A stretch of 64,000 bases of DNA from Candidatus Hydrothermales bacterium (GTDB taxonomy: Bacteria; Hydrothermota; Hydrothermia; Hydrothermales; JAJRUZ01), in the NCBI GenBank assembly GCA_039630575.1, contig JBCNUW010000002.1, forward strand, positions 1-64,000, read 5' to 3'. Below the pieces are notes generated by a model. It searched no databases, had not been told where the DNA came from, and worked only from the letters and a program-made list of their open reading frames with translations. Made by a program: the position numbers and the translations under genes. Below, piece after piece: positions 1-64,000 of the stretch (positions are counted from its first letter, which is position 1; every line of letters begins with the position of its first letter).

Positions 1-775
1 TTTTTAATGCGTATCCATCAAACACAAGCAAGTTGGCTCTTTGTAAATTTGTTGGATCTGAAATAGTTACTATCCAAAGTCCAGAATCTGAACCACAATA
101 TGCATAATTTGAGTATATATCTAAACTACCTATCCAACTATAAGAAAATGGATCATACTTAGGTGCTCTAATAGAATCAAGAAATATAGGATTTGATGGA
201 TCAGTCACATCGAATGAATTAAGATAAGCATAAAATGGTTGGTTAGTTACATAAAGTATCCCATTATGAAATTTTAAAAAGAAACAACTTTTTCTAACTG
301 TACATTCAGAAACCAAAAATGGTGATCGAGGGTTTTTTATATTAATCACAAAAAAACCCGCTGGAGAAGCAACATAACAAATTGTGTCTACTATCTCTAT
401 ATCCCTCGGAGAAGGCACAGAAACTGAACCCATTATAAAAGGATTTTTAGGATCTTTTACGTTTATTATAAATAAACGACTCCTTCGGTAATATACAGTT
501 ACATAAGCTAAAGAATCATGAACTTCTATAAAATGCGCCCAACCCAATTGAAAATAATTTACTTCTCGAGGATTTGTTTTATCAGTTAAATCTAAAAAAA
601 TTATCCCTCCCGAAGAATCAAAAGGAGGACCATGTGCAGTAAGATATGCCCTATTTCCAACAACCCATATATCCTTTAATGTCCTATCTCCAGGATCAAA
701 AGAACCTAAATATACAAGTGTATCCCTCCCATATAAACTTACTAAACCTATTAAAATTGCCCCTAATTTTTTCAT
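1..775 (-). CDS. LVIVD-repeat (beta-propeller) exported protein, 3' end runs off the window
   Basis: Not in the ORF track; translated by hand from ATG at 775 (SD AGGAGG at 781-786): MKKLGAILIGLVSLYG signal-like start, then repeats IIFLDLTDKTNP, LFIINVKDPKNP, FFVINIKNPRSP, FDVTDPSNP, LWIVTISDPTN. Frame is open to the window edge. Confidence 0.85.
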   Translation of the reverse strand, partial: MKKLGAILIGLVSLYGRDTLVYLGSFDPGDRTLKDIWVVGNRAYLTAHGPPFDSSGGIIFLDLTDKTNPREVNYFQLGWAHFIEVHDSLAYVTVYYRRSRLFIINVKDPKNPFIMGSVSVPSPRDIEIVDTICYVASPAGFFVINIKNPRSPFLVSECTVRKSCFFLKFHNGILYVTNQPFYAYLNSFDVTDPSNPIFLDSIRAPKYDPFSYSWIGSLDIYSNYAYCGSDSGLWIVTISDPTNLQRANLLVFDGYALK

Positions 776-1127
776 TTTCTCCTCCTTTTAAAAATTTTAT
801 ATTTAAAAAATAAATCTTTCAAGTTTCAACCTACAAGTACTTTAGACTGAGTAAAGAAATTAGAGGGTTAGCTAATACAAAAATCTACCAGAATAAAAAG
901 TTAAATAACTTTCAATGCTCTAATCATTCATTTTTTCTGCTAAATTTAATTTTTCAAGAGGCTATATGCACTCTATACAATATTTTAAATAGCAACTTAT
1001 ATGTTTTAGAGTTTAAAACTCATTGAAACACAATGATTTACGAAATGATAGCATTGACAACCTATAAGTCTATAATTTTACTATAAAAATAATGGAAAAT
1101 TTTATCCATTTAAATTTATAATTAAAG

Positions 1128-1817
1128 ATGTTAAAAATTCTTATTGAAAATCTTACGAAATATTATGGGAGTAAGAGAGTTTTAAATAATTTAAACTTAG
1201 AAATAAATGAAAATGATTTTTTTATTCTTTTAGGAAGAAATGCTTCAGGTAAAACAACTCTTGTTAGAATACTTTTAAAAATTGTTAAACCGAGTTATGG
1301 AAGTGCAAGGGTAATTTTTAATGGAAAGGAATTAAAAAGAAAAGAAATTGGCTTTATTCTTGAGGATGAAACTCCTTTTGATCTTTTTTCGCCATATGAA
1401 TACTTAAAGTTTTTTAGCGAAATGTACAGTATAAAGGCTGATATAGATGAAGTTCTTAAAAAATTTGGATTATATGAGGATAAAAATACAAAAATATTTA
1501 AGTTATCTAAGGGTAACAAAAAAAAGCTCTGTATAGCAAAAGCTCTAATAGCAAAACCAAAAGTTTTAATTCTTGATCAACCATTTGAAGGCTTAGATCT
1601 TGAGACAAAAAAAGAAGTTTACGAATCATTAAAAAATGAACAGATTGGAAAAATAATTTTCATGACTACTCATGAACTTGATTTTGTGACGGACTATTCT
1701 ACTCATATTGGTATCATAAACAATGGCTCATTTTTAGGTAAATTTAAAACAGAGGAAATAAAAGATAAAAAAATTACTGAATTTTATTTTGAAAAATTAA
1801 ATGAAAAAACTAATTAA
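1128..1817 (+). CDS. ABC transporter ATP-binding protein (ABC-2/CcmA-like)
   Basis: Walker A GRNASGKTT, signature LSKGN, Walker B VLILD followed by Q instead of E, H-loop TTHE. Confidence 0.9.
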   Translation: MLKILIENLTKYYGSKRVLNNLNLEINENDFFILLGRNASGKTTLVRILLKIVKPSYGSARVIFNGKELKRKEIGFILEDETPFDLFSPYEYLKFFSEMYSIKADIDEVLKKFGLYEDKNTKIFKLSKGNKKKLCIAKALIAKPKVLILDQPFEGLDLETKKEVYESLKNEQIGKIIFMTTHELDFVTDYSTHIGIINNGSFLGKFKTEEIKDKKITEFYFEKLNEKTN

Positions 1818-2520
1818 AAGAGAACTTTTTTATTTTTATTTAAAAAGACCATTTAATTTTTTGTGGTTTTATCTTCTAAATTTGGTTTTCCTTTTAGCTA
1901 AGGGACTAACAACTCCTCAACAAGATTTACCTTGCAGCCCAGATTCACAGTACACCTTTACTATGGCTTTCTCCCTTTTAATACCTTTATTCATGTTTGC
2001 ATTCTTTGGTGGTATGAGTATGGATGAGATTATTCACAAGGAAAAGATCAAGAAATACTTTGAATCTCTCATTGCTCTCTCTTACTCTCCATTAAAAATT
2101 ATTTTAAGTAAGATAATTTCACTTATTCTTTTTTTATATTTTATCTTCACTTTATCTTTGTTTACTTATGTGTTAATATTTATCTTATCTGGTAAAGGTT
2201 TTGAAAAAATATTTTATGAAGGCAAATTTTATTGGTTAAATTTTCTTGTATTTTCACCTCTTATCGGTATTTCAATTTTAAATATTGAAGCTCTTTTTTA
2301 TTTTATTTTGAAGGATCAGAGAACAAGTTCATTTTTTTCCTTCTTTTTCTTTGGTATTATAAGTTTTAAGATTTTATTTATAGCACTTGCTTCACCCTAT
2401 GATTTCTTTATAATGTTCTTTTTACCAATATTTTCAATAATTTCTATAATTGGATCCCTTTTAACAATTTTTGTGATTTTGAAAATTGTGTCTCCAGAAA
2501 ACTATATTTTAGGAGTATGA
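1801..2520 (+). CDS. ABC-2 type permease
   Basis: About 6 hydrophobic segments; HKEK..KYFESLIAL..SP..IILSK resembles the ABC-2 permease motif; overlaps the ATPase gene. Confidence 0.8.
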   Translation: MKKLIKRELFYFYLKRPFNFLWFYLLNLVFLLAKGLTTPQQDLPCSPDSQYTFTMAFSLLIPLFMFAFFGGMSMDEIIHKEKIKKYFESLIALSYSPLKIILSKIISLILFLYFIFTLSLFTYVLIFILSGKGFEKIFYEGKFYWLNFLVFSPLIGISILNIEALFYFILKDQRTSSFFSFFFFGIISFKILFIALASPYDFFIMFFLPIFSIISIIGSLLTIFVILKIVSPENYILGV

Positions 2521-2543
2521 TAAAATTTAATTTATTTATCATA
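2516..2543 (+). promoter_or_regulatory. Extended -10 (TGATAAAAT) overlapped by a 9-bp inverted repeat; candidate operator of the oxidative-stress operon
   Basis: TATGATAAA-N10-TTTATCATA directly upstream of SD AGGAGG and the superoxide reductase start. Confidence 0.45.
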
Positions 2544-2557
2544 AAAAGGAGGCAAAA

Positions 2558-2950
2558 ATGCACCACTTTAAAGAATTATTTCAAAGTGCAGATTGGAAAA
2601 AAGAAAAACACACCCCTTTTATAGATATAATAGGAGAAATAAAAAGGGGAGAAAAAATAAAAGTTGAAGTATCGGTTGGAAAAGAGATTCCACATCCAAA
2701 TACCACAGCTCATCACATTTCCTGGATAGATGTCTTTTTTCTTCCTGATGGTGAAAAATTTCCCTACCATATAGGAAGATTCGAATTTTTATCCCATGGT
2801 GCATCAACGCAAGGACAAGATACAAGTTCCGTCTACTCAGAACCTTATGTTGTCTTTGAGTTCAAAACAGAAAAAAATGGTGAACTTTTTGCTTTTTCCT
2901 ATTGTAACATTCACGGTCTATGGGCAGGCTCTAAAGAAATCAAATTTTAA
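2558..2950 (+). CDS. sor: Superoxide reductase (neelaredoxin type, class II SORL domain)
   Basis: EKHTP, HPNTTAHHI and YCNIHGLW iron-ligand motifs; strong SD. Confidence 0.93.
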   Translation: MHHFKELFQSADWKKEKHTPFIDIIGEIKRGEKIKVEVSVGKEIPHPNTTAHHISWIDVFFLPDGEKFPYHIGRFEFLSHGASTQGQDTSSVYSEPYVVFEFKTEKNGELFAFSYCNIHGLWAGSKEIKF

Positions 2951-2964
2951 AAAAGGAGTAGATC

Positions 2965-3459
2965 ATGGATCTCTCAGGATATTTACTTGAAGACCTTTTA
3001 ACTAATGCTATAAAAAGTGAGATAGAAGCTAAAGAACTTTATGAGAATCTTTCAGAAAAAGTAAAAAATTTTCTTCTAAAGGAAAAACTTAAGTTTTTGG
3101 CACAAGAGGAACAACGACACAGAGAAACCTTTGAATCAATATTCAACAAAAGATTCCCTGGAAAGAAAATTACCCTTCCTGAAAAATCAACAGTACCTCT
3201 ACCAAATATAGTAATAACCTCTGAAAAAGTGAAAATAAGTGAAGTTTTTGAAATTGCTATGAAAGCTGAAAAATTAGCCTATGATTTTTATATAGCACTT
3301 GCACCACATTTTAAAGACGAGCCAGAAGTTGAACAGATGATACACTATATTGCCTCCATGGAAATGGGACATTATAAAATATTTGAAATCGAAAGAGAAA
3401 ATGCTTTAAAGTTTGAAGATTACGATGTAGAAAATCCTCTCCTTCATCTTGGACCTTAA
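2965..3459 (+). CDS. Rubrerythrin-like ferritin-superfamily di-iron protein
   Basis: Two E...EExxH/ExxH halves (AIKSE...EEQRH; AMKAE...EMGH); no rubredoxin tail. Confidence 0.85.
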   Translation: MDLSGYLLEDLLTNAIKSEIEAKELYENLSEKVKNFLLKEKLKFLAQEEQRHRETFESIFNKRFPGKKITLPEKSTVPLPNIVITSEKVKISEVFEIAMKAEKLAYDFYIALAPHFKDEPEVEQMIHYIASMEMGHYKIFEIERENALKFEDYDVENPLLHLGP

Positions 3460-3499
3460 AAGGTTCTAATCCTTTTTACTTAAAGAAGGAGAAATTTAA

Positions 3500-3925
3500 A
3501 TGGCTTCAAAAGAACTTTTAGATCTTTTAAACAAAGCAATCGCAGCAGAAATTCAAGTTTCAATTCAATATATGTGGCAACACGTTTTATGGTCAGGTCC
3601 AAAACACTTCGCAGTTAAAGACGAATTCAAAAAGATTGCAATAAGCGAAATGAAACACGCTGAAAAGATAGCTGAAAGACTATACTATCTTGGTGGTATC
3701 CCAACAACAGAGCCGTTACCAATAAATGTTGGAAAAAATTTAAAGGAAATGCTTGAACAGGACAAAAAAGATGAAGAAATGGCTATCGATCTTTATAAGA
3801 AAATAATAAAAAAAGCAGAGGAAGAGAACGATGTTACAACCGCCTTTATTTTTAGAGAAATTCTCGAAGAAGAAGAAGACCATCATGACACCTTTACAAG
3901 TCTACTTGAAAAACTTGATGAATAA
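3500..3925 (+). CDS. Bacterioferritin/DPSL-like ferritin-family protein
   Basis: AIAAEIQVSIQY, EMKHAEKIAERL, EEEEDHH di-iron motifs. Confidence 0.85.
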   Translation: MASKELLDLLNKAIAAEIQVSIQYMWQHVLWSGPKHFAVKDEFKKIAISEMKHAEKIAERLYYLGGIPTTEPLPINVGKNLKEMLEQDKKDEEMAIDLYKKIIKKAEEENDVTTAFIFREILEEEEDHHDTFTSLLEKLDE

Positions 3926-3948
3926 ATAAACTTTATAGAGGTATAACT

Positions 3949-4398
3949 ATGGAGTTAAAATCAATCGATGAAATTTTAAAATTTGCAATAAATAAAGAAG
4001 AAGAAGCATATAGCTTGTATATAAGTTTAAAGGAAAAAACAGATGACAAAGCCCTAAAAAAGATTTTTGAAGAACTTTCACAGGAAGAACTGAAACATAA
4101 GGAAAAACTCTTAGATTTTAAGGAAGGTAAAATTATATTGACACCTAAGAGTGAAAAAGTAACTGATTTGAAAATATCAGATTCTCTTATTGGAAGTGAA
4201 CTAAAGGATGACTTTGATATTCAAGATGTTTTAATTTTTGCTATGAACAGGGAGAAGTTAGCTTTTAAAATTTATAGTGAACTTGCAGAAAAAGTTTCAA
4301 ATCAAGAAGCAAAAGATTTGTTAAATTCTCTTGCAAAGGAAGAAGCAAAACATAAATTGAAATTGGAAACTATATACGATGATTATTTTGGAATGTAA
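3949..4398 (+). CDS. Rubrerythrin-like ferritin-superfamily protein
   Basis: AINKEEEA...EELKH and AMNRE...EEAKH duplicated halves. Confidence 0.85.
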   Translation: MELKSIDEILKFAINKEEEAYSLYISLKEKTDDKALKKIFEELSQEELKHKEKLLDFKEGKIILTPKSEKVTDLKISDSLIGSELKDDFDIQDVLIFAMNREKLAFKIYSELAEKVSNQEAKDLLNSLAKEEAKHKLKLETIYDDYFGM

Positions 4399-4539
4399 AC
4401 TTTCTATTCTTACACCTCAACTCAACTGATTCTGTTTAATTTTCTGCTAAATTAAAAAAGTTAATTACAGACACTCGTAACATAAAAATTTAAACCTTAT
4501 CATTTTTTAAACAGAACTAATAATTTAAAAGTTAAAAAA

Positions 4540-4821
4540 TTAATGGCACTTATTACAGCTTTTGTCCCAAGGATGTTTAAATTCTTTCGGATTTTCTCTT
4601 TTTGAACTTTTTAAGATTGCAAGTCTAATCTCGATATTTTTTTTAAATTCCTCTAAATCTTTGATCAAGGAATCAACTTTATTTTCAATTCTATGAATTT
4701 TTACTTTTAAAAAATTTAATTCTTTTTCAATCCTCTCAATTTCTGATTTTTTATTTGTGCATAACGAAAGAAAAAAAAGTATAAGAATAAAATATTTTGC
4801 CTTTATAATTATATCTTTCAT
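4540..4821 (-). CDS. Small exported or lipid-anchored coiled-coil protein ending in CxxCH
   Basis: Hydrophobic N-terminus ending LSLC, heptad-like middle, last residues CNKCH; GAGGG SD-like motif upstream. Confidence 0.6.
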   Translation of the reverse strand: MKDIIIKAKYFILILFFLSLCTNKKSEIERIEKELNFLKVKIHRIENKVDSLIKDLEEFKKNIEIRLAILKSSKRENPKEFKHPWDKSCNKCH

Positions 4822-5090
4822 GGACAGTCCCTCTAAAATTTAAAGATAACCTAAATTAAAGGATCTAAAATAAAATAGATGTACAGACTTTTTACTATGA
4901 GCAAAAGCAAAATAGAAAAAAGAATAAAACTCTTCATGATAATTTACAAGTTTTTCTCTTATATAAACTAAATAAGTTGCTAAAATATACTGAAATAGAA
5001 AATTTATTATATTAATAATTCTTACCTCCTTTTTTATTAAAAACTTGAAATTTATTTATACCCTTAGATCTATATTTTTTTCCGTAATCA

Positions 5091-5180
5091 CACTCCTTGA
5101 ACTTAGACAGTACATAAAACTCATCAAAATAATAAACACAAGTAAACTCATTCATTATAACATGATAACCCAACTCATCA
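5091..5180. repeat. Short motif (A/C)ACTC(A/C)T recurring with exact 27-nt period, 4 copies
   Basis: cactcct 5091, aactcat 5118, aactcat 5145, aactcat 5172; spacers differ. Confidence 0.35.
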
Positions 5181-5553
5181 TATGAAAACCAAAAAATAAA
5201 AAGTCTTAATTCCACATTTTATTAAATACTAAAAAAGCATAATTTACTTTATAATAAACAAATTAAATAGCAATTTTTAAAACTGAAGTTCAAAGCCAAA
5301 TAAACATATTCAAAAGATTCTTCTTTACTAAATAAATTATGCCTAATGAGTATGGGAACTATAACTTGCATAGATATCTATCTTTATTCACAACATTTTT
5401 ATGATCAGTATTATTATTTAGCATATTTTGTGCGCATGCACCAATCGAAAACCAGCGTTTATGGAATCCAAGTAATCACTAAAACAGCTGTTCTTAAGAA
5501 CCTTTCCCTTAGTCGTTGCCATAACTGTTAATGCCTTTACATAAAAAGAAAAT

Positions 5554-7854
5554 CTACTCAATAGGAACATCGAGAAATTTTGGATATTCTTTATTCAAAA
5601 TTTTGTAAATTTCCTTTAACGTCTCTCTGAAGGAATAATCAAAGAAATTACCAGGTACTTCTTGATCTTTTCCATACCACCAAAACCAATCTGACCCCTC
5701 TGCTATAAAAATTTTTCTCATAACTTTTTCTCTCTTCTCACTATCAAGATCTTTTAGTAATTTTTCTATATCTTTTCTAACATAAGCAAGATATTCCCAA
5801 GCCTTATTTTCCTCAGGTTCTCCAATCCATGTTGCAAAATTTGCACCAATCCAAGAACCAGGAAAAAGATAATTAAGGGTATTTTTGGGTTTTTTCCATT
5901 CAATGTATTCACTGATAGTCATTGTTTTTATAAATTTAGCCTCATTTAGTGATTGATATAAGTTTTTCAAAAATTCCTTTCCGTCATGTGGATAATGCTC
6001 CCATGCATTTTCTCCATCCAAAATTACAGCTACAACAGGTGGGTTATCTTTTTCTTTCCAATAACGGTATATATTTGAAAGTTCTAAAATGAACCTGTTT
6101 GCCGCCTCAACAGGATCCATATTTTGATATACAAACCCTATTGCATCTGATAAACGCGTGTCCCTAAAAACTACGTAAACACTGTCGTTTCTGTTTTTGA
6201 CCTTATAGACCTTATACTTCTCCTCAAAAGTTAAAAAATTTTTGTTTAAACTTTTCATTAATACCTTTTCATCTGTTGCTATCCATTTTATTCCTGCTGA
6301 AGAAAATAAGGGGATAATTTCATAGGCAACAGATCCTTCAGCTGGCCACATACCATTAGGATTTTTACCAAAAATATCCTTATACATTTTTAGAGCTTCC
6401 TCTATATGCCATTTTGCATCTTCTGGATACGAAAAATCTACATCAGGAAGAGACACACCAGGTAGACCAGGTTTTGCCAATTTTATATCATAAATAAGAG
6501 GTAAGATTGGATGATAAAAAGGAGTTGTTGAAATCTCTATCTGACCTTTTTCCATTAATTTTTTATGTACAGAAATTATCGAATTTATTATTTTTTTATG
6601 AACCTCAACTATCCTTTTTACATCCTCCTCTTTAAAGTTCTTCCCCTTTGTTAGTAAATCTTTTACCGTTACTTTCTCTCCACTCTCAAGCATAACTTCC
6701 TTTTCTCTAAAATCAGGATCAAGCCAAGCTAGATTAAAATAAACTTTTAAATCTATAAGATCTTGGTCACTAAATTTTAATTTATTTAGTTTTTTATCAA
6801 GTAACTCAGAATATCTTGGAAAAGTTCTTATTACTTTATCCCAATTAGCATCAAAAAATCTTTCAATTAAATAATTTCTTTCCTCTTCTTGCATTTCTTT
6901 AATGGGTTTTAATGAAAGACGCATAGCTTTATCTTGTGTACCCTTCATTAAATCAAGAATCATCTCCAAAAGAGAAGGAGTTAAGTTTATGGTTAAATGA
7001 ATTTCTGGATAATCTTCAAGAATTTTTGCCATATCATAATAATCTTTCGTTCCATGTAATCTAACCCAAGGTGATAGATAATCACCAGTTTCATCCTTTG
7101 GATACCTCGGTTGATGCTGATGCCATAAAATCAAAAGAATAAGTGGAAAACCCCTATATTCTATCTCACTTGCTATTAATCTATCCCTTGGAATATGTTC
7201 TATTTCCTCTGATTTTTTTAGGATCTTTTTATCATGAGTTAGTATAAACACAGAATTGAATCCTCCAAATCCGTCATCGACCTTTGCAGGATTGTGTGGG
7301 TCTTCCTTCCATTTATGGTCATCTATAACAAATTTATACTCATACCTACCAGGCGGAAGAGGTATAATTATTTCAAAGAAACCGCCTTCCTTTTTTTCCA
7401 TAACATTTGCATTTTTATCCCAGTTATTAAAAGTTCCTGCAACACAAACTTTTTTTGCTTGTATATCAAAAAACCTAAACCTTACTCCGTGTTCTGTTAT
7501 CTCAAGTGATTCAATAAGCTTTGGTTCAGTAATAATTTTAAAATCCTCTGTTAATATAAAAGCTGAATTGAAACCTCCAAAGCCGTCATCTACTTTCCAT
7601 TTGTTATCCGGATCTTCTCTCCATAAGTTTCCATTTATTACGAACTTGTAAGTGTAAAATCCTGGTTTTAAAGAAAGTTCAATTCTAAAATTTCCCTCAG
7701 AAGTTCTTTCCATTGGATTTAAATAGGGATTCCAATTGTTAAAAGTACCTGCAATATTTACCCTTTCAGCCTCCGGAAAATAAACCTCAAAAATTACTTT
7801 GTTATTTTTACCTAAATAGATAACTGAAAAAAGTAGAAAGATTAACTCTTTCAT
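5554..7854 (-). CDS. GH57 amylopullulanase-type glycoside hydrolase with signal peptide and two N-terminal CBM48 modules
   Basis: Two AGTFNNW...Y.YKFVI...W.EDP.N..KVDDGFGGFNS modules; GH57 motifs HQHQP, TTPFYHPILP, WPAEGSV, FRD, ILDGENAWE, AEGSDWFWW. Confidence 0.92.
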   Translation of the reverse strand: MKELIFLLFSVIYLGKNNKVIFEVYFPEAERVNIAGTFNNWNPYLNPMERTSEGNFRIELSLKPGFYTYKFVINGNLWREDPDNKWKVDDGFGGFNSAFILTEDFKIITEPKLIESLEITEHGVRFRFFDIQAKKVCVAGTFNNWDKNANVMEKKEGGFFEIIIPLPPGRYEYKFVIDDHKWKEDPHNPAKVDDGFGGFNSVFILTHDKKILKKSEEIEHIPRDRLIASEIEYRGFPLILLILWHQHQPRYPKDETGDYLSPWVRLHGTKDYYDMAKILEDYPEIHLTINLTPSLLEMILDLMKGTQDKAMRLSLKPIKEMQEEERNYLIERFFDANWDKVIRTFPRYSELLDKKLNKLKFSDQDLIDLKVYFNLAWLDPDFREKEVMLESGEKVTVKDLLTKGKNFKEEDVKRIVEVHKKIINSIISVHKKLMEKGQIEISTTPFYHPILPLIYDIKLAKPGLPGVSLPDVDFSYPEDAKWHIEEALKMYKDIFGKNPNGMWPAEGSVAYEIIPLFSSAGIKWIATDEKVLMKSLNKNFLTFEEKYKVYKVKNRNDSVYVVFRDTRLSDAIGFVYQNMDPVEAANRFILELSNIYRYWKEKDNPPVVAVILDGENAWEHYPHDGKEFLKNLYQSLNEAKFIKTMTISEYIEWKKPKNTLNYLFPGSWIGANFATWIGEPEENKAWEYLAYVRKDIEKLLKDLDSEKREKVMRKIFIAEGSDWFWWYGKDQEVPGNFFDYSFRETLKEIYKILNKEYPKFLDVPIE

Positions 7855-7879
7855 AACAAATAATTTTATAATATTTTTT

Positions 7880-8878
7880 TTAATTACTCAAGTTTTTTAA
7901 GTAATCTAAACCCTTTTTAAAATCTTCAGGATAATCAGCTTTAACCTCAATTTTTCTTTCATAAATAGGATGTATGAAAGAAATTTTGTAAGCATGTAAT
8001 GCTTGAGTAGAAAAAATTTTAAGAAGATTTTTGACCTCCTCCTTTTTATCTGATCCAGTAATATTTAATATTTTTCTTGCTTCCCTTCCGCTATAAAGTG
8101 GATCCCCAACTATCGGGTGACCTATATATTCCATATGAACTCTTATCTGATGAGTTCTTCCTGTTAAAAGATGTATTTTAAGTAATGAACAAATTTTATC
8201 AAATTCTTCTAAAACCTCATAAAGAGTTTTAGCAGGTTTTGAATTTTCGTAAGTTACTTTCCTTTTTAACCTGTTCACAGGATCTCTTCCAATTGGAGCA
8301 TCTATTTCTAAAGATTTTTGTGGCATCATTCCCCATACAAGCGCCCTATATTCCCTCTTTATTTCCCTCCTTTCCATCATAATACCAAGTTTTGTCAAAG
8401 CTTCCTTGTTTTTTGCTATTATCATACAACCACTTGTATCTTTATCAAGACGATGAATTATACCGGCTCTTATATTTTCCTCATCCTCGTCCTCTGGAAC
8501 AGGAAGCTCACCGTACTTAAAGATAAGTCCATGAACAATTGTGCCAGAGTGATGTCCCTTAGCTGGATGGACAACAATACCTTTTGGTTTATTGATAACA
8601 GCAAGATGTTCGTCTTCGTATATAATCTCAAAGGGAACTTCCTCCGGAACTAATTCTCTTTTTGGTTCTTCCTTTATTCTTATTGATATATGCTCACCCT
8701 CCTTTACTCTATAACTCGGTTTTTTTACCACTTTTCCGTTAACTTCAACAAGCCCCTCCTCTATTGCTTTTTTTATTCTCTCTCTTGAAATACCACATCC
8801 ACTTTGATAGAGATAAAGATCAAGTCTTTTACCTTTTGATTTTATGTTTACTATTCTCTCAAAAATCTTCTCTTGCAT
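7880..8878 (-). CDS. rluD: 23S rRNA pseudouridine synthase, RluA/RluD family
   Basis: N-terminal S4 domain, NKPKGIVVHP, HRLDKDTSG, GRTHQIRVH. Confidence 0.92.
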   Translation of the reverse strand: MQEKIFERIVNIKSKGKRLDLYLYQSGCGISRERIKKAIEEGLVEVNGKVVKKPSYRVKEGEHISIRIKEEPKRELVPEEVPFEIIYEDEHLAVINKPKGIVVHPAKGHHSGTIVHGLIFKYGELPVPEDEDEENIRAGIIHRLDKDTSGCMIIAKNKEALTKLGIMMERREIKREYRALVWGMMPQKSLEIDAPIGRDPVNRLKRKVTYENSKPAKTLYEVLEEFDKICSLLKIHLLTGRTHQIRVHMEYIGHPIVGDPLYSGREARKILNITGSDKKEEVKNLLKIFSTQALHAYKISFIHPIYERKIEVKADYPEDFKKGLDYLKNLSN

Positions 8879-9587
8879 ATGGATACTTCTTTAAAAACTC
8901 TCTCTGAATCTCGAAAATTTCAACTACTTTTTCTCTTGCCCTCTCTATCATTAAATTTAAAAAATTAATATCTATACCTCTTCTTTCACTTGTTCCCTGT
9001 ATCTCTAATATCTTTCCTGATTCAGTAAAAAATAAATTTAGATCAAATTCACATAAGTGATCCTCCTCATAGGAAAGGTCAAGATAAATCTCATTACCCA
9101 TTTTTCCAACAGTTATACCACAAACAAGTTCAAAATCAGGAAATTCTTTTATGAGATTATTTTTCTTCATAAAGTTAAGAGCTTGGTAAATTGCACATGA
9201 TGCACCAGTTATAGCAAGTGCCCTTGTGCTACCATCAGCCTGTAAAACTTCTACATCACATAAGAGAGTGTATTCACCAATTTTTTTTCTATCAACTCCG
9301 CCTCTTAAAACTCTTGAGATTATCCTTGATAACTCTATAGACCTTTTGTCTTTTATTCTCATTTCTATAGGTTTTCTATCATCAACTGCTCTTGGATGCA
9401 TCCAGTAGTAAGCCTTTATCCATCCCTCTCCTGTTCCTTTTAAAAATTGTGGAACTTTATTTTCTATACTTACCGTTATCATAACCTTCGTCTTTCCTGC
9501 CTCAACATATACACTACCTTCTGCGTTAATTTCTCCTTTTTTTAAAACAATTCTCCTCAGTTCCTCCCTTTTTTCTTTCTCTCTCAC
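8859..9587 (-). CDS. rph: Ribonuclease PH
   Basis: AEGSVYVEAGKTKV, GWIKAYYWMHPRA, DVEVLQADGSTR, YLDLSYEED, EIQGTSE. Confidence 0.88.
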   Translation of the reverse strand: MREKEKREELRRIVLKKGEINAEGSVYVEAGKTKVMITVSIENKVPQFLKGTGEGWIKAYYWMHPRAVDDRKPIEMRIKDKRSIELSRIISRVLRGGVDRKKIGEYTLLCDVEVLQADGSTRALAITGASCAIYQALNFMKKNNLIKEFPDFELVCGITVGKMGNEIYLDLSYEEDHLCEFDLNLFFTESGKILEIQGTSERRGIDINFLNLMIERAREKVVEIFEIQREFLKKYPYAREDF

Positions 9588-9595
9588 ACTTTACT

Positions 9596-9850
9596 CTACG
9601 AGGTTTCTTTCTTTAACCTTTTAATTTCCTCCTCAAGTTCCTTTATTTTCTCTTTAAGTTTCTCTTTCTCTCTAACCCTACTCAGAAAATACATTCTATA
9701 CAGGATTCCAAGTGTAATTAAAAGAAAAATTATATTGAAAAATGAGATATACTTTAAATCAATAGGTTCAAGAATCTCTAACCACAGAAGTAAATCATAG
9801 AGAAAATTAACAAAAGAGAGGATAAATAAAACAAAAACCCATACAACCAC
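9596..9850 (-). CDS. Small membrane protein (2 TM plus coiled-coil tail)
   Basis: GTG start with SD GGAGG; fills the gap between dapB and rph. Confidence 0.7.
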   Translation of the reverse strand: MVVWVFVLFILSFVNFLYDLLLWLEILEPIDLKYISFFNIIFLLITLGILYRMYFLSRVREKEKLKEKIKELEEEIKRLKKETS

Positions 9851-9875
9851 TTTTTAACCTCCCTAAATAGTTACT

Positions 9876-10613
9876 TTACAAAATATCTTTAAAAGTATAA
9901 AATCCGTTTTTTAAATTTAAAATTTTTTTGGCAACTAACAGGGCACCTCTTGCAAAAACTTTCCTTGAATACACTTTATGAGTGAACTCAATTACCTCAT
10001 CTCCCTTTGAAAGAAACACTGTATGCTCCCCAGGAATGTTTCCTACTCTGAATCCAGAAATCAAAACTTCATCCTTTTTCTTTAACCCTTTTCTCTCAAA
10101 AATTGGAAAGACCCTATTGTTAACATTTTCCTTCCACTCATTAAAAAGATAGAAAGCTGTTCCACTTGGTGCATCCTTTTTGCCTGTATGATGTATCTCC
10201 ATTATCTCAATCTCATATTCTTTTAGAAATTCTCTAAATTTTTTAAAAAAACTTGCTATTAAATGGATACCCAAAGACATGTTTGGTGAATAAAAAACAG
10301 GAACCTTTAAGGAGAGTTCCTTAAATTTTTCAAAATGCTTTTCCTCAAGAGCAGTTGTACCAACTATATATGGTTTCGGTCTATCTATAAGTTTTAAAGT
10401 GTTTTGAAAAGTAGCTTCAGGATCTGTAAACTCTAAATAAACATCTACTTTATCATATACATTCCTTAAATCACTCTCATATTTGATCCCTTTATACTCA
10501 CCTATCACACCCTCTTTTTCTATTAAAGCACCAATTTTTATTCCTTCTTCCTCAGCAACCTCAATGAGAGTTTTTCCCATCCTACCGTTAGCACCTACAA
10601 TTCCTATTATCAT
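9876..10613 (-). CDS. dapB: 4-hydroxy-tetrahydrodipicolinate reductase
   Basis: GANGRMG, VGTT, SPNMSLG, EIHHTGKKDAPSGTA, GEHTV. Confidence 0.95.
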   Translation of the reverse strand: MIIGIVGANGRMGKTLIEVAEEEGIKIGALIEKEGVIGEYKGIKYESDLRNVYDKVDVYLEFTDPEATFQNTLKLIDRPKPYIVGTTALEEKHFEKFKELSLKVPVFYSPNMSLGIHLIASFFKKFREFLKEYEIEIMEIHHTGKKDAPSGTAFYLFNEWKENVNNRVFPIFERKGLKKKDEVLISGFRVGNIPGEHTVFLSKGDEVIEFTHKVYSRKVFARGALLVAKKILNLKNGFYTFKDIL

Positions 10614-11695
10614 AGATATGTTCCAAAATCTTTTACTTTTTCATTATCTATATTTAAAATAAAAGAAACTGAAAGTTTTAAGGCACTATCAAAATCATCT
10701 CTATGCATTAAGGCATGAAAACCATGGATATACCTTGTTGGAACTCCTATAATTGCAGATGGAACACCCTCTTTAAAAAGATGGACTCTTCCAGTATCGT
10801 ATCCTCCCATAGGAACGGTTACAATATGATACTTAATGTTTTCCTTCTGTGCTAAATCCCTTAAAAATCTTATTAATTTTCTGTTTCCAATCATCGTGTA
10901 ATCAAAAACTACAATTGAACAACCATTTCCCATCTTAGCATCACTTTTTTCCTTGGCTGCTGGTGTATCATCAGAAATCGACACATCAAGGGCAATACCT
11001 ACATCTGGTTCTACAAGCCATGAAGATGTACCTGCACCTCTTAAACCTACCTCTTCCTGAACTGAAAAAACACCATAGACAGTACCGTTAAATTCTTTAT
11101 CCTTTATCTCTTCAAAAATCCTTACTAAAAGAGCAGCTCCATATCTATTATCAAAGGCTTTTGCAGAATAAACCTTTTCATTTCCAAAAATTTTAAACTC
11201 CGAATAAGGTGCTATTGGGTCACCAACTTCAATTTCTAATTTTTCCTTTGGATTAAACTGAGTATCTACACCAAAATCTATCCATAAATCTTCTAATTCA
11301 GGAAGCTTTGAAAGTTCCTCCCTTTTTCTTAATAAATGAGGAGGGGTTGACCCCACTACTCCTAAGAATTTTTTTCCACTTTTTGTTTTCACAACAACCA
11401 ACTGATCTATAAGAGTTGCACTCCACCAGCCACCTAATGGTAAAAATTTTACATAACCATCTTGCGTAAACCCTCTAACCATCAATCCAATTTCATCCAT
11501 ATGGGCTATAAACATTACCCTCGGTCTATCACTTTTACCCTTTTTTACTGCTATTATTGAACCTAACCTGTCAGTTTTGATATCGTCAACTGTATCTTTT
11601 ATGTAGTTTAATATCACTGACCTTATTTCATCTTCAAAACCAGGTGGGCCAAAGGCCTCAGTTAAATCTTTTATAACTTTTTCTGTATGATCCAT
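10610..11695 (-). CDS. M42 family (TET-like) aminopeptidase
   Basis: AHMDEIG, KAFDNRYG, QEEVGLRGA, ALDV, PTRYIH. Confidence 0.93.
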   Translation of the reverse strand: MDHTEKVIKDLTEAFGPPGFEDEIRSVILNYIKDTVDDIKTDRLGSIIAVKKGKSDRPRVMFIAHMDEIGLMVRGFTQDGYVKFLPLGGWWSATLIDQLVVVKTKSGKKFLGVVGSTPPHLLRKREELSKLPELEDLWIDFGVDTQFNPKEKLEIEVGDPIAPYSEFKIFGNEKVYSAKAFDNRYGAALLVRIFEEIKDKEFNGTVYGVFSVQEEVGLRGAGTSSWLVEPDVGIALDVSISDDTPAAKEKSDAKMGNGCSIVVFDYTMIGNRKLIRFLRDLAQKENIKYHIVTVPMGGYDTGRVHLFKEGVPSAIIGVPTRYIHGFHALMHRDDFDSALKLSVSFILNIDNEKVKDFGTYL

Positions 11696-11710
11696 CTTTT
11701 ATTCTCCTTT

Positions 11711-12850
11711 TTATTTAGTCTCTGAAACTTCCTTTTTTTCCTCTTTTTCTTCCACTTCAGGCATATAACTTTCTGGCTCCTCTTCCTCCTTCAAAAGATC
11801 AATATCATCCTTCTTTTTATAAAGAGCTATAAAAATAAAGTTGTTCCCTGAAAAAAACATACTTGCTATATAAGATAAAACCATAAATATAAGAGCATAA
11901 CCAAAAAAGCCTAAAAACCATCCAAGAATATCCCCCCATAGTCCTAATGAACCCGGATCCTCTGGAATGTAAAGTAAAGCACTTGCCCCTATCTTTTCAA
12001 AGTAAGGATATAACTCGGAAAGGAATTTATAGTCAGGTAAAAGAGAATTTGCCTTTTCAATTATAGATGGGAAAAGTGGATAAGCCTTTGAAAGTACAAC
12101 TACAGCAACTAAAACTGCCTTTGAAACAAAAAAAGTAAAAATAGAGCCAGCAACAAACATAACACCTAAAAGAAGAAGTTCATATAAAAATAACCTCCAT
12201 GGCTCTTCGTTAATTGTTGAAAAAATTTCAAAAAGGGTGTCAAAGGTATCATTACCAGTAGTACCTACAATTGAAGGCGAAATAATAAGGGAAACAATCA
12301 AGGAAAAGAAAATGTATACTAAAAACATACAAGTAAAAAAAGCAGGTATTGAAAATAAAATAAATACTAATGTTCCTAAAAGAGGTATCCGTGATATTAA
12401 ACCCCATATAAAACCAATTAGTAAAATTAAAATAATTAAAATTATTAGTAAAATCGGTGTCAGAAAGGAAGATTTACCCTTTGTAATTGAAAATTTCAAA
12501 GCTTCTTTAATTTCATAAAACTCATCACCTTTTAACTGTTCATAGTGAATTTTTGAAACAGCAGTACCAAATATAAAAAAGATCAGTAAAAAAATAATTA
12601 ATCCTATAAAATGAAAAACTTTTCCTTCAAATGATAAAGGTTCAAAGAATATAATAGGTAAGAACTTATATGTCCCCCACACAGTTTTAAAATCCCAACC
12701 ACTTAAAAGTAATGCAATGTATGAGAAAAATGAATAAAAAAATGAACCAAGAACTAACCCCATAAAGAAAACCCACATTTTTTTAACTGATAGTCCAAAT
12801 CTTGCAGCTCTAAATACATCCTTGAAATTGTAGTGGAGTTTTACTGGCAT
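11711..12850 (-). CDS. Polytopic membrane protein of unknown function, acidic C-terminal tail
   Basis: 379-aa ORF, 7 or more hydrophobic segments; no family recognised. Confidence 0.75.
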   Translation of the reverse strand: MPVKLHYNFKDVFRAARFGLSVKKMWVFFMGLVLGSFFYSFFSYIALLLSGWDFKTVWGTYKFLPIIFFEPLSFEGKVFHFIGLIIFLLIFFIFGTAVSKIHYEQLKGDEFYEIKEALKFSITKGKSSFLTPILLIILIILILLIGFIWGLISRIPLLGTLVFILFSIPAFFTCMFLVYIFFSLIVSLIISPSIVGTTGNDTFDTLFEIFSTINEEPWRLFLYELLLLGVMFVAGSIFTFFVSKAVLVAVVVLSKAYPLFPSIIEKANSLLPDYKFLSELYPYFEKIGASALLYIPEDPGSLGLWGDILGWFLGFFGYALIFMVLSYIASMFFSGNNFIFIALYKKKDDIDLLKEEEEPESYMPEVEEKEEKKEVSETK

Positions 12851-12924
12851 AACTGGATTTTAAATTTTTAAAAAGGAATTGAACCTAAAATTAATTTTAA
12901 ATGAGAATTAATTTAGTTTTCAAT

Positions 12925-14664
12925 TTAAAAGCGAAATTCAACACCCAATGTTAAAAGAAAAAGCTTTGATAAAAGTTTCTCTGATATTAAACTTATTCTA
13001 TTATACCTCAAATAGGAGTTTTTCATTAACTCAAGATTCGAACCCTTTTCGATAAGAAATATTCTTCTTGCCCATTCGTCCTCATCAAGTGTATAAGGAT
13101 CAAGTCCATAGGAAATAAAAAAGAAATTCTTTTCCTTTATTATTCTTCTTAATTCTAAATAAGGTGCAAGAAAGGAATTTTTAATTTTTAAATGAGATGC
13201 ATTAAAAACCATCAGTCTTAAATCTAAATATAATTCATAACTCTTTAAAAATTTATTAATTGATTTAAAAATAAACTCTGTAGCGATGGGAGAATAAAAA
13301 AATCCAGAAGATGAAAATCTTCCTATAATAGATATGGGCATAAAAGATGGTTTAACTTCAAAAATTATTGATAAAAGTTCTTTAAAACCCATAGAAAAGG
13401 TCTCAAAATACATAAGTTGATTTATCCTATGAAAATAAAAAAGATCACTAAAGGGAAATTCTTTTTTTAAATTAAAATAGTAGTGCTTTAACCTAAAAAT
13501 AATATTTTCACTTTTTAAAAATAAGCTTGAAATCAAAAGACCACCTCTATAGGTTCCCGGAAATTTTATAAAATCATTTAAATCATACTCCAAGGAAAAT
13601 CCACTTTTAAGTCGGGATGAATACATAAAAGAACCATAAAACCTCAAAAAATCTATTAATTTTATGGTATGTTTAAAGGGTTCCCCATTAGATTTTTCAT
13701 CTGCCCTCCAAAAGAGCTCTCCTTTTCCAGATGCGAAAATTAATTCAAAATTTCTTATTTTTTTCTTTAAATCTAAACTGAAAAAATTTTCTTCCTTATA
13801 GGAATTAAAAAAAATAAGTTTATTATCAATAGTAAGAGAATCTGGAGAAAGACTACCATAAGTTCTATCAAATCCCTTACTTTTAAAATAATTTAGTGCT
13901 AAATCTTTTAAAACACTGAACCTTGAAAAAATTAAATCTCTACCCTCCTTCCATCCATTAGAATAGAGAAAATCGAAATAAAAAATTTTTGACTTGTAAT
14001 TTAAAATAAAACCCTCTTCCTCTCTACCAAAATCCTTATGAAACTCTCCAATGTTTCCTGTTAGATCAAAAGGCTCAATTGAAGATAAAACAAATTTGTT
14101 GTAAAAACCTCTTATAAATAAATTACCTTCCCTTAGACTAAACTCAGCTCTTTCAAAAAAAACTGGTATGGCTCCGTCACCTTCAAGGTTTTTGCTCTGA
14201 TACCTCAACCTAATCCATAACATTGAATTATATGGAAAAAACCCTTTTATATCTAACTTCGAATCACCTATAGTGAGAATTTTTCTTAAAGTGTCTTCAA
14301 AGTTTAAATAAAACCTTATATCACCAGAAAAATTAACACTTTTGTTCCAATCAGTGTTTGATAATGTAAGTGGAATAATTTTTTCACCCTTTTCTGTAAT
14401 TTCAATTAAAGAATTTCCAAAGGTTCCAACTTTTAACGGATTCTCCGGATCATTTACCCAACTCCCATCTACTATGAACTTATACTCATACCTTCCAGGT
14501 TCAAGGTCTACCTCTATTTCCCAAAAGTCCCCCCTTTTTTCCATTTTTAAAGCCCCTTTTTCCCAATCTGTAAAATCTCCAGCTAGAAAAACTGACCTTG
14601 CATCGGGTGCTTTTATCTTAAATTTAATTGGATAAAGAATTAAAATTAAAATCAAAAATTTCAT
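12925..14664 (-). CDS. CBM48 (glycogen-binding) domain fused to a predicted outer-membrane beta-barrel
   Basis: Signal-like start, FLAGDFTDW...PGRYEYKFIVDGSWVNDPEN, then long alternating aromatic strands ending LTLGVEFRF (BAM beta-signal type). Confidence 0.75.
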   Translation of the reverse strand: MKFLILILILYPIKFKIKAPDARSVFLAGDFTDWEKGALKMEKRGDFWEIEVDLEPGRYEYKFIVDGSWVNDPENPLKVGTFGNSLIEITEKGEKIIPLTLSNTDWNKSVNFSGDIRFYLNFEDTLRKILTIGDSKLDIKGFFPYNSMLWIRLRYQSKNLEGDGAIPVFFERAEFSLREGNLFIRGFYNKFVLSSIEPFDLTGNIGEFHKDFGREEEGFILNYKSKIFYFDFLYSNGWKEGRDLIFSRFSVLKDLALNYFKSKGFDRTYGSLSPDSLTIDNKLIFFNSYKEENFFSLDLKKKIRNFELIFASGKGELFWRADEKSNGEPFKHTIKLIDFLRFYGSFMYSSRLKSGFSLEYDLNDFIKFPGTYRGGLLISSLFLKSENIIFRLKHYYFNLKKEFPFSDLFYFHRINQLMYFETFSMGFKELLSIIFEVKPSFMPISIIGRFSSSGFFYSPIATEFIFKSINKFLKSYELYLDLRLMVFNASHLKIKNSFLAPYLELRRIIKEKNFFFISYGLDPYTLDEDEWARRIFLIEKGSNLELMKNSYLRYNRISLISEKLLSKLFLLTLGVEFRF

Positions 14665-14668
14665 AAAT

Positions 14669-17600
14669 CTAATTCGTTAATCTTATGATCTTAAAGACTT
14701 GAACTTCACCTTTTTCCTTTTCAATCCTAATAAAGTAAATACCAGATTCTGTCTTCGGAATTTGAATTTTTTTGTCAAAAAATTTCTTTTCAAAAATCTT
14801 TCTTCCAGTAATGTCGTATATCTTTAAATTTAAATCTTTATCATAAAAGTTAAAGAAATATTTAGGGTTTATAGTATTAATAAAAAATTTACTTTCCTTT
14901 TTTTCATATTTTTCTTCTATCATCAAAATCTTCATTAGAATAAATTCTACAGGCTCAATTCTTAGGTTTAGTATTCTCCAACGGGGAACCTGCCACTCAA
15001 GAGAACCCTCGTTGAAGGTCTTGTAAGTACCTACTGCAAGATAAATTGAATCTGGATCACTTCCTAACAAGTTCCTTAAATAAATGACCCCCTCCATTAT
15101 TCCTGTATCGGAAGAAAAGGCCTTAAATTTAAAGTTAAAGGTATCATTTACAATATTTTCGAGAGAATCAAAGAATGAAATGAAGCTGTTATCATTCTCA
15201 TCAGCAAGAAAAAAATTATAAAAACCAACACTATCCTTTTTAGCCCATGGAGATTTCACAATCTTTTTATAGGGATTAAAGCTTATAAAAATAAAGTGAT
15301 CATTATTAAACCTATCATTGGAGTTTCCAGCAGCCTCTGTTGCTATATACAATCTTCCAGAATCTCTATCATAAAATCCCCAAAGATGCATTTGAGGATT
15401 CTCGGCAATAAGAGGAACACCGGGATCTAACTTACCATCCATTACAAAGTTTAATTTACCTACTATAAAGCTATCATTTCTGTTTAGCCATGAAATGTTA
15501 TAAGAAGAATCTTTTGCATAAATTGTATAAATAATTTTAGTTCCATTAGGATGAGGCGATATTATACCCTTATAAGTATAAGATGAATCCTTTTTCATTA
15601 AAGTCTTAAAAATATTAATCCAGTTGTTATTTGTCCAGTATAAAATAACTGAATCAACTCCCGAGGGATCAATAGCTTTAATTTTTACTGTTACAGAGTC
15701 AGAGGAAGTAATATTATAAACTGGATTTCTTTGAAGATCAAAAAGAAGAGGACCTTCACGATCACCAGGTCCAATAAAAGGTAGGTCAGGAACACCTCTA
15801 CCAGCATAAAGATATATGTTAAAGTTTCCAGATATATTTCCTATTTCAACTTTTTCTCCAGCAAAGACCCTTGATATTAAATTAAATTTTAAACCTATGC
15901 CAGACTCCCAAAGGATAAAAACACCTCTTCCTGATTTTCTGTTTCTAAAGCCTCCATACATCCAACCGTTAGGTGAGATATCATTTTCAAAATCAAGATT
16001 ATAATAATTAAAAATAAGATAGTAAAGATCAGGTGAGAAAACAGCCTTAGACCATATTATATATGGCGAGCTATAAGTTAATTTTATAAAATTTTTACCT
16101 CTTTTAAAAGAATATGTTTTTAAAATACCTTGACTTTCAAAAGAAATAAAAGCATTTCCGGTGTCAGAATAAAAACTATAAAGATTATACAGATTGTTCT
16201 CAAAAAAAGCATCTTCACCAAATCCTGAATGATTGTAATCAGAATGATCACCCTCCCCTTGCCAATAAGTAAAAAAGTTTCCAATATAAACAGAACCTGA
16301 AGAATCACAGAGAAATACCATTTTTCCTCCTATTCTTTCGAAAACTGCAAGAAATACATCTGTTCCTATCACGTATTCCATGAATCCATCCCCATCTATA
16401 TCGGCTGAATCCTTAAAAACACTTCTTGTAGAATAAAGCCAGTTTGAAGCGTAAGCAAAAATATTTGCTTTTCCTGTATGATTCCATAAATTTCTCCCCC
16501 AAAAAACAAGTTCACCTCCAGGACCTGAATGCCAAGCTGTTTCGTATAAAAGGGAATTTAAAGTTAAAAATCCAAGAATTTTTAAATTACTACTTTGTAA
16601 ATTTTTAAGACTATTCCATGAAAAGAGCCATAAATCCTCATAGTCTCCTTTTATTCCATTTAGATTTATGTCAGGAGCGTCATGATCAGTTCCATAGGCT
16701 TTAACACTCTTAAAGTGATTGTACCAGTTGTCATAGTTTCCACCCGTCCATCCATGAAGTTCATGGTATGCTGAATAGTTAATATAAATAGTTGGTGGGT
16801 CGTTGTATGGATTTTGGTCATATATTCTGTCAACACCCCACCATTTTGCAGCTTCAGCAACATGGATGGGTTGCATCCACCCTTCGTTTCTTGCTGAGGA
16901 AAGCCAAGCAATGTTAGCATCATAAGAGTTTGAAGGTGCTCCAGCATATCCAAAATCCCAACCTGCAACACCTGCAGCTTTTTCCCAATCATCACCATAA
17001 ACACAAATTTGTTCTTGATCCCATGAATTTGCAAGATCCTGAAAGTGAGTATACAAAAATGTATTTGGAACATAATTCCATACCCAAAAATCTCTTGCAT
17101 GTTTTTGAATAAAAATAATAAATACTCGATGACCATCCTCTATCATTTGATGCACCTTATGACTGTTATAACAGGGTGTGCCATCAGGGAAAGTGTGACT
17201 GTACCATTCGTGAACGTTATCATCTAAAAGTATACATGGTGACACATGTCTACCCCATGAATCTTTTTTACCGTAAATTGAATCTAAGAGTGCCACAAGA
17301 GAGTATGGCATTAAATTTTTGCTTTTAAAAACTCTCTCAGGAATCCATATAACCGTAGGATGGTCTGGCCATCCCTCACCTTTTATAAGTGAATCGTCTT
17401 GTATTCTTTTGATTATAAAACCAAACTTATTTATCTCTCTTGCAGCATAAGGTAAGATATTTTGTCCATAAACACTTCCAACAATATCAACAAGATCACT
17501 TTCTAAACGACTTAAAAGTCCCCTATCATTTAAAAAAAAGGCATAAGAGCTTGTTAAAGTTCCAGAAATATGGATATCAACAGGGATGTTATAATAGAAA

Positions 17601-17755
17601 TGGGAGTCAAGGACTCTATGGTATGAATTTCCGTTATAATTTTGATCCCCTGGTCTTAAAGCGTAAAAGCCGTTATCTCCAAAATGTTGATTGCCGTGAT
17701 GGACAAAGGCAACCTTTGCTGTTCCACTAAATAAAAAAATTAATATTAAAACCAT
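14669..17755 (-). CDS. Divergent multidomain GH57-like glycoside hydrolase with T9SS-type C-terminal domain
   Basis: HHGNQH, WIPERV (nucleophile position), YGDDWEK (acid/base position), DIDGDGFMEY..GG resembling the 4-alpha-glucanotransferase C-domain, tail KIYDITGRKI...SGIYFIRI...KIIR. Confidence 0.7.
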   Translation of the reverse strand: MVLILIFLFSGTAKVAFVHHGNQHFGDNGFYALRPGDQNYNGNSYHRVLDSHFYYNIPVDIHISGTLTSSYAFFLNDRGLLSRLESDLVDIVGSVYGQNILPYAAREINKFGFIIKRIQDDSLIKGEGWPDHPTVIWIPERVFKSKNLMPYSLVALLDSIYGKKDSWGRHVSPCILLDDNVHEWYSHTFPDGTPCYNSHKVHQMIEDGHRVFIIFIQKHARDFWVWNYVPNTFLYTHFQDLANSWDQEQICVYGDDWEKAAGVAGWDFGYAGAPSNSYDANIAWLSSARNEGWMQPIHVAEAAKWWGVDRIYDQNPYNDPPTIYINYSAYHELHGWTGGNYDNWYNHFKSVKAYGTDHDAPDINLNGIKGDYEDLWLFSWNSLKNLQSSNLKILGFLTLNSLLYETAWHSGPGGELVFWGRNLWNHTGKANIFAYASNWLYSTRSVFKDSADIDGDGFMEYVIGTDVFLAVFERIGGKMVFLCDSSGSVYIGNFFTYWQGEGDHSDYNHSGFGEDAFFENNLYNLYSFYSDTGNAFISFESQGILKTYSFKRGKNFIKLTYSSPYIIWSKAVFSPDLYYLIFNYYNLDFENDISPNGWMYGGFRNRKSGRGVFILWESGIGLKFNLISRVFAGEKVEIGNISGNFNIYLYAGRGVPDLPFIGPGDREGPLLFDLQRNPVYNITSSDSVTVKIKAIDPSGVDSVILYWTNNNWINIFKTLMKKDSSYTYKGIISPHPNGTKIIYTIYAKDSSYNISWLNRNDSFIVGKLNFVMDGKLDPGVPLIAENPQMHLWGFYDRDSGRLYIATEAAGNSNDRFNNDHFIFISFNPYKKIVKSPWAKKDSVGFYNFFLADENDNSFISFFDSLENIVNDTFNFKFKAFSSDTGIMEGVIYLRNLLGSDPDSIYLAVGTYKTFNEGSLEWQVPRWRILNLRIEPVEFILMKILMIEEKYEKKESKFFINTINPKYFFNFYDKDLNLKIYDITGRKIFEKKFFDKKIQIPKTESGIYFIRIEKEKGEVQVFKIIRLTN

Positions 17756-19074
17756 ATCTTAACCCTTAATCTTATTATATCATAAATTTTTTGAAATTGA
17801 GAATCAGAAAAATCAATATCATTGACAAGGTCAAAATCTGTTACATAACCTTCACCATATTCAAGGTAAAGTTCTTTTCCTGAACTTATGTAGCCTATTT
17901 GCAAAAAAGCACTTTCCCATGTAGCAAAATCACTCCTCCCCTGCGCAGCTCTAAAATAAAAATAGAAATTCCTTTTTAAGTTTATTTTACCCTCTACACC
18001 AAAGAGAACTCTTTCACCTATTGAATAGGGACTATTATGAACTCCTATGTCCTTAATTTTAAGCTGTACTTTTAAAAGATAGTTAATTTCTTCCTTTTTT
18101 AACTCAAAAAATAAATTTCTCCAAGTCTCTCTTATTTCATCTACAATTTCGTAAAATGTTTTAAAGGAATAGCCATTTATAAATTCTATATAAATTTCAC
18201 TTTGCGAAAATAAAAAATTGAAAGGTTTTTCGTAATATTTACCGTAAAGATTTTTTGTTCTATAAAAATCAAACTTTTCAGTTAAAGTTATGGATTTGTA
18301 TGGGAAAAAGAAGTTTATTTCACCTTTAAATCCTTTTTTTCCCCATTCTTTACCTATATATGAGAATCGGTTTGAAAAGGGTGTTCTGAAGCTGTCATCA
18401 ATAAAGTATTTGGAAAGAACAAACCTAAAGGGTCCTAAATACATATTTGATACTTCTGTAGCAAAAGCGCTACCTTTTAAAATATTTGAATACTCAAAGG
18501 TTAAAAATCCTTGAAAAATGCCAAATCTTAAAAAGATATCGTACAGTTCATAGATTTTATTTTCATAAAAATTTTTCTTATTTGCGTAAATAATTTGGTT
18601 TTCACCAAATTTTTTAAATTTTAAAGAAAAAATATTTATATCTGAATTTTCAGTTCTTTTTGATTTTGAAAAAAGGTGGTTTACTTCAAAACTTTTTAAA
18701 AATTTTAAATTTAACCTTGCTCCCTCAGATTTTGCCCCAAAATCATCGTCCCTGATCCTCTCGGGCGAAATTACAAATAAAAGTGGACTTTCAAAAAAGT
18801 GCCTATCCTCACGAGCAAAAAAAACAAGATATAAGGGCTTATAAAATTCAACATGACCCTGTAAGTATAAAAGCTTACTTCTCTGAAAGGTATTCTCCAT
18901 CATATAGGAAAGATAAGTATTTATAATTTCACTGCCATAAAAATACTTAAGTTCAAAATGAGCTCTATAAAAATTTAGTTCCCAATTTACAGGTTTTGAC
19001 AGCCTTTCAAATTTACTTTCGTTCTCAAAATAAAAGTTAAGAGAATAAAATGAAAAAATAATAAAACTAATCAT
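17746..19074 (-). CDS. Predicted outer-membrane beta-barrel protein
   Basis: Short hydrophobic leader, aromatic-rich amphipathic strands, ends IRLRVKIWF. Confidence 0.65.
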   Translation of the reverse strand: MISFIIFSFYSLNFYFENESKFERLSKPVNWELNFYRAHFELKYFYGSEIINTYLSYMMENTFQRSKLLYLQGHVEFYKPLYLVFFAREDRHFFESPLLFVISPERIRDDDFGAKSEGARLNLKFLKSFEVNHLFSKSKRTENSDINIFSLKFKKFGENQIIYANKKNFYENKIYELYDIFLRFGIFQGFLTFEYSNILKGSAFATEVSNMYLGPFRFVLSKYFIDDSFRTPFSNRFSYIGKEWGKKGFKGEINFFFPYKSITLTEKFDFYRTKNLYGKYYEKPFNFLFSQSEIYIEFINGYSFKTFYEIVDEIRETWRNLFFELKKEEINYLLKVQLKIKDIGVHNSPYSIGERVLFGVEGKINLKRNFYFYFRAAQGRSDFATWESAFLQIGYISSGKELYLEYGEGYVTDFDLVNDIDFSDSQFQKIYDIIRLRVKIWF

Positions 19075-19778
19075 CTCTTCAATTCGAAAGTTGCACCTGT
19101 CGATAAACCAAGATAAGAGTTATTCTCAAGGGATATCATAAAGGCTCTATCTTCAAAGGAAAGTCCAATTCCAGTGTTTGTAAAATTTTCTGAAAAAGAT
19201 AAAAATATAGAAATTGGCTTTAAAAAAAGGTAAAATCCAGTTTTATAAATTTCACTTTCTTTTGAAATAAAAATATTAAATTTCTCAATTGGTGAGTAAT
19301 TTAAACAAATGTGATAATCTTTTGATTCAAAAGAGTTTAAAATATGTCTAATATTAAAAGATAATACTAAACTGCCTTTGACAAAAGAACTTCCAACATC
19401 AAAATCAAAAGATGCTTTGTTTTTAAAAGATGAGTTAAGTAAAAGATAGTTTAATGAAGTTGATAAAGCAAAACTTCTAATTTTCTTTGCAAAACCTAAT
19501 AAAAATTCTGTTTCTGAATAATTTTTAAGTTTCTTTTGAAAGATGGTAAGAAAGGCAAATTTTTTAAAAGATAAGGAAAAATGCACTTCATTCCATTCTT
19601 TTATACTGTAAGGATTTCTGTAATCAAAATAAAAAAGGAAATTTCTATCAAAAAAAGATATAAGGGAAGGATAAAAAGAAGTTGACGAGAAAAAGTTAAG
19701 ATCAGCTGAACCAGTGAGTCTCAAAAATGAAGAGGGTTTAAAATCAAATAGAGCATAGAAAAATAATAGAATTATCAT
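19071..19778 (-). CDS. Small outer-membrane beta-barrel, PorP/PorV-like
   Basis: FYPSLIS..YRNPYSIKE recalls the NPA-type N-terminus; FDFDVG strand; ends GATFELKR; follows a CTD-bearing gene. Confidence 0.5.
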   Translation of the reverse strand: MIILLFFYALFDFKPSSFLRLTGSADLNFFSSTSFYPSLISFFDRNFLFYFDYRNPYSIKEWNEVHFSLSFKKFAFLTIFQKKLKNYSETEFLLGFAKKIRSFALSTSLNYLLLNSSFKNKASFDFDVGSSFVKGSLVLSFNIRHILNSFESKDYHICLNYSPIEKFNIFISKESEIYKTGFYLFLKPISIFLSFSENFTNTGIGLSFEDRAFMISLENNSYLGLSTGATFELKR

Positions 19779-20749
19779 TTTAAAACTTTTATAACTTTTT
19801 TTTCTTTTAATTTTCCTTTTATATCAAGAAGAAGAATGTATAATCCCTGTTTTTCTATTTTAAAAATAAATTCTTTAAGTTCATCTGCCACAATAAAACC
19901 GTTATAAATTTTTTTATAAACTTTTCCATCTTCTCTTATAAGAACTAGATCAATATACGAGGTTTGTGATAATTTTATTTGGGCTTTTACACTGTTTCCC
20001 TCAAAGATGATTTCTCTGTCAAGGATAAACTCCTTTAAGTTTATCCTTTCAAACCACTTTTCCTCTATTTCTGTCTGTTCGAAAGGTTTAATTCCTGAAT
20101 CTGGTTTTGAGTCAAAATTTTTATCAATATGGATTTTTAGAATTCTTCTTACATGTTCAGGAGGGATCCCGTCAACATCTTCATTGTCTGGTAAAATATC
20201 ACCAGCACCAGAGTGATCACCTCCAGCTATAAAAGAGATTATAACAATACTTGCGTTCTGTTTAAAATTTTCACCAAAAAAAATATTAAATGGAATTTTT
20301 GCTTCCAAAATACTATTTTCACCTGATTTTCCCTTATTGAAAATTTCAATATTTGAAGTCAAATCACTTGTTGATCCGTTAATACTAATTTTTCTAAAAC
20401 CCCCTTTTAAAAGGTCTCCGTCCCATAGAGCTATCATAAAGTTGGCACTAAACCCAACAAGTTTTATATTTCTTGGATAAAAGTTAAGATTATCAAGATC
20501 CTGTAAACCTTCTTCTCCAACATTAAAGATGATTAAAAGTGCATTGTTTTTTACAATATACTCGATACCTAAATATAAGTTACTTTTATCCCATGTTATA
20601 TAGAGGTCTTTAACTTCATTTTGTAACCCCCAATAACTGTCGCCAAAATTATCAGAGTAAACTTTTTCATAATCAAGAAAATCACTTAAATCTCCATCTA
20701 TATTTATGGTGTGATAAGTAAGGTTGAAAAATAAAAATATAAATAACAT
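19775..20749 (-). CDS. Exported DOMON/CBM9-like protein with Ig-like T9SS-type C-terminal domain
   Basis: YHTINIDGDLSDF, LYITWDKSNLYLGI, LEAKIPF; tail DGKVYKKI...GLYILLL...KKVIKVLK. Confidence 0.6.
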   Translation of the reverse strand: MLFIFLFFNLTYHTINIDGDLSDFLDYEKVYSDNFGDSYWGLQNEVKDLYITWDKSNLYLGIEYIVKNNALLIIFNVGEEGLQDLDNLNFYPRNIKLVGFSANFMIALWDGDLLKGGFRKISINGSTSDLTSNIEIFNKGKSGENSILEAKIPFNIFFGENFKQNASIVIISFIAGGDHSGAGDILPDNEDVDGIPPEHVRRILKIHIDKNFDSKPDSGIKPFEQTEIEEKWFERINLKEFILDREIIFEGNSVKAQIKLSQTSYIDLVLIREDGKVYKKIYNGFIVADELKEFIFKIEKQGLYILLLDIKGKLKEKKVIKVLK

Positions 20750-21958
20750 TCAGTTTCCTTCTAATAACTTTTTAATTCGATCCTGCAAATTTTTTTGGAC
20801 TTCTTCAATTTCTTTTTCACCCTTTATAAATGGGGAGATTTCTTGTATATAGATTCTTTCCACTTCAGGATATTCCGCGACAGGTGCTCTTGGTTTGGTA
20901 CTTTCTATAGCTTTTATTAAAGTTTCCATAATTTTATTTTCTTTGAGGTCTATCATAGAGACTACTTTTTTGTTAACAGGAATTTGACCGAGAGTTTTAG
21001 CCCATTTAAGTTGAATTTCTTCGGAAATAAGGTATTTAAGAAATTTCATAGCATTTTCTTTGTTTTTTGAATTTTTAAACAATACCATCTGAGTGCCACC
21101 AAGTGCTGTGAATGATCCAGCTTTTCCCTTAGGAATCAAAGCAATTCCAAAGGGAAAGTTTATATCCTTAAGACTTTTTATTTTCCAAGGACCAGAAAAA
21201 ATCATAGCATATTTTTCATTTATAAAACCCATGTCTGGATTAACAGCACCTTCAAGAAAGGCACCGCCTTCAACTTTATGTTTTAAATAAATATCTCTTT
21301 TGAAAATCAGTGCTTCTTTAAAAGCTTCATCAAGAAAAAGTGGGTTACCTTGTTTATCAAAGACTTCAGAACCAAAGGTATAAAAAAATGGAAGGTCCCA
21401 CCATAAAGTATTTCTCATTCCAAACCCGTATATTCCTCTTTTTAAATCTGTCAACTTTTTTGAATATTCGAGGAATTCTTCCCAAGTGGAAGGGGGTTTT
21501 AAGCTATCAAGTCCTTTTTCTGCAAACAATTTTTTGTTATAAAAAAGTAGTATGCATGTTACCTGATCTGGTATCCCATAGAGCTTTCCATTATAATAAG
21601 AGGATTTCAAAGGAGCTTCGTATAAATCTTTTAAAATATCAACAAAGTAATTTGTATCAAGTTCTGCAAGTATACCTTTTTTAGCAAGAAGATAAACTTG
21701 AGCTATATCAAGTCTTGAAATATCTGGGTTTTGTCCAGCTATTACAGAGGTTAGTATTTTCTCGAGCATTCCTTCAAAGGGTACTCTTTGAACATTAATC
21801 TTTATATTGTGAGATTTTGTAAATTCTTTTACTATTTCATTAAAAACTCGGAATTCTTCGTCATTATAGGAAACCCATACTGTAAGTCCCCTTTTAAAAT
21901 CTTCTTTACAGAAAGCAAAAAAGGTTATAAAGAGAATAAATAGAAAAAATTTTTTCAT
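20750..21958 (-). CDS. Sugar (maltodextrin-type) ABC transporter substrate-binding lipoprotein
   Basis: MKKFFLFILFITFFAFC, YNGKLYGIP, LFYNKKLF, PPSTWEE, AMIFSGPW. ATG at 21958 preferred over the track's 21976. Confidence 0.88.
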   Translation of the reverse strand: MKKFFLFILFITFFAFCKEDFKRGLTVWVSYNDEEFRVFNEIVKEFTKSHNIKINVQRVPFEGMLEKILTSVIAGQNPDISRLDIAQVYLLAKKGILAELDTNYFVDILKDLYEAPLKSSYYNGKLYGIPDQVTCILLFYNKKLFAEKGLDSLKPPSTWEEFLEYSKKLTDLKRGIYGFGMRNTLWWDLPFFYTFGSEVFDKQGNPLFLDEAFKEALIFKRDIYLKHKVEGGAFLEGAVNPDMGFINEKYAMIFSGPWKIKSLKDINFPFGIALIPKGKAGSFTALGGTQMVLFKNSKNKENAMKFLKYLISEEIQLKWAKTLGQIPVNKKVVSMIDLKENKIMETLIKAIESTKPRAPVAEYPEVERIYIQEISPFIKGEKEIEEVQKNLQDRIKKLLEGN

Positions 21959-21997
21959 ATCTTTATTATAAAGCAATATTTTTTTTATAATAAAAAC
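21959..21997. promoter_or_regulatory. Back-to-back divergent -10 boxes in a 39-bp gap
   Basis: TATAAT on minus at 21965-21970 and on plus at 21986-21991, each 6 nt from its ATG; no SD on either side. Confidence 0.6.
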
Positions 21998-23308
21998 ATG
22001 GTTGAGAAAATTTTAAAAAAAATCAAAAATAAGGAAATAAAAATTGGTGTTATAGGGCTTGGTTATGTTGGTCTTCCATTAAGTGAGCTTTTTCTTAAAA
22101 AGGGTTTTAAAGTTCTTGGATACGATGTCTCTGAAGAAAAAATTGTTAATTTTCAAAAAGGACAATTTGAAATAGAGGATGTAAATACAGTTTTTCTTAG
22201 TGAAAAAATTAAGTCAAAAGAATTTATCGTAAGTAGTAAAGAGGAAATAATAAATGAAATGGAAGCAATTTTTATATGTGTGCCCACACCTGTTACAAAA
22301 GAAAGGGTTCCTGATCTTTCTTATGTAATTACGGCTGCTAATTCTATCAAACGAAACATGAAAGAGGGTCAAATTATTGTATTGAAATCAACTACTTTTC
22401 CTGAGACAACTGAGAAAATTTTACTTCCAATTTTTGAGGATAAAGATTTCAAAGTAGGAAAGAACTTTTATCTTGGTTTTGTACCAGAGAGAGTAAATCC
22501 TGGTGATAAGGTATTTACAATTGATAAGATTCCTGTAGTTACAAGTGGTGTTACAAAAAATTGTTTAAAGTTAATAAATGCCATATACAATGAGATTGTT
22601 CCATCTATTTTTCCAGTTTCCTCTCCGAAAATAGCAGAGATGAGTAAAATTTATGAAAATATATTTAGAAATGTAAACATAGCGCTTTCTAATCAGATGG
22701 CAGTTTTATGTGATAGGATGGGAATTGATATATGGGAAGTAATTGAGGCAGCGAAAACAAAACCCTTTGGTTTCATGCCTTTTTATCCTGGACCAGGTGT
22801 TGGAGGACATTGTATACCTGTTGATCCCTATTATCTTTCCTTTAAGGCAAAGGAATATGATATGGAACTTGATTTTATAACTCTTGCTGCCAAAGTAAAC
22901 GATGAAATGCCTTACTATGTTGTAGAAAGAATTATAAGGATTTTAAATAAAGAGAGAATTTTGCCTCCTGAGTCAAAAATACTTATTTTAGGTGTCGCCT
23001 TTAAAAAAGACATAAAGGATATAAGACATTCTCCTGCAATAAAGATTATCTCTATTTTGGTCAATTTAGTAAAGAAAGTTGAATATATTGATCCACATGT
23101 ACCTGAAATTAAGGAATTAAATAAAAAGAGCTTGAAATATAAAAGTGATATTTTTAAATTATTTGATCTTGTTGTTATATTGACAGATCATTCTGATTTT
23201 CCTTATGAAGAAATATACGAAAATTCAAAACTTATATTTGATACAAGAGGAGTTTATAAGGTAAAAAGTAAAAAAATTTATAAACTCGGAGAGGGAAAAA
23301 AAATTTAG
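21998..23308 (+). CDS. Nucleotide-sugar dehydrogenase (UDP-GlcNAc/ManNAc 6-dehydrogenase, WbpA/WecC family)
   Basis: GLGYVGLP, ICVPTP, KSTTFP, PERVNPG, GPGVGGHCIPVDP, AFKKDIKDIRHSP. Confidence 0.92.
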   Translation: MVEKILKKIKNKEIKIGVIGLGYVGLPLSELFLKKGFKVLGYDVSEEKIVNFQKGQFEIEDVNTVFLSEKIKSKEFIVSSKEEIINEMEAIFICVPTPVTKERVPDLSYVITAANSIKRNMKEGQIIVLKSTTFPETTEKILLPIFEDKDFKVGKNFYLGFVPERVNPGDKVFTIDKIPVVTSGVTKNCLKLINAIYNEIVPSIFPVSSPKIAEMSKIYENIFRNVNIALSNQMAVLCDRMGIDIWEVIEAAKTKPFGFMPFYPGPGVGGHCIPVDPYYLSFKAKEYDMELDFITLAAKVNDEMPYYVVERIIRILNKERILPPESKILILGVAFKKDIKDIRHSPAIKIISILVNLVKKVEYIDPHVPEIKELNKKSLKYKSDIFKLFDLVVILTDHSDFPYEEIYENSKLIFDTRGVYKVKSKKIYKLGEGKKI

Positions 23309-23342
23309 TTTATCTTTATAATTTAAAAAAGGAGGAAATAAA

Positions 23343-25328
23343 ATGAAACTCTTAGCCTTTTTTGTTATACTTCATTATATAAACGTAGATGGAAATCCAA
23401 GCGATTGGATAGGAACACCTCCGAGTTTGGTTCATGATTTTACATTTTCTGGAGGTGAATTTATATATAAAGGTGATTTTAACGATTTTAGAACAGATTT
23501 AGGCAATACTTTGTATCTTGACATCACCGAATTCAGGTTAACATGTGATAATACTTGGATTTACTTTTTGATAAAGTTTAACGATATTGGTCCTTTTGAT
23601 AGGGATTTAATTCATATTGAAATTTCATTAGGAAATCCTAATGATCCAACAAGATATGAGTGGATAGGTGATGATGCACAACTTGGTCTTACCCGTAGGG
23701 CTTTAGCCGATAGGATCATAGCCCTTCATTCCACAACCCCTTCAAATTTTAACATAGAAATGTGGGATGGAGGGGTTTGGTATGCACCTCCTACTCCTGG
23801 GTATCTTGCAGTTGTGAGTGATATTTATAACTGTGTTGAAGCAAGAATATCTCTTAATGATGTTGCTGATGGATCTTTAATTTTGCCCTCAGTAATAAGA
23901 ATTTCACTTGTAAGTTTTAAAAACAACGTAGGTTGGAATAACGATATTGATGCAACAGCTGACATAGGGGGTATTCCGATTAATGATGGAATTGATGTTA
24001 TGGGAGGTAAAAAGGGAGTATCAGAGAATGCTTGGTTTAGGGATTTAAGTGATAATTTGGTAAACAGCTTCTTTGATATTCTATTAAAGAGAAATGGTGA
24101 TGCCCGTAATTTTAAAAGAATTGTAGATGGTTCTCCTACAGACTGGATAGGTTCTCTTCCTTCACAAATTCATGAAGTTATATATTCAAAGAGAGAGTGG
24201 ATCTATAGAGGCGATATAGGTGATATGAGAGAGGATCCACATGTTCCTGATGATTCGGTTTTTGATTTGAAAGAATTAAGATTAACTGTTGATAGTGTAA
24301 ATCTATATATACTTGCCAAGTTTCATAAAATGGATTTTCAGGAGACCCAGATAGCTCTTTCTGTTGATAAAGACCAAAATCAGGGAGATGACCTTTTGAA
24401 AATTAACGGTGATGATACAGGAACTAACCTTTCTCAAAGTATCCAATATTCTGAAAGAGAAGTTATTTTAACAGCTGATTCGGTGAATCATGCTGAGATT
24501 TTCCTATTTGCTGATGATGGTTCATTGTGGTATACCCCAGTTTCACCATATAGAATTGTAATTGATCCTATTAATAAAACTATTGAAGGAAGAATTTTAC
24601 TTTCTGATTTAAGCTTAAAGCCTAATGATACAATAATTTTATCAGGTGCAAGCTATGATGCAAATGTTCAGGGTATTGGCAACAGTCCTAATGGTTCTGA
24701 TAATCCTGCAACTCCGCAGATTGAGGAGGGAGATATGAGTGTTGACTACATGGTTTGTGATGCCTTAGATGTGATTGGTGGGAATGTGGGAGTTTCTCAA
24801 AATTCTTGGATTAGAGATTTACAAGATGGGGATTTAGATTTTTATTATACTGTTTATTTACAAAATATCTTGCAGCCACTTGGTTTTTTTGAGGAGTTTG
24901 TTGTTTTTGAAAATAAGGAATATGGAATACTGATAAGGTATAGTATTGATACAGAGGATGAAATTGAAATTCTTAAAAAGCAAGAAAATGGTGAGTATTA
25001 TAGGATTTTTAGTTCAAAACAGAAAGATGGAGTGTATTTAGATAAGGACGTTATTCCCTCAAAAGTGTACTTTTATTTATTAAAATCAGGGGATAAAATT
25101 TTTGGTCCTTATAAAGTTATTTATCAAAGAGTTTATGAGAAAGCTTTAAAGATTTATAATTTTGATTTTATATATTTACCTGAGATGAAAAATTTAATTA
25201 TATTTGATGTAGGAGGTAGAGGAAGGTTGATGGTTGGAGAGAAGAAAGTGAGGCTTTATGATTTTAGAAATGGCGTTTATTTTATAAGGGATAGGGATAA
25301 AACATATAAGGTTTTGAAAGTGAGATGA
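23343..25328 (+). CDS. Exported protein with two tandem DOMON-like repeats and T9SS-type C-terminal domain
   Basis: [10 protein letters not shown]...DITEFRLT...DVMGG and [10 protein letters not shown]...DLKELRLT...DVIGG; tail IFDVGGR...NGVYFIR...KVLKVR; SD AGGAGG. Confidence 0.7.
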
Positions 25329-26215
25329 AAGTTTTTTTTCCTTTTTTGTTAGTTATTCCTTTTCTTTTTATATTTCTTATTTTTCTTTTTTTTCCCTTAT
25401 TTTTTTCCCTTTATTTGAGTTTTTTTAAAATTGAAGACTTTTATAATCTTTTTGGTTCTTTAAGGTTTGTTGGTTTTGAAAATTTTATTAACTTAATAAA
25501 AAATCCTGAGGTTTTATGGTCAATTGTTGCAAGTTTTATTTACGGAATTTTTTATGTCCCTATACTCTTAACTGTTTCTCTTTTTCTCGCAACTTTACTT
25601 TCTCCTCCCCTTTTAAGGCTTAAGAAGTTATTCAGAACTATTTACTTTTTCCCATTTTTACTGGACACTTTTGTCGTTGGAATTGTTTTAACCTTAATTT
25701 TAGCTTTTCCCTACGGATATATTTTTAAGTTACTTTCTTTGCTTAAAATAAGTGGATTTTTTAAGGAGGGATTTTTATCAGATCCTTATCTTGTGTTTTT
25801 AACAGTTTCAATTTCTATGGCTATCAAAAATTCTGGTTTTGGTATGTTATTAATTCTTGCAGGTATGCAGTCTATTCCAGAATCTTTGTATGAGGCTGCG
25901 AAAATTGACGGAGCAAATTCTTTTGAAATCTTCAGGCATATTACTTTTCCTTTAATAAAGCCTATTTGTTATTTTATTGGTTTTTTTGGTTTCATTGGTG
26001 CTTTTTCTTCCTTTGCTGAATTTTATTCAATGACAGGGGGTGGTCCACAGATAAAACTTTTAGATTACAGTTTAAGTGAGACAAATGTATCAGGTCTTAT
26101 TCTTTACAGGTTAGCTTCACAGCTTAAGTTACCTGAGGCATCAGCTTTTTCACTTATCCTCTTTGTTATCTTTTTATTTATATACTTTTCTACTAAGGGT
26201 TTTAAAGAAAAATGA
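25325..26215 (+). CDS. Carbohydrate ABC transporter permease (MalF/UgpA type)
   Basis: FVGFENF, EAA loop [21 protein letters not shown]. Confidence 0.92.
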
Positions 26216-27006
26216 AAAGGTATTTACTCCTTTTATTTTTCTCACTTTTATATATTTTTCCCTTTTACTTTATGCTTCTTGTAGCTTTTAGACCAGAAGT
26301 TTTAGCGCTTAGTATGAATCTTTTGCCTTCAAATCTTACTTTTGAGAATTTTGTTAGAATTTTTAAGTACCATAACTTTGGAAGATACTTTATAAACAGC
26401 TTGATAGTTGCTTTTTCAGGAGCTTCTATTTCAACCTTTTTAGCATTTATCTGTGCTTATTCCTTTGCAAAAGAGAATTTTCTGTTTAAGGGTTTTTTAT
26501 ATAACCTATTTGTTTCTACACTTCTTGTTCCAGGTATTCTTTTTATGATTCCTCAATTTCTGATAGTTGTATATTTAAGATGGCTTGATACCTTTTTGGG
26601 ACTTGTTGTTCCTCATCTTGCTAACGTTTTTGGTTTCATTTTTTTGACGGAGTATATAAAGAAAATTCCCGATGATTTAATTTATGCAGCAATAATTGAT
26701 GGGGCTTCTAAAATTAGAATTATATTTAATATTATTTTTCCTCTTTCGATGCCTATGCTTCTTACAATTTTTCTTCTAAATTTTCAGTTTCATTGGAACA
26801 ACTTTTTATGGCAACTTCTTGTAACAACCAAAAATAGTATGTTTACAATTCCTGTAGGTCTTAATAGTTTAACCTCAATGTATCAGGAATACTTTGGAGC
26901 AAAGATGGCAGGAGCTTCTCTTTCTATAGTACCTGTTGTTTTACTCTTTTTAATCTTTCAAAGATACTTTATTCAGGGTATAATAAGGGGGGGGCTTAAA
27001 TTTTAA
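26212..27006 (+). CDS. Carbohydrate ABC transporter permease (MalG/UgpE type)
   Basis: [38 protein letters not shown]. Confidence 0.92.
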
Positions 27007-27008
27007 TT

Positions 27009-28007
27009 TTATTCTAAAATCCACAATTTAAGTAAATCCTTAAATTTTTTCTCATGCTTTATTTTGAATTTCTTCTCTTTTCTTCCCAATTTTACTTTAA
27101 TAGTTTTTATTACACCTTCTCTTTTGATTTCCATCTTTACTTCAGAATTAGATGGCGTACTTTTTACATCATAAACAAAGTCTTTCACATTATGATATTT
27201 CTTCTCATCATAACTTACTATTATGTCATCTTCTCTGAGACCAGCTTTTTCTGCTGGTGAGTTTTGAAGCACTTTATTTACTTTTAAACCCTCACCCTCT
27301 TTATAGTCTACTAAGATTCCAAGGAAACCTTCGTAGATTTTGCCTTTTTCTTTCATCAAATTTACTCTCTTAAGAATGTAATCATAGGTATAACCGATTG
27401 TAGTATGAGGTAAATTAAATTGGTAGTAAAAGTATGGTAACTTTTCTTTTAATTTTTTTGTTTCTATTTTTTCAATTATGTCAAAGTCAATTTTACCTCC
27501 CCTTAAAATTCCAAATATTTTTCCCTCATGGTTTACTATTGGAGCACCGGAGAAGGAAGGTGGTATTTTTGTTTCTATAAAGATTTTTCCATTATTTTCC
27601 TCGTATATAGGAAGAATTAAAAAACTTCCTTTTCCCTTTAGAGAAAAAGAGAGGGCAATTTTTGGTAAGTTTTCGTCAAATTTTGCAAATTCAGGAATCC
27701 TTAACTCCTTGGTTGTTTTTATAATTGCAATTTTTGTAAATTCATCCCACCCTTCAATCTCTCCCTTGTATTCGTTACCATCTTTATCAAAAAATAAAAT
27801 ACTCTCATTTTCTTCAACTTGGGGCAATATTGTGATGAGTCTTTCCTTATCGAAGGAAAATCCAGTTGTCCATAAATTTTTAAATTTTAATTCAAAAAGT
27901 GAAGGGTTAATTTTTTTATAAATTTCCTGAATTTCTTCCTCTAATTTCTTTAGCATTTGAGAGTTAAGTAGATTTATAGTAATTAAGAAAAGTAAGAATT
28001 TTTTCAA
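27009..28007 (-). CDS. HtrA-like trypsin-PDZ protein with degenerate catalytic triad
   Basis: PPSFSGAPIVNHEGKIFGI (protease Ser loop), GFLGI...NSPAEKAGLREDDII (PDZ); catalytic His and Asp positions not conserved. Confidence 0.8.
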   Translation of the reverse strand: MKKFLLFLITINLLNSQMLKKLEEEIQEIYKKINPSLFELKFKNLWTTGFSFDKERLITILPQVEENESILFFDKDGNEYKGEIEGWDEFTKIAIIKTTKELRIPEFAKFDENLPKIALSFSLKGKGSFLILPIYEENNGKIFIETKIPPSFSGAPIVNHEGKIFGILRGGKIDFDIIEKIETKKLKEKLPYFYYQFNLPHTTIGYTYDYILKRVNLMKEKGKIYEGFLGILVDYKEGEGLKVNKVLQNSPAEKAGLREDDIIVSYDEKKYHNVKDFVYDVKSTPSNSEVKMEIKREGVIKTIKVKLGRKEKKFKIKHEKKFKDLLKLWILE

Positions 28008-28390
28008 GGCATTACCTCCTCATAGGATATTTCGTAAATCATGTCAGTATAGTATATTTTTACTGGGTCAAATTCCCTTTTGGTTACTGTTTCTCTTTTA
28101 AAAGTATTTTTTTCAAATAATTTGTTTTGAAAAAAAATGCCTAAGACTATAATTATAATTAGCGATAAAGCAAATGCTGCTCTTAAATATTTTAATTTTG
28201 TTTTCTCCTTTTTTATAGGAAATTTCTCTAATAGAGAAGGAGATAAGATTTTTATTGTTAGAATATCCTCATAAATTTTTTTACAACCTTTACAGATTTT
28301 CATGTGATTTTCAACAGAAATTTTTTCTTTCTCATTTAGGTATCCATCAATATAGAGCGAGATTTTTTCTATAAATTCCTTACAAAACAT
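28004..28390 (-). CDS. Zinc-finger (zf-HC2) anti-sigma factor
   Basis: C..(ISLYIDG)..HMKICKGC (HxxxCxxC), one TM segment; directly after ECF sigma. Confidence 0.88.
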   Translation of the reverse strand: MFCKEFIEKISLYIDGYLNEKEKISVENHMKICKGCKKIYEDILTIKILSPSLLEKFPIKKEKTKLKYLRAAFALSLIIIIVLGIFFQNKLFEKNTFKRETVTKREFDPVKIYYTDMIYEISYEEVMP

Positions 28391-28862
28391 TTTTAAGTTT
28401 CTCCCTTAGGTATAATCTTGCTCGTGATATTCTTGATTTTACTGTGCCGATTGGTATTTTTAATATTTTTGATATTTCTTCGTAAGAATAAAGGTGAACA
28501 TCTCTTAAAATAAAGGCATCTTTTAAATTTTGGGGCATATTTTCAATTTCTTCTTCTAATCGTGATTTAATTATATACATTTTTATTGGATCAATATTAA
28601 TATACATTGAGTGATTTTCTTCATCTAAGGGTACTTCTTTTTCTTTTTTTCTTTTTCTTAAATAATCTATACTTTTATTTTTTGCTACCTTATATAAAAA
28701 GGCTTTTGTATTATTTACATTTTCCATATTTTCATAGAATTTTACAAAGGTCTCATCTACTATATCTTCTGAAATTTCTCTATCATTTACAATACTTTTA
28801 ACATATCTAATTAATTTTTCTTTCATCTTTACATAAATTTCATTAAATTTTTTTTCCTTCAT
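28380..28862 (-). CDS. ECF RNA polymerase sigma factor
   Basis: SEDIVDETFVK, FLYKVAKNKSIDYLRK, SYEEISKILKIPIGTVKSRISRAR. Confidence 0.93.
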   Translation of the reverse strand: MKEKKFNEIYVKMKEKLIRYVKSIVNDREISEDIVDETFVKFYENMENVNNTKAFLYKVAKNKSIDYLRKRKKEKEVPLDEENHSMYINIDPIKMYIIKSRLEEEIENMPQNLKDAFILRDVHLYSYEEISKILKIPIGTVKSRISRARLYLREKLKNVL

Positions 28863-28870
28863 ATTTTAAA

Positions 28871-28896
28871 GACGATTTTTCTACTTAACAAGTTCC
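28871..28896 (-). promoter_or_regulatory. ECF-type autoregulatory promoter GGAAC-N17-CGTC
   Basis: Minus strand reads GGAAC ttgttaagtagaaaaat CGTC tttaaaat ATG, matching the AAC/CGT consensus of ECF promoters. Confidence 0.7.
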
Positions 28897-29579
28897 ATAT
28901 TCTGAAAAAGCTTTTTTGCTCTTTCAATGTCCTCATATGTATCAAGGTCAATCCATAGAAAGCCTGACACCTTAGAAATTTCCAGTTTTGCTTTCTTTAT
29001 TATTTCACTTATTTTTATCTTTTTCTTTTTTTTCTCAAGTTCTATTGCATAATCAACAAATTTTCTATCAGTTACAATAAAACCTGTGTCAAAGGCGTTG
29101 AATTTTTTGAGATTCTTCCCGATTCTGATAACTTTTCCATTTTCATAATAAACCTTTGTAGCCTCCTTTTTATCAATATATTTACCAATTTCATCAACAA
29201 TTAGTCCCTTCTTTTTTATTGCTTCTTCTATAAATTTTTTCTCATAAAGATGATCTCCCATTATAAGTATAAAGTTTTCATTTTCCTTTATATAATCCTT
29301 TAGTAGAAAGACAGAATAACCATTTTCTCTCTCAGGAAAATCATTCGTTATAACTTCTAAATTTATATTATTTTCTTTTAAAAAAGCTTCTATTTTGGTT
29401 TTGTATTTAGAATTTATTACTATTATAAATTCTTCAACTGAAAACTCCTTTAAATTTTTAATATTACTGAGTAAAATTTCACTTCCGTTTATCTTCAAAA
29501 GTGATTTAGGTATGTTGTCTGAAAAGGGTTTGAGTCTTTTTCCAGTTCCTGCAGATAGTATAATTGCCTTTTTTCTCAT
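28881..29579 (-). CDS. Nucleotidyltransferase, inositol-1-phosphate cytidylyltransferase (IPCT)-like
   Basis: AIILSAGTGKRL, PERENGYS, MGDHLY, EATKV, IGKNL...DTG, WIDLDTYED. Confidence 0.7.
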   Translation of the reverse strand: MRKKAIILSAGTGKRLKPFSDNIPKSLLKINGSEILLSNIKNLKEFSVEEFIIVINSKYKTKIEAFLKENNINLEVITNDFPERENGYSVFLLKDYIKENENFILIMGDHLYEKKFIEEAIKKKGLIVDEIGKYIDKKEATKVYYENGKVIRIGKNLKKFNAFDTGFIVTDRKFVDYAIELEKKKKKIKISEIIKKAKLEISKVSGFLWIDLDTYEDIERAKKLFQNMELVK

Positions 29580-29601
29580 TATTGATTTTACGCTATTTTA
29601 T

Positions 29602-30033
29602 TTATTTTTTTCTAAATCTAATACCGTATAAAAGTAAGAGAAAAATTATTAAATTTCTAAAAATTGAATAGATCCCTATCTCTTCCTCCTTTCCAAATAT
29701 TTCGAAGCAGCCACACTCAAAAATTCTACCACTAACAAAAGCATAAGTAATAGCCAATGTAAATATAAAAATAAGTTTTATCAGTACAAGATAGGCACCC
29801 TTTTTAAGAATACCAAAAATTAAAAAAATACCTGAAAAAAGTTCAAGAAAAGGAACTGTTAATGAGAATAAGTTTATAAAATATGATGGTAATATTCCAT
29901 ACTTTGCAACAGTAAGAGCAAATTCGTGTATATTTTTCAGCTTTATGTAGCCAGAGTATACAAAAAGTAAACCCAAAAAAATCTCTAAAAGTATTAATAA
30001 GTACAAATTATGTTTTTTAAAAATTTCTCTCAA
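29602..30033 (-). CDS. MauE/DoxX family membrane protein
   Basis: GLLFVYSGYIKL, VPFLELFSG, ECGCF, IFRNL. Start uncertain (TTG 30033, ATG 30060 or 30069). Confidence 0.82.
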   Translation of the reverse strand: MREIFKKHNLYLLILLEIFLGLLFVYSGYIKLKNIHEFALTVAKYGILPSYFINLFSLTVPFLELFSGIFLIFGILKKGAYLVLIKLIFIFTLAITYAFVSGRIFECGCFEIFGKEEEIGIYSIFRNLIIFLLLLYGIRFRKK

Positions 30034-30484
30034 TGGGATAATTCTTTCTTTTCCAGTCATCAAATCCACCTATATAAATCATTAAATCTTTTAGACCAAG
30101 TTCCTTTAGAATTTCTGAGACTTTAAAGGAAAGTTCACAAAATCCTCCCTCACAATAAACAACAATTTTTCTTTGAGTATCAATTTTATCTACAAATTTC
30201 AAGGGGTTTGAATAAAACTCACTGTAGGGAAAATTTATTGCTCCGTCTATATGACCTTTTACGTATTCATCTTTTTCTCTGGCATCTATTAAAAAAACTT
30301 CATTCTTTTTTAATAAATTAAAAAGCTTTTCTGAATCTATAAATTTTATTTCTGGGTATTTTTTCGAATATAGAAAAATTTCTAAATTTTTAGGGAAAAG
30401 CGGTATTTTTTTATAATATGAAAATCCTATTGCAGCTAAAACAGAGAGAAAAAAAATAACTGTTGACTGTAAAAAAATGTTCAT
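30017..30484 (-). CDS. Membrane-anchored rhodanese-domain protein
   Basis: LIDARE...YVKGHIDGAINFP, VVYCEGGFC, YIGGFDDW; ATG at 30484 avoids overlap with the rhomboid gene. Confidence 0.88.
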   Translation of the reverse strand: MNIFLQSTVIFFLSVLAAIGFSYYKKIPLFPKNLEIFLYSKKYPEIKFIDSEKLFNLLKKNEVFLIDAREKDEYVKGHIDGAINFPYSEFYSNPLKFVDKIDTQRKIVVYCEGGFCELSFKVSEILKELGLKDLMIYIGGFDDWKRKNYPIERNF

Positions 30485-30488
30485 AATT

Positions 30489-31151
30489 TTAAAAAAAATA
30501 ATTTCTTTTTTTAAAGTATAACTTTGCAACGATAACACCGAAGATGAATCCACCGATATGTGCCAAAAAAGCAATATTTGTAAAGGGTGCACCGAGTGAA
30601 AGTAGTGAATTAAAAAATTGGGAAATTATCCAAAAACCTAAAAAAATAAAGGCAGGAATTGGAACAATATCCCAAAAGAAAAAGTAAAAAACAAGCGTTT
30701 TAATTCTTGAAAAAGGGAAAAGGACAAAATAAAATCCCATAACACCTGATATAGCACCTGAAGCCCCTATCATTGGCACATTTGAATTCATATGAAAAAG
30801 AGTTTCTAAAAGAGTACCAGCTATACCTGCACAGATGAAAAATGTAGGAAACCAAAAGAACCCAAGAATATCCTCCACATTATCTCCAAAAATATGGAGA
30901 TAAAGCATGTTAAAAATAAAATGTGCCCAACCACCATGAAGAAAAATTGAAGTTATAAATGTTGGTAACCTATTGAAAGGATCCTTAAAAAATTCACTTG
31001 CAACAAAACCATTTTTGTAAATGAAAATATCTCTGTCAGGAATAGGTAAAACAAGCTCATAGAGAAATATTAAAAAACAAGTTATTATTATTGAATAAGT
31101 CCAAAATGGAAATCTCCTTGAAGGAATGTTATCTTTTAAGGGTAAAATCAT
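30489..31151 (-). CDS. Rhomboid family intramembrane serine protease
   Basis: FLHGGWAHFIFNM, FGDNVED, GASGAISG, AHIGGF. Confidence 0.93.
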   Translation of the reverse strand: MILPLKDNIPSRRFPFWTYSIIITCFLIFLYELVLPIPDRDIFIYKNGFVASEFFKDPFNRLPTFITSIFLHGGWAHFIFNMLYLHIFGDNVEDILGFFWFPTFFICAGIAGTLLETLFHMNSNVPMIGASGAISGVMGFYFVLFPFSRIKTLVFYFFFWDIVPIPAFIFLGFWIISQFFNSLLSLGAPFTNIAFLAHIGGFIFGVIVAKLYFKKRNYFF

Positions 31152-32461
31152 TCCACCAAACTGTAAATGATTGTTCTCTCAGAAGGTTTTTCTATATTAA
31201 AATCAAGAGAATTTAAAAGAAGTTTTTTAGCTTCTTCTACTTTATTTTCACTGTTTGTTCTAATTTCAAAAATTTTCTCACCCTTTTTTACATAAGATCC
31301 AGTTTTTTTATGTAAAATTATTCCTGCAACGGGGTCAATTTTATCTTCCTTTTTAAGTCTTCCAGCACCGAGTATTCTTGCTGCCTCACCAACAATTTTT
31401 GCATCAATTTTTGATATATAGCCTTCTATTTCTGCCTCAACAAATTCTATGTATTTTGCCCTTATAAAATTATCTATCTTCAAAAATTCAATCTCCTCAA
31501 CTAATCCACCATGGGCTTTTACCATATCAAAAAATTTTTTTAAAGCTTTACCATTTTTTCTCAAGTTATCTACCATTTCTTTACCAAGGTCTCTGTCACT
31601 TATTTTCTCACCAATTAAAAGTAACTCTGCTGCAAGGCTTTTAACTACTTCATCAAGATCTTTTATCTCTGCACCGTTAAGATAAAAGATAGTTTCCATT
31701 ATTTCAATTCTATTTCCAGCTGTGTAGCCAAGTGGTTCATTCATATCTGTTATAAGAGCTTTTGCTTTAACACCCATTTTATTTGACACATTAACAAGAG
31801 ACTTTGCTAACTTTTCTGCATCAGTGTAGTTTCTCATAAAGGCTCCTAACCCTGTTTTTACATCGAAGATTATTCCATCAAGATTTACAGAAAGTTTTTT
31901 TGAAAGGATACTTGCTGTAATTAAAGGAATGGAAGGAACTGTACCTGTTACATCTCTTATTGAATAGATTATTCTATCGGCTGGTGCAATTTCTTCGGTT
32001 TGTCCTATTATTGAACATCCAATTGTTTTAACAATTTTTCTAAATTCTTCTATAGTTAAATCGGTTTTATAACCTGGTATTGACTCAAGTTTATCAACAG
32101 TTCCTCCGGTGTGCCCGAGGGCTCTTCCTGAAATCATAGGAATATAAACTCCAAGGGATGCCATTATGGGTGCTAATGCAAGAGAAACTTTATCACCTAC
32201 TCCACCTGTTGAATGTTTATCAAGTAAAGGATGAACAGAGAGTATATCAATAGTTTTACCTGAATCTCTCATTGATTTTGTTAAAAAGAAAGTCTCTTCA
32301 TCATTTAGACCTTGAAAGAAGATAGCCATTAAGAGGGCAGAGATCTGATAGTCTGGTATTTTTCCTTTGATAACTCCTTCAACAAAGAATTCTATCTCTT
32401 CTTTATTTAAAATTTTACCGTCTCTTTTTTTCTCAATAATTCTTAGGATGTTAGGTTCCAT
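31148..32461 (-). CDS. pdp: Pyrimidine-nucleoside/thymidine phosphorylase
   Basis: KKRDG, DKHSTGGVGDK, SGRALGHTGGTVDKLESIPG, ASILSKK. Confidence 0.93.
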   Translation of the reverse strand: MEPNILRIIEKKRDGKILNKEEIEFFVEGVIKGKIPDYQISALLMAIFFQGLNDEETFFLTKSMRDSGKTIDILSVHPLLDKHSTGGVGDKVSLALAPIMASLGVYIPMISGRALGHTGGTVDKLESIPGYKTDLTIEEFRKIVKTIGCSIIGQTEEIAPADRIIYSIRDVTGTVPSIPLITASILSKKLSVNLDGIIFDVKTGLGAFMRNYTDAEKLAKSLVNVSNKMGVKAKALITDMNEPLGYTAGNRIEIMETIFYLNGAEIKDLDEVVKSLAAELLLIGEKISDRDLGKEMVDNLRKNGKALKKFFDMVKAHGGLVEEIEFLKIDNFIRAKYIEFVEAEIEGYISKIDAKIVGEAARILGAGRLKKEDKIDPVAGIILHKKTGSYVKKGEKIFEIRTNSENKVEEAKKLLLNSLDFNIEKPSERTIIYSLVE

Positions 32462-33639
32462 TTTTTAGATAGAGCTTTAAGTGCCCTTATTAAGTTTTCT
32501 TCTTTTAAAAGAAGGATGATTCCGGGTTTAGAAGAAAAAATTGCATAAACGTGGATACCTATTTTTTCTAATTCTTCAAGGGATTTTTCAAGTATTAAGG
32601 GAGAGTCTCCTATTCCATAACCAACAAGTGTTAAAGTTCCCATATTTTTAATAATTTTTATTTTGAAGGGTTTATATATATTTTCGATTTCATTTATAAT
32701 TTTTTTATGGATTTTATTTTTTGTTTCAACAGCAAAGGTAAGATCAACACCTTTTTCTTTTCTAATACCGTGTGTGAAAAATAAAACATTTATGTTATTT
32801 TCATTTAAGAACTTGGCTATTTGAGGTATATTCATATTTTCTTTTACTTTTTCAAGTAAAATAACAGATAGACCTTTTTTAATTACAATAGCTTTTACAT
32901 ATGGTGTTTCAATAGCCTCATTTTCTATTAATGTGAAGTTGTTGCTATTCATTTTTTTTATATAAAATTTTAAGTTATGCTTCATTCCCAATGCTACAGC
33001 TCTTGGATTTAAGACTTCTGCTCCGTATTCTGAGAGAAAGAGCATCTCTTCAAAGGATATTTTTTTTATTCTTTTAGAATTTTTTATTATTTTAGGTGGT
33101 AAAGCATATATGCCATCTACATCTTTATAAAAAATTACATCCTTTGCTTTCAAAAATACTGCCAAAGCTGCTGCTGTTAGGTCTGATCCTCCTCTTCCAA
33201 GAGTAGTTATTTCTTTTTCTGTACTTACGCCTTGGAATCCAGCTATAATTGGTATTTGGCCCTTTTCCATTGTTTCGAGAATTCTTTTCCCTCTTATTTC
33301 TAAAATATGTGCTGAGCTGTGCTTTGAATCAGTTAATATACCTGCCTGTGAACCAGTCAGTGATCTTGAGTTTATATTTCTTTCTCTTAGTGACAAAGAA
33401 AATAGAGCCATCGCTATTCTTTCTCCTGCTGAAAGTAACATATCTAATTCTCTTTTATCAGGATTTTTTGTAATTTTTTCAGAAAGTTTCAAAAGTTCAT
33501 CAGTTGTATTTCCCATAGCAGATACAACAATTACAGGTTTTGTTCCATTTTTTATTTCCTTTTCAACCTCAAGTGTGGCAAATTTAATTTTTCTTATGTT
33601 TTTCAAAACTTCTCCACCAAATTTTAAGATTTTAATCAC
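32443..33639 (-). CDS. lysC: Aspartate kinase
   Basis: KFGG, VVSAMG, AGFQG, TTLGRGGSD, DVDGIY, C-terminal ACT domains. Confidence 0.92.
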   Translation of the reverse strand: MIKILKFGGEVLKNIRKIKFATLEVEKEIKNGTKPVIVVSAMGNTTDELLKLSEKITKNPDKRELDMLLSAGERIAMALFSLSLRERNINSRSLTGSQAGILTDSKHSSAHILEIRGKRILETMEKGQIPIIAGFQGVSTEKEITTLGRGGSDLTAAALAVFLKAKDVIFYKDVDGIYALPPKIIKNSKRIKKISFEEMLFLSEYGAEVLNPRAVALGMKHNLKFYIKKMNSNNFTLIENEAIETPYVKAIVIKKGLSVILLEKVKENMNIPQIAKFLNENNINVLFFTHGIRKEKGVDLTFAVETKNKIHKKIINEIENIYKPFKIKIIKNMGTLTLVGYGIGDSPLILEKSLEELEKIGIHVYAIFSSKPGIILLLKEENLIRALKALSKKWNLTS

Positions 33640-34775
33640 TTCTGGTAAAATTCTTTGAGTCTTTTAATTGCCTCGTTAAGTTTATCATCACTTAATGTTA
33701 TGCTAAATCTTATAAAACCTTTTCCTTGTTTTCCAAAGCCTTCGCCTGGCAAAGTTAATACTCTTTTTTTCTTAATTAACTCTATAGAAAATTCATAACT
33801 TGAGTAATTTTCTGGTTTTGCCCATATGTAGAAGGTAGTTTGGGAATCAAAAAAATTAATACCTATTTCTAAGAGAGCCTCTTTTAATTTTTTTCTCCTT
33901 TCTTTATATTTTTCTCTTAATGGTTTATTGATTCTTTCGTAATTTAAAAGCGCGTATTCAGCTGCTTTCTGTATTGCTCCAAACTGGCAGTTATCAATAA
34001 CAGTTTTAAATTTAGCAAGATTTTGAATTATTCTTTCATCACCGCAGGCAAAGGCAATTCTCCAACCTGTCATGCTGAATGTTTTAGAAAGTGAGTTAAA
34101 TTCAATAGTGTTTCTTTTACTAACATTCAAAAGTGAAATGGGTTCTTTTTCTTCGTATATTTCAGCATAGCAAAGATCATTAACAAGGGCAAAGTTATAT
34201 TTTTTTGATAATTTTGATGCTTCAGTAAAGAAGTCAAAATTGGCTTCTGCACCTGTTGGGTTATTTGGATAGTTAAGATACATAACCCTTGTTTTCTCTA
34301 AAACTGAAGTAGGTATTTTAGTTAGAAGTGGAAGAAAGTTATTTTTTTCTTTTAATGGCATTTTATATATGATTCCTCCTGCCATTTTTGATGCAAGCTC
34401 ATAGGCTGGATAGGATGGATCAGGAACAAGTGAGTAAGTGTTTTCATCGATTAGTGTAAAGGCAAGGTGTGAAAGTCCTTCTTTTGACCCTATTAAGACA
34501 AGAATTTCTTCCTCTTTTAATTTAACATCAAATCTTTTTTTGTAATAGTTTTTTATTGCTTCTTTAAGAAATTTAAAGCCTTGGTAAGGTGGGTATCGGT
34601 GAAATATAGGATTTTTAGATTCTTTAATTAGAATTTCTATAATTTCATCAGGTGTAGGTATATCAGGGTCCCCAACTCCCATGTCAATTAAATCTTCTTT
34701 GTATTTTGCCTTTAATTTATCTATTTCTTCAAAGAAATAAAGTGGAAATTGTTTTATTCTATTAGAAAATTTCAT
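33636..34775 (-). CDS. PLP class I/II aminotransferase, probably LL-diaminopimelate aminotransferase
   Basis: MGVGDPD, IGSKEG, LNYPNNPTGA, SLSKTFSMTGWR; coupled to lysC. Confidence 0.82.
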   Translation of the reverse strand: MKFSNRIKQFPLYFFEEIDKLKAKYKEDLIDMGVGDPDIPTPDEIIEILIKESKNPIFHRYPPYQGFKFLKEAIKNYYKKRFDVKLKEEEILVLIGSKEGLSHLAFTLIDENTYSLVPDPSYPAYELASKMAGGIIYKMPLKEKNNFLPLLTKIPTSVLEKTRVMYLNYPNNPTGAEANFDFFTEASKLSKKYNFALVNDLCYAEIYEEKEPISLLNVSKRNTIEFNSLSKTFSMTGWRIAFACGDERIIQNLAKFKTVIDNCQFGAIQKAAEYALLNYERINKPLREKYKERRKKLKEALLEIGINFFDSQTTFYIWAKPENYSSYEFSIELIKKKRVLTLPGEGFGKQGKGFIRFSITLSDDKLNEAIKRLKEFYQK

Positions 34776-34790
34776 AATTTATTTTAAGTT

Positions 34791-35564
34791 TTACTGTTTT
34801 ATTTTTTCTTTAATAATTATTTCGGTTGGTAAGGTGGAGTTAATTATATCGAAGGCACTTTCCATATTTGAAGCGATCTCTACAAATCCGAAGCTTCCCC
34901 TTAAAAATAGAAGTTCTCCCCTTTTTACATCTGCGTAGGTTCTTTTTGGTCCTTCAATTACAAAGTTATTTATTTTTAAAACATAGTTTACTTTTTCAAT
35001 GAGCCATTCATTGGGAATATCTGTTAAGATATTACCGAATTTATCTTTTAAAATTGCTTTTCCTTTTATTTCATTTTGGGTTCTTATAGGTTCTTTAATT
35101 TCAAAAATTTTAGGGTTTTCTAATTTTTTAAGGGCTTTTAAAATAAATGGTGTATTAGAGATTTTTGTTGCCCATATAGAAAAGTAGTCTCTTGCATGGA
35201 ATGTAGGTGACGCTTTTTCAGGTGGTGGGGGCAGCTCATAAGCTGTTCCTCCCTTTTTTATGAGTAAAGTGAATATTCCATTATCAGGTCCAACAAAAAA
35301 TCTATTTTCAAAAAAAAGAACAAGTCCTTTTCTTTCAGTTCCAACAGTTGGATCAACGATGCAGAGAAATACTGTTTCTTCAGGATAATCTCGATATAGA
35401 AAGTAAATCCAGTAAATAGAGGAAAATATGTTAAAATTTTCGATATCGTGGAAGACATCTATTATACTTACTTTTTCATTTGAAAGAGATTCTATTTTAG
35501 CTTTTACTGAACCTATATAGGGTGAGTTGTACCCAAAGTCTGTGATAAGTGCAATTATTTTCAT
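34791..35564 (-). CDS. SAM hydroxide adenosyltransferase / chlorinase-fluorinase family (DUF62)
   Basis: LITDFG, VDPTVGTER, FVGPDNG, SPTFHARD, DKFGN, GFVEIA. Confidence 0.9.
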   Translation of the reverse strand: MKIIALITDFGYNSPYIGSVKAKIESLSNEKVSIIDVFHDIENFNIFSSIYWIYFLYRDYPEETVFLCIVDPTVGTERKGLVLFFENRFFVGPDNGIFTLLIKKGGTAYELPPPPEKASPTFHARDYFSIWATKISNTPFILKALKKLENPKIFEIKEPIRTQNEIKGKAILKDKFGNILTDIPNEWLIEKVNYVLKINNFVIEGPKRTYADVKRGELLFLRGSFGFVEIASNMESAFDIINSTLPTEIIIKEKIKQ

Positions 35565-35605
35565 AAGTTTGATTTTTATTATTTTTAAAATTATAATTAA
35601 AAGGT

Positions 35606-36643
35606 ATGAAGATAAAAAATAAATTAATTACTTTTTTGCTTATACCTTTTTTTCTTTTTTCATCAGCTAATGATGCTGCAGTTGTATTTTTAACGATTTT
35701 TCCTGGTGCAAGGGCAGTGGGTATGGGTGCTGCTTTTACAGCTGTCTCTGATGATGCTACCTGTACCTTTTATAATCCTGGTGGATTGCCTTTTATAAAG
35801 AATCTTGAGGTTTCGCTTCAGCATTCAAACTGGTTGACAGGGTTATGGCCAGATATGTATTATGAATTTTTTGGTTTTGTAAATCCACTTGGTGAGATGG
35901 GTGTTATAGGCGGGAATATTATTTATTTAACTACAGGAGAGACAGAAGCTTATGTTGAGGGTAGTGATGCACCTATTGCAAGGTTTGTAAATTTTGATTT
36001 TGCAGTTACTTTGAATTATGGTTATAAAGTTTTCAAGGATTTAGGTTTGGGAGTAGGAGCAAAGTTTGTGTACTCTTTTCTTGCACCTGATTGGCTTGTT
36101 AAAAGGGTTTTCCCTGAATCTGGAGGAGGTGGAACTGGAATGACTTATGCTTTTGATTTTGGGCTTCTTTATAAATTGACTTTTTCTCAGGAAGTGCAAA
36201 TTTTACCAGGTATGTCTTTTGGACTTTCTCTTTTAAATATTGGTCCTGGAATAAGATATACAAGGAAAGGTGGAGGAGAGGATCCTCTTCCAAGGACATT
36301 AAAGATTGGTATTGCTTTACCGCTTTATAGTTCAGATGCTATAAAGTTGACGGTTTCCTCAGATATAACAAAGATTCTTGTTAAAATATTTGAGGATTGG
36401 GAAGAAAAAGGGTTTAGGTATGTTTGGACAGAGGCTTGGAAGCACTATGGGTTAGAACTTACTTACTATGACTTTGTTTCAATGAGGGGTGGCTATTTTT
36501 TAGACATAGAGGGAGCAAGAATAGGATTTATGTTTGGAGGTGGTATTAAGCTTGGTAAATTTTTCTTCGATATAGGTGTCGATTCTCCTATTTACGATTT
36601 TGAGACTGAAAATTATAGGTTTTCATTGAGATATGTTTTTTAA
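35606..36643 (+). CDS. PorV family outer-membrane protein (T9SS shuttle)
   Basis: FLTIFPGARAVGMGAAFTAVSDDA...YNPGGL, HSNWL, DFGLLY, NIGPGI, DPLPRTL, ends YRFSLRYVF. Confidence 0.85.
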   Translation: MKIKNKLITFLLIPFFLFSSANDAAVVFLTIFPGARAVGMGAAFTAVSDDATCTFYNPGGLPFIKNLEVSLQHSNWLTGLWPDMYYEFFGFVNPLGEMGVIGGNIIYLTTGETEAYVEGSDAPIARFVNFDFAVTLNYGYKVFKDLGLGVGAKFVYSFLAPDWLVKRVFPESGGGGTGMTYAFDFGLLYKLTFSQEVQILPGMSFGLSLLNIGPGIRYTRKGGGEDPLPRTLKIGIALPLYSSDAIKLTVSSDITKILVKIFEDWEEKGFRYVWTEAWKHYGLELTYYDFVSMRGGYFLDIEGARIGFMFGGGIKLGKFFFDIGVDSPIYDFETENYRFSLRYVF

Positions 36644-37638
36644 ACTTAAGGCTATAAGCTTGAAATAGTTGAAAGATTGAATAACGAATATGTAGGTTTT
36701 GAGAGGAATTTTGATCGGATTTAAAAATTTTAGACTAAACTTCTCAATGGCCTTTTCCTAATAGCAAATAGGGATATAATAAAAAATGGTTTAAGTTATA
36801 TAATTTATAAATCTACGGATTCTAAAAAAGAAAAGTGAAGATATAAAATCTTTGACGCCTTGTCTGATTATCAAATTATTATTTACTTTAATTTCCTTAA
36901 TTAATTTTAGGATTTCTGTTTACAAAAAAGTTGGATTAAAAAATTCATAGCCAAAATTTGATTAATTATGGAAATATGGCATCAATGTGAAATTCTGGAT
37001 ATGCTGATGTTTTTACTCTAAAATTTGAAAGGCTTTATTTGCAGAAAATTCTGGTTTAGTTCCAAACATAGACACTTAAATTTTACAATTTCCCTTTTCT
37101 TTAAAAAACTTACAAAATTAAACGAAAATTTTACTTTATAATCTCGGGGTAATATAGTTTACTTTGTACTATCTTTTTACTTCCTAATAACATTTTATAT
37201 AAAAAAATTCAAAAATGTTTTTTTATTTATGGTGGCAAAAATGTTTGATACATTTAAAATGTTAAAGTTAAGTTATCATTAAATTTATTTTGAAAAATTT
37301 AAGTATGTATACTTTTATAAATTGTAAAAGAACTTCTTTTGATAAATTAAAGGTCATAAATATAAGCACACAAATGATATTTTAAAAGAAAATACAATCA
37401 GAATTCCACAAAAAAGTTGAGAAATTAATGGATTAAAGTGGATGGGGTAATTAAAATTTGGAGTGATTTTGAGACAATTAATACCAACTTCTGATTAGAA
37501 AGTTTTAGTAAAATGAAGGATACGAAAATGAAGAGAAATAAACAGAAATAACACTTGATCTTGCTATCAAGGATATTCTAAGTATGAAATATTAAATTTT
37601 TTTAAAAAGTAAGTTATAATAAAAATTAATATTTAGTA

Positions 37639-38367
37639 ATGGAGTTTACACTTGCAATAATCAATATCTATCATATGGGTGAAAGTGGCAAACATGTTAT
37701 TAATGTTGAAAATAATGATGATATATTATCTTCTAAAAGACAAGTGGAGATTGAAGAGTTGGTTAATAAACTTGCAAGCTACAAACCAACAAAAATATTT
37801 ATAGAGGTACTTCCAGAAAAAGAGAAAGAGTGGAACGAAAAATACAATAACTACTTGAATGGTAAACTTGAGCTTGATAGAAATGAAATTGAGCAAGTTG
37901 GATTTAGACTTGCTAAGATACTTGGACATAAAAGATTATACGGTATTGATGATTTTAATGAAGAGTTTGATTGGGGTGAAAGTTTTGAGAACCCCTTTGA
38001 AAAATATAAAAATGATAAAGAATTAAAAAATTTATTGAAAAAAGGTGAAAGAAAATCTCAAAAAGAAATTAAAATTTTGAAAGAAAAAGGAGTAATTGGG
38101 TTTATCAGGTATTTAAATAGTCCTAAATATATGAAGGAGGATAATGAATTTTATATAGAGATTGCAAAAATAAGAAGAGAGTTTGCTTTATGGGTTAAGT
38201 GGTGGTATGGCAGAAACTTTAATATATTCCGAAACATTCTTAATAAAGCTCAAAATGGGGATAAAATTTTAGTTATCATAGGAGCAGGACATGGTTATTT
38301 TTTAAGAGAGATAAGCAAAAAATATAAAGGAGTAAGATTGATAGATATAAGAAAATATCTAAAGTAA
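37639..38367 (+). CDS. DUF5694-like (TraB/Tiki-related) protein
   Basis: YHM, RQVEIEEL..KL..YKPTKIFIE, RNEIEQVGFRLA, WYGRN..IF.NI, LVIIGAGH. Confidence 0.75.
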   Translation: MEFTLAIINIYHMGESGKHVINVENNDDILSSKRQVEIEELVNKLASYKPTKIFIEVLPEKEKEWNEKYNNYLNGKLELDRNEIEQVGFRLAKILGHKRLYGIDDFNEEFDWGESFENPFEKYKNDKELKNLLKKGERKSQKEIKILKEKGVIGFIRYLNSPKYMKEDNEFYIEIAKIRREFALWVKWWYGRNFNIFRNILNKAQNGDKILVIIGAGHGYFLREISKKYKGVRLIDIRKYLK

Positions 38368-38620
38368 AAAAATTACTAAGGTTTGTATAAAAGAGTATTT
38401 TTGCGCTGTGTTTTCTATGTTATTCTGAGTTTTAATTTTTTTATTTTGCTCTTGCCTAAAATTTTTTGCTTTTTAGTTTTTTTAAAAGGTTAAATTTTAT
38501 TGAGAATAAAAAAATTTTAACGTAAAAATTGCAAACATGGAAAAAAACACTGTAAGTTTAAAAGATGATTAATATCTGGAAAAGGGTATCTTTTTAGAAT
38601 GTTCTTTCTATCATAAGAAG

Positions 38621-39586
38621 TTAAAATGAAAAATTGAGAAAAATATTTAAAGGTGAAAACCATGCATTTCCAAATTTAATTCTTTTTTCCACTTCAATAA
38701 ACCTTGTATCAAATTTTACTCCTCCACCAAGCTTAAATTTTTAATCTCTTTTGTATAGCCTGAATAAATTTCAATTATATTCCGTGTGGGTTCTTCTTTA
38801 TAGTTAAAATAATTTCCGAGGGATAAAATTTGTTTGATAAAGAAAAGGTAAAAGAATTCCTATTTTTTTCATATTAATTATTAGGGATAATTCAGGTTTT
38901 AAACGGATATATTCATTCTCAAAAATTTCTGAACCACCAAATTTATTAAAAGGAAAATGAGAAATTAAAAAGAAAATTTTAAAATTATTTAAACTATAGT
39001 TTACTCCTGCCCTTACTGTAAAAGGTAAATTAGAGAAAGAATAAAAAGTTGTTGTTATTGAAAAAACCAAATAATCAAGCTTTGTTTTTTAAAATATTTT
39101 CTATTTCCCATATCAGTGCAAAAGGCATATTTTTTAAGTTTATAGTCTCTACTATATTTTATATACTCATCAAGTAAGGGATTATAGTGATAAAATATTT
39201 TTCCATTTAAAAAAAGATTGAATTTTTTATAAGATTAAAAGCAGTTTTACTTTTAAAAATTGTTGAAATTAATTTAAATGAATCTGAAAACAATCTTCTG
39301 TATACACCATCATTTCATTTTTAAAGTCCCCTTCTTTTGAATATACAAATTCTATAAATATGAATTTTTTATAAAAGGAGGAATAAAATAGATATTGGGT
39401 GTAATCATTCTAAAATGTATTAGATTCACCATTTTTAGTAATTACTTCCCAGTCATAAGAAAAATGTTCAAAGTAGACACTTAGAGGATTTTTTCTTTTA
39501 TAGAAAAACGAATCTCTCTAAATGAAATTGTATTGTCATAAAAAATAGAAAATTTTTGAAAATAAAATGATTAGAAATATTTTCAT
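38621..39586 (-). pseudogene. Fragmented outer-membrane beta-barrel gene
   Basis: ATG 39586 MKIFLIILFS then an early stop; barrel-like pieces in different frames (88-aa ORF 38804-39070); last piece KLGGGVKF...IFLNFSF* ends at 38621. Confidence 0.55.
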
Positions 39587-40112
39587 GATATAATTTTATT
39601 TTAAAAAATAATCAATTCACTTTTATTTCTGTAAAATTTAGACGAAGAAAGTATTTCTCATTTTATATTTTATTATAAAGTTTTTGTATTTATTGTATAA
39701 TTCCATACATTTTGGTCTTGTAGGGTTATTAAAGGAAAATTTTTATTCAATGAAGTGTGAGGTTTAAATTAGTATAAAATTTTTCTTTGTTTAATTAGGT
39801 TTTCGGAAATACCTTCTACAAAACATTTTTGTATAGTTCTAATGAATTTATCTCCAAGTTTTTGCATAAAAATATTATTGCTTATGGGTTTGGTTTTTCA
39901 TTTTTTTCTTTCAAGCATTTTATAACTTTTATGATAGCCAGATTCAGTAAGAAACTTCAAACTCTTTACAAAACCCATCAAGTAGCAACTTTTATTATCT
40001 TTCCTCTTCTTTGGAATATGTTGGGATAAATACTATCTATTTTCTTCTTATAAGCTTTTCTTATATTTTTAATTTAAATTGCTTTTTATTTTAAAAAAAC
40101 TTATAATAAGTG

Positions 40113-41165
40113 ATGAATTTTATAATTTCTTTATTTTTTGTTTCACAAAGTTACAATCAAGAAATTGCCGATATAATCCAGAGAGTATCTTTAGATTCTA
40201 TTTACGATGTTATTTACAAGTTACAAAAATTTTGGACAAGACATTATTTAAGCGACTCAATGTATAAATCCCGTTTATGGATAAAATCTAAATTGGAGAA
40301 TTACGGATATTTTATGAGGGAACATATTTTCTTTTATGGTGGAAGAGAACAGGCGAATATCATAGCCACTAAGTACGGGATTTTAGACACATTAAATCCA
40401 ATAATAATTACTGCTCATTATGATTCAAGGGGTTTAAACTGGTGGCAACCCCCATACGGACCAGCACCAGGTGCTGATGACAACGCTTCAGGTGTGTCTC
40501 TTTTGATTGAAGTTGCAAGAATTATTAAAGATATGAATTTTAACTACACCATTAAATTTGTTGCCTTTGCTGCTGAAGAACCAGGTCTAATAGGTTCCCA
40601 GAAACTTGCTGATTATTACATACAGAACAATAGGAGAATAAAGTATCTTTTTAATGTTGACATGATAGGCGGAGATATAAATTATTTAAATAACAGGGTG
40701 ATAGTAGAATGGGATATGGGGAATCAAGTTGACTCAAATGACAATAAATCTTTTGCTTATGCAGAAACACTTGCAACCATGTATAATCTCTATACAACCC
40801 TTAATACTGTTTATGGAAATATTTTTGCATCAGACTATTTACCTTTCGAAGCTTACGGTTATACAACTCTCGGTCTATTTGAATATTATTTTAATTCAGG
40901 ATATCACAGTGAAGATGATATTGTTGATTCTCTTGATATTAACTACGCAACCACAATAATAAAAGGAGCTCTTGCCTTTATATTACATACAGCAAAATTA
41001 CAACCATCCTATGTAAAAGAAAAAATTACTTCAAAAAATATTACCTTTATTAAAAATAACATTTATGATATATCTGGAAGAAAAGTAAACAAAGATAAAA
41101 TTTTAAAAGGCATCTATATTCTAAAAGATGGCTCAATTACCAAAAAAATTATAAAAATCAAATAA
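40113..41165 (+). CDS. M28 family metallopeptidase with short T9SS-type tail
   Basis: AHYDS, PGADDNASG, AAEEPGLIGS, NVDMIG, SDY, YHS; tail IYDISGRKV...KGIYIL...KKIIKIK. Confidence 0.9.
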   Translation: MNFIISLFFVSQSYNQEIADIIQRVSLDSIYDVIYKLQKFWTRHYLSDSMYKSRLWIKSKLENYGYFMREHIFFYGGREQANIIATKYGILDTLNPIIITAHYDSRGLNWWQPPYGPAPGADDNASGVSLLIEVARIIKDMNFNYTIKFVAFAAEEPGLIGSQKLADYYIQNNRRIKYLFNVDMIGGDINYLNNRVIVEWDMGNQVDSNDNKSFAYAETLATMYNLYTTLNTVYGNIFASDYLPFEAYGYTTLGLFEYYFNSGYHSEDDIVDSLDINYATTIIKGALAFILHTAKLQPSYVKEKITSKNITFIKNNIYDISGRKVNKDKILKGIYILKDGSITKKIIKIK

Positions 41166-41250
41166 ATTCTTTAGGTTTGCAAAAATAAAAATAGAAAGTT
41201 ATATTTTATTATAAAATTTAAAAGATTCTTTTTTTAAAAGGAGGTAAAAT

Positions 41251-43011
41251 TTGAAAGAAGATGTACAGGTACGTATAGCCGGTATTGCCGGTGATGGAAG
41301 TTTTATTACAGGTGAGGTTTTAGCTTCTGCTTTAAAGAAAATAGGTTTCTTCGTAGTTACAATAAGAGATTTTCCGTCGAATATAAGGGGTCTACCCTCA
41401 AACTACACAGTAAGAGGTTCTTCAAAACCTGTATATGGAAGGAAAGATTTTGACGATTTTCAAATAGCCTTTGATCTACAAAGTCTTAAAAACCACCTTT
41501 CAGATCTAAAAGAAGGGTCAGTTGTAATATATGATTCACCTAAATTAGAGGAATTAAAAAGTGAAATCAGAAAGGATGGGATTTATTATGTTTCATTACC
41601 ACTAAGGGAAATTGCAAGAAAGGAAATGGGAGTTGAGCTTATAAAAAATATGGTTGCCTTTGGTGTCCTTGCAGAAATACTCGGAATTAATGACGAAATT
41701 ATTAACCTTGTTGTCTACGAAAACTTTAAAAAGAAAGGCGAAAAGTTCATTGAATTAAACAAAAAAGCTATTTTAAGAGGTAGAGAACTTATAAGAAATA
41801 ATGAAAAAAAATTTCCTGATTTCAAACTAAAAATTTTAAAAGATGAAAACAGAGTACTTGCCATGGGTAACGATCTTGTTTCTATGGGTGCGATAGCGGG
41901 AGGATGCAGATTTCTTGCAGCTTATCCAATAACTCCAGCTTCAGAAGTTCTTGAATTTTTAGCGAGAGAATTAAAAAAATTCGGAGGAGTGACTGTTCAA
42001 GCTGAAGATGAGATAGCTTCAATAAATATGGCGATTGGAGCTTCCATAGCAGGGTTAAGAGCTCTTGTATCCTCCTCTGGACCTGGAATTGCCCTAAAAA
42101 CTGAGGGTCTTTCCTATGCTGGAATGACAGAAACCCCCCTTGTAATTTACTATGCCATGAGAGTTGGACCTTCTACCGGTCTACCTACGAAAACAAGTCA
42201 AGAGGATATGCTTTATATAATCTTTGGAGGGCACGGTGAGTTTCCAAGAGTTGTTTTAATGCCTGGAACACCTGAGGAACTGTTTTATTTAACTGCTGAA
42301 GCCTTTAATCTAGCTGAAGAATTTCAAATTCCAGTAATTATACTTACAGACCAATTCTTAGCTCAGAACAAGTTTACTATAGATAAACATAAGTTAAATC
42401 CACAAAAGGTTGAAATAAGAAGGGGCAAACTTTTATTAGACGGAGACAACATTCCAAAAAAGGATGGATTTTTCTTGAGATACAAAATTGAAGAGGACGG
42501 AATTTCTCCACGAATAATTCCTGGTACAGAAGGAGGAGTTTTCGGAACAACAGGTTATGAACACGATGAAGCAGGCTATGGAACTGAAGATGAAGAAAAT
42601 AGAATAAAGATGGTTAATAAAAGAATGACAAAAATAAAGTCCATATCCAAAAAGGTCCCGCCACCTGCTCTATATGAAAAGAAAGAATCTAAGTATGGAA
42701 TAATATCAGCTGGATCAACTTTCGGACCAGTCTTGGAAACAATCGAAAGATTTGAGGGGGAGGGAATAAATATTTCTTTTTTAAGAATTGTAACACTATG
42801 GCCATTCCCTGAAGAGGAAGTAAGAAAGTTTGTAGAGGATAAAGAAAAAGTTTTTATTGTGGAACAAAACTATAAAGGTCAACTGAGATTTCTTGTTGAA
42901 AATGCCATAATAGATGTGCACAAAAATAAAATAAGGGGTATTACAAAATACTCAGGAAAAGCCTTTAGACCGCTGGAGATAGAAAATAAAATAAGGGAGG
43001 AAATAAAGTGA
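41251..43011 (+). CDS. korA: 2-oxoacid:ferredoxin oxidoreductase alpha subunit (gamma-alpha fusion)
   Basis: GIAGDG, SNIRG, AYPITPAS, QAEDEIA, SSGPG, GPSTGLPT; TTG start with SD AGGAGG. Confidence 0.92.
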   Translation: MKEDVQVRIAGIAGDGSFITGEVLASALKKIGFFVVTIRDFPSNIRGLPSNYTVRGSSKPVYGRKDFDDFQIAFDLQSLKNHLSDLKEGSVVIYDSPKLEELKSEIRKDGIYYVSLPLREIARKEMGVELIKNMVAFGVLAEILGINDEIINLVVYENFKKKGEKFIELNKKAILRGRELIRNNEKKFPDFKLKILKDENRVLAMGNDLVSMGAIAGGCRFLAAYPITPASEVLEFLARELKKFGGVTVQAEDEIASINMAIGASIAGLRALVSSSGPGIALKTEGLSYAGMTETPLVIYYAMRVGPSTGLPTKTSQEDMLYIIFGGHGEFPRVVLMPGTPEELFYLTAEAFNLAEEFQIPVIILTDQFLAQNKFTIDKHKLNPQKVEIRRGKLLLDGDNIPKKDGFFLRYKIEEDGISPRIIPGTEGGVFGTTGYEHDEAGYGTEDEENRIKMVNKRMTKIKSISKKVPPPALYEKKESKYGIISAGSTFGPVLETIERFEGEGINISFLRIVTLWPFPEEEVRKFVEDKEKVFIVEQNYKGQLRFLVENAIIDVHKNKIRGITKYSGKAFRPLEIENKIREEIK

Positions 43012-43892
43012 GTGAAATAGTTGAAAAGGTTAAAATAAAAACTTTTAAAGATTATGAGGGTTATAAAAAACCATTTTGGTGTCCAGGTTGTGGAGATTTT
43101 TCTATTCTCTCTTCACTAAAAAAGGTCTCAGCTGATTTAGGCATAGAACCTTCGAAAACAGTTTTGGTTTCAGGTATTGGCTGTTCAGGTAAAAGCTACT
43201 CCTTTTTTTATGCAAATGGAGTTCACACCCTTCACGGAAGAGTTTTACCAGTTGCAACAGGAATAAAATTAGCTAATCCCGAACTTTTAGTGATAGGACT
43301 TTCAGGAGATGGTGATTCTCTTGCAATAGGTGGAAATCACTTCCTACACACAGCAAGAAGAAATGTAGGTATTAAACTCATAATAATGAATAACCAAATT
43401 TATGGTCTTACAAAAGGTCAATTTTCTCCAACATCCAATCATGGATTTGTAACGGTATCAAGTCCTTATGGTTCTGTGGAATTTCCCATAGATCCTGTTT
43501 TAATTTCCCTTTCAGCCGGTGCAAGTTTTGTAGCAAGAGGTTTCTCAGGAGAACCAAATTCTCTTATGGAAATTTTAAAAGCTGCAATCAATCATAAAGG
43601 TTTTGCAGTTGTTGATGTTCTATCACCATGTGTTACTTATAACAAGATAAATACTTACGAGTGGTATAGAGAGAATATAAAGTTTATACCCGATAATCAT
43701 GATACAAGCGACCTAAAATCTGCAATTTTACTTGCAATTTCAGGTGATGGAAAAATCCCAATTGGAATTTTTTATAGAAAAGAAAGACGTACCTATGAAG
43801 AGTTGATTCTTGATAGTAATAATCCTTGTAAGGTAGATCTATATTGTGGAAGAGATCGTGTAATTGAGCTGATAGAGGAATTATCAAAATAG
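43008..43892 (+). CDS. korB: 2-oxoacid:ferredoxin oxidoreductase beta subunit
   Basis: WCPGCGD, SGIGCS, HGR, GDGD, NNQIYGLTKGQ, SPC. Confidence 0.93.
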   Translation: MSEIVEKVKIKTFKDYEGYKKPFWCPGCGDFSILSSLKKVSADLGIEPSKTVLVSGIGCSGKSYSFFYANGVHTLHGRVLPVATGIKLANPELLVIGLSGDGDSLAIGGNHFLHTARRNVGIKLIIMNNQIYGLTKGQFSPTSNHGFVTVSSPYGSVEFPIDPVLISLSAGASFVARGFSGEPNSLMEILKAAINHKGFAVVDVLSPCVTYNKINTYEWYRENIKFIPDNHDTSDLKSAILLAISGDGKIPIGIFYRKERRTYEELILDSNNPCKVDLYCGRDRVIELIEELSK

Positions 43893-44530
43893 AGATTAAA
43901 ATAAATTTAAGAGATTACGAAAAAATAAAAGATGAAATTGAGAAAAAAGTAAATGAATTTAAAAGCATATGGTTAAACCAAGATAAGTTAGCTATATACA
44001 AAGAATTTATTTTCTGTCTTCTAACACCTCAATCAAGGGCAAAACTATGTTGGGAAGCAGTTTTGAATCTTGAAAGAAAAAAAATTATTTTTGAAGGAAG
44101 TTTTGAGGATATTTTAGAGGGAATTTCAAAAATAAGATTTAAAAAACAAAAGGCAAAATACATTTTAACAAACAGAGAAAAATTTCTAAAGAATGGAGAA
44201 TTCATCTTGATTGATATTTTAAAAAGTATAAATGATCCTTACAAAGCAAGAGATTATCTCATCAAAAATGTGATAGGTTATGGATTAAAAGAGGCAAGTC
44301 ATTTTTTACGAAACATAGGTTTTAATTTTGATCTTTCAATCCTTGATAGGCATATTTTAAAAAATTTAAAAAATGAAAAGGTAATAGAGGAAATTCCCAA
44401 AATTCTAACTAAAAGAAAATACTTAGAGATAGAAAATAAGTTTATTGAATTTTCAAAAAAACTTTCTATTCCACTTGTTAACCTTGATCTTTATTTTTGG
44501 TGGAGGGAAACAGGTGAAGTTTTTAAATGA
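43889..44530 (+). CDS. ogg: 8-oxoguanine DNA glycosylase/AP lyase (Ogg2 family); start probably non-canonical
   Basis: EFIFCLLTPQS upstream of the track's TTG, GYGLKEASHFLRN, ILDRHIL, LDLYFW, ends GEVFK. Frame open from 43868 with no ATG/GTG/TTG until 44063. Confidence 0.85.
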   Translation: MEIKINLRDYEKIKDEIEKKVNEFKSIWLNQDKLAIYKEFIFCLLTPQSRAKLCWEAVLNLERKKIIFEGSFEDILEGISKIRFKKQKAKYILTNREKFLKNGEFILIDILKSINDPYKARDYLIKNVIGYGLKEASHFLRNIGFNFDLSILDRHILKNLKNEKVIEEIPKILTKRKYLEIENKFIEFSKKLSIPLVNLDLYFWWRETGEVFK

Positions 44531-45129
44531 GTCTTAAAGAAAAATTAACTGAAGGATTTAATTTTAAAGAATATCTGATTAAGGCTGAAAAGATAAATAA
44601 AGGTAGATTTAAGGAGGAAATTAATTTTGAAATTTATTTAATTAAAGGTATTAAAAAATCTTTTCTTTTAAATATAAAATACTTTGAAGGAAGAAAACCC
44701 TATTACAGGAAATGGATTGAAATCTTCAACATAAGAAAAGAATTCTTTAATTCTGAATACGAGGAATTCTTTCTTAGCTCCGTTTCAGATGAAATAAAAG
44801 AAGGTGAAAAAATTTTAATAGAATATGTTAACGATGAAGAAACTTACCAATTTTTATTTAAAGGATACCCTGTTTCAATTTCAAGGTTAGGTTTTAAACT
44901 TTTAAAACTTTCCTTTACATTTTTGAAAAATTTCTATGTTCCTGAAGGTTATTGGGAAGGAAGCCAAAAAATAATTGCAGAAAAGGCAATCAATGAAACA
45001 CAGAAAGAAGTAAGGTTAAATGAAATCAAAAAAGAAATAGAGGATTTTTATCTTAAGTATAAGAACTCAGAAGAAAAACTAATCAAAAATGCTATTTTAA
45101 GAATTAAACAATTAAAAGATTATTTATAA
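44527..45129 (+). CDS. DUF1122 family protein
   Basis: FEGRKPYYRKWIE, IEYVNDEET, SRLGFKL, FTFLKNFYVPEGYWEGSQKIIAEK. Confidence 0.75.
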   Translation: MSLKEKLTEGFNFKEYLIKAEKINKGRFKEEINFEIYLIKGIKKSFLLNIKYFEGRKPYYRKWIEIFNIRKEFFNSEYEEFFLSSVSDEIKEGEKILIEYVNDEETYQFLFKGYPVSISRLGFKLLKLSFTFLKNFYVPEGYWEGSQKIIAEKAINETQKEVRLNEIKKEIEDFYLKYKNSEEKLIKNAILRIKQLKDYL

Positions 45130-45189
45130 AACTTAATTGATTTTTAATTTTATATTTATTTAAAATTTAATAAATTACAGGAGGATAAA

Positions 45190-46290
45190 ATGGAAATAAA
45201 ACCCTTTGGATCTGAACCCTTTAGGGTTATTGATGAGGAGGGTAAGCCTCTTTTTGACTTAAATTTAAAAGAATATGGAATTAATACCGAAATACTCTTG
45301 AAAATGTACAAAGATATAGTTTTAACAAGAGAAATTGATAAACTGGGATGGATTCTTGTTAGGCAAGGAAAAGCTTACTTTTATATTTCAATAGGAGGCC
45401 ATGAAACTGCCCATGTAGCTTCACTTTATGCTCTTGAAAAAGAAGACTATGTAATGCCCTATTATAGAACAGTTCCATCACTTCACGTAAGGGGGGTTAA
45501 AGTTGAAGAAATCTTTTCTCAAATACTAGGAAAATACACCGACCCACTTAAAGGAAGACAGATGCCTGGACATTTTGGAAAAAAGGAACTGAATATTTTT
45601 GTTCCTGGGTCACCTGTTGGTCTTGGACATAATGTAGCAATGGGTGTTGCAATGGGTATAAAGTATAAAAATCATAAAAGAGTAATAATATCCTATGGTG
45701 GTGAAGGATCAACCTCTCAACCACACTTCCATTCAGCAATGAATTTTGCTTCTGTATTCAAATTGCCCTTGATAATTTTTATAATAGATAATCATTATGC
45801 AATCTCAGTTCCTAGGACAAAACAAACTGCTTCAGAAACAATAGCAATTAAAGCTAAAGCCTATTGTATGGAGGGTTACCTTGTTGATGGAAATGACGCT
45901 ATAGCTACATACATAGTAACAAAAAAATGTGTAAATGAGGTAAGAGAAAACTCAAAACCTATACTAATAGAGGCCTATACATATAGATATGATCCCCACT
46001 CATCTGCAGATGATGATAGAAAATATAGAAAAAAAGAAGAAATTCAAGAATGGAAAAAGAAAGACGGGCTTTTGAGACTAAAAAAATATCTGGAATACCT
46101 TTCTTTATGGGATGAAGAAAAAGATTTAATGTTAAAAAAAGAAATTGAAGAAAAACTTAATAACATACTGGAGGAAGTTGAAAAAAAACATCTTCCAATT
46201 TATAAGGATATGTTTTATGAAGTTTATGTGAATACTCCTTGGTATCTTGAAGAGGAATACATGGAACTCAAAAGGGAAATGGAGGGTTAA
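45190..46290 (+). CDS. 2-oxoacid (branched-chain/pyruvate) dehydrogenase E1 alpha
   Basis: PYYR, KGRQMPGH, GEGSTS...NHYAIS TPP motif, HSSADD. Confidence 0.92.
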   Translation: MEIKPFGSEPFRVIDEEGKPLFDLNLKEYGINTEILLKMYKDIVLTREIDKLGWILVRQGKAYFYISIGGHETAHVASLYALEKEDYVMPYYRTVPSLHVRGVKVEEIFSQILGKYTDPLKGRQMPGHFGKKELNIFVPGSPVGLGHNVAMGVAMGIKYKNHKRVIISYGGEGSTSQPHFHSAMNFASVFKLPLIIFIIDNHYAISVPRTKQTASETIAIKAKAYCMEGYLVDGNDAIATYIVTKKCVNEVRENSKPILIEAYTYRYDPHSSADDDRKYRKKEEIQEWKKKDGLLRLKKYLEYLSLWDEEKDLMLKKEIEEKLNNILEEVEKKHLPIYKDMFYEVYVNTPWYLEEEYMELKREMEG

Positions 46291-46291
46291 A

Positions 46292-47266
46292 ATGGTAAAA
46301 AAGAATATTGCTGAAGCTATAAGAAATGCTCTTGATATAATGCTTTCGGAAGATGAGAGAGTTTTAGTGTTTGGTGAAGATGTTGGGAAAAAAGGCGGAG
46401 TTTTTACTGTTACAGAAGGACTACAAGAAAAATATGGTGAACAAAGGGTTTTTGATACCCCTCTTGACGAAAATGGTATTTTAGGAATGGCAAAAGGGCT
46501 TGCATTGTATGGTTTAAGACCAGTAGCTGAAATTCAATTTGTAGATTTTATTTGGCCAGGCTTTGATGTTATTATGTCAGATATTTCAAAAGAAAGATTT
46601 AGATCCGGTGGACAGTTTTCCTGTCCACTTGTCATAAGAGCTCCCTACGGAGGTGGTGTCAGAGGTGGCCTATATCACTCCCAAAGTCCAGAGGCAATCT
46701 TTGCACATATACCAGGTTTAAAAATTGTTATTCCCTCTAATCCTTATGATGCAAAGGGACTCCTTATATCAGCAATTGAAGATGAGGATCCAATTATTTT
46801 TCTTGAACCCAAAAAAATATACTTTGCCTTTAGAGAAGAGATACCTGAAGAAAAATATTTTGTTCCAATAGGAAAAGCAAAAATATTAAAGGAAGGAAAG
46901 GACATTACGCTTATAAGCTATGGATACATGATTCATGAATGTAAAAAAGCAATTGAAGAACTTGAGAAAGAGGGAATATCTTGTGAACTCGTTGATTTAA
47001 GAACAATCACTCCTTTTGATGGAGAAACAATACTAAATTCTGTTGCAAAAACTGGAAAGGTAATTATTGTAGTTGAGGCACCAAAAATAAATTCATTTGC
47101 CTCAGAGCTCTCAGCCTTTATTTCAGAGAGAGCAATATATTATATTGATGCACCAATTTTAAGAGTAACAGGATGGGATACCCCCTTCCCATACATACTA
47201 GAACACTTATATTTACCTTCATATAAAAGGATAATCTTAAAAGCAAAAAAAATTTTGGAGGTCTAA
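46292..47266 (+). CDS. 2-oxoacid dehydrogenase E1 beta
   Basis: FGEDVG..GGVF, DTPLDE, AEIQFVDF, HSQSPE, DLRTI; ATG 46292 with SD GGAGG. Confidence 0.93.
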   Translation: MVKKNIAEAIRNALDIMLSEDERVLVFGEDVGKKGGVFTVTEGLQEKYGEQRVFDTPLDENGILGMAKGLALYGLRPVAEIQFVDFIWPGFDVIMSDISKERFRSGGQFSCPLVIRAPYGGGVRGGLYHSQSPEAIFAHIPGLKIVIPSNPYDAKGLLISAIEDEDPIIFLEPKKIYFAFREEIPEEKYFVPIGKAKILKEGKDITLISYGYMIHECKKAIEELEKEGISCELVDLRTITPFDGETILNSVAKTGKVIIVVEAPKINSFASELSAFISERAIYYIDAPILRVTGWDTPFPYILEHLYLPSYKRIILKAKKILEV

Positions 47267-47268
47267 AA

Positions 47269-48477
47269 ATGCCATTTATACTGAAATTACCTGAAATAGC
47301 CGAAAGTGTCGTTGAAGGAGAAATCTTAAAATGGCTAAAAAAAGAAGGTGAATATGTGAAAAAGAATGAGCCAATAGTAGAAATTGAAACTCAAAAAGTA
47401 ACAGTAGAAATACCATCACCTTATGAGGGTATTCTATATAAAATACTTGAAAAAGAAGGAAATATTGTAGAGGTTGGAAAACCCATTGCAATCTTAACAG
47501 AAGAAGGAGAAAAAGTTGAAGAAAAAATTGAATTAACATCACCCCCAAAATTGGTTGAAATTAAAGAAAAAGAAGAGAAAATTGAAGCTCAAGAAATTGA
47601 GATAAAGGTAAAGGATAAAGTCCTAGCATCACCATCAGCAAGAAAACTTGCAAGAGACTATGGGATTGATCTATCTAAATTTTCTTTTGAGAAAAAGGTA
47701 ATAAGAAAAAAAGATGTCCTAACAATTATTGAAAAAATAGAGAAGGAAAAAAGAACTAAAGAGGAAAAAAAAGAAGTAGAAGTGATTCCTCTAAAAGGTA
47801 TAAGAAGAGAAATTGCTTTTAGATTAAGAGAGTCCAAGGCAAAAGCAGTGCATACACTTCATGTTGACGAAGCTGATTTAACAGAACTTGTAAAACTTAG
47901 AGAAAAGATGAAAAGTCTAGCTCAGGATCAGGGAGTTAAACTTACTTTTTTACCTTTTGTAATCAAAGCTTCAGTTTATACTCTTAAAAGATATCCATAT
48001 GTTAATGCTACTTTTGACGATGAAAAAAACGAAATAATTTTACATAGAAGTTATAATATAGGAATAGCTGTAGCAACTGATGAGGGTCTTGTAGTTCCTG
48101 TCATCAAAAAAGCAGATCAAAAAAGTCTCATAGAAATTGCAAAAGAAATCTCTATGTTATCAGATAAAGCAAAAAAAAGAGAATTAACTTTAGAGAATGT
48201 TCAAGGAGGAACTTTCTCAATCACAAATATTGGCTCTATTGGTGGTCTTTTTTCTTTTCCTGTAATAAATTATCCACAAGTTGCTATTCTTGGATTTCAC
48301 TCAATTAAAAAAAGACCCGTCATTAATGAAAGAGGTGAGATTGCTGTAAGAGATATGGTTTATCTATCTCTTTCTTTTGATCATAGAGTTTTAGATGGAG
48401 CAATTGCAGCACTTTTTATGAAAGACTTAATAAATTACTTAGAAAAACCTGAACTTTTATTTCTTGAAAGTATATAA
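47269..48477 (+). CDS. 2-oxoacid dehydrogenase E2 (dihydrolipoamide acyltransferase)
   Basis: Single lipoyl domain (ETQKVTVEIPSP), ASPSARKLA, DHRVLDG. Confidence 0.93.
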   Translation: MPFILKLPEIAESVVEGEILKWLKKEGEYVKKNEPIVEIETQKVTVEIPSPYEGILYKILEKEGNIVEVGKPIAILTEEGEKVEEKIELTSPPKLVEIKEKEEKIEAQEIEIKVKDKVLASPSARKLARDYGIDLSKFSFEKKVIRKKDVLTIIEKIEKEKRTKEEKKEVEVIPLKGIRREIAFRLRESKAKAVHTLHVDEADLTELVKLREKMKSLAQDQGVKLTFLPFVIKASVYTLKRYPYVNATFDDEKNEIILHRSYNIGIAVATDEGLVVPVIKKADQKSLIEIAKEISMLSDKAKKRELTLENVQGGTFSITNIGSIGGLFSFPVINYPQVAILGFHSIKKRPVINERGEIAVRDMVYLSLSFDHRVLDGAIAALFMKDLINYLEKPELLFLESI

Positions 48478-48511
48478 GAGGTTATTTTAAAATAAAAAGC
48501 TACTTTTTAAA

Positions 48512-49912
48512 ATGAGGTACAAAGCTATTGTGATCGGTGCAGGACCAGGAGGTTATGTTTGTGCAATAAGACTCGGGCAACTTGGAATAAAAAGCCTTGT
48601 TATTGATAAAAAGTATGTAGGAGGTGTATGTCTCAATGTGGGGTGTATACCCACTAAGGCGCTTATATTTGCTTCTCATATTGTTGAGGCAAATGAAAAG
48701 GCTAAAAAAGAGATGGGTTTAATTACAACTGAATTAAAGTATGATTTAGAGAGATTAAGAGAGTGGAAAGAGAAGATTGTAAACAGATTAACAAATGGGA
48801 TTTTAAGCCTATGGAAACATAATAATGTAGATTTTATTAAGGGAGAAGCAATTTTTGAGAGTGAAAAGAGAGTAAAAGTTAAGACTGAAAGTGGAGAAAT
48901 AAGGGAATTTGAAGGAGATAGCATAGTAATAGCAAGCGGCTCTGATCCGACTATTCTAAAAGGTTTTGAGCCTGACGGAAAATATATTTGGACAAGCGAT
49001 GATGCCGTATCCCTAAAGGAAATTCCCCAAAAAATTCTTATTCTGGGTGGAGGAGCAATTGGACTTGAATTTGCCTATGTGTATAAAAATTTCGGTAGCG
49101 ATGTTGAGGTCATAGAACTGATGGATCAGATTCTACCCGGAATGGACAAAGAGATGGCACAAGAACTCACTAAAATACTAAAAAGAAAAGGAATTAAAAT
49201 TTATACTGAAAGAAGAGCTAAAGAAGTCTCAATAAAAAATGGAAAAATTAGTTTATTAGTAGAATTTAAAGATAAAGAGGAAATTTACGAGGGGAACGTT
49301 TTACTTATATCTGTTGGAAGAAAACCCAATTCTAAAATTGAGGGTATAAATAAATTAGATTTAAAGATTGATCAAAAGGGATTTATTAAAGTTGATAAGA
49401 AGAGAAGAGCAAACGATAGAGGAATATTTGCTATAGGTGATGTTGCTGAACCACCTCTTCTTGCTCACAAAGCTTCGAAGGAGGGAATAGTAGCTGCCGA
49501 AGTAATAGCAGGGCTTAATTCAGAATTTGACCCAAAAGCAATTCCTTTGGTGGTTTACACAATTCCTGAATTTGCCTCTGTTGGTATGACTGAGGAAGAT
49601 GCAAAAGCTAAAGGAATTGACATATCAGTTGGTAGGTTCCCCTTAGTAGCAAATGGGAGAGCTTTAACTCAAAATGAAAATATGGGGCTTGCTAAGATTA
49701 TAGTTAATAAAGAAAATGATGAAGTTTTAGGAGTACATATTATCTCTCCTGAGGCATCGTCAATGATTTGTGAGGCAGCACTGGCAATTGAAATGGGAGC
49801 AACCTCAGAAGATATAGCTCTTACAGTTCATCCTCACCCTACTTTCGGTGAAATTTTAATGGAAGCAGCTGAAAATGTCTATAAAAAAGCTATTCACATT
49901 ATAAATAAGTAG
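48512..49912 (+). CDS. lpdA: Dihydrolipoyl dehydrogenase (E3)
   Basis: GAGPGGY, GGVCLNVGCIPTK, GGGAIGLE, LAHKA, HPHPT.GE. Confidence 0.95.
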   Translation: MRYKAIVIGAGPGGYVCAIRLGQLGIKSLVIDKKYVGGVCLNVGCIPTKALIFASHIVEANEKAKKEMGLITTELKYDLERLREWKEKIVNRLTNGILSLWKHNNVDFIKGEAIFESEKRVKVKTESGEIREFEGDSIVIASGSDPTILKGFEPDGKYIWTSDDAVSLKEIPQKILILGGGAIGLEFAYVYKNFGSDVEVIELMDQILPGMDKEMAQELTKILKRKGIKIYTERRAKEVSIKNGKISLLVEFKDKEEIYEGNVLLISVGRKPNSKIEGINKLDLKIDQKGFIKVDKKRRANDRGIFAIGDVAEPPLLAHKASKEGIVAAEVIAGLNSEFDPKAIPLVVYTIPEFASVGMTEEDAKAKGIDISVGRFPLVANGRALTQNENMGLAKIIVNKENDEVLGVHIISPEASSMICEAALAIEMGATSEDIALTVHPHPTFGEILMEAAENVYKKAIHIINK

Positions 49913-49921
49913 AATTTTCCT

Positions 49922-50320
49922 ATGGAGGTCATAACGATACAAACAAGAGAAAGAGAACAGTATATAGAAATAACAGATGAAATAAGAAAAATTATTAAGA
50001 ATAAAAAGTTGGATAAAGGTATAGTATTTCTTTATGTCCCCCATACAACATGTGGAATAACTGTTAACGAAAGTTATGATCCTTCTGTTGCTCAGGATAT
50101 ATTACACATGCTTCATTTAGTAGCACCTCCTAAAGGTCCCTATAGACATACAGAGGGAAATGCCGATGCCCATATAAAAACTACAATAACTGGAAGTAGT
50201 TTGTTTTTATTTGTTGATGATGGTGACCTTGTACTCGGTAAATGGCAAGGTGTGTTCCTTGCTGAATATGATGGTCCAAGAACAAGAAAAATATATTTAA
50301 AGTTTTTTAGTGAAGTTTGA
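49922..50320 (+). CDS. yjbQ: YjbQ/UPF0047 family protein
   Basis: PHTTCGITVNE, HTEGNADAHIK, LGKWQG, EYDGPR. Confidence 0.92.
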   Translation: MEVITIQTREREQYIEITDEIRKIIKNKKLDKGIVFLYVPHTTCGITVNESYDPSVAQDILHMLHLVAPPKGPYRHTEGNADAHIKTTITGSSLFLFVDDGDLVLGKWQGVFLAEYDGPRTRKIYLKFFSEV

Positions 50321-51162
50321 TGAAAAGAATTTATAATCTCGGTGATTTTAAAATTATTCATCTTTCTTTTGGTACTTTTAAACTTGATGGTGGTGCAATG
50401 TTTGGGATTGTTCCGAAAGTCTTATGGTCAAAGAGCGCTAAATCTGATAAGAGAAATAGGATAACGCTTGGTTTAAATCCAATTTTAATTATGGGTAAAA
50501 ACTTTAATGTGCTTGTCGATAATGGGACTGGAAATAAATACTCTGAAAAAGAAATTGATATATATGGTATTAAGTTAAAAAGTGACCCTTTTAAACCTTA
50601 TGGAATAAAAAAGGAAGATATAACCCATGTAATTTTAACTCATCTTCATTTCGATCATGCAGGTGGTTCAACAGAATATATAAATGGAAATCTAAAAATA
50701 ACATATCCTAACGCAACATATTTTGTCCAAAAAAAGGAGTTTGAAGATGCAATTAATCCAAATGAAAGAACAAAAGCCTCTTACAGAAGAGAGGATTTTG
50801 AGCCTCTTTATAATGAAAATAAGATCAAACTTCTTGAAGGAGACACAGAAATTTTGAAAGGAATAAAGGTTATAAATACCGGGGGACACACGGAAGGACA
50901 TCAAGTTGTATTGATAGAAAATAAAGGTGAAAAGGCGATTTATTTCGGTGATATCGTTCCGACAAGTTATCATATTCCTCTTCCTTACATTATGGGTTTT
51001 GACACTCATCCTCTTTTAAATCTTGAAATTAGAAGAAAATATTATGATTTAGCTTCAAAAGAAAAATGGCTTTGTTTTTTTGAACATGATACAATTCCAA
51101 AAGCAGGTTTAATAAAAGAGATAGAGAAAGGAAAGTATATCTTTGAGGAAATAAGATCTTGA
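50317..51162 (+). CDS. Metallo-beta-lactamase fold hydrolase (YtnP-like)
   Basis: LDGGAMFGIVPK, THLHFDHAGG, GHTEGH, FEHD. Confidence 0.9.
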   Translation: MMKRIYNLGDFKIIHLSFGTFKLDGGAMFGIVPKVLWSKSAKSDKRNRITLGLNPILIMGKNFNVLVDNGTGNKYSEKEIDIYGIKLKSDPFKPYGIKKEDITHVILTHLHFDHAGGSTEYINGNLKITYPNATYFVQKKEFEDAINPNERTKASYRREDFEPLYNENKIKLLEGDTEILKGIKVINTGGHTEGHQVVLIENKGEKAIYFGDIVPTSYHIPLPYIMGFDTHPLLNLEIRRKYYDLASKEKWLCFFEHDTIPKAGLIKEIEKGKYIFEEIRS

Positions 51163-52166
51163 TTGTTTTCATTTTAGGTGCAGGAAGATGGGGTACAGCA
51201 CTTTCATATATTTGTCACTTTAATTTTAAAAAAATTTACCTTTGGGATATAGATAATTTCTTACTTGAGTCAATAAAAAAATATAAAAAAAACCCATATT
51301 TTTTTGAAAACTTTGTATATCCGAATAATGTTGAAGTAGTTTTTGATTTAGAAAAAAATATAAATGAAGCTGATATTATTATATCTGCAGTTCCTACACA
51401 GACAGTAAGAGATGTATTTTTGAATCTTGAAAGGTACATAAAAAGTTCTAAAATATTTATTTCAGCCTCAAAGGGTCTTGAAATAAAAAAACTTGAAAGA
51501 CCAAGTGAAATAATAAAAGAGGTTTTAAAAAGAAAAGTTAAAAAAATTTTTGTTCTTTCAGGACCAAACTTTGCTGAAGAAATAATAAAAAATGTTCCTT
51601 CCCTTTCAGTGCTTGCTGGAGATGGAGGCGATGATATAAAAAAACTTCAAAAATTACTTACGACTCCCTTTTTTAGAATCTATATTTCTCATGATTTAAA
51701 GGGTGTTGAATTGGGGGGAGCTCTAAAAAATGTGTATGCTATAGGAGCAGGAATACTTGATGGTCTTAATCTCGGATTCAATGCAAGAGCTGCCTTTTTA
51801 ACTAGATCTTTAGTTGAAATGTCAAGATTTGGAAAAATTATGGGTGCAAGATCTTATACCTTCTCTGGATTATCAGGACTTGGTGATTTACTTTTGACCT
51901 CTACTTCTGACCTTTCAAGAAACAGAACCTTTGGACTTTTAATAGGTAAGGGGTTTAGCATCAAAGAAGCTCTTTCAAGAATAAAAACAGTTGAGGGTTT
52001 TTATACAATAAAGCCTTATGTGGAACTTGCAGAAATGAAAAAAATTTATGTCCCAATTGCAAAAAAACTTTTTGAGGTTCTTTATGATAACAAAAATTTA
52101 AAGGAAGCTATAAAAGAATTGATGGATAGACCTTTAAAGTATGAGGATGTTCCAGGTATCGTTTGA
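51159..52166 (+). CDS. gpsA: NAD(P)H-dependent glycerol-3-phosphate dehydrogenase
   Basis: GAGRWGTA, SKGLE, SGPNFA, GGALKNVYAI, GLGDLLLT..S..SRN. Confidence 0.93.
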   Translation: MIVFILGAGRWGTALSYICHFNFKKIYLWDIDNFLLESIKKYKKNPYFFENFVYPNNVEVVFDLEKNINEADIIISAVPTQTVRDVFLNLERYIKSSKIFISASKGLEIKKLERPSEIIKEVLKRKVKKIFVLSGPNFAEEIIKNVPSLSVLAGDGGDDIKKLQKLLTTPFFRIYISHDLKGVELGGALKNVYAIGAGILDGLNLGFNARAAFLTRSLVEMSRFGKIMGARSYTFSGLSGLGDLLLTSTSDLSRNRTFGLLIGKGFSIKEALSRIKTVEGFYTIKPYVELAEMKKIYVPIAKKLFEVLYDNKNLKEAIKELMDRPLKYEDVPGIV

Positions 52167-52168
52167 TC

Positions 52169-52885
52169 ATGCCGATTAAGGTAATTACCTTCGATTATTG
52201 GGACACTCTTGTTCCTATAGAAGAAAATAAAATTGAGTTAATGAGAAAAGAAAGAGCTAAAAAAATTCAAGAATTTTTTAATAAAAAAGGAAGAAAATTT
52301 TCTTATGACGAAATATACAAAACATCAAAAAGAGTTTGGGAACTCTATAAGGAAAATCCTTTAATTAACAAGGAAGTAACACTTTATATAATGGTTGAAA
52401 AAATTTTGGAACATTTAAGTATTGAAAAGAAAGAGGATATAGTAAAAGAAATAGTTCAAATATATGAGGAATACCTTTATAAAGCAGGATTAAAAGTTGA
52501 CTCTGAAGTTATAGATGTAATAAAGGAATTAAAAAGTGAGAATTTTAAACTGGGAATAGTTTCAAATACACCAGGTGGCAATGTAGAGAGGAAAATTCTT
52601 GAAGACTACGGCATAGATAAATTTTTTGACATAATGGTTTTTTCATCTATAGAGGGGATTAGAAAACCCCATCCGGAAATTTTTTTAAAGGTTGTAAATT
52701 TTTTCAATATAGAACCGGGAGAGCTTCTGCACATTGGAGACACTTTTGAATTAGATATTGAAGGCCCCTTAAAAATTGGTGCAAAAGCTATTCTCTGGGA
52801 TCCAAAGAAAAAAAATTTAAACCCGGATATTAAAAGCATAAATAGTTGGAATGAACTTAAAAAGATAATTAATCAATATGCCTGA
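52169..52885 (+). CDS. HAD family hydrolase
   Basis: [33 protein letters not shown] at 52163 is an alternative start. Confidence 0.88.
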
Positions 52886-54881
52886 ATTTAAACTAATAAC
52901 TGATTTAGTTCCAAGAGGTGACCAACCTAAGGCTATTAGAGAGTTATTAGAGGGCCTTAATAGTGGTTTAAGACATCAAGTTCTTCTTGGTGTAACAGGA
53001 AGTGGAAAAACCTTTACAATAGCTAATGTGATAAAAGAGTGGAGAAGACCTACCTTAATAATTTCACATAATAAAACTTTAGCAGCTCAGCTGTATGGAG
53101 AATTAAAACAACTTTTTCCTCACAATGCTGTTGAATACTTTATTTCCTATTATGATTATTATCAGCCTGAAGCGTATATTCCTGAGACAGACACATACAT
53201 TGAAAAAGATGCTTCAATAAACGAAGATATAGAAAGATTAAGATTAAGAGCAACATCCTCACTCCTTGAAAGGGATGATGTTATTGTGGTAGCTTCAGTT
53301 TCATGCATATATGGACTTGGAAATCCTGAGGAGGTTAAAAAACTTTATCTTATTTTAGAAAAAGGACAAAACATAGAAAGAGATGTTATCTTGAGGAGGT
53401 TAATAGATCTTTATTACACAAGAAATGATTTTGAACTTGCAAGCGGAAGATTCAGAGTAAAGGGTGATGTTATTGAGCTTATTCCAGCGTATGAGAACTA
53501 TTTGGTAAGAATCGAACTCTTTGACGATTTTATTGAAAAGATAGAGTTAAAGGACAAAGTATCAGGAGCAACACTTCAGAGGAAAAATAGAATTGCAATT
53601 TATCCTGCCTCTCATTATGTAACAACAAGAGTTACTTTAGAAAATGCCTTATTTTCAATTGAAAAAGAACTTGAGGAAAGGCTAAAAGAATTAAGAGAAC
53701 AAGGTAAATTGTTAGAGGCACAGAGGCTCGAGCAGCGAACAAGATTCGACATTGAAATGTTAAGAGAAATAGGCTATTGTCCAGGAATAGAAAATTACTC
53801 AAGACACCTTGATGGTAGGAAGCCTGGAGAAAGACCTAAATGTCTCATTGACTATTTTCCCCCAGAATTTTTGTGTATAATAGATGAAAGTCATGTAACA
53901 ATACCCCAGTTAAAGGCAATGTATAGAGGAGACAGATCAAGAAAAGAGGTGCTTGTAGAGCATGGTTTTAGACTTCCATCAGCATTGGATAACAGACCAC
54001 TTCAGTTTGAAGAATTTGAAGCTCTTCTTGATAGAGTTATATACATGTCAGCAACTCCTTCTGATTATGAAATTGAAAAATCAAAAGGAAGGGTGGTTGA
54101 AATGATTGTGAGACCAACGGGTTTAGTTGACCCTGAAATTGTAGTAAAACCAACGAGGAAACAAGTTGACGATCTTATGGAGGAGATTAGAAAAACAAAG
54201 GAAAGGGAGGAAAGGGTTTTAGTGACAACGCTTACGAAGCGTATGGCTGAAGACCTTGCTGAGTATCTTTCTTTAGCTGGATTTAGAGTCAAATATCTTC
54301 ATTCAGAGATTGATCCAATAGATAGGGTAGAAATTTTGAGAGATTTAAGACTTGGAAAATTTGATTGCCTTGTTGGTGTAAATCTTTTGAGAGAAGGACT
54401 TGACTTGCCTGAGGTTTCTCTTGTTGCAATTTTAGATGCCGATAAAACTGGCTTTTTAAGAAGTGAAACCGCATTAATTCAGACAGCAGGAAGAGCAGCA
54501 AGAAACAAAGCTGGTAAGGTAATACTATATGCTGATGAGATAACTGAAGCCATGAAAAGAGCTATCTCAGAAACAGAAAGGAGAAGAAAAATACAGATTG
54601 AATATAATGAAAAACACGGGATAATACCAGAAACTATAAAGAAAACAAAAGAACAAATTTTGATGACAACTATTGTTGCAGATGAAAAAGTTGAGGTAAA
54701 AGAAGAGTATGAAAATGTTGAAAGGGAAATTGAAGTTTTAAAAGCAAGTTTTGATAGAATAACACTTATTGAGGAATTAGAAAGAAGAATGAGGGAAGCT
54801 GCTGATCTTTTTGAATTTGAAAAAGCTGCAAAGTACAGAGATGCTTTGTTTGAACTAAGAAAAAAAGATTTATCAGGTTAA
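52878..54881 (+). CDS. uvrB: Excinuclease ABC subunit B
   Basis: [43 protein letters not shown]-terminal UVR domain. Confidence 0.98.
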
Positions 54882-55874
54882 TTTAAACTTATAGAGATCT
54901 TTTTCTCTAACATAAAAAATAACATTTTTATGTTCAGGCTTTTTATTAGATATAATCTTTATTTCATCTTTTTTAAAATTTAAATTTATTTTATCAAAAA
55001 CAATATCAACAAGTTCACATCTTAAAAGATAGTATTCACCTAAAAAGTCGTAGCTATTTACTCTTACGTAGAATTCATAGTTTTTACCTTCTAATTTTGT
55101 AAAAGAGAATTTCTCCGGTCTAACACAAAGAATATAATTTTCTGATTCAATTTTATTAATTCCGTGAGATCCAAAAAAGTTAGCAACAAAAAAATTTTGT
55201 GGATTTTCATAAATTTCTTCTTGTGTTCCGATTTGCATTATTTCTCCTTTGTTTAATATGCATATTCTGTCAGCAAGTGTCATTGCTTCAATCTGATCAT
55301 GTGTTACATAAATAGTAGTAATATTCAAATTTTTTTGGAAATTTTTAAGTTCAAACCTCATTTCAGTTCTAAGTTTTGCATCAAGGTTGGAAAGAGGTTC
55401 ATCCATAAGAAAAATTTTAGGATTTCTTACAAGTGATCTTGCCAATGCCACTCTCTGTTGCTGTCCACCTGAAAGTTCTGACGGTTTTTTTGATAGAATA
55501 TCCTCTATTTTTAAAAGCTCAGCAACCCATTTTAGCCTTCTTTTTTGCTCTTCTTGTTTCATTTTTCTTATCACCAACGGAAAAAGAATATTCTCTGATA
55601 CTGTCATATGAGGATAAAGGGCATAATTTTGAAAAACCATTGCTACATCCCTCTTAGCAGGATCTAAATTTGTTATGTCTATATCTTCAAGAATTACTTT
55701 ACCTTTATCTGGCTTTAAAATTCCTGCAATAATCTTTAACAGTGATGTCTTTCCACATCCAGATGGTCCTAAAATAACAAAAAATTCACCTTTTTTTACT
55801 TTTAAATTAATATTTTTTAGTATCTCCTCTTTTCTAAATTTTTTAGAAATATCTATGAGTTCAAGATAGTTCAC
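54873..55874 (-). CDS. Sugar ABC transporter ATP-binding protein (MalK/MsmX type)
   Basis: [50 protein letters not shown]. Confidence 0.93.
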
Positions 55875-55876
55875 TT

Positions 55877-56860
55877 CTAATCAATTTTAATCACCTTTTT
55901 TGTAGAAGGCTTTATGTACACTCCTTTTTTATTCATTTTTAAATTTTTTCTTCCAGTTGCATCGTAAAAAGTTTTATCAATTTCTCTTTTTTTAATTACT
56001 AACTTAATCTTTTCATTTACATCCACGTAGAGTTTAGTTCTTTTAATAGGATTTGTTAAAGTAACAGGATTATTAGGGGAGTAACTAGAGAGTTCAGAAG
56101 CTTGTAAACTTGACTTTATGAAAGCAAGGTCATATAAATCAGGGTCAGCCCAGTTTGAAATTCCACCTCCACCAACATACCTAGCTGCAACTGTATCAAC
56201 CTCTCTAAAAATTCCAAAATCTTCTAATCCCATACCAAAGCATATCCAATAATCGTTATGATAAAGTTTAAGACTATCAATCTTTAAAGCTGCTTCATAA
56301 ACATTATTTTGACAAGCAAATTGATGTCCTGTGTTGATATCAGAGTAATTATAGTCTAAAAGTCTGGCATTATACATAGAGAAAACACCTGAGAATTCCC
56401 ATTCTCCTAATATCCTTACATCTGAGAACTGAGGTGCAAATTTTGAATTCTGTAAAGTATTTGATGTGTCTATAGTAAAATAAGCAATAAAGGAAGGCCA
56501 GTCCTCATTACCACCAAAGGTATCACCTACTATTATTAGAAAATAAAGAAAGGTATCAGTACTTGTTGCTCCTTCCGTAAATCTTAACTCTAAAAGGTCA
56601 GCTTCCTTTCCTTTAAATCGCGGAAAACCAGAAAAGGAATCTGTGGGGTAAGTATAATCTCCATCTCCTATATCATCGTTAATTTCATCAATCCAAATGG
56701 CTTCATTTTTATCATAAATGTAACCCGGATGCTCAATGTAAAAGAAGGTGTCTCTTTGTGTAATACCATGAAACATCCAATCAGAGAAGTCACCATCAAT
56801 ACTAATAATATGACCTCTTAAGATCAAAAAAGACAATGTAAATATAATTATCTTTCTCAT
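55877..56860 (-). CDS. Glucodextranase DOMON-like exported protein with minimal T9SS-type tail
   Basis: HIISIDGDFSDW, DEINDDIGDGDYTYPT, DLLELRF; tail FYDATGRK...KGVYI...KKVIKID. Confidence 0.68.
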   Translation of the reverse strand: MRKIIIFTLSFLILRGHIISIDGDFSDWMFHGITQRDTFFYIEHPGYIYDKNEAIWIDEINDDIGDGDYTYPTDSFSGFPRFKGKEADLLELRFTEGATSTDTFLYFLIIVGDTFGGNEDWPSFIAYFTIDTSNTLQNSKFAPQFSDVRILGEWEFSGVFSMYNARLLDYNYSDINTGHQFACQNNVYEAALKIDSLKLYHNDYWICFGMGLEDFGIFREVDTVAARYVGGGGISNWADPDLYDLAFIKSSLQASELSSYSPNNPVTLTNPIKRTKLYVDVNEKIKLVIKKREIDKTFYDATGRKNLKMNKKGVYIKPSTKKVIKID

Positions 56861-56916
56861 ATATAAATTTTAAATTAAAATTATGAAAAAATTAAAATTG
56901 AAAGAAAATTTTGAAA

Positions 56917-57849
56917 CTATTGTTTTACTATCTCGACTCTCCTATTAATTCTCCTTCCTTCTTCAGTTTCATTAGATGTAACAGGGCAAAGTGGACCAAC
57001 ACCAAAAGCTTTCAATCTTTCTTTTGAAATACCGTACTTTTCAACTAGCTCTTTTAAGACATTTTCTGCTCTTCGCTTCGATAAATCTATATTGTAATCT
57101 AACTTGCCAATGTTATCGGTATGCCCAACTATAAAAACTTTAATGTTAGGATTTTCTCTTAAAAATTTTGCTATTTCTTTTAAAGTAGGCTCTGATTCAG
57201 GTTTTATATCAGCTTTATCAAAATCAAAATAAATTCCATATATTGCAACATGTCCTTTTTCTTCTATTTCTCTTTTTAGTTCTTCCGCTCTAATAAGACC
57301 AATCTCCATCTCTTTTTTTTCTACAATACCTAAAAACACTAAGGGGTTATAATCCCAACCCTCAAGTACAGTTAAAGAAACTCCTATATTTTTTCTTTTT
57401 GCTGATAAATGGAAAAACTTATCAGGTTTATTCTCTGTTTGATAAATATTACGGAATATTTTATTGTATTTTGACAGAAACTCTCTTATACCTTTTATTT
57501 TCTCTCCTTCACCTTTATATATTATATCAAAACCTACTTTTTTTAGGGCATGCTCATAATTTTTAAAAACTTCATAAGTAGTTCTTTCCTTTGGACAGTA
57601 ATATAAAATAAAGGTAACCTTACCCTCTATAACTTCCTTCTTTGCAACTTCAACATCTTCAGGTGAAATAGAAGTAATAGGACCAGAAAGAAGATATAAT
57701 TTTTCAAAAGTTTTTACTTCATAATGAACAATTCTTGATCCTGGAAATCTTGAAATAAGTGGATGATCTTTGCTTCCAGGAACATCTCTCTCTTGAGCAA
57801 AAGTAGAAAGATTCATAAAGAATAAAATTAAAATGATTTTAACTTTCAT
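56917..57849 (-). CDS. OmpA-family peptidoglycan-binding protein with DUF4892-like N-terminus
   Basis: DVPGSKDHPLISRFPGS; IYFDFDKA, VGHTDN, LSKRRA, NRRVEI. Confidence 0.88.
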   Translation of the reverse strand: MKVKIILILFFMNLSTFAQERDVPGSKDHPLISRFPGSRIVHYEVKTFEKLYLLSGPITSISPEDVEVAKKEVIEGKVTFILYYCPKERTTYEVFKNYEHALKKVGFDIIYKGEGEKIKGIREFLSKYNKIFRNIYQTENKPDKFFHLSAKRKNIGVSLTVLEGWDYNPLVFLGIVEKKEMEIGLIRAEELKREIEEKGHVAIYGIYFDFDKADIKPESEPTLKEIAKFLRENPNIKVFIVGHTDNIGKLDYNIDLSKRRAENVLKELVEKYGISKERLKAFGVGPLCPVTSNETEEGRRINRRVEIVKQ

Positions 57850-57853
57850 ATTA

Positions 57854-59254
57854 TCACTTTATTTTTATAATAATCCTATCTTTTTCTTTTTTCAAGGTAC
57901 CGTAAATTTCCTTTATTTCGATCAAGTTTAAAATTGGGAATATTTTCTTTTCTAAAACAAGTTCGTCTTTAATTATGTTTTTTAAATAATTCTCTAAAAA
58001 CCTTATAAAAATTACCCCATCAAAATATAAAAAAAGATTTTCAATATTTGGAAAACCCTTTTTTGTTAATTGACCATTAATAACTGAAATTTGCTCTTTT
58101 AAAATTTCTGATGAAGAGGACAAATAAAAATCATCTCTGTGTATAAAATATCCGATAAACTCTTCAGCATTTCTGTTTACAAAAAATCTGTAATCGATAT
58201 TTCCGAGTTTTCCTTCTTTTTTAGTTAACCCTCCCTTTGAGATATCCAAAATAAGAAAACTAAAAGATTTTTCAGTTTCGTTCTCTTTACCTAACTTAAT
58301 TAAAAATAGCGGAGAGTAATAATCACTAAAATAATTAAAGCCTTTAAAAGAAAAAGTTAAATGATTACCTAAATTTTTGAAAAAGTAAAGTTTCTTTTCA
58401 AAAAACTTCGCAATACTCTCATTTTTCATTTCTTTTATAAATCTTTCAATCTCATCTTTCAATCTCAAATTTTTAAAAGATAGATAAACAATATAATCCG
58501 GTGGTAATTCGGTGTTTTTTAAATCAGGTTCTATTTTCATTAAAATATTTCCTAATAAACAGGAGGGCTTTTCGATTAAAAGCGTTAGCCCCTCAATTTC
58601 TGTGTAATAAAAAATAAACTTTTCTGATTTAAAAAATAAACCATCTTTAACATAGGCTCCATAAACTATAGAATTCTTAGGAAAATTTTTCTTGTAGAAT
58701 CTTTTGTATCTTAATTTTTTACCTTTTAAATGATCAATAGTTTGTTTCAATAAATCCTCGTTGTTAGAAATCACTATGTATTTTTCAATAAAAAATAAAA
58801 CTATATCTTTCCATAAAAATGTGTAAGGAACTTTATTATACTCTTTACTAAATTTCATTAAATTAAAAATCAAGTTTATGAAAAAACTTTGAGGTTCTAA
58901 AATCACGAGGTATCCCTCATCAAAAAATCCTATTCCAATTCTTTTAAACAGTTTTGTTAAATCTGCTTTATTTATTTCATCCCTTATTTTTTTAGAAACA
59001 CCGAGATAAAATAAAAGGTCATCAAATATTTCTCTTTTCTTCATAGAATCAATTAAACCGTTTCTATTTAAGGTCTTAAAAATCTCTTCTAAATTGTCAA
59101 AGACAACATAAAGATTTATACCTTTTGGGAAAATATCTACAATTTCTTCTATCTTCCAAGCAGAAGATGGCAATCTTCTGTAGAACAACAAAATAAAAAG
59201 GAAAATTAAAATAAAAAGGAAAGTTGGAACCAAAAAATAAAAAATTTTTTTCAT
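57854..59254 (-). CDS. Membrane-anchored periplasmic protein of unknown function in the A2M operon
   Basis: Single N-terminal TM, 466-aa ORF, overlaps the SpoIID gene. Confidence 0.65.
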   Translation of the reverse strand: MKKIFYFLVPTFLFILIFLFILLFYRRLPSSAWKIEEIVDIFPKGINLYVVFDNLEEIFKTLNRNGLIDSMKKREIFDDLLFYLGVSKKIRDEINKADLTKLFKRIGIGFFDEGYLVILEPQSFFINLIFNLMKFSKEYNKVPYTFLWKDIVLFFIEKYIVISNNEDLLKQTIDHLKGKKLRYKRFYKKNFPKNSIVYGAYVKDGLFFKSEKFIFYYTEIEGLTLLIEKPSCLLGNILMKIEPDLKNTELPPDYIVYLSFKNLRLKDEIERFIKEMKNESIAKFFEKKLYFFKNLGNHLTFSFKGFNYFSDYYSPLFLIKLGKENETEKSFSFLILDISKGGLTKKEGKLGNIDYRFFVNRNAEEFIGYFIHRDDFYLSSSSEILKEQISVINGQLTKKGFPNIENLFLYFDGVIFIRFLENYLKNIIKDELVLEKKIFPILNLIEIKEIYGTLKKEKDRIIIKIK

Positions 59255-60771
59255 AATTCTCTCCTTTTGTTTATTAAATTTTTTAAACTTTTATATTTTT
59301 TTAAACTATCAAGAACAATTCTTTTATATTTTTCAATTAACTCTACTTCTTTTTTAAAACTTTTTAAATTTTTAAAACTTTCATTTTCTAATCTGTATGG
59401 TGAAAGAAAATAAATTATTCCTTCCTCAATTTCTCCTTTTAAGTTATATTTCGATAGAGCTATATGAAGAAACTCATGAACTAAAACTTCCTCAATAATT
59501 GAGTACTTTAAAAGTAAACTAAAAGGAGCAACAATAATTGTATCATCCTTTATATATCCTGCATAAAAAGGTTTAATCTTCGTTTTTTCAGTAAAATCAA
59601 AATAATTTAAAGCCTCTTTAATTACAAAAAAATCTCTAAACTCTATACCGTTTTCTTCACATATTTTTTTAAACTTATAATAAGCATTTCTTATAAAAGG
59701 CAAATAATTTTTAATATTGGAAGAGAGAACAACAAAATTTTTATCTTTATACACCTCATACTCAAACTTTAATTTCTCTATTTTAATATCTTTGAAATAA
59801 AAATTTATTATATCTGTATACTTAAAGCCCCTAAGAGCCATAGACTTTGCACCCTCCTGACACATCCCAAGACCATGTCCAAGTCCTTTACCCTCAAAAA
59901 TGTAATAATTTTTTTCTTCCTTTAAATCAAAAAAATTTGACTTTAATGTATTCCATCCGTATTTTCTTGAGATTATGTTTCTAAAATCCCAACCCATTAC
60001 CACTTTTCCATTAACATAAACATTCTTAACTCTTCCACTTTCTCCTCTCTCAATTATCTTTATATCTCCAATTTTACTTTTGTCTAGTCTGTACTTCCAG
60101 AAAGCGTGTTTACTTTTTTTACAAAAAGTATCAACATTTTGCCTTATATAAAAAATATCATTATTAAATATTTCTATAGGAGAAGAGGTAATACCACCAC
60201 AACAAGCAGAATAAAAGGGTTCAATCAATCTCCCTTTATAAGTTAAAACCTCACCGTCTGTTTCTGATACTGCCTTTTTAGATAAATATGATTCATCCAT
60301 AACACCCATATAAACTTGACAATTAGTTAAATCACAAAAATCGTAATCATAACCTTTGTGTCTACTATTATATAGAGCAAGAGTTCTTGATAAAACAGCT
60401 TGTGCTTTTAGAGCTTCAAATATAGAATTACCTATTTCTGCAACGATAACTGATGAGAGATAGTCTCTTAAATTTACATGGTTTATTAAAAATAATTCAT
60501 AATTTTTGTTATATATTCTTATTTTTCCTTTGTATTTTCTTTGGAAATTTTTATTTTTTATTAAAATTGGATTATGGGAACCAATAAAAAATTCCTTCTG
60601 TTTAGTTCCGTTCACAATTATACTATCTTTTTTGTAGATTTTAACAAAATATCTTTTTTCATCTGATATTATATAAATTTCCTTTAAACTGTATTTCGAT
60701 AAAATTCTAACTGAAATTTCTTTCGAGAGATCAAAAGGTATCAAAAATAAAAATATTAATATGTTATTCAA
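59251..60771 (-). CDS. SpoIID/LytB-domain lytic transglycosylase with C-terminal HExxH domain
   Basis: YL..V..AE, EALKAQAVLSRT, CDLTNCQVY, GKGLGHGLGMCQEGA; then VHEFLH...EEG. TTG 60771 has GGAG upstream (track start 60825). Confidence 0.85.
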   Translation of the reverse strand: MNNILIFLFLIPFDLSKEISVRILSKYSLKEIYIISDEKRYFVKIYKKDSIIVNGTKQKEFFIGSHNPILIKNKNFQRKYKGKIRIYNKNYELFLINHVNLRDYLSSVIVAEIGNSIFEALKAQAVLSRTLALYNSRHKGYDYDFCDLTNCQVYMGVMDESYLSKKAVSETDGEVLTYKGRLIEPFYSACCGGITSSPIEIFNNDIFYIRQNVDTFCKKSKHAFWKYRLDKSKIGDIKIIERGESGRVKNVYVNGKVVMGWDFRNIISRKYGWNTLKSNFFDLKEEKNYYIFEGKGLGHGLGMCQEGAKSMALRGFKYTDIINFYFKDIKIEKLKFEYEVYKDKNFVVLSSNIKNYLPFIRNAYYKFKKICEENGIEFRDFFVIKEALNYFDFTEKTKIKPFYAGYIKDDTIIVAPFSLLLKYSIIEEVLVHEFLHIALSKYNLKGEIEEGIIYFLSPYRLENESFKNLKSFKKEVELIEKYKRIVLDSLKKYKSLKNLINKRREL

Positions 60772-61660
60772 GGCACTCCAATATTCTCTTAGCAAGCGGA
60801 GCCGCATCTTTTGAACCTTGACCAATTTTTAAAAAAACTATTATTCCTATTCTTGGGTCATAGTATGGATAGTATCCAGCAAATATCGCATGAGTTCTCC
60901 ATCCATTTATATGTTTTGGTGTTCCTGTTTTACCCGCTGTCCTATCTTTATAGTTTGCCAAAATTCCTGTTCCTTCTTTACATACACTCCTTAAACTTTC
61001 TTTTAAAATCTTTAAAGAATTATAAATTCCCAAGGGATAAACCAAGTTATTCTTTTCTTTTATCCATAAGGGCACAAAAAAGCCATTCCTTGAGATTGAG
61101 ACAAGGAAAGAGAGCATTGAGGAGAGTGTCATTTTGATATATCCATTTTCTCCAAGTGCAAAGTCTATTAAATTTTTTTTCTTTAGGGGTATTTTTATTT
61201 CATTTAAAATTTCGCCCCCTATACAAGATGTTGAAAGATCATCGAGTTTTAAAATTTTGAAATATTTTATAAAAAGATAGGGATCTATTAAAAGTGAAGC
61301 CTTTGCAAAGAATATATTGCATGAATTTTTTAAGGCATCTTTTATATTTTGTTTTCCGTGCCCATTTTTAATCCAGCATTTAACTTTTATTTTATCATTA
61401 TCAATTTCTAAAATTTCTTCACCTTTGCAATCTACATAAAAATTTTCATCAATTATGTTTTCTTCAATTAGAACTATTGTTGTAAAAATCTTAAAAAATG
61501 AACCAGGTGGTAAAAGTGTTGAAAAGCACAACTTTCTGTTATGATAATCGATTATATTTCCAGATTTTATATCAACAATTATAAAAGCACCTTTATCGCC
61601 AATCTCTTTTTTTATTCTTTCAATATTTAAAAAAATTAAAATTAAAAAAACTTTATTCAC
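60764..61660 (-). CDS. Stand-alone penicillin-binding transpeptidase-domain protein
   Basis: PGSFFK (SxxK), SCN (SxN), KTGT; no dimerisation or glycosyltransferase domain. Confidence 0.85.
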   Translation of the reverse strand: MNKVFLILIFLNIERIKKEIGDKGAFIIVDIKSGNIIDYHNRKLCFSTLLPPGSFFKIFTTIVLIEENIIDENFYVDCKGEEILEIDNDKIKVKCWIKNGHGKQNIKDALKNSCNIFFAKASLLIDPYLFIKYFKILKLDDLSTSCIGGEILNEIKIPLKKKNLIDFALGENGYIKMTLSSMLSFLVSISRNGFFVPLWIKEKNNLVYPLGIYNSLKILKESLRSVCKEGTGILANYKDRTAGKTGTPKHINGWRTHAIFAGYYPYYDPRIGIIVFLKIGQGSKDAAPLAKRILECLE

Positions 61661-64000
61661 TTATTTTAATTACATATTCATCTGAATGGGCAAATATATC
61701 AGGGAAGTACATTAAACTTCCTTTTGCAGGCATTACATGAAACCTTCCCGGTAAATAAGTTCTTAAAATATAAGAGAATTCATAAGTTCCAGGATAAAGT
61801 CTTGTCCTGAAAAAGGCAATCCTATCATCATGAATTTCTTCTCCTATCCAGTCCCAATCCCATCCATCGTAATCATAGTAATAATCACCACGATATTTAC
61901 TTTCTCCTTCTATATAAAATCTTTCTCTTTCCTTTTCAACCTCGCAGCCAGCTGGAAGCGGATCTTCAAGCATGAAGTATTCCATTTCACTGTTACATTG
62001 AACTTTTATCTTCACAAAAAGATATTCTCCCTTTTTTGTGTATCCATAAAATGGTATCTTTTTATATATAATTTTATTTCCTTCTCTTATAGGCTGAAGT
62101 CTCCATATCTCCTTCAAAACTTTAAATTCTGCTCCACCAGCTTTTATATTTTCTTCAGTTGAATAATATTTCACAAAGAAAGAATAAAGAATTTCACCTT
62201 TTCCGGATTTTTCAAAAACTATCTTATTTTTTCCTTTACTTAAAATATCTGTAGGAATAATTTTAGGTGAATTATATTCATTTATATTTTCTCTTTTTAT
62301 AGTATAATTACCGAAATTTCTATCATTTATCTTTAAATTTAAAGAAAGGTCAAAATCAAATAATCCTCTTTTTTCCATATACTCTCCAAGAGAAATTATC
62401 GTTGAAGATGTTGTTATTGTTGAATGCCACATTGCTCCTTTCCTTTTATTTAAAAGATAAAAAGAAAGCCTTGTACAAAATTCATCGTTTGGAATATAAT
62501 AGAGGCTTGACAAGAGAGCTTTAGAAGTCACAAAAAGAGGATCAGCGTAGATTGTTCCATGGTTTGATTTTAAAAACATATCTTGAAAATAAGAAACTCC
62601 ATTAACATTTATTGCCATTTCTTTTAATTTTGAAAAATAAATCTCACCCTGTTTTTTATCCTGTGAAAGAATTAAAGAAATAAGTGAAATAATATATGGG
62701 CTTTCAATCTTTCCAACTAAATACTTCTCTATATCCTCCTTTTTAATCCTTTCATAAAAAGATAATGAATAAAGTAAAAAGGCCTTATCGTAATCCGATA
62801 AGTTTTCTTGTTCTAGAAATTCTTTTAATTTTTTTACTCCTTTCTGTATTACCTCATCATTAACCCTATATCCTGTTCTTTTTAAAAGACCGAGTCCATA
62901 TAAAACATAGGCAGTATTAAAAGGATGTGATTCGTCGTTTTCCCACCATCCCCATCCACCATCGGCGTGCTGGAAAGTATAAAGTCTCTGGAGTCCTTTC
63001 TCAATCATTTTTGGTAGTTCTTTCGTAAATAAAGGATCTTTTACACCTGCTTTCTCTATAATATCTTTAACAGCTACATTTGGTAAAAATTTGCTCATCG
63101 TCTGCTCAACGCATCCATAGGGATAACCAATTAATTCCTTTAATGAAGAAAAAACTGCATTTTGGTATGAGGGAGAAATATAAAGAGCAGAGGAAAAATT
63201 TTCAATATCTTCTGGTATCTCAAATTCAATTTCACTTTTGTCATTTTTAAGGATATTTGAGATTGATAAAATTTTTTCCATTCCGTGTGGTAAAATAGGA
63301 ATTTTAAGATTTAGGGCATCATAAGAATTTTTTCCTTTTGCGATAAGCGTAAAATCTGCAATTCCTGGTTTTGCTGCATAAACTTTAAAATTAGTAGATT
63401 TTAAACCTCCAGGTAAAACCTCACCCACACTTACATCCTCTTTCCCAAGAAGTTCAACACCCCTTGCATCAATTTGAAAATTAATATAATCTTTTTTATC
63501 CTGATAATTGTGGACTATTCCCTTTATTTCCACAGTGTCTCTTTCTCTTAAAAATCTTGGCAAAATAAGCCTTGCGAGTAAATCCTTTGAAACAATAAAC
63601 TTATGTTCCTCTTCACCGAATTTATCTTTAACTTTTGCTTTCACTCTTATTCTCCATGTAGTTAAATTGTCAGGAAGTTTTATTTCAAACTCTGCTTCAC
63701 CATTTTTGTCTGTACTTCTTCGTAAAACACAAAAGGCTAAATCTTTAAATTCCTTTCTTATCATCATTTCTTCACCTATACCCTTCATTGCAAATCTGGG
63801 ATAGGTTTCCAAGTCCTTTTTTGCTAAATGGTAAAGAAAATCTTTTTTTCTAACTCCCTCTTCCTCAAATAGGTAACCTACTTCCCAAAAATTCCAAGAT
63901 GATGAAGAATTACAGGAACTATAAATTCCTTTCTGTGGGTAGAAAAAAAAGAAGATGTCCTCTTCAAGGGGTCTCTGGAGAGAAAAAAGAGCCTCATCAA
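61653..64000 (-). CDS. Bacterial alpha-2-macroglobulin, 5' end outside the window
   Basis: LPDNLTTWR, PRFLR..D, thioester motif YPYGCVEQ, QHADGGWGWW, EDPLPAG, PGRFHVMPA. Frame is open upstream of 63812 to the window edge (DEALFSL...). Confidence 0.93.
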   Translation of the reverse strand, partial: DEALFSLQRPLEEDIFFFFYPQKGIYSSCNSSSSWNFWEVGYLFEEEGVRKKDFLYHLAKKDLETYPRFAMKGIGEEMMIRKEFKDLAFCVLRRSTDKNGEAEFEIKLPDNLTTWRIRVKAKVKDKFGEEEHKFIVSKDLLARLILPRFLRERDTVEIKGIVHNYQDKKDYINFQIDARGVELLGKEDVSVGEVLPGGLKSTNFKVYAAKPGIADFTLIAKGKNSYDALNLKIPILPHGMEKILSISNILKNDKSEIEFEIPEDIENFSSALYISPSYQNAVFSSLKELIGYPYGCVEQTMSKFLPNVAVKDIIEKAGVKDPLFTKELPKMIEKGLQRLYTFQHADGGWGWWENDESHPFNTAYVLYGLGLLKRTGYRVNDEVIQKGVKKLKEFLEQENLSDYDKAFLLYSLSFYERIKKEDIEKYLVGKIESPYIISLISLILSQDKKQGEIYFSKLKEMAINVNGVSYFQDMFLKSNHGTIYADPLFVTSKALLSSLYYIPNDEFCTRLSFYLLNKRKGAMWHSTITTSSTIISLGEYMEKRGLFDFDLSLNLKINDRNFGNYTIKRENINEYNSPKIIPTDILSKGKNKIVFEKSGKGEILYSFFVKYYSTEENIKAGGAEFKVLKEIWRLQPIREGNKIIYKKIPFYGYTKKGEYLFVKIKVQCNSEMEYFMLEDPLPAGCEVEKERERFYIEGESKYRGDYYYDYDGWDWDWIGEEIHDDRIAFFRTRLYPGTYEFSYILRTYLPGRFHVMPAKGSLMYFPDIFAHSDEYVIKISE

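Follow-up and report, generated by a model that had tools for sequence, protein, structure and literature searches.

The CBM48-barrel gene and its surroundings

The window considered here is the whole analysed stretch of 64,000 nucleotides from Candidatus Hydrothermales bacterium (GCA_039630575.1, JBCNUW010000002.1:1-64000). Translation of its minus strand between positions 12925 and 14664 gives a 579-residue ORF whose product is composed, from the N-terminus, of a very short signal-like peptide read from the sequence (residues 1-11, 14632-14664), a CBM48 domain of the AMPK-beta glycogen-binding type (residues 12-89, 14398-14631), a linker of about 20 residues (90-109, 14338-14397) and a plug-less, 22-stranded outer-membrane beta-barrel with a C-terminal F (110-579, 12925-14337), all on the minus strand. 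The initial annotation, in which a CBM48 had been seen fused to a predicted outer-membrane barrel, is thereby confirmed. The named homologues of the protein come from Candidatus Hydrothermales and WOR-3. Another genome of the same genus holds a copy that is 80% identical over residues 100-579, in an identical gene order, which rules out an assembly chimera; a chance fusion or misassembly is likewise rejected, because the order is kept elsewhere and a CBM48 is present in every homologue that has an N-terminal region. As export signal the protein has a short N-terminal hydrophobic stretch resembling those of the host outer-membrane proteins BamA and SprA. Many exported proteins of this host, among them BamA, SprA, three TBDTs and the products of the cassette genes, begin with an unusually short hydrophobic peptide (about 8-12 residues) in which an AxA site is not obvious, and homologues of the target in other lineages have longer signal peptides that look ordinary by eye.

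The gene closes a run on the minus strand in the order solute-binding protein (SBP), cargo, PorV-like barrel, partner barrel, GH57-like enzyme and CBM48-barrel. The SBP (20750-21976) is assigned by Pfam as a MalE-like sugar ABC solute-binding protein (SBP_bac_8), and its orthologue co-occurs with the barrels in other genomes. The cargo (19775-20749) is a secreted protein of 324 residues with a putative glucan-binding N-terminal domain and a T9SS-type Ig C-terminal domain, the latter recognised from the tails of its homologues, which are of the CHU_C/FlgD_ig kind, with Glucodextran_C in some lineages; an Atlas look-alike (Glucodextran_C, 0.92) is a lead only. The adjoining 235-residue PorV/PorP-like barrel (19071-19778) has no direct family match and is identified through a profile, built on 51 positional homologues found in other genera, that matches it with an E of 4e-7 and the true PorV of the window with 2e-20, the positional homologues having PorV_fam matches below the cut-off. 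Over the cargo and PorV-like pair as a whole (19071-20749), homologues match CHU_C, FlgD_ig, PorV_fam and PorP_SprF, mostly below cut-off. A 442-residue partner barrel (17746-19074), discussed below, is followed by a GH57-like enzyme of 1028 residues (14669-17755) that carries a T9SS C-terminal domain (Por_Secre_tail, E 6e-7; TIGR04183 above cut-off). The profile of its family matches the GH57 4-alpha-glucanotransferase 1K1W (E 1e-8), and the 1028-residue sequence by itself has no PDB relative.

Further genes of the window are related to this run. On the plus strand two sugar ABC permease genes (25325-26215 and 26212-27006, together 25325-27006), the first with a BPD_transp_1 match, both have orthologues directly in the cassette at another locus, L042. 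Upstream of them is a 661-residue secreted-looking protein (23343-25328, plus strand), of uncertain cassette membership, with no family above cut-off and an E of 0.07 against the 324-residue family; it has two similar repeats and a T9SS-like tail. An amylopullulanase-like enzyme with two CBM48 domains and a GH57 domain by Pfam (5554-7854) lies 5 kb downstream of the CBM48-barrel gene on the same minus strand, and its homologues occur inside the cassette in other phyla; an NCBIfam 'T9SS plug' match to its CBM (27 bits, cut-off 100) is read as a shared Ig-like fold. Far off in the window, a MalK-like ABC ATPase (54876-55874, minus strand) matches the MalK gene of the marine cassette L084 with an E of 2e-86 and is the probable motor of the importer. 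Directly downstream of the CBM48-barrel gene, positions 11711-12850 encode a 379-residue multi-pass membrane protein of no known family, retained in the sister genome (L031) and not seen in other loci. A UDP-sugar dehydrogenase gene (21998-23308), divergent from the cassette, separates the SBP gene from the permease operon, and three adjacent small ferritin/rubrerythrin-like genes were noted by eye at 2965-4398. Promoter and terminator scans of the locus stayed at chance level (51 against 54.8 and 6 against 5.8, respectively), and the locus contains no listed RNA holder.

The host genome (94.7% complete) has BamA (Omp85), SprA, TonB and five TBDTs, and gives no match to LamB (PF02264) or SusD (PF07980). 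At C12:124400-136426 it carries a TBDT-cargo-PorV module made up of exbB-exbD-exbD-tonB, a TBDT, a 702-residue protein, PorV and a 1,147-residue protein. Other WOR-3 have the CBM48 lipoprotein and a companion lipoprotein encoded directly behind the CBM48-barrel gene; in this host the pair is located on another contig (C45), about 6 kb from a glycogen cluster with glgC- and glgA-like, GH57, GalT-like, glgB-like and GH77 genes, cluster and lipoprotein pair together occupying L193:248-9481 and 15294-17044.

Structure of the CBM48-barrel protein

The N-terminal domain is recognised by the Pfam models AMPK1_CBM (residues 12-85, E 1.4e-14, 54 bits for a cut-off of 26.8) and CBM_48 (residues 14-69, E 4e-8, above cut-off); NCBIfam gives sub-cut-off CBM matches to the protein and nothing else. 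Its fold is an Ig-like sandwich that superposes on AMPK beta with an rmsd of 1.4-1.5 over 78-80 residues. An intact CBM48 had been placed at about residues 12-95: Pfam, the fold and the sugar-binding residues agree that it is intact, and the model moves its end to near residue 89. The available text of a study of AMPK reports that W100, K126, W133, L146 and T148 contact beta-cyclodextrin and are required for glycogen binding (PMC2642990). In the PDB alignment, the positions W100, K126, W133, L146 and N150 of AMPK beta correspond to W34, K62, W69, F82 and N84, and T148, which falls in a two-residue gap, has no equivalent. Across the family these positions are conserved at weighted frequencies of 100% (W34), 91% (K62), 84% (W69), 81% (F/Y82) and 85% (N84), and from this retention of sugar-binding positions the domain looks functional.

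The AlphaFold2 model of the whole protein, built from a 113-row alignment, has a pLDDT of 94.8 and a pTM of 0.88. It shows the CBM sandwich up to about residue 89, a linker over residues 90-109 in which the pLDDT stays at 74-96, and 22 strands between residues 110 and 578, connected alternately by turns of 2-6 residues and by long loops of up to 50 residues. Three of the long loops are conserved, namely L3 (189-216) and the helical L8 (399-428) and L11 (520-569). Strand count and topology had been named beforehand as the check on the barrel, and the 22 strands, the alternation of short turns and long loops and the whole-barrel alignment to TBDT barrels bear it out; a C-terminal part folding as a soluble domain is rejected by the same model. 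The initial annotation had some 470 residues of strands following the CBM, of which the barrel stands, with its start now set at residue 110. It was also right that the protein ends in an F-terminal beta-signal, the last residue being F here as in 219 of the 220 aligned near-full-length family members, and that a catalytic domain is absent, since Pfam finds none and leaves the remaining 490 residues without any family. The claim that there is no TonB plug is borne out as well: no Plug match is returned by Pfam, and in the model only the CBM48 and the 20-residue linker precede strand 1. The CBM begins right behind the signal-like peptide, which leaves no free segment there for a TonB box. Taken as a single sequence, the strand part shows alternation in 0.19 of windows against 0.13 +/- 0.03, a value reached by 11 of 500 shuffles and thus modestly above chance.

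Structural comparison places the barrel among known outer-membrane folds in a general way. The best whole-barrel match is the 22-stranded TBDT BT1763 (5t3r; Z 15.8, rmsd 5.0 over 356 residues), and BtuB is matched with a Z of 14.0 and an rmsd of 4.4 over 342 residues; these TBDT matches barely exceed those to porins, with 5-10% identity, and no listed structure stands out. Foldseek similarly returned generic barrels (TM 0.2-0.36), and AlgE and Wzi are among the generic fold matches. At the sequence level, the barrel profile gave no match to PDB sequences at an E of 1, none of 24 barrel-part sequences matched a meaningful Pfam family at an E of 0.1, PF00593-type barrels included, and a home-made TBDT profile run on 293 family sequences reached a best E of 0.11. 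The barrel thus appears to belong to no known Pfam or NCBIfam family and to have no sequence relative in the PDB. The ESM Atlas holds as nearest structural cluster one of 78 members with the same architecture (TM 0.75), most commonly from Fidelibacterota.

Conservation within the family is concentrated in the CBM, L3, L11 and polar positions of the barrel. The latter comprise E463, D481, R483 (97%) and E504 near strands 18-22, and R172 and R248 at strands 4 and 8; some aromatic positions (F187, F/Y487, F498 and Y502) are conserved as well. L3 and L11 may narrow or gate the lumen. Outer-membrane barrels usually place their N- and C-termini on the periplasmic side, and the alternation of 2-6-residue turns with long loops, read with this usual topology, assigns both termini of the protein to the periplasm; the CBM would, from topology, be periplasmic too. 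Coevolution analysis of 220 sequences (effective number 148) did not locate the CBM, the signal being too noisy: of the 45 top strand-strand pairs, just 15 joined neighbours.

A paralogous partner barrel

The 442-residue partner (17746-19074, minus strand) carries neither plug nor CBM, and its AlphaFold model (pLDDT 87.5) is a plug-less barrel of 24 strands. It resembles the CBM48-barrel in a short strand 5, a long L3 and a long last loop. With shallow alignments the two families were linked weakly by HHalign (5%, E 0.007); with deep alignments the match reached 96.3% and an E of 1.6e-9, its 195 columns running in register from strand 1 onward, and the profile of the CBM48-barrel matches partner proteins in ten loci with E values of 5e-7 to 1e-12. 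By profile comparison, the partner is a paralogue of the CBM48-barrel. Its top fold matches are ushers (Z 18, rmsd 5.9-6.3), and the fimbrial ushers PapC and FimD similarly have 24 strands; the likeness is one of strand number only, since the 432-residue partner model, 8% identical to them, has neither plug nor the periplasmic N- and C-domains of an usher, and an usher identity is rejected. A complex prediction for the two barrels scored 0.00 and gave no usable model, which weighs neither way.

Conservation of the cassette

In a search with the barrel-only profile, 169 clusters at 50% identity were obtained, the best 150 of them listed. A CBM48 is present in 113 of the 153 barrel proteins examined. 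Where a region before the barrel exists it is there without exception (111 of 111 homologues: one copy in 104, two in 6 and three in 1), and the 40 CBM-less proteins are at most 591 residues long and have no region before the barrel. On the sequences compared, the fusion of CBM48 and barrel is obligate.

The genomic surroundings were collected by scanning genome contigs with an alignment of the CBM48 lipoprotein, which gave at least 72 loci from the best 80 stretches. Because the loci were picked with this alignment, linkage to the lipoprotein is by construction; the other linkages are not. The core order is T9SS-type cargo, PorV-like barrel, 24-stranded partner, CBM48-barrel and CBM48 lipoprotein. 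The barrel gene is present in 60 of the 72 listed loci, in 58 of them with its CBM and in two cut by contig ends; the partner lies directly upstream in 50 of the 54 listed loci with at least 1.5 kb of DNA, and a PorV-like gene is found upstream in 39 of the 49 with at least 3 kb. At least 10 of 12 WOR-3 regions have the partner. The CBM48-barrel thus belongs to the core of a conserved module of several genes, among them the paralogous 24-stranded barrel, a context that the initial annotation had not recognised. The loci come from WOR-3, Cloacimonadota, Eisenbacteria, Zixibacteria, Neomarinimicrobiota, Latescibacterota, Krumholzibacteriota, Fibrobacteraceae and Elusimicrobia. In marine lineages, where 13 of 30 loci were examined, the order runs from a phosphorylase or GH77 through an SBP-permease fusion, a permease, MalK, cargo, PorV-like barrel and partner to the CBM48-barrel, and continues with the CBM48 lipoprotein, a further lipoprotein, a 2xCBM48-GH13 enzyme and a GH57; the full operon is found at L042 too.

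Several variants were noted. The marine solute-binding protein and permease are fused into one protein of 733 residues at L084:1485-3683, and a compact cassette at L181:7899-10866 (genome G052) consists of a 413-residue partner, a CBM48-barrel ORF of about 490 residues and the lipoprotein, which makes it well suited as a minimal candidate for structural study. In the CBM48 lipoprotein (L040:8871-9263 and homologues) the lipobox Cys is invariant and the CBM is interrupted by a choice-of-anchor X motif. No TBDT-like ORF was found in the cassette loci with a 7-sequence profile, for which the only control was its own training set.

Home-made profiles detected an alpha-glucan enzyme in 23 and an SBP or permease in 32 of the 60 listed barrel loci; when an enzyme or an ABC gene of whatever kind is counted, 40 loci are positive. 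The remaining 20 have neither within the sequence available, some of them (for instance L137, L138, L140, L146 and L153) with 10 kb of flank; the barrel core is therefore more constant than the catabolic genes. In two loci with no glucan enzymes nearby, the cassette is followed immediately by an adhesin-like ORF of about 3,200 residues (L140:10579-20262 and L146:10590-20240) whose intimin/Big-domain matches are weak and far below cut-off.

Among 251 WOR-3 genomes, the CBM48-barrel is found in 29, the partner in 30 and both in 28, the three single-barrel cases being one contig end and two genomes that are 75-80% complete; the cassette is thus present in about 12% of the WOR-3 genomes searched. 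The secreted GH57-like enzyme occurs in 28 of the 251, all among the 29 that have the CBM48-barrel, and its genes are mostly unlinked, on other contigs or far from the barrel. The SBP orthologue, defined by an E below 1e-100 (84 genomes match at 1e-20), occurs in 36 genomes: 30 of the 31 with a barrel have it, and so do 6 of the 220 without. Since the positives fall in 8 families only, these counts are not independent evidence. In two of the six barrel-negative genomes with the SBP (G065 and G060; L175:13071-19900 and L178:13559-19666), a TBDT and a cargo-like ORF of 1,110 residues divergently adjoin a GH77-phosphorylase-GH13/57-ABC locus, joined in G065 by a PorV-like gene, which suggests that the TBDT replaces the barrel pair there; of the other four, two have no outer-membrane gene at the locus and two have contigs that are too short.

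A proposed role in alpha-glucan uptake

Gene context and co-occurrence lend strong backing to a predicted role of the module in alpha-glucan uptake; starch or glycogen fragments probably enter the cell through it, by a means not described before. As to the protein itself, the reading we favour, and hold to be fairly probable, is that of a channel by which alpha-glucan enters independently of TonB, its chains being trapped on arrival by a periplasmic CBM48 for use by the ABC importer. At the cell surface, starch or glycogen would be captured and clipped by a PorV-held binding protein together with GH57/GH13 enzymes secreted through the T9SS; maltodextrins would then cross one or both barrels without TonB, through a wide lumen narrowed by the conserved L3 and L11. 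The periplasmically tethered CBM48 would bind the emerging chain, acting as a sink or ratchet with no need of TonB, and would pass it on to enzymes of the periplasm and to the MalE-like protein, the last steps being ABC import and then the action of GH77 or phosphorylase. Against an entry channel stand the 20 of 60 loci with no catabolic neighbour and the position of the host lipoprotein near glycogen synthesis genes; another uptake route may also exist, because the host has TonB and five TBDTs. The sole cultured WOR-3 strain, cassette-bearing or not, is described in the available part of its report as showing no growth on the tested substrates, starch and maltose included (PMC12285271). A broader proposal, made more tentatively, is that of a third outer-membrane glycan route, in which the paralogous plug-less 22- and 24-stranded barrels cooperate in passing long or branched alpha-glucan without TonB, with the CBM48 as a ratchet or gate, periplasmic or lumenal, and with T9SS-displayed binding proteins feeding the pair.

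The position of the CBM48 is the point at which the first alternative departs. The domain could sit in the barrel lumen as a sugar-gated plug that replaces the TonB plug and shifts aside on glucan binding, which would leave the uptake role unchanged. A 22-stranded lumen is normally plugged, the CBM resembles a plug in its small size and its N-terminal place, and the linker and overall model are predicted with the confidence given above; moreover, linker residues 102-109 (range from residue 91 in the model) are aligned with the OmpT N-terminus, which lies inside the pore, and with the last plug residues of some TBDTs. None of the barrel fold matches, however, aligned CBM core residues to a plug, the lumen could be filled from the outside by the three long loops that are conserved, and the two or three CBMs of 7 of the 111 homologues are too many to fit together, so that this arrangement is unlikely.

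The constancy of the display genes raises a different possibility. With the PorV-like and cargo genes as the most constant neighbours (the 39 of 49 listed loci above), and with some importer-less loci beside the adhesin-like ORF (L140 and L146), the barrels might form a surface display or adhesion platform in which the linker threads the pore and the CBM48 grips starch or glycogen outside, near PorV-anchored binding proteins, while sugars enter elsewhere; a 20-residue linker could plausibly span the membrane. Autotransporter-like features are nevertheless absent, two very large barrels seem excessive as anchors, an importer or enzyme adjoins in two thirds of the listed loci (40 of 60), and a TBDT stands at the glucan locus in two barrel-less genomes; we regard such a platform as quite improbable.

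Export in place of import is considered very unlikely. In PgaA and BcsC export the polymer is guided by TPR domains, and a CBM48 could similarly guide a self-made, glycogen-like surface polymer out through the channel, in line with the host CBM48 lipoprotein gene lying near the glgC/glgA/glgB-like genes and with AlgE and Wzi among the fold matches; yet those neighbours that were identified comprise hydrolases, GH77, phosphorylase and an ABC importer with a solute-binding protein, and of the genome-wide correlates found, the tightest is a secreted protein resembling a hydrolase. The scan for a synthase covered part of the ORFs, and none was seen among these. Least probable of all, a T9SS accessory that exports or attaches amylolytic cargo rather than conducting sugar would explain why a PorV-like gene and cargo with a CTD are constantly linked, and why SprA is present, but neither barrel matches a T9SS family in NCBIfam, the sugar site of the CBM is fully conserved and the cassette is confined to the small share of WOR-3 genomes given above.

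Taken together, these data describe a real, undescribed outer-membrane module, whose function we infer from context. No description of the CBM48-barrel fusion or of the cassette was found in a literature search whose coverage of subscription papers was small. Outer-membrane glycan uptake has so far been understood through maltoporin-type porins and SusC/D, and many uncultured phyla have starch or glycogen enzymes with neither porin nor SusC/D. For the import of the products in such phyla the module offers candidates in the form of two new large-barrel families with no solved relative, and the idea can be tested with purified proteins because one barrel is fused to a well-understood binding domain. 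It also provides a marker by which alpha-glucan foraging can be traced in lineages from marine, sediment and hot-spring settings, and, as a scaffold for nanopores, a pore of 22 or 24 strands that lacks a plug is of interest.

Relationship to known systems

Parts of the module have counterparts elsewhere. The glycogen-binding domain of AMPK beta has the same fold and the corresponding W100, K126, W133, L146 and N150 positions, although the CBM48 is here joined to an outer-membrane barrel and to neither a kinase nor a glycoside hydrolase. T9SS type B cargo and its PorP/SprF-like anchor, in the available text of their description (PMC9143113), likewise have a CTD-bearing protein encoded directly before a PorV/PorP-like barrel; the pair in the cassette differs in that its matches lie below curated cut-offs and lean to PorV_fam, in that it occurs outside Bacteroidota, and in that it is tied to two large barrels.

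For the outer membrane, the available text of a 2026 review of bacterial glycoside transporters names only TBDTs and maltoporin (PMC13543919), and in the same source maltoporin LamB with MalEFGK2 provides passive outer-membrane entry feeding a MalE-type ABC importer, as is proposed here. The long conserved L3 loop of the CBM48-barrel is a further likeness to LamB. The system described here has a fused CBM and two different barrels, and a LamB identity is rejected by the strand number of 22 and by the lack of a PF02264 match in the protein and in the host genome. LamB is an 18-stranded barrel and a trimer.

The SusC-type TBDTs, with BT1763 as the best whole-barrel match, share with the CBM48-barrel a 22-stranded barrel preceded by an N-terminal domain; the CBM48-barrel has a CBM48 in that place, a barrel of about 480 residues, no plug (PF07715) and no TBDT family match, and a TBDT identity is rejected on the missing plug. 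The Sus loci of Bacteroidota co-encode surface binding proteins, CBM lipoproteins and amylases, as the cassette does, whereas the cassette has no SusD, includes the 24-stranded paralogue as partner and has an ABC importer encoded in the locus. If the proposed reading is true, at least nine lineages, most of them uncultured and marine Marinimicrobia among them, would have in the module their counterpart to Sus.

Follow-up and report, generated by a model that had tools for sequence, protein, structure and literature searches.

The enterobacterial system for maltose and maltodextrins is formed by LamB, MalS and MalEFGK, similar porin-plus-ABC systems are known with CymA and ChiP, and Thermococcales possess maltodextrin ABC operons. 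How polysaccharide fragments enter through the outer membrane of bacteria without SusC/SusD and LamB is largely an open question. The hallmark of the Sus/PUL systems of Bacteroidota is an adjacent SusC/SusD pair, and in the atypical PUL chu_1276–1280 of Cytophaga hutchinsonii, whose substrate is cellulose, CHU_1276 is reported to resemble TonB-dependent transporters (TBDTs) (PMC12016534). Among the GH57 enzymes, E123 and D214 are the catalytic pair of the Thermococcus litoralis 4-alpha-glucanotransferase (TLGT) (10.1101/2023.08.25.554913), and the motifs given for the Aquifex amylopullulanase AaApu (PMC12106739) are those of a solved 477–484-aa GH57.

The locus studied here lies in a window of 64,000 nucleotides (the whole stretch of DNA analysed) from a WOR-3 genome that is 94.7% complete. 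In its inferred logic it is like the enterobacterial Mal system, with a passive channel, a periplasmic hydrolase, an SBP-dependent ABC importer and a cytoplasmic phosphorylase and amylomaltase, but it has two paralogous barrels of 24 and 22 predicted strands, one of them fused to CBM48, and no 18-strand LamB, and it adds CBM48 lipoproteins, enzymes of family GH57 and cargo of the T9SS. By domain homology it shares with Sus/PUL systems the clustering of surface binders, a surface hydrolase, a barrel and a periplasmic hydrolase for one polysaccharide; it differs in having ABC import, no SusD and no plug-bearing TBDT in the locus, and in that its surface parts are T9SS-delivered and not lipoproteins alone. 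Compared by description, chu_1276–1280 is similar in the lack of a canonical SusC/SusD and in its two outer-membrane proteins, binding protein and hydrolase, whereas an ABC importer and a CBM48-barrel go unmentioned for it in the passages of PMC12016534 considered. The GH57 motifs and catalytic residues are those of AaApu (PMC12106739) and TLGT (PDB 1K1W), and DOMON/Glucodextran_C modules are common to the window system and this GH57/Thermococcales comparison set, from which the two-membrane cell setting, T9SS tails and barrels separate it. No prior description of the twin-barrel system was found in the largely open-access literature searched. The barrel pair is likely an undescribed alternative to the SusC/SusD or LamB routes, conserved across several little-studied phyla.

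Results and Discussion

Organization of the Locus

Re-reading of coordinates and domains agreed with the gene content and order claimed in an earlier reading of the letters alone (the sequence-only reading), except that the first plus-arm gene, coding for a UDP-sugar dehydrogenase, had been omitted (Table 1). The minus-strand genes follow in the order SBP, 324-aa, 235-aa, 442-aa (barrel A), 1028-aa and 579-aa (barrel B) protein with gaps of 0, −4, −4, −10 and +4 nt, and on the plus strand the gaps between the 661-aa protein, permease F and permease G are −4 and −4 nt. The gene for the 2xCBM48-GH57 sits 5.07 kb from position 12925, and malK adjoins that of the 327-aa protein. Pfam/NCBIfam domain calls were obtained for CBM48 (579-aa protein), the T9SS tail (1028-aa protein), the sugar SBP and the two permeases; the 442-, 235-, 324- and 661-aa proteins gave zero matches. 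Two conserved lipoproteins of the system are encoded on a separate contig, outside the window.

Table 1. Features of the window.
Feature	Position	Strand	Assignment
Signal peptide-2xCBM48-GH57, 766 aa	5554..7854	-	Pfam; amylopullulanase-like; E506, D613 = catalytic dyad motifs
Barrel B, 579 aa	12925..14664	-	N-terminal CBM48 and predicted 22-strand barrel without TonB plug domain
Divergent GH57, 1028 aa	14669..17755	-	Type-A T9SS tail; profile match to 1K1W, E 7e-10
Barrel A, 442 aa	17746..19074	-	Plug-less outer-membrane beta-barrel, 24 strands predicted (AlphaFold); core gene
PorV/PorQ-like small barrel, 235 aa	19071..19778	-	Likely dedicated T9SS shuttle/surface anchor for upstream cargo
T9SS cargo, 324 aa	19775..20749	-	DOMON/CBM9-like domain, type-B-like C-terminal sorting domain
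Sugar ABC SBP, 402 aa	20750..21958	-	SBP_bac_1/8; probable lipoprotein-like signal, Cys17
Back-to-back promoter region, 39 nt	21959..21997	.	TATAAT 6 nt ahead of ATG, both strands
UDP-sugar dehydrogenase	21998..23308	+	TIGR03026; local passenger
Two-repeat DOMON-like T9SS-type protein, 661 aa	23343..25328	+	Internal repeat; accessory
Sugar ABC permease, MalF-type	25325..26215	+	BPD_transp_1
Sugar ABC permease, MalG-type	26212..27006	+	BPD_transp_1
MalK-type ABC ATPase	54873..55874	-	Pfam/NCBIfam; part of the locus in G260 and in several distant ones
Glucodextran_C/DOMON protein, 327 aa	55877..56860	-	T9SS-like tail; PF09985 E 9e-8

The absence of LamB was borne out, with 0 matches to PF02264 in the 94.7%-complete genome and a positive E. 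coli control. SusD (PF07980) likewise gave 0 matches genome-wide, the Bacteroides thetaiotaomicron control being positive. The accompanying claim of no SusC is true of the locus but not of the genome, since five TonB-dependent receptor (TBDR) matches are found in it, all outside the locus.

The Two Predicted Large Barrels

The AlphaFold model of barrel A (pLDDT 87) showed three long loops and a barrel alone, from residue 1 to 432. Its top fold matches were 24-strand ushers (Z 18, rmsd 5.7–6.1, 6–7% identity). A fimbrial usher was rejected: the strand count fits, but the plug and the periplasmic N- and C-terminal domains are absent from the model, and chaperone or pilin genes were recognized neither in the window locus nor in the loci read gene by gene. 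Of 28 family members, none gave a pertinent Pfam match at E ≤ 1, and when PDB sequences were searched with the profile of barrel A, one chance match came back and nothing else. The most conserved region of barrel A is its interior, with many near-invariant charged or aromatic positions facing inward, the sidedness being approximate, as assigned by a hydropathy rule.

Barrel B (Pfam CBM48/AMPK1_CBM; model pLDDT 85, 22 strands) gave as best fold match the FyuA barrel (Z 16.2), with porins and other barrels scoring nearly equal. An initial protein search retrieved just five close WOR-3 sequences. In the family alignment, from which one locus (L067) was left out, a CBM48 N-terminus was present in 68/68 members, the rows having been chosen by and trimmed to CBM48. 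At E ≤ 0.1 none of the 68 matched Plug (PF07715), and three weakly matched PF00593 (best 1.6e-5). The interior of barrel B is poorly conserved. In its CBM48, W34, K62 and N84 are invariant and W69 is conserved in 91%; in AMPK these residues have a role in glycogen binding. The module begins directly behind a short signal peptide, with little space for a TonB box.

A domain N-terminal to an even-stranded barrel faces the periplasm. By this rule the CBM48 of barrel B should occupy a periplasmic or lumenal position, and the surface "cap" of the sequence-only reading appears unlikely.

On profile alignment barrels A and B are paralogues (hhalign 97.9%, E 3.5e-13, 68 sequences), and the match grew with depth, from E 0.36 with three-sequence profiles to E 6e-5 with 26–28 sequences. 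Their trees are congruent (39/45 supported splits shared), although kin share such splits trivially. A close solved or characterized relative of either barrel was found by neither sequence nor fold searches; the fold matches were generic (Z 16–18, 6–8% identity), which does not imply a novel fold, and maltoporin 1MPR ranked 18th–19th (Z about 13.5). DUF6029 (PF19494) was matched by 0/28 barrel A and 0/68 barrel B members. In the Atlas, DUF6029 clusters lie close to each of the barrels (features 0.96 and 0.93, TM 0.52–0.59), which may reflect a distant kinship: the likeness to DUF6029 and Wzi-like barrels lies in language-model features and moderate predicted-structure similarity, the difference in the missing Pfam match and another gene context, DUF6029 itself being uncharacterized.

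Conservation of the Gene Neighbourhood

Among 272 genomes of the phylum, the GH57-like protein was found in 29 (30 matches less one weak match, E 4e-4, with an internal stop), barrel A in 30 and barrel B in 28; their union comprised 31 genomes, and 26 held all three. Two of the five exceptions showed barrel B when the locus was inspected. In G260, from another family of the phylum, nearly all genes of the system form one locus in the order permF-permG-SBP-barrel A-barrel B-CBM48 lipoprotein-X25/DOMON lipoprotein-GH13-GH57-like-phosphorylase, and this main run faces MalK and 2xCBM48-GH57; the genes scattered in the window genome thus belong together.

Seventy-five distant loci came from two scans, one of genomes (Eisenbacteria, Krumholzibacteriota, Zixibacteria) and one of metagenomes. 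The broad alignment being too divergent, the pattern scan relied on two barrel A sub-clades, which contain 7 and 10 of the 79 representatives; the set of loci therefore leans towards these clades and includes some redundancy. The CBM48/barrel B gene came directly after barrel A in 60/60 testable loci, a PorV-like gene preceded barrel A in 57/62, and DOMON/CBM cargo lay upstream in 41/51; the type-B tail of the cargo ahead of barrel A ended in K/R in 44/44, with one masked. Sugar ABC genes were nearby in 32/37 and GH57/GH13 genes in 23/37. The gene-neighbourhood survey, which found this gene set together and clustered in many further genomes, confirms that the system is real and extends beyond the window, chance being ruled out.

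T9SS Cargo and the Small Barrel

The sequence-only reading had counted three porin-like barrels, of which the 235-aa one was rejected as a sugar porin, its relatives suggesting that it belongs with the PorV/PorQ family of T9SS shuttles. NF033709 (PorV_fam) was matched by 2/9 aligned relatives (best E 4.4e-6), not by the window protein, and distant positional equivalents match the window's PorV directly. Like the PorV/PorQ shuttles, relatives of the 235-aa barrel sit after a CTD cargo gene; the barrel differs from those shuttles in being shorter, divergent and apparently dedicated to a single cargo beside barrel A. It is likely a dedicated shuttle or anchor for the 324-aa protein.

The latter is likely a surface glucan-binding protein. 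It was matched in 30/30 kit genomes, the match being to an orthologue or split orthologue in 28 of them, and gave a weak profile match (E 0.002) to the starch-binding CBM74 of Sas6. Its long positional equivalents bear Glucodextran_C (E 1e-25 to 1e-38), and the tails of its relatives match Por_Secre_tail (8/17), FlgD_ig (7/17) and CHU_C (6/17). The 661-aa protein is kin to a G260 protein matching Glucodextran_C and had strong matches in just 5/35 genomes tested. Because neither of these two proteins matches Pfam itself, their DOMON-like label rests on relatives. Relatives of the 327-aa protein come after the SBP in 10 distant loci.

That T9SS cargo is present, as had been proposed, agrees with the sorting tails of the 324-aa relatives and of the 1028-aa protein (TIGR04183) and with SprA, found above cut-off; a PorU-like gene scored below cut-off. 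The genes for SprA and for PorV proper lie in other parts of the genome. GldM had no match in the genome, and its control also gave no true positive.

GH57 Enzymes

E140 and D256 of the 1028-aa GH57 align with E123 and D214 of TLGT and, together with E258, are invariant in 46 sequences. The protein itself does not match PF03065; many relatives are annotated with it, and the relatives include Thermococcus GH57-CBM53-Glucodextran_C proteins. By its sequence it is a divergent, uncharacterized branch of GH57 (HHGNQ, WIPER, GDDWEK, YETAWH). Its gene adjoins the barrels only in its own genus and G260, and in 1/37 long distant loci; like the 661-aa protein, this GH57 is an accessory part.

The 766-aa GH57 (E 1e-83 to the solved 477–484-aa GH57) has the amylopullulanase motifs HxHQP, WPxE, DGEN and AEGSDW with the catalytic dyad; both GH57s keep their catalytic residues. 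Its proposed export fits a signal peptide without a T9SS tail, on which ground it is likely periplasmic. It lies within the barrel locus in G260 and in 14/37 long distant loci.

ABC Importer

The ABC import component was identified as proposed, with an SBP, two permeases and a MalK-type ATPase of the sugar class; all score under the MalE/F/G/K equivalog cut-offs, so that the assignment is at class level only. The nearest solved relatives of the SBP are mixed sugar binders, maltose/acarbose binders among them. SBP orthologues occur in 36/272 genomes of the phylum and in 30/31 of the barrel/GH57-like union, and permease orthologues are direct neighbours of the barrels both in G260 and in distant loci. 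In two families where the barrels were not found (f42 and f43), the same SBP and permeases stand beside GH13, GH57 and phosphorylase, in f43 also MalQ, and these neighbours indicate a maltodextrin-type substrate for the importer. Six WOR-3 genomes carry the ABC/GH57 part; in the five of them searched with a broad profile barrel A was not found, apart from one weak fragment (E 0.004), and the barrels are therefore not obligatory for this part.

Proposed Route and Alternative Explanations

Alpha-glucan (starch or glycogen) utilization is very likely the overall function, and the adjacent barrel genes are probably the conserved core of uptake, with the barrels as outer-membrane conduit for the ABC importer. 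T9SS-secreted DOMON/Glucodextran_C cargo, likely anchored by its own PorV-like barrel, would bind glucan at the surface. In WOR-3 the T9SS-secreted GH57, to judge from its domains, would cut or disproportionate it outside. Maltodextrins might then cross via the predicted 24-strand barrel A without TonB energy, with the 22-strand barrel B likely beside it and its CBM48 on the periplasmic side, where this module and small CBM48 lipoproteins would trap the arriving chains. The periplasmic 2xCBM48-GH57 amylopullulanase, in many genomes with a CBM48-GH13, likely debranches and trims them, and short maltodextrins would be taken in by the SBP, the two permeases and MalK and used by a cytoplasmic glucan phosphorylase and amylomaltase. 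Starch and maltose gave no growth of the sole cultured WOR-3 strain (PMC12285271), which would count against this reading if the strain carries the system. Of the new alpha-glucan system as originally proposed, the missing SusD and LamB, the T9SS cargo, the large barrels, the exported GH57 and the ABC importer stand, while three porin-like barrels are not supported and a CBM48 cap is unlikely.

The same alpha-glucan locus could instead use the barrels as a surface scaffold or T9SS accessory for docking the DOMON cargo and CBM48 lipoproteins, with sugars passing through general porins or a TBDR encoded elsewhere. The nearly constant PorV-like gene and type-B-tail cargo ahead of barrel A, a conserved interior that could hold protein instead of sugar, the five TBDRs, and the f42/f43 genomes that do without barrel A would agree with this. 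We nevertheless consider it unlikely: no other outer-membrane transporter was recognized in the distant loci (eight read gene by gene; the query set was without TBDRs), SprA and PorV proper have their genes elsewhere, and a CBM48 at the periplasmic end of barrel B is best explained by glucan arriving there. It is improbable that barrel B is a TBDT derivative with CBM48 in place of the plug and uptake energized by TonB. Its 22 strands, the FyuA match, the weak PF00593 matches and exbB/exbD-like genes elsewhere on contig C12 point that way, but none of the 68 members matched Plug, the space for a TonB box is scant, other barrels score near FyuA, and its paralogue has 24 strands.

For export or anchoring of a cell-made polysaccharide (alpha-glucan or capsule), as by Wzi-/DUF6029-type porins beside export genes, one may cite the Atlas proximity to DUF6029, for which a possible role in polysaccharide secretion was proposed (PMC9603273), and the UDP-sugar dehydrogenase. 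The Pfam family is matched by no member, however, the dehydrogenase is restricted to the genus, and queries for glycogen synthase and GlgC found no match across the 75 distant loci (OPX and Wzx/Wzy were outside the queries). What is conserved beside the barrels is a set of hydrolases and binding modules with an SBP-dependent importer, and export was rejected as the main role of the barrels; its chance is slight. Equally slight is that of import of another oligosaccharide with repurposed CBM48 and GH57 domains, which could draw on the non-maltose binders among the top solved matches of the SBP and on a 1028-aa GH57 too divergent for PF03065, given that every identifiable enzyme or module is of the alpha-glucan type (CBM48, GH57, GH13, phosphorylase, MalQ, Glucodextran_C).

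Uptake of alpha-glucan through the barrels, the preferred reading, offers a specific candidate open to experiment, namely a barrel family without annotation whose gene order links it to enzymes of alpha-glucan use in several uncultured phyla. This reading indicates a likely carbon source, and hence enrichment media, for lineages annotated chiefly as hypothetical proteins, couples T9SS parts to an ABC importer outside Bacteroidota, and adds, besides an uncharacterized branch of GH57, what may be an oligosaccharide channel with a large pore. More tentatively, the system might be a third glycan-uptake architecture next to TonB-driven SusC/SusD and trimeric sugar porins, a TonB-independent heteromeric 24+22-strand pair of paralogues with a T9SS-secreted, PorV-tethered glucan-binding lid outside and CBM48 traps and GH57/ABC sinks inside. 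WOR-3, Eisenbacteria, Krumholzibacteriota, Zixibacteria and further uncultured phyla would then have it as their standard machine for starch and glycogen.

Neighbouring Genes and Promoter Region

Two neighbours were rejected as members of the system. The UDP-sugar dehydrogenase is present, among loci L001–L172, only in three same-genus loci, and the 379-aa membrane protein (11711–12850) was seen only in same-genus loci. The start of the SBP is most likely ATG 21958 and not TTG 21976. A scan for consensus promoters and terminators gave chance level (82 vs 86.6). The two intergenic TATAAT hexamers are consistent with leaderless transcripts; genome-wide, 104 sites have a TATAAT-to-ATG spacing of 5–8 nt, whereas a control hexamer gave 20.

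Gene Content and Promoter Region

The six minus-strand and three plus-strand genes lie where the sequence-only reading had placed them, with neighbours abutting or overlapping, and the domains claimed there were recovered with Pfam and NCBIfam: CBM48 in the 579-aa protein (barrel B), a T9SS sorting tail on the 1028-aa GH57-like enzyme, a sugar substrate-binding family for the binding protein (SBP), two ABC permeases and MalK, Glucodextran_C in the 327-aa protein adjoining MalK, and two CBM48 plus GH57 in the 766-aa protein. A UDP-sugar dehydrogenase gene, absent from the earlier list, opens the plus arm. The arms are parted by 39 nt with TATAAT six bases 5′ of the ATG on each strand. TATAAT-like hexamers 5–8 nt ahead of start codons are enriched genome-wide (104 sites versus 20 in the control), which places the SBP start at 21958 and suggests that leaderless transcripts are widespread in this WOR-3 genome. 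Another such hexamer lies close to the start codon upstream of 7854.

Positions of features (C, contigs of the window's genome; L, fetched loci)
Feature	Location	Strand	Remarks
Barrel B, 579 aa	12925..14664	-	
Barrel A, 442 aa	17746..19074	-	
2xCBM48-GH57, 766 aa	5554..7854		
Membrane protein, 379 aa	11711-12850		without family assignment; lies past the end of barrel B; same-genus loci only
Exported proteins	12925-20749, 23343-25328		signal peptides unusually short (about 10–12 residues), Phe/Ile/Leu-rich; charged N-region often slight or missing
Intergenic region	21959-21997		
Canonical PorV/PorQ-family gene	35606-36643		four further PorV-like paralogues in genome
OmpA/DUF4892 protein	56917-57849		follows the next row's genes
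Alpha-2-macroglobulin, transpeptidase, SpoIID-domain genes	57854-63812		consecutive
SprA-like translocon	C3:35479-40698		scores over family cut-off
Receptor-partner-PorV order	C12:127854-134170		
Cytoplasmic glycogen cluster	C45:3247-12480		GlgC-, GlgA-, GH57-, GalT-, GlgB-, MalQ-like, judged by inspecting the sequence
CBM48 and X25/DOMON lipoproteins	C45:18293-20043		about 6 kb downstream of glycogen cluster
Second cluster in G260 (contig C2)	L190:4359-14962		GH57, 327-aa-type DOMON protein, 1407-aa 661-type protein, 1128-aa DOMON-repeat T9SS protein
1488-aa protein within G260 locus	L010:13706-18172		DOMON-like repeats, C-terminal PQQ/BamB-like propeller
CBM48-containing membrane protein	L160:12463-15162		distant locus; histidine-kinase-like tail, judged by inspecting the sequence; candidate alpha-glucan sensor

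Distribution within and beyond the Phylum

Both barrels and the GH57-like enzyme occur in nearly the same genomes: among 272 of the phylum, the enzyme was found in 29 (one weak match dropped), with 30 carrying barrel A and 28 carrying barrel B, a union of 31 and all three in 26, counts given without a significance test because the carriers are kin, in eight families. Barrel B was recovered on locus inspection in two of the exceptions (G224 and G226), and the remaining three are fragmented assemblies, 80–94% complete. An SBP orthologue was present in 30 of the 31 carriers and in six genomes from two further families, and the 324-aa T9SS cargo followed it in all 20 loci fetched around SBP orthologues (G224, with one short match, counted). 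In most carriers barrel B comes immediately after barrel A, with a small CBM48 lipoprotein next and, in many cases, an X25/DOMON lipoprotein as well; in family f3 the barrels are split apart, and in the window's genome the lipoproteins lie near glycogen genes. The 1028-aa enzyme adjoins the barrels only in the window's genus and in G260, and the 661-aa two-repeat DOMON-like protein is patchily distributed. Since G260 holds nearly all system genes at one locus, the genes dispersed over the window belong together, as had been supposed. Close homologues carry the labels WOR-3 or Hydrothermales.

Searching 1.84 billion representatives with a profile turned up 79 matches, with Elusimicrobiota and Cloacimonadota among the 20 whose names were looked up. 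Two sub-clades served for pattern scans, which yielded 75 loci, 17 from metagenomes and 58 from genomes titled, where named, Eisenbacteria, Krumholzibacteriota, Zixibacteria and 'Fibrobacteraceae', the last label being doubtful because two such loci group with Krumholzibacteria in the tree. In all 60 loci that extend 500 nt or more past barrel A, a CBM48 or barrel B gene came after it; of the 52 loci long enough for the barrel B profile, 49 matched it. A PorV-like gene preceded barrel A in 57/62 loci, DOMON/CBM cargo lay upstream in 41/51, and the product of the gene 5′ of the PorV-like gene had a hydrophobic tail whose last residue was Lys or Arg in 44/44 (one masked). The 37 long loci contained sugar ABC genes in 32 cases and GH57 or GH13 in 23. 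Barrel B lacks the fused CBM48 in L163, and L172 has no ABC or GH genes nearby.

Predicted Barrels

The AlphaFold model of barrel A has 24 strands and three long loops without a plug domain (pLDDT 87), and that of barrel B places a 22-strand barrel after the CBM48 (pLDDT 85). Structure searches matched barrel A best to ushers (Z 18, rmsd about 6, identity 6–7%) and barrel B to porins and the barrel of FyuA (Z 16); all these matches are generic and set by strand number. The two families align with each other (probability 97.9%, E 3.5e-13, 409 columns, 68 paired sequences) and are therefore paralogues. The last residue is aromatic, or the ending aromatic-Pro, in all 65 fetched pairs, whose partner rows were pre-filtered for a hydrophobic last residue. 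Evolution is slower in barrel A, with a tree length of 27 against 45, and its inward-facing positions include many near-invariant Glu, Arg, His, Tyr and Trp residues; barrel B has few, with sidedness estimated from hydropathy alternation. In the Atlas both lie close to DUF6029, and a cluster of 78 CBM48-barrel proteins, most frequent in Fidelibacterota, matches at TM 0.75; no member of either barrel family matched Pfam DUF6029. Two barrel A relatives (P0100, P0109) carry about 200 additional N-terminal residues that resemble a CsgG/TolB-N-like domain.

An even-stranded barrel has its two termini on the periplasmic side, so the CBM48 of barrel B should be periplasmic or lumenal rather than a surface cap. 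The 235-aa protein, first taken as a third porin-like barrel, stands apart from barrels A and B: two of nine relatives matched PorV_fam, and its positional equivalents in distant loci match the window's own PorV.

Enzymes, Cargo and Secretion

The 1028-aa profile (46 sequences) matched T. litoralis 4-alpha-glucanotransferase at E 7e-10, the invariant E140 and D256 aligning with E123 and D214, its catalytic pair as proposed in 10.1101/2023.08.25.554913. The 766-aa protein matched a solved GH57 at E 1e-83, with the motifs of Aquifex amylopullulanase listed in PMC12106739; since it carries a signal peptide but lacks a T9SS tail, it is likely periplasmic. Relatives of the 324-aa cargo carry T9SS tails, type-B CHU_C among them, and weakly match starch-binding CBM74 (E 0.002); its long positional equivalents add Glucodextran_C domains.

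The window's genome, 94.7% complete, encodes SprA and, elsewhere, a PorU-like protein; GldM was not detectable in it, and judged from gene content its T9SS may operate without the Bacteroidota motor. LamB and SusD had no match in this genome, in line with the sequence-only reading; the claimed absence of SusC is qualified by five TonB-dependent receptor matches elsewhere in it.

Proposed Role

From the observed gene content, conserved order, domain identities and retained catalytic residues, with the two predicted folds, we infer a route in which PorV-tethered cargo would capture glucan at the surface and secreted GH57 cleave it; chains would pass passively through barrel A, with barrel B alongside, be trapped by periplasmic CBM48s and trimmed by periplasmic GH57, and the products be taken up by the ABC importer. 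The cargo-PorV-barrel order resembles the receptor-partner-PorV module of contig C12, which suggests a secreted glucan-binding lid outside the barrel pair, a parallel that is not independent evidence. The only cultured WOR-3 strain grew on neither starch nor maltose (PMC12285271), which would count against the model if that strain carries these genes. The leading alternative makes the barrels a scaffold for surface proteins rather than a path for sugar. Export would fit the tentative tie of DUF6029 to secretion (PMC9603273), but is unlikely, since the genes conserved alongside the barrels code for hydrolases and an importer.

By analogy, an uptake system of this composition likely functions like LamB/Mal with Sus-like surface parts, although it belongs to neither class; among atypical loci, C. 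hutchinsonii chu_1276-1280 offers the closest precedent (PMC12016534). No description of the barrel pair or gene arrangement was found in the literature searched, mostly listings, and the terms sought did not occur in PMC9582752. We regard the outer-membrane module of barrels A and B as undescribed.

Of the six SBP genomes from the two further families, five were tested for barrel A and none gave a match. Fetched loci of four show GH13, GH57 and phosphorylase next to SBP and permeases, with MalQ as well in three, and a TonB-dependent receptor adjoins the permeases in at least two. SBP, permeases, GH13 and phosphorylase occur, and no barrel A was found, in loci L173, L174, L176, L177 and L178 of the WOR-3 families f42 and f43, f43 adding MalQ and a GH13-GH57 fusion. 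The f43 receptor is plugged, divergent and adjoins the permeases; it is a possible alternative outer-membrane step in that family, offered as a lead only.
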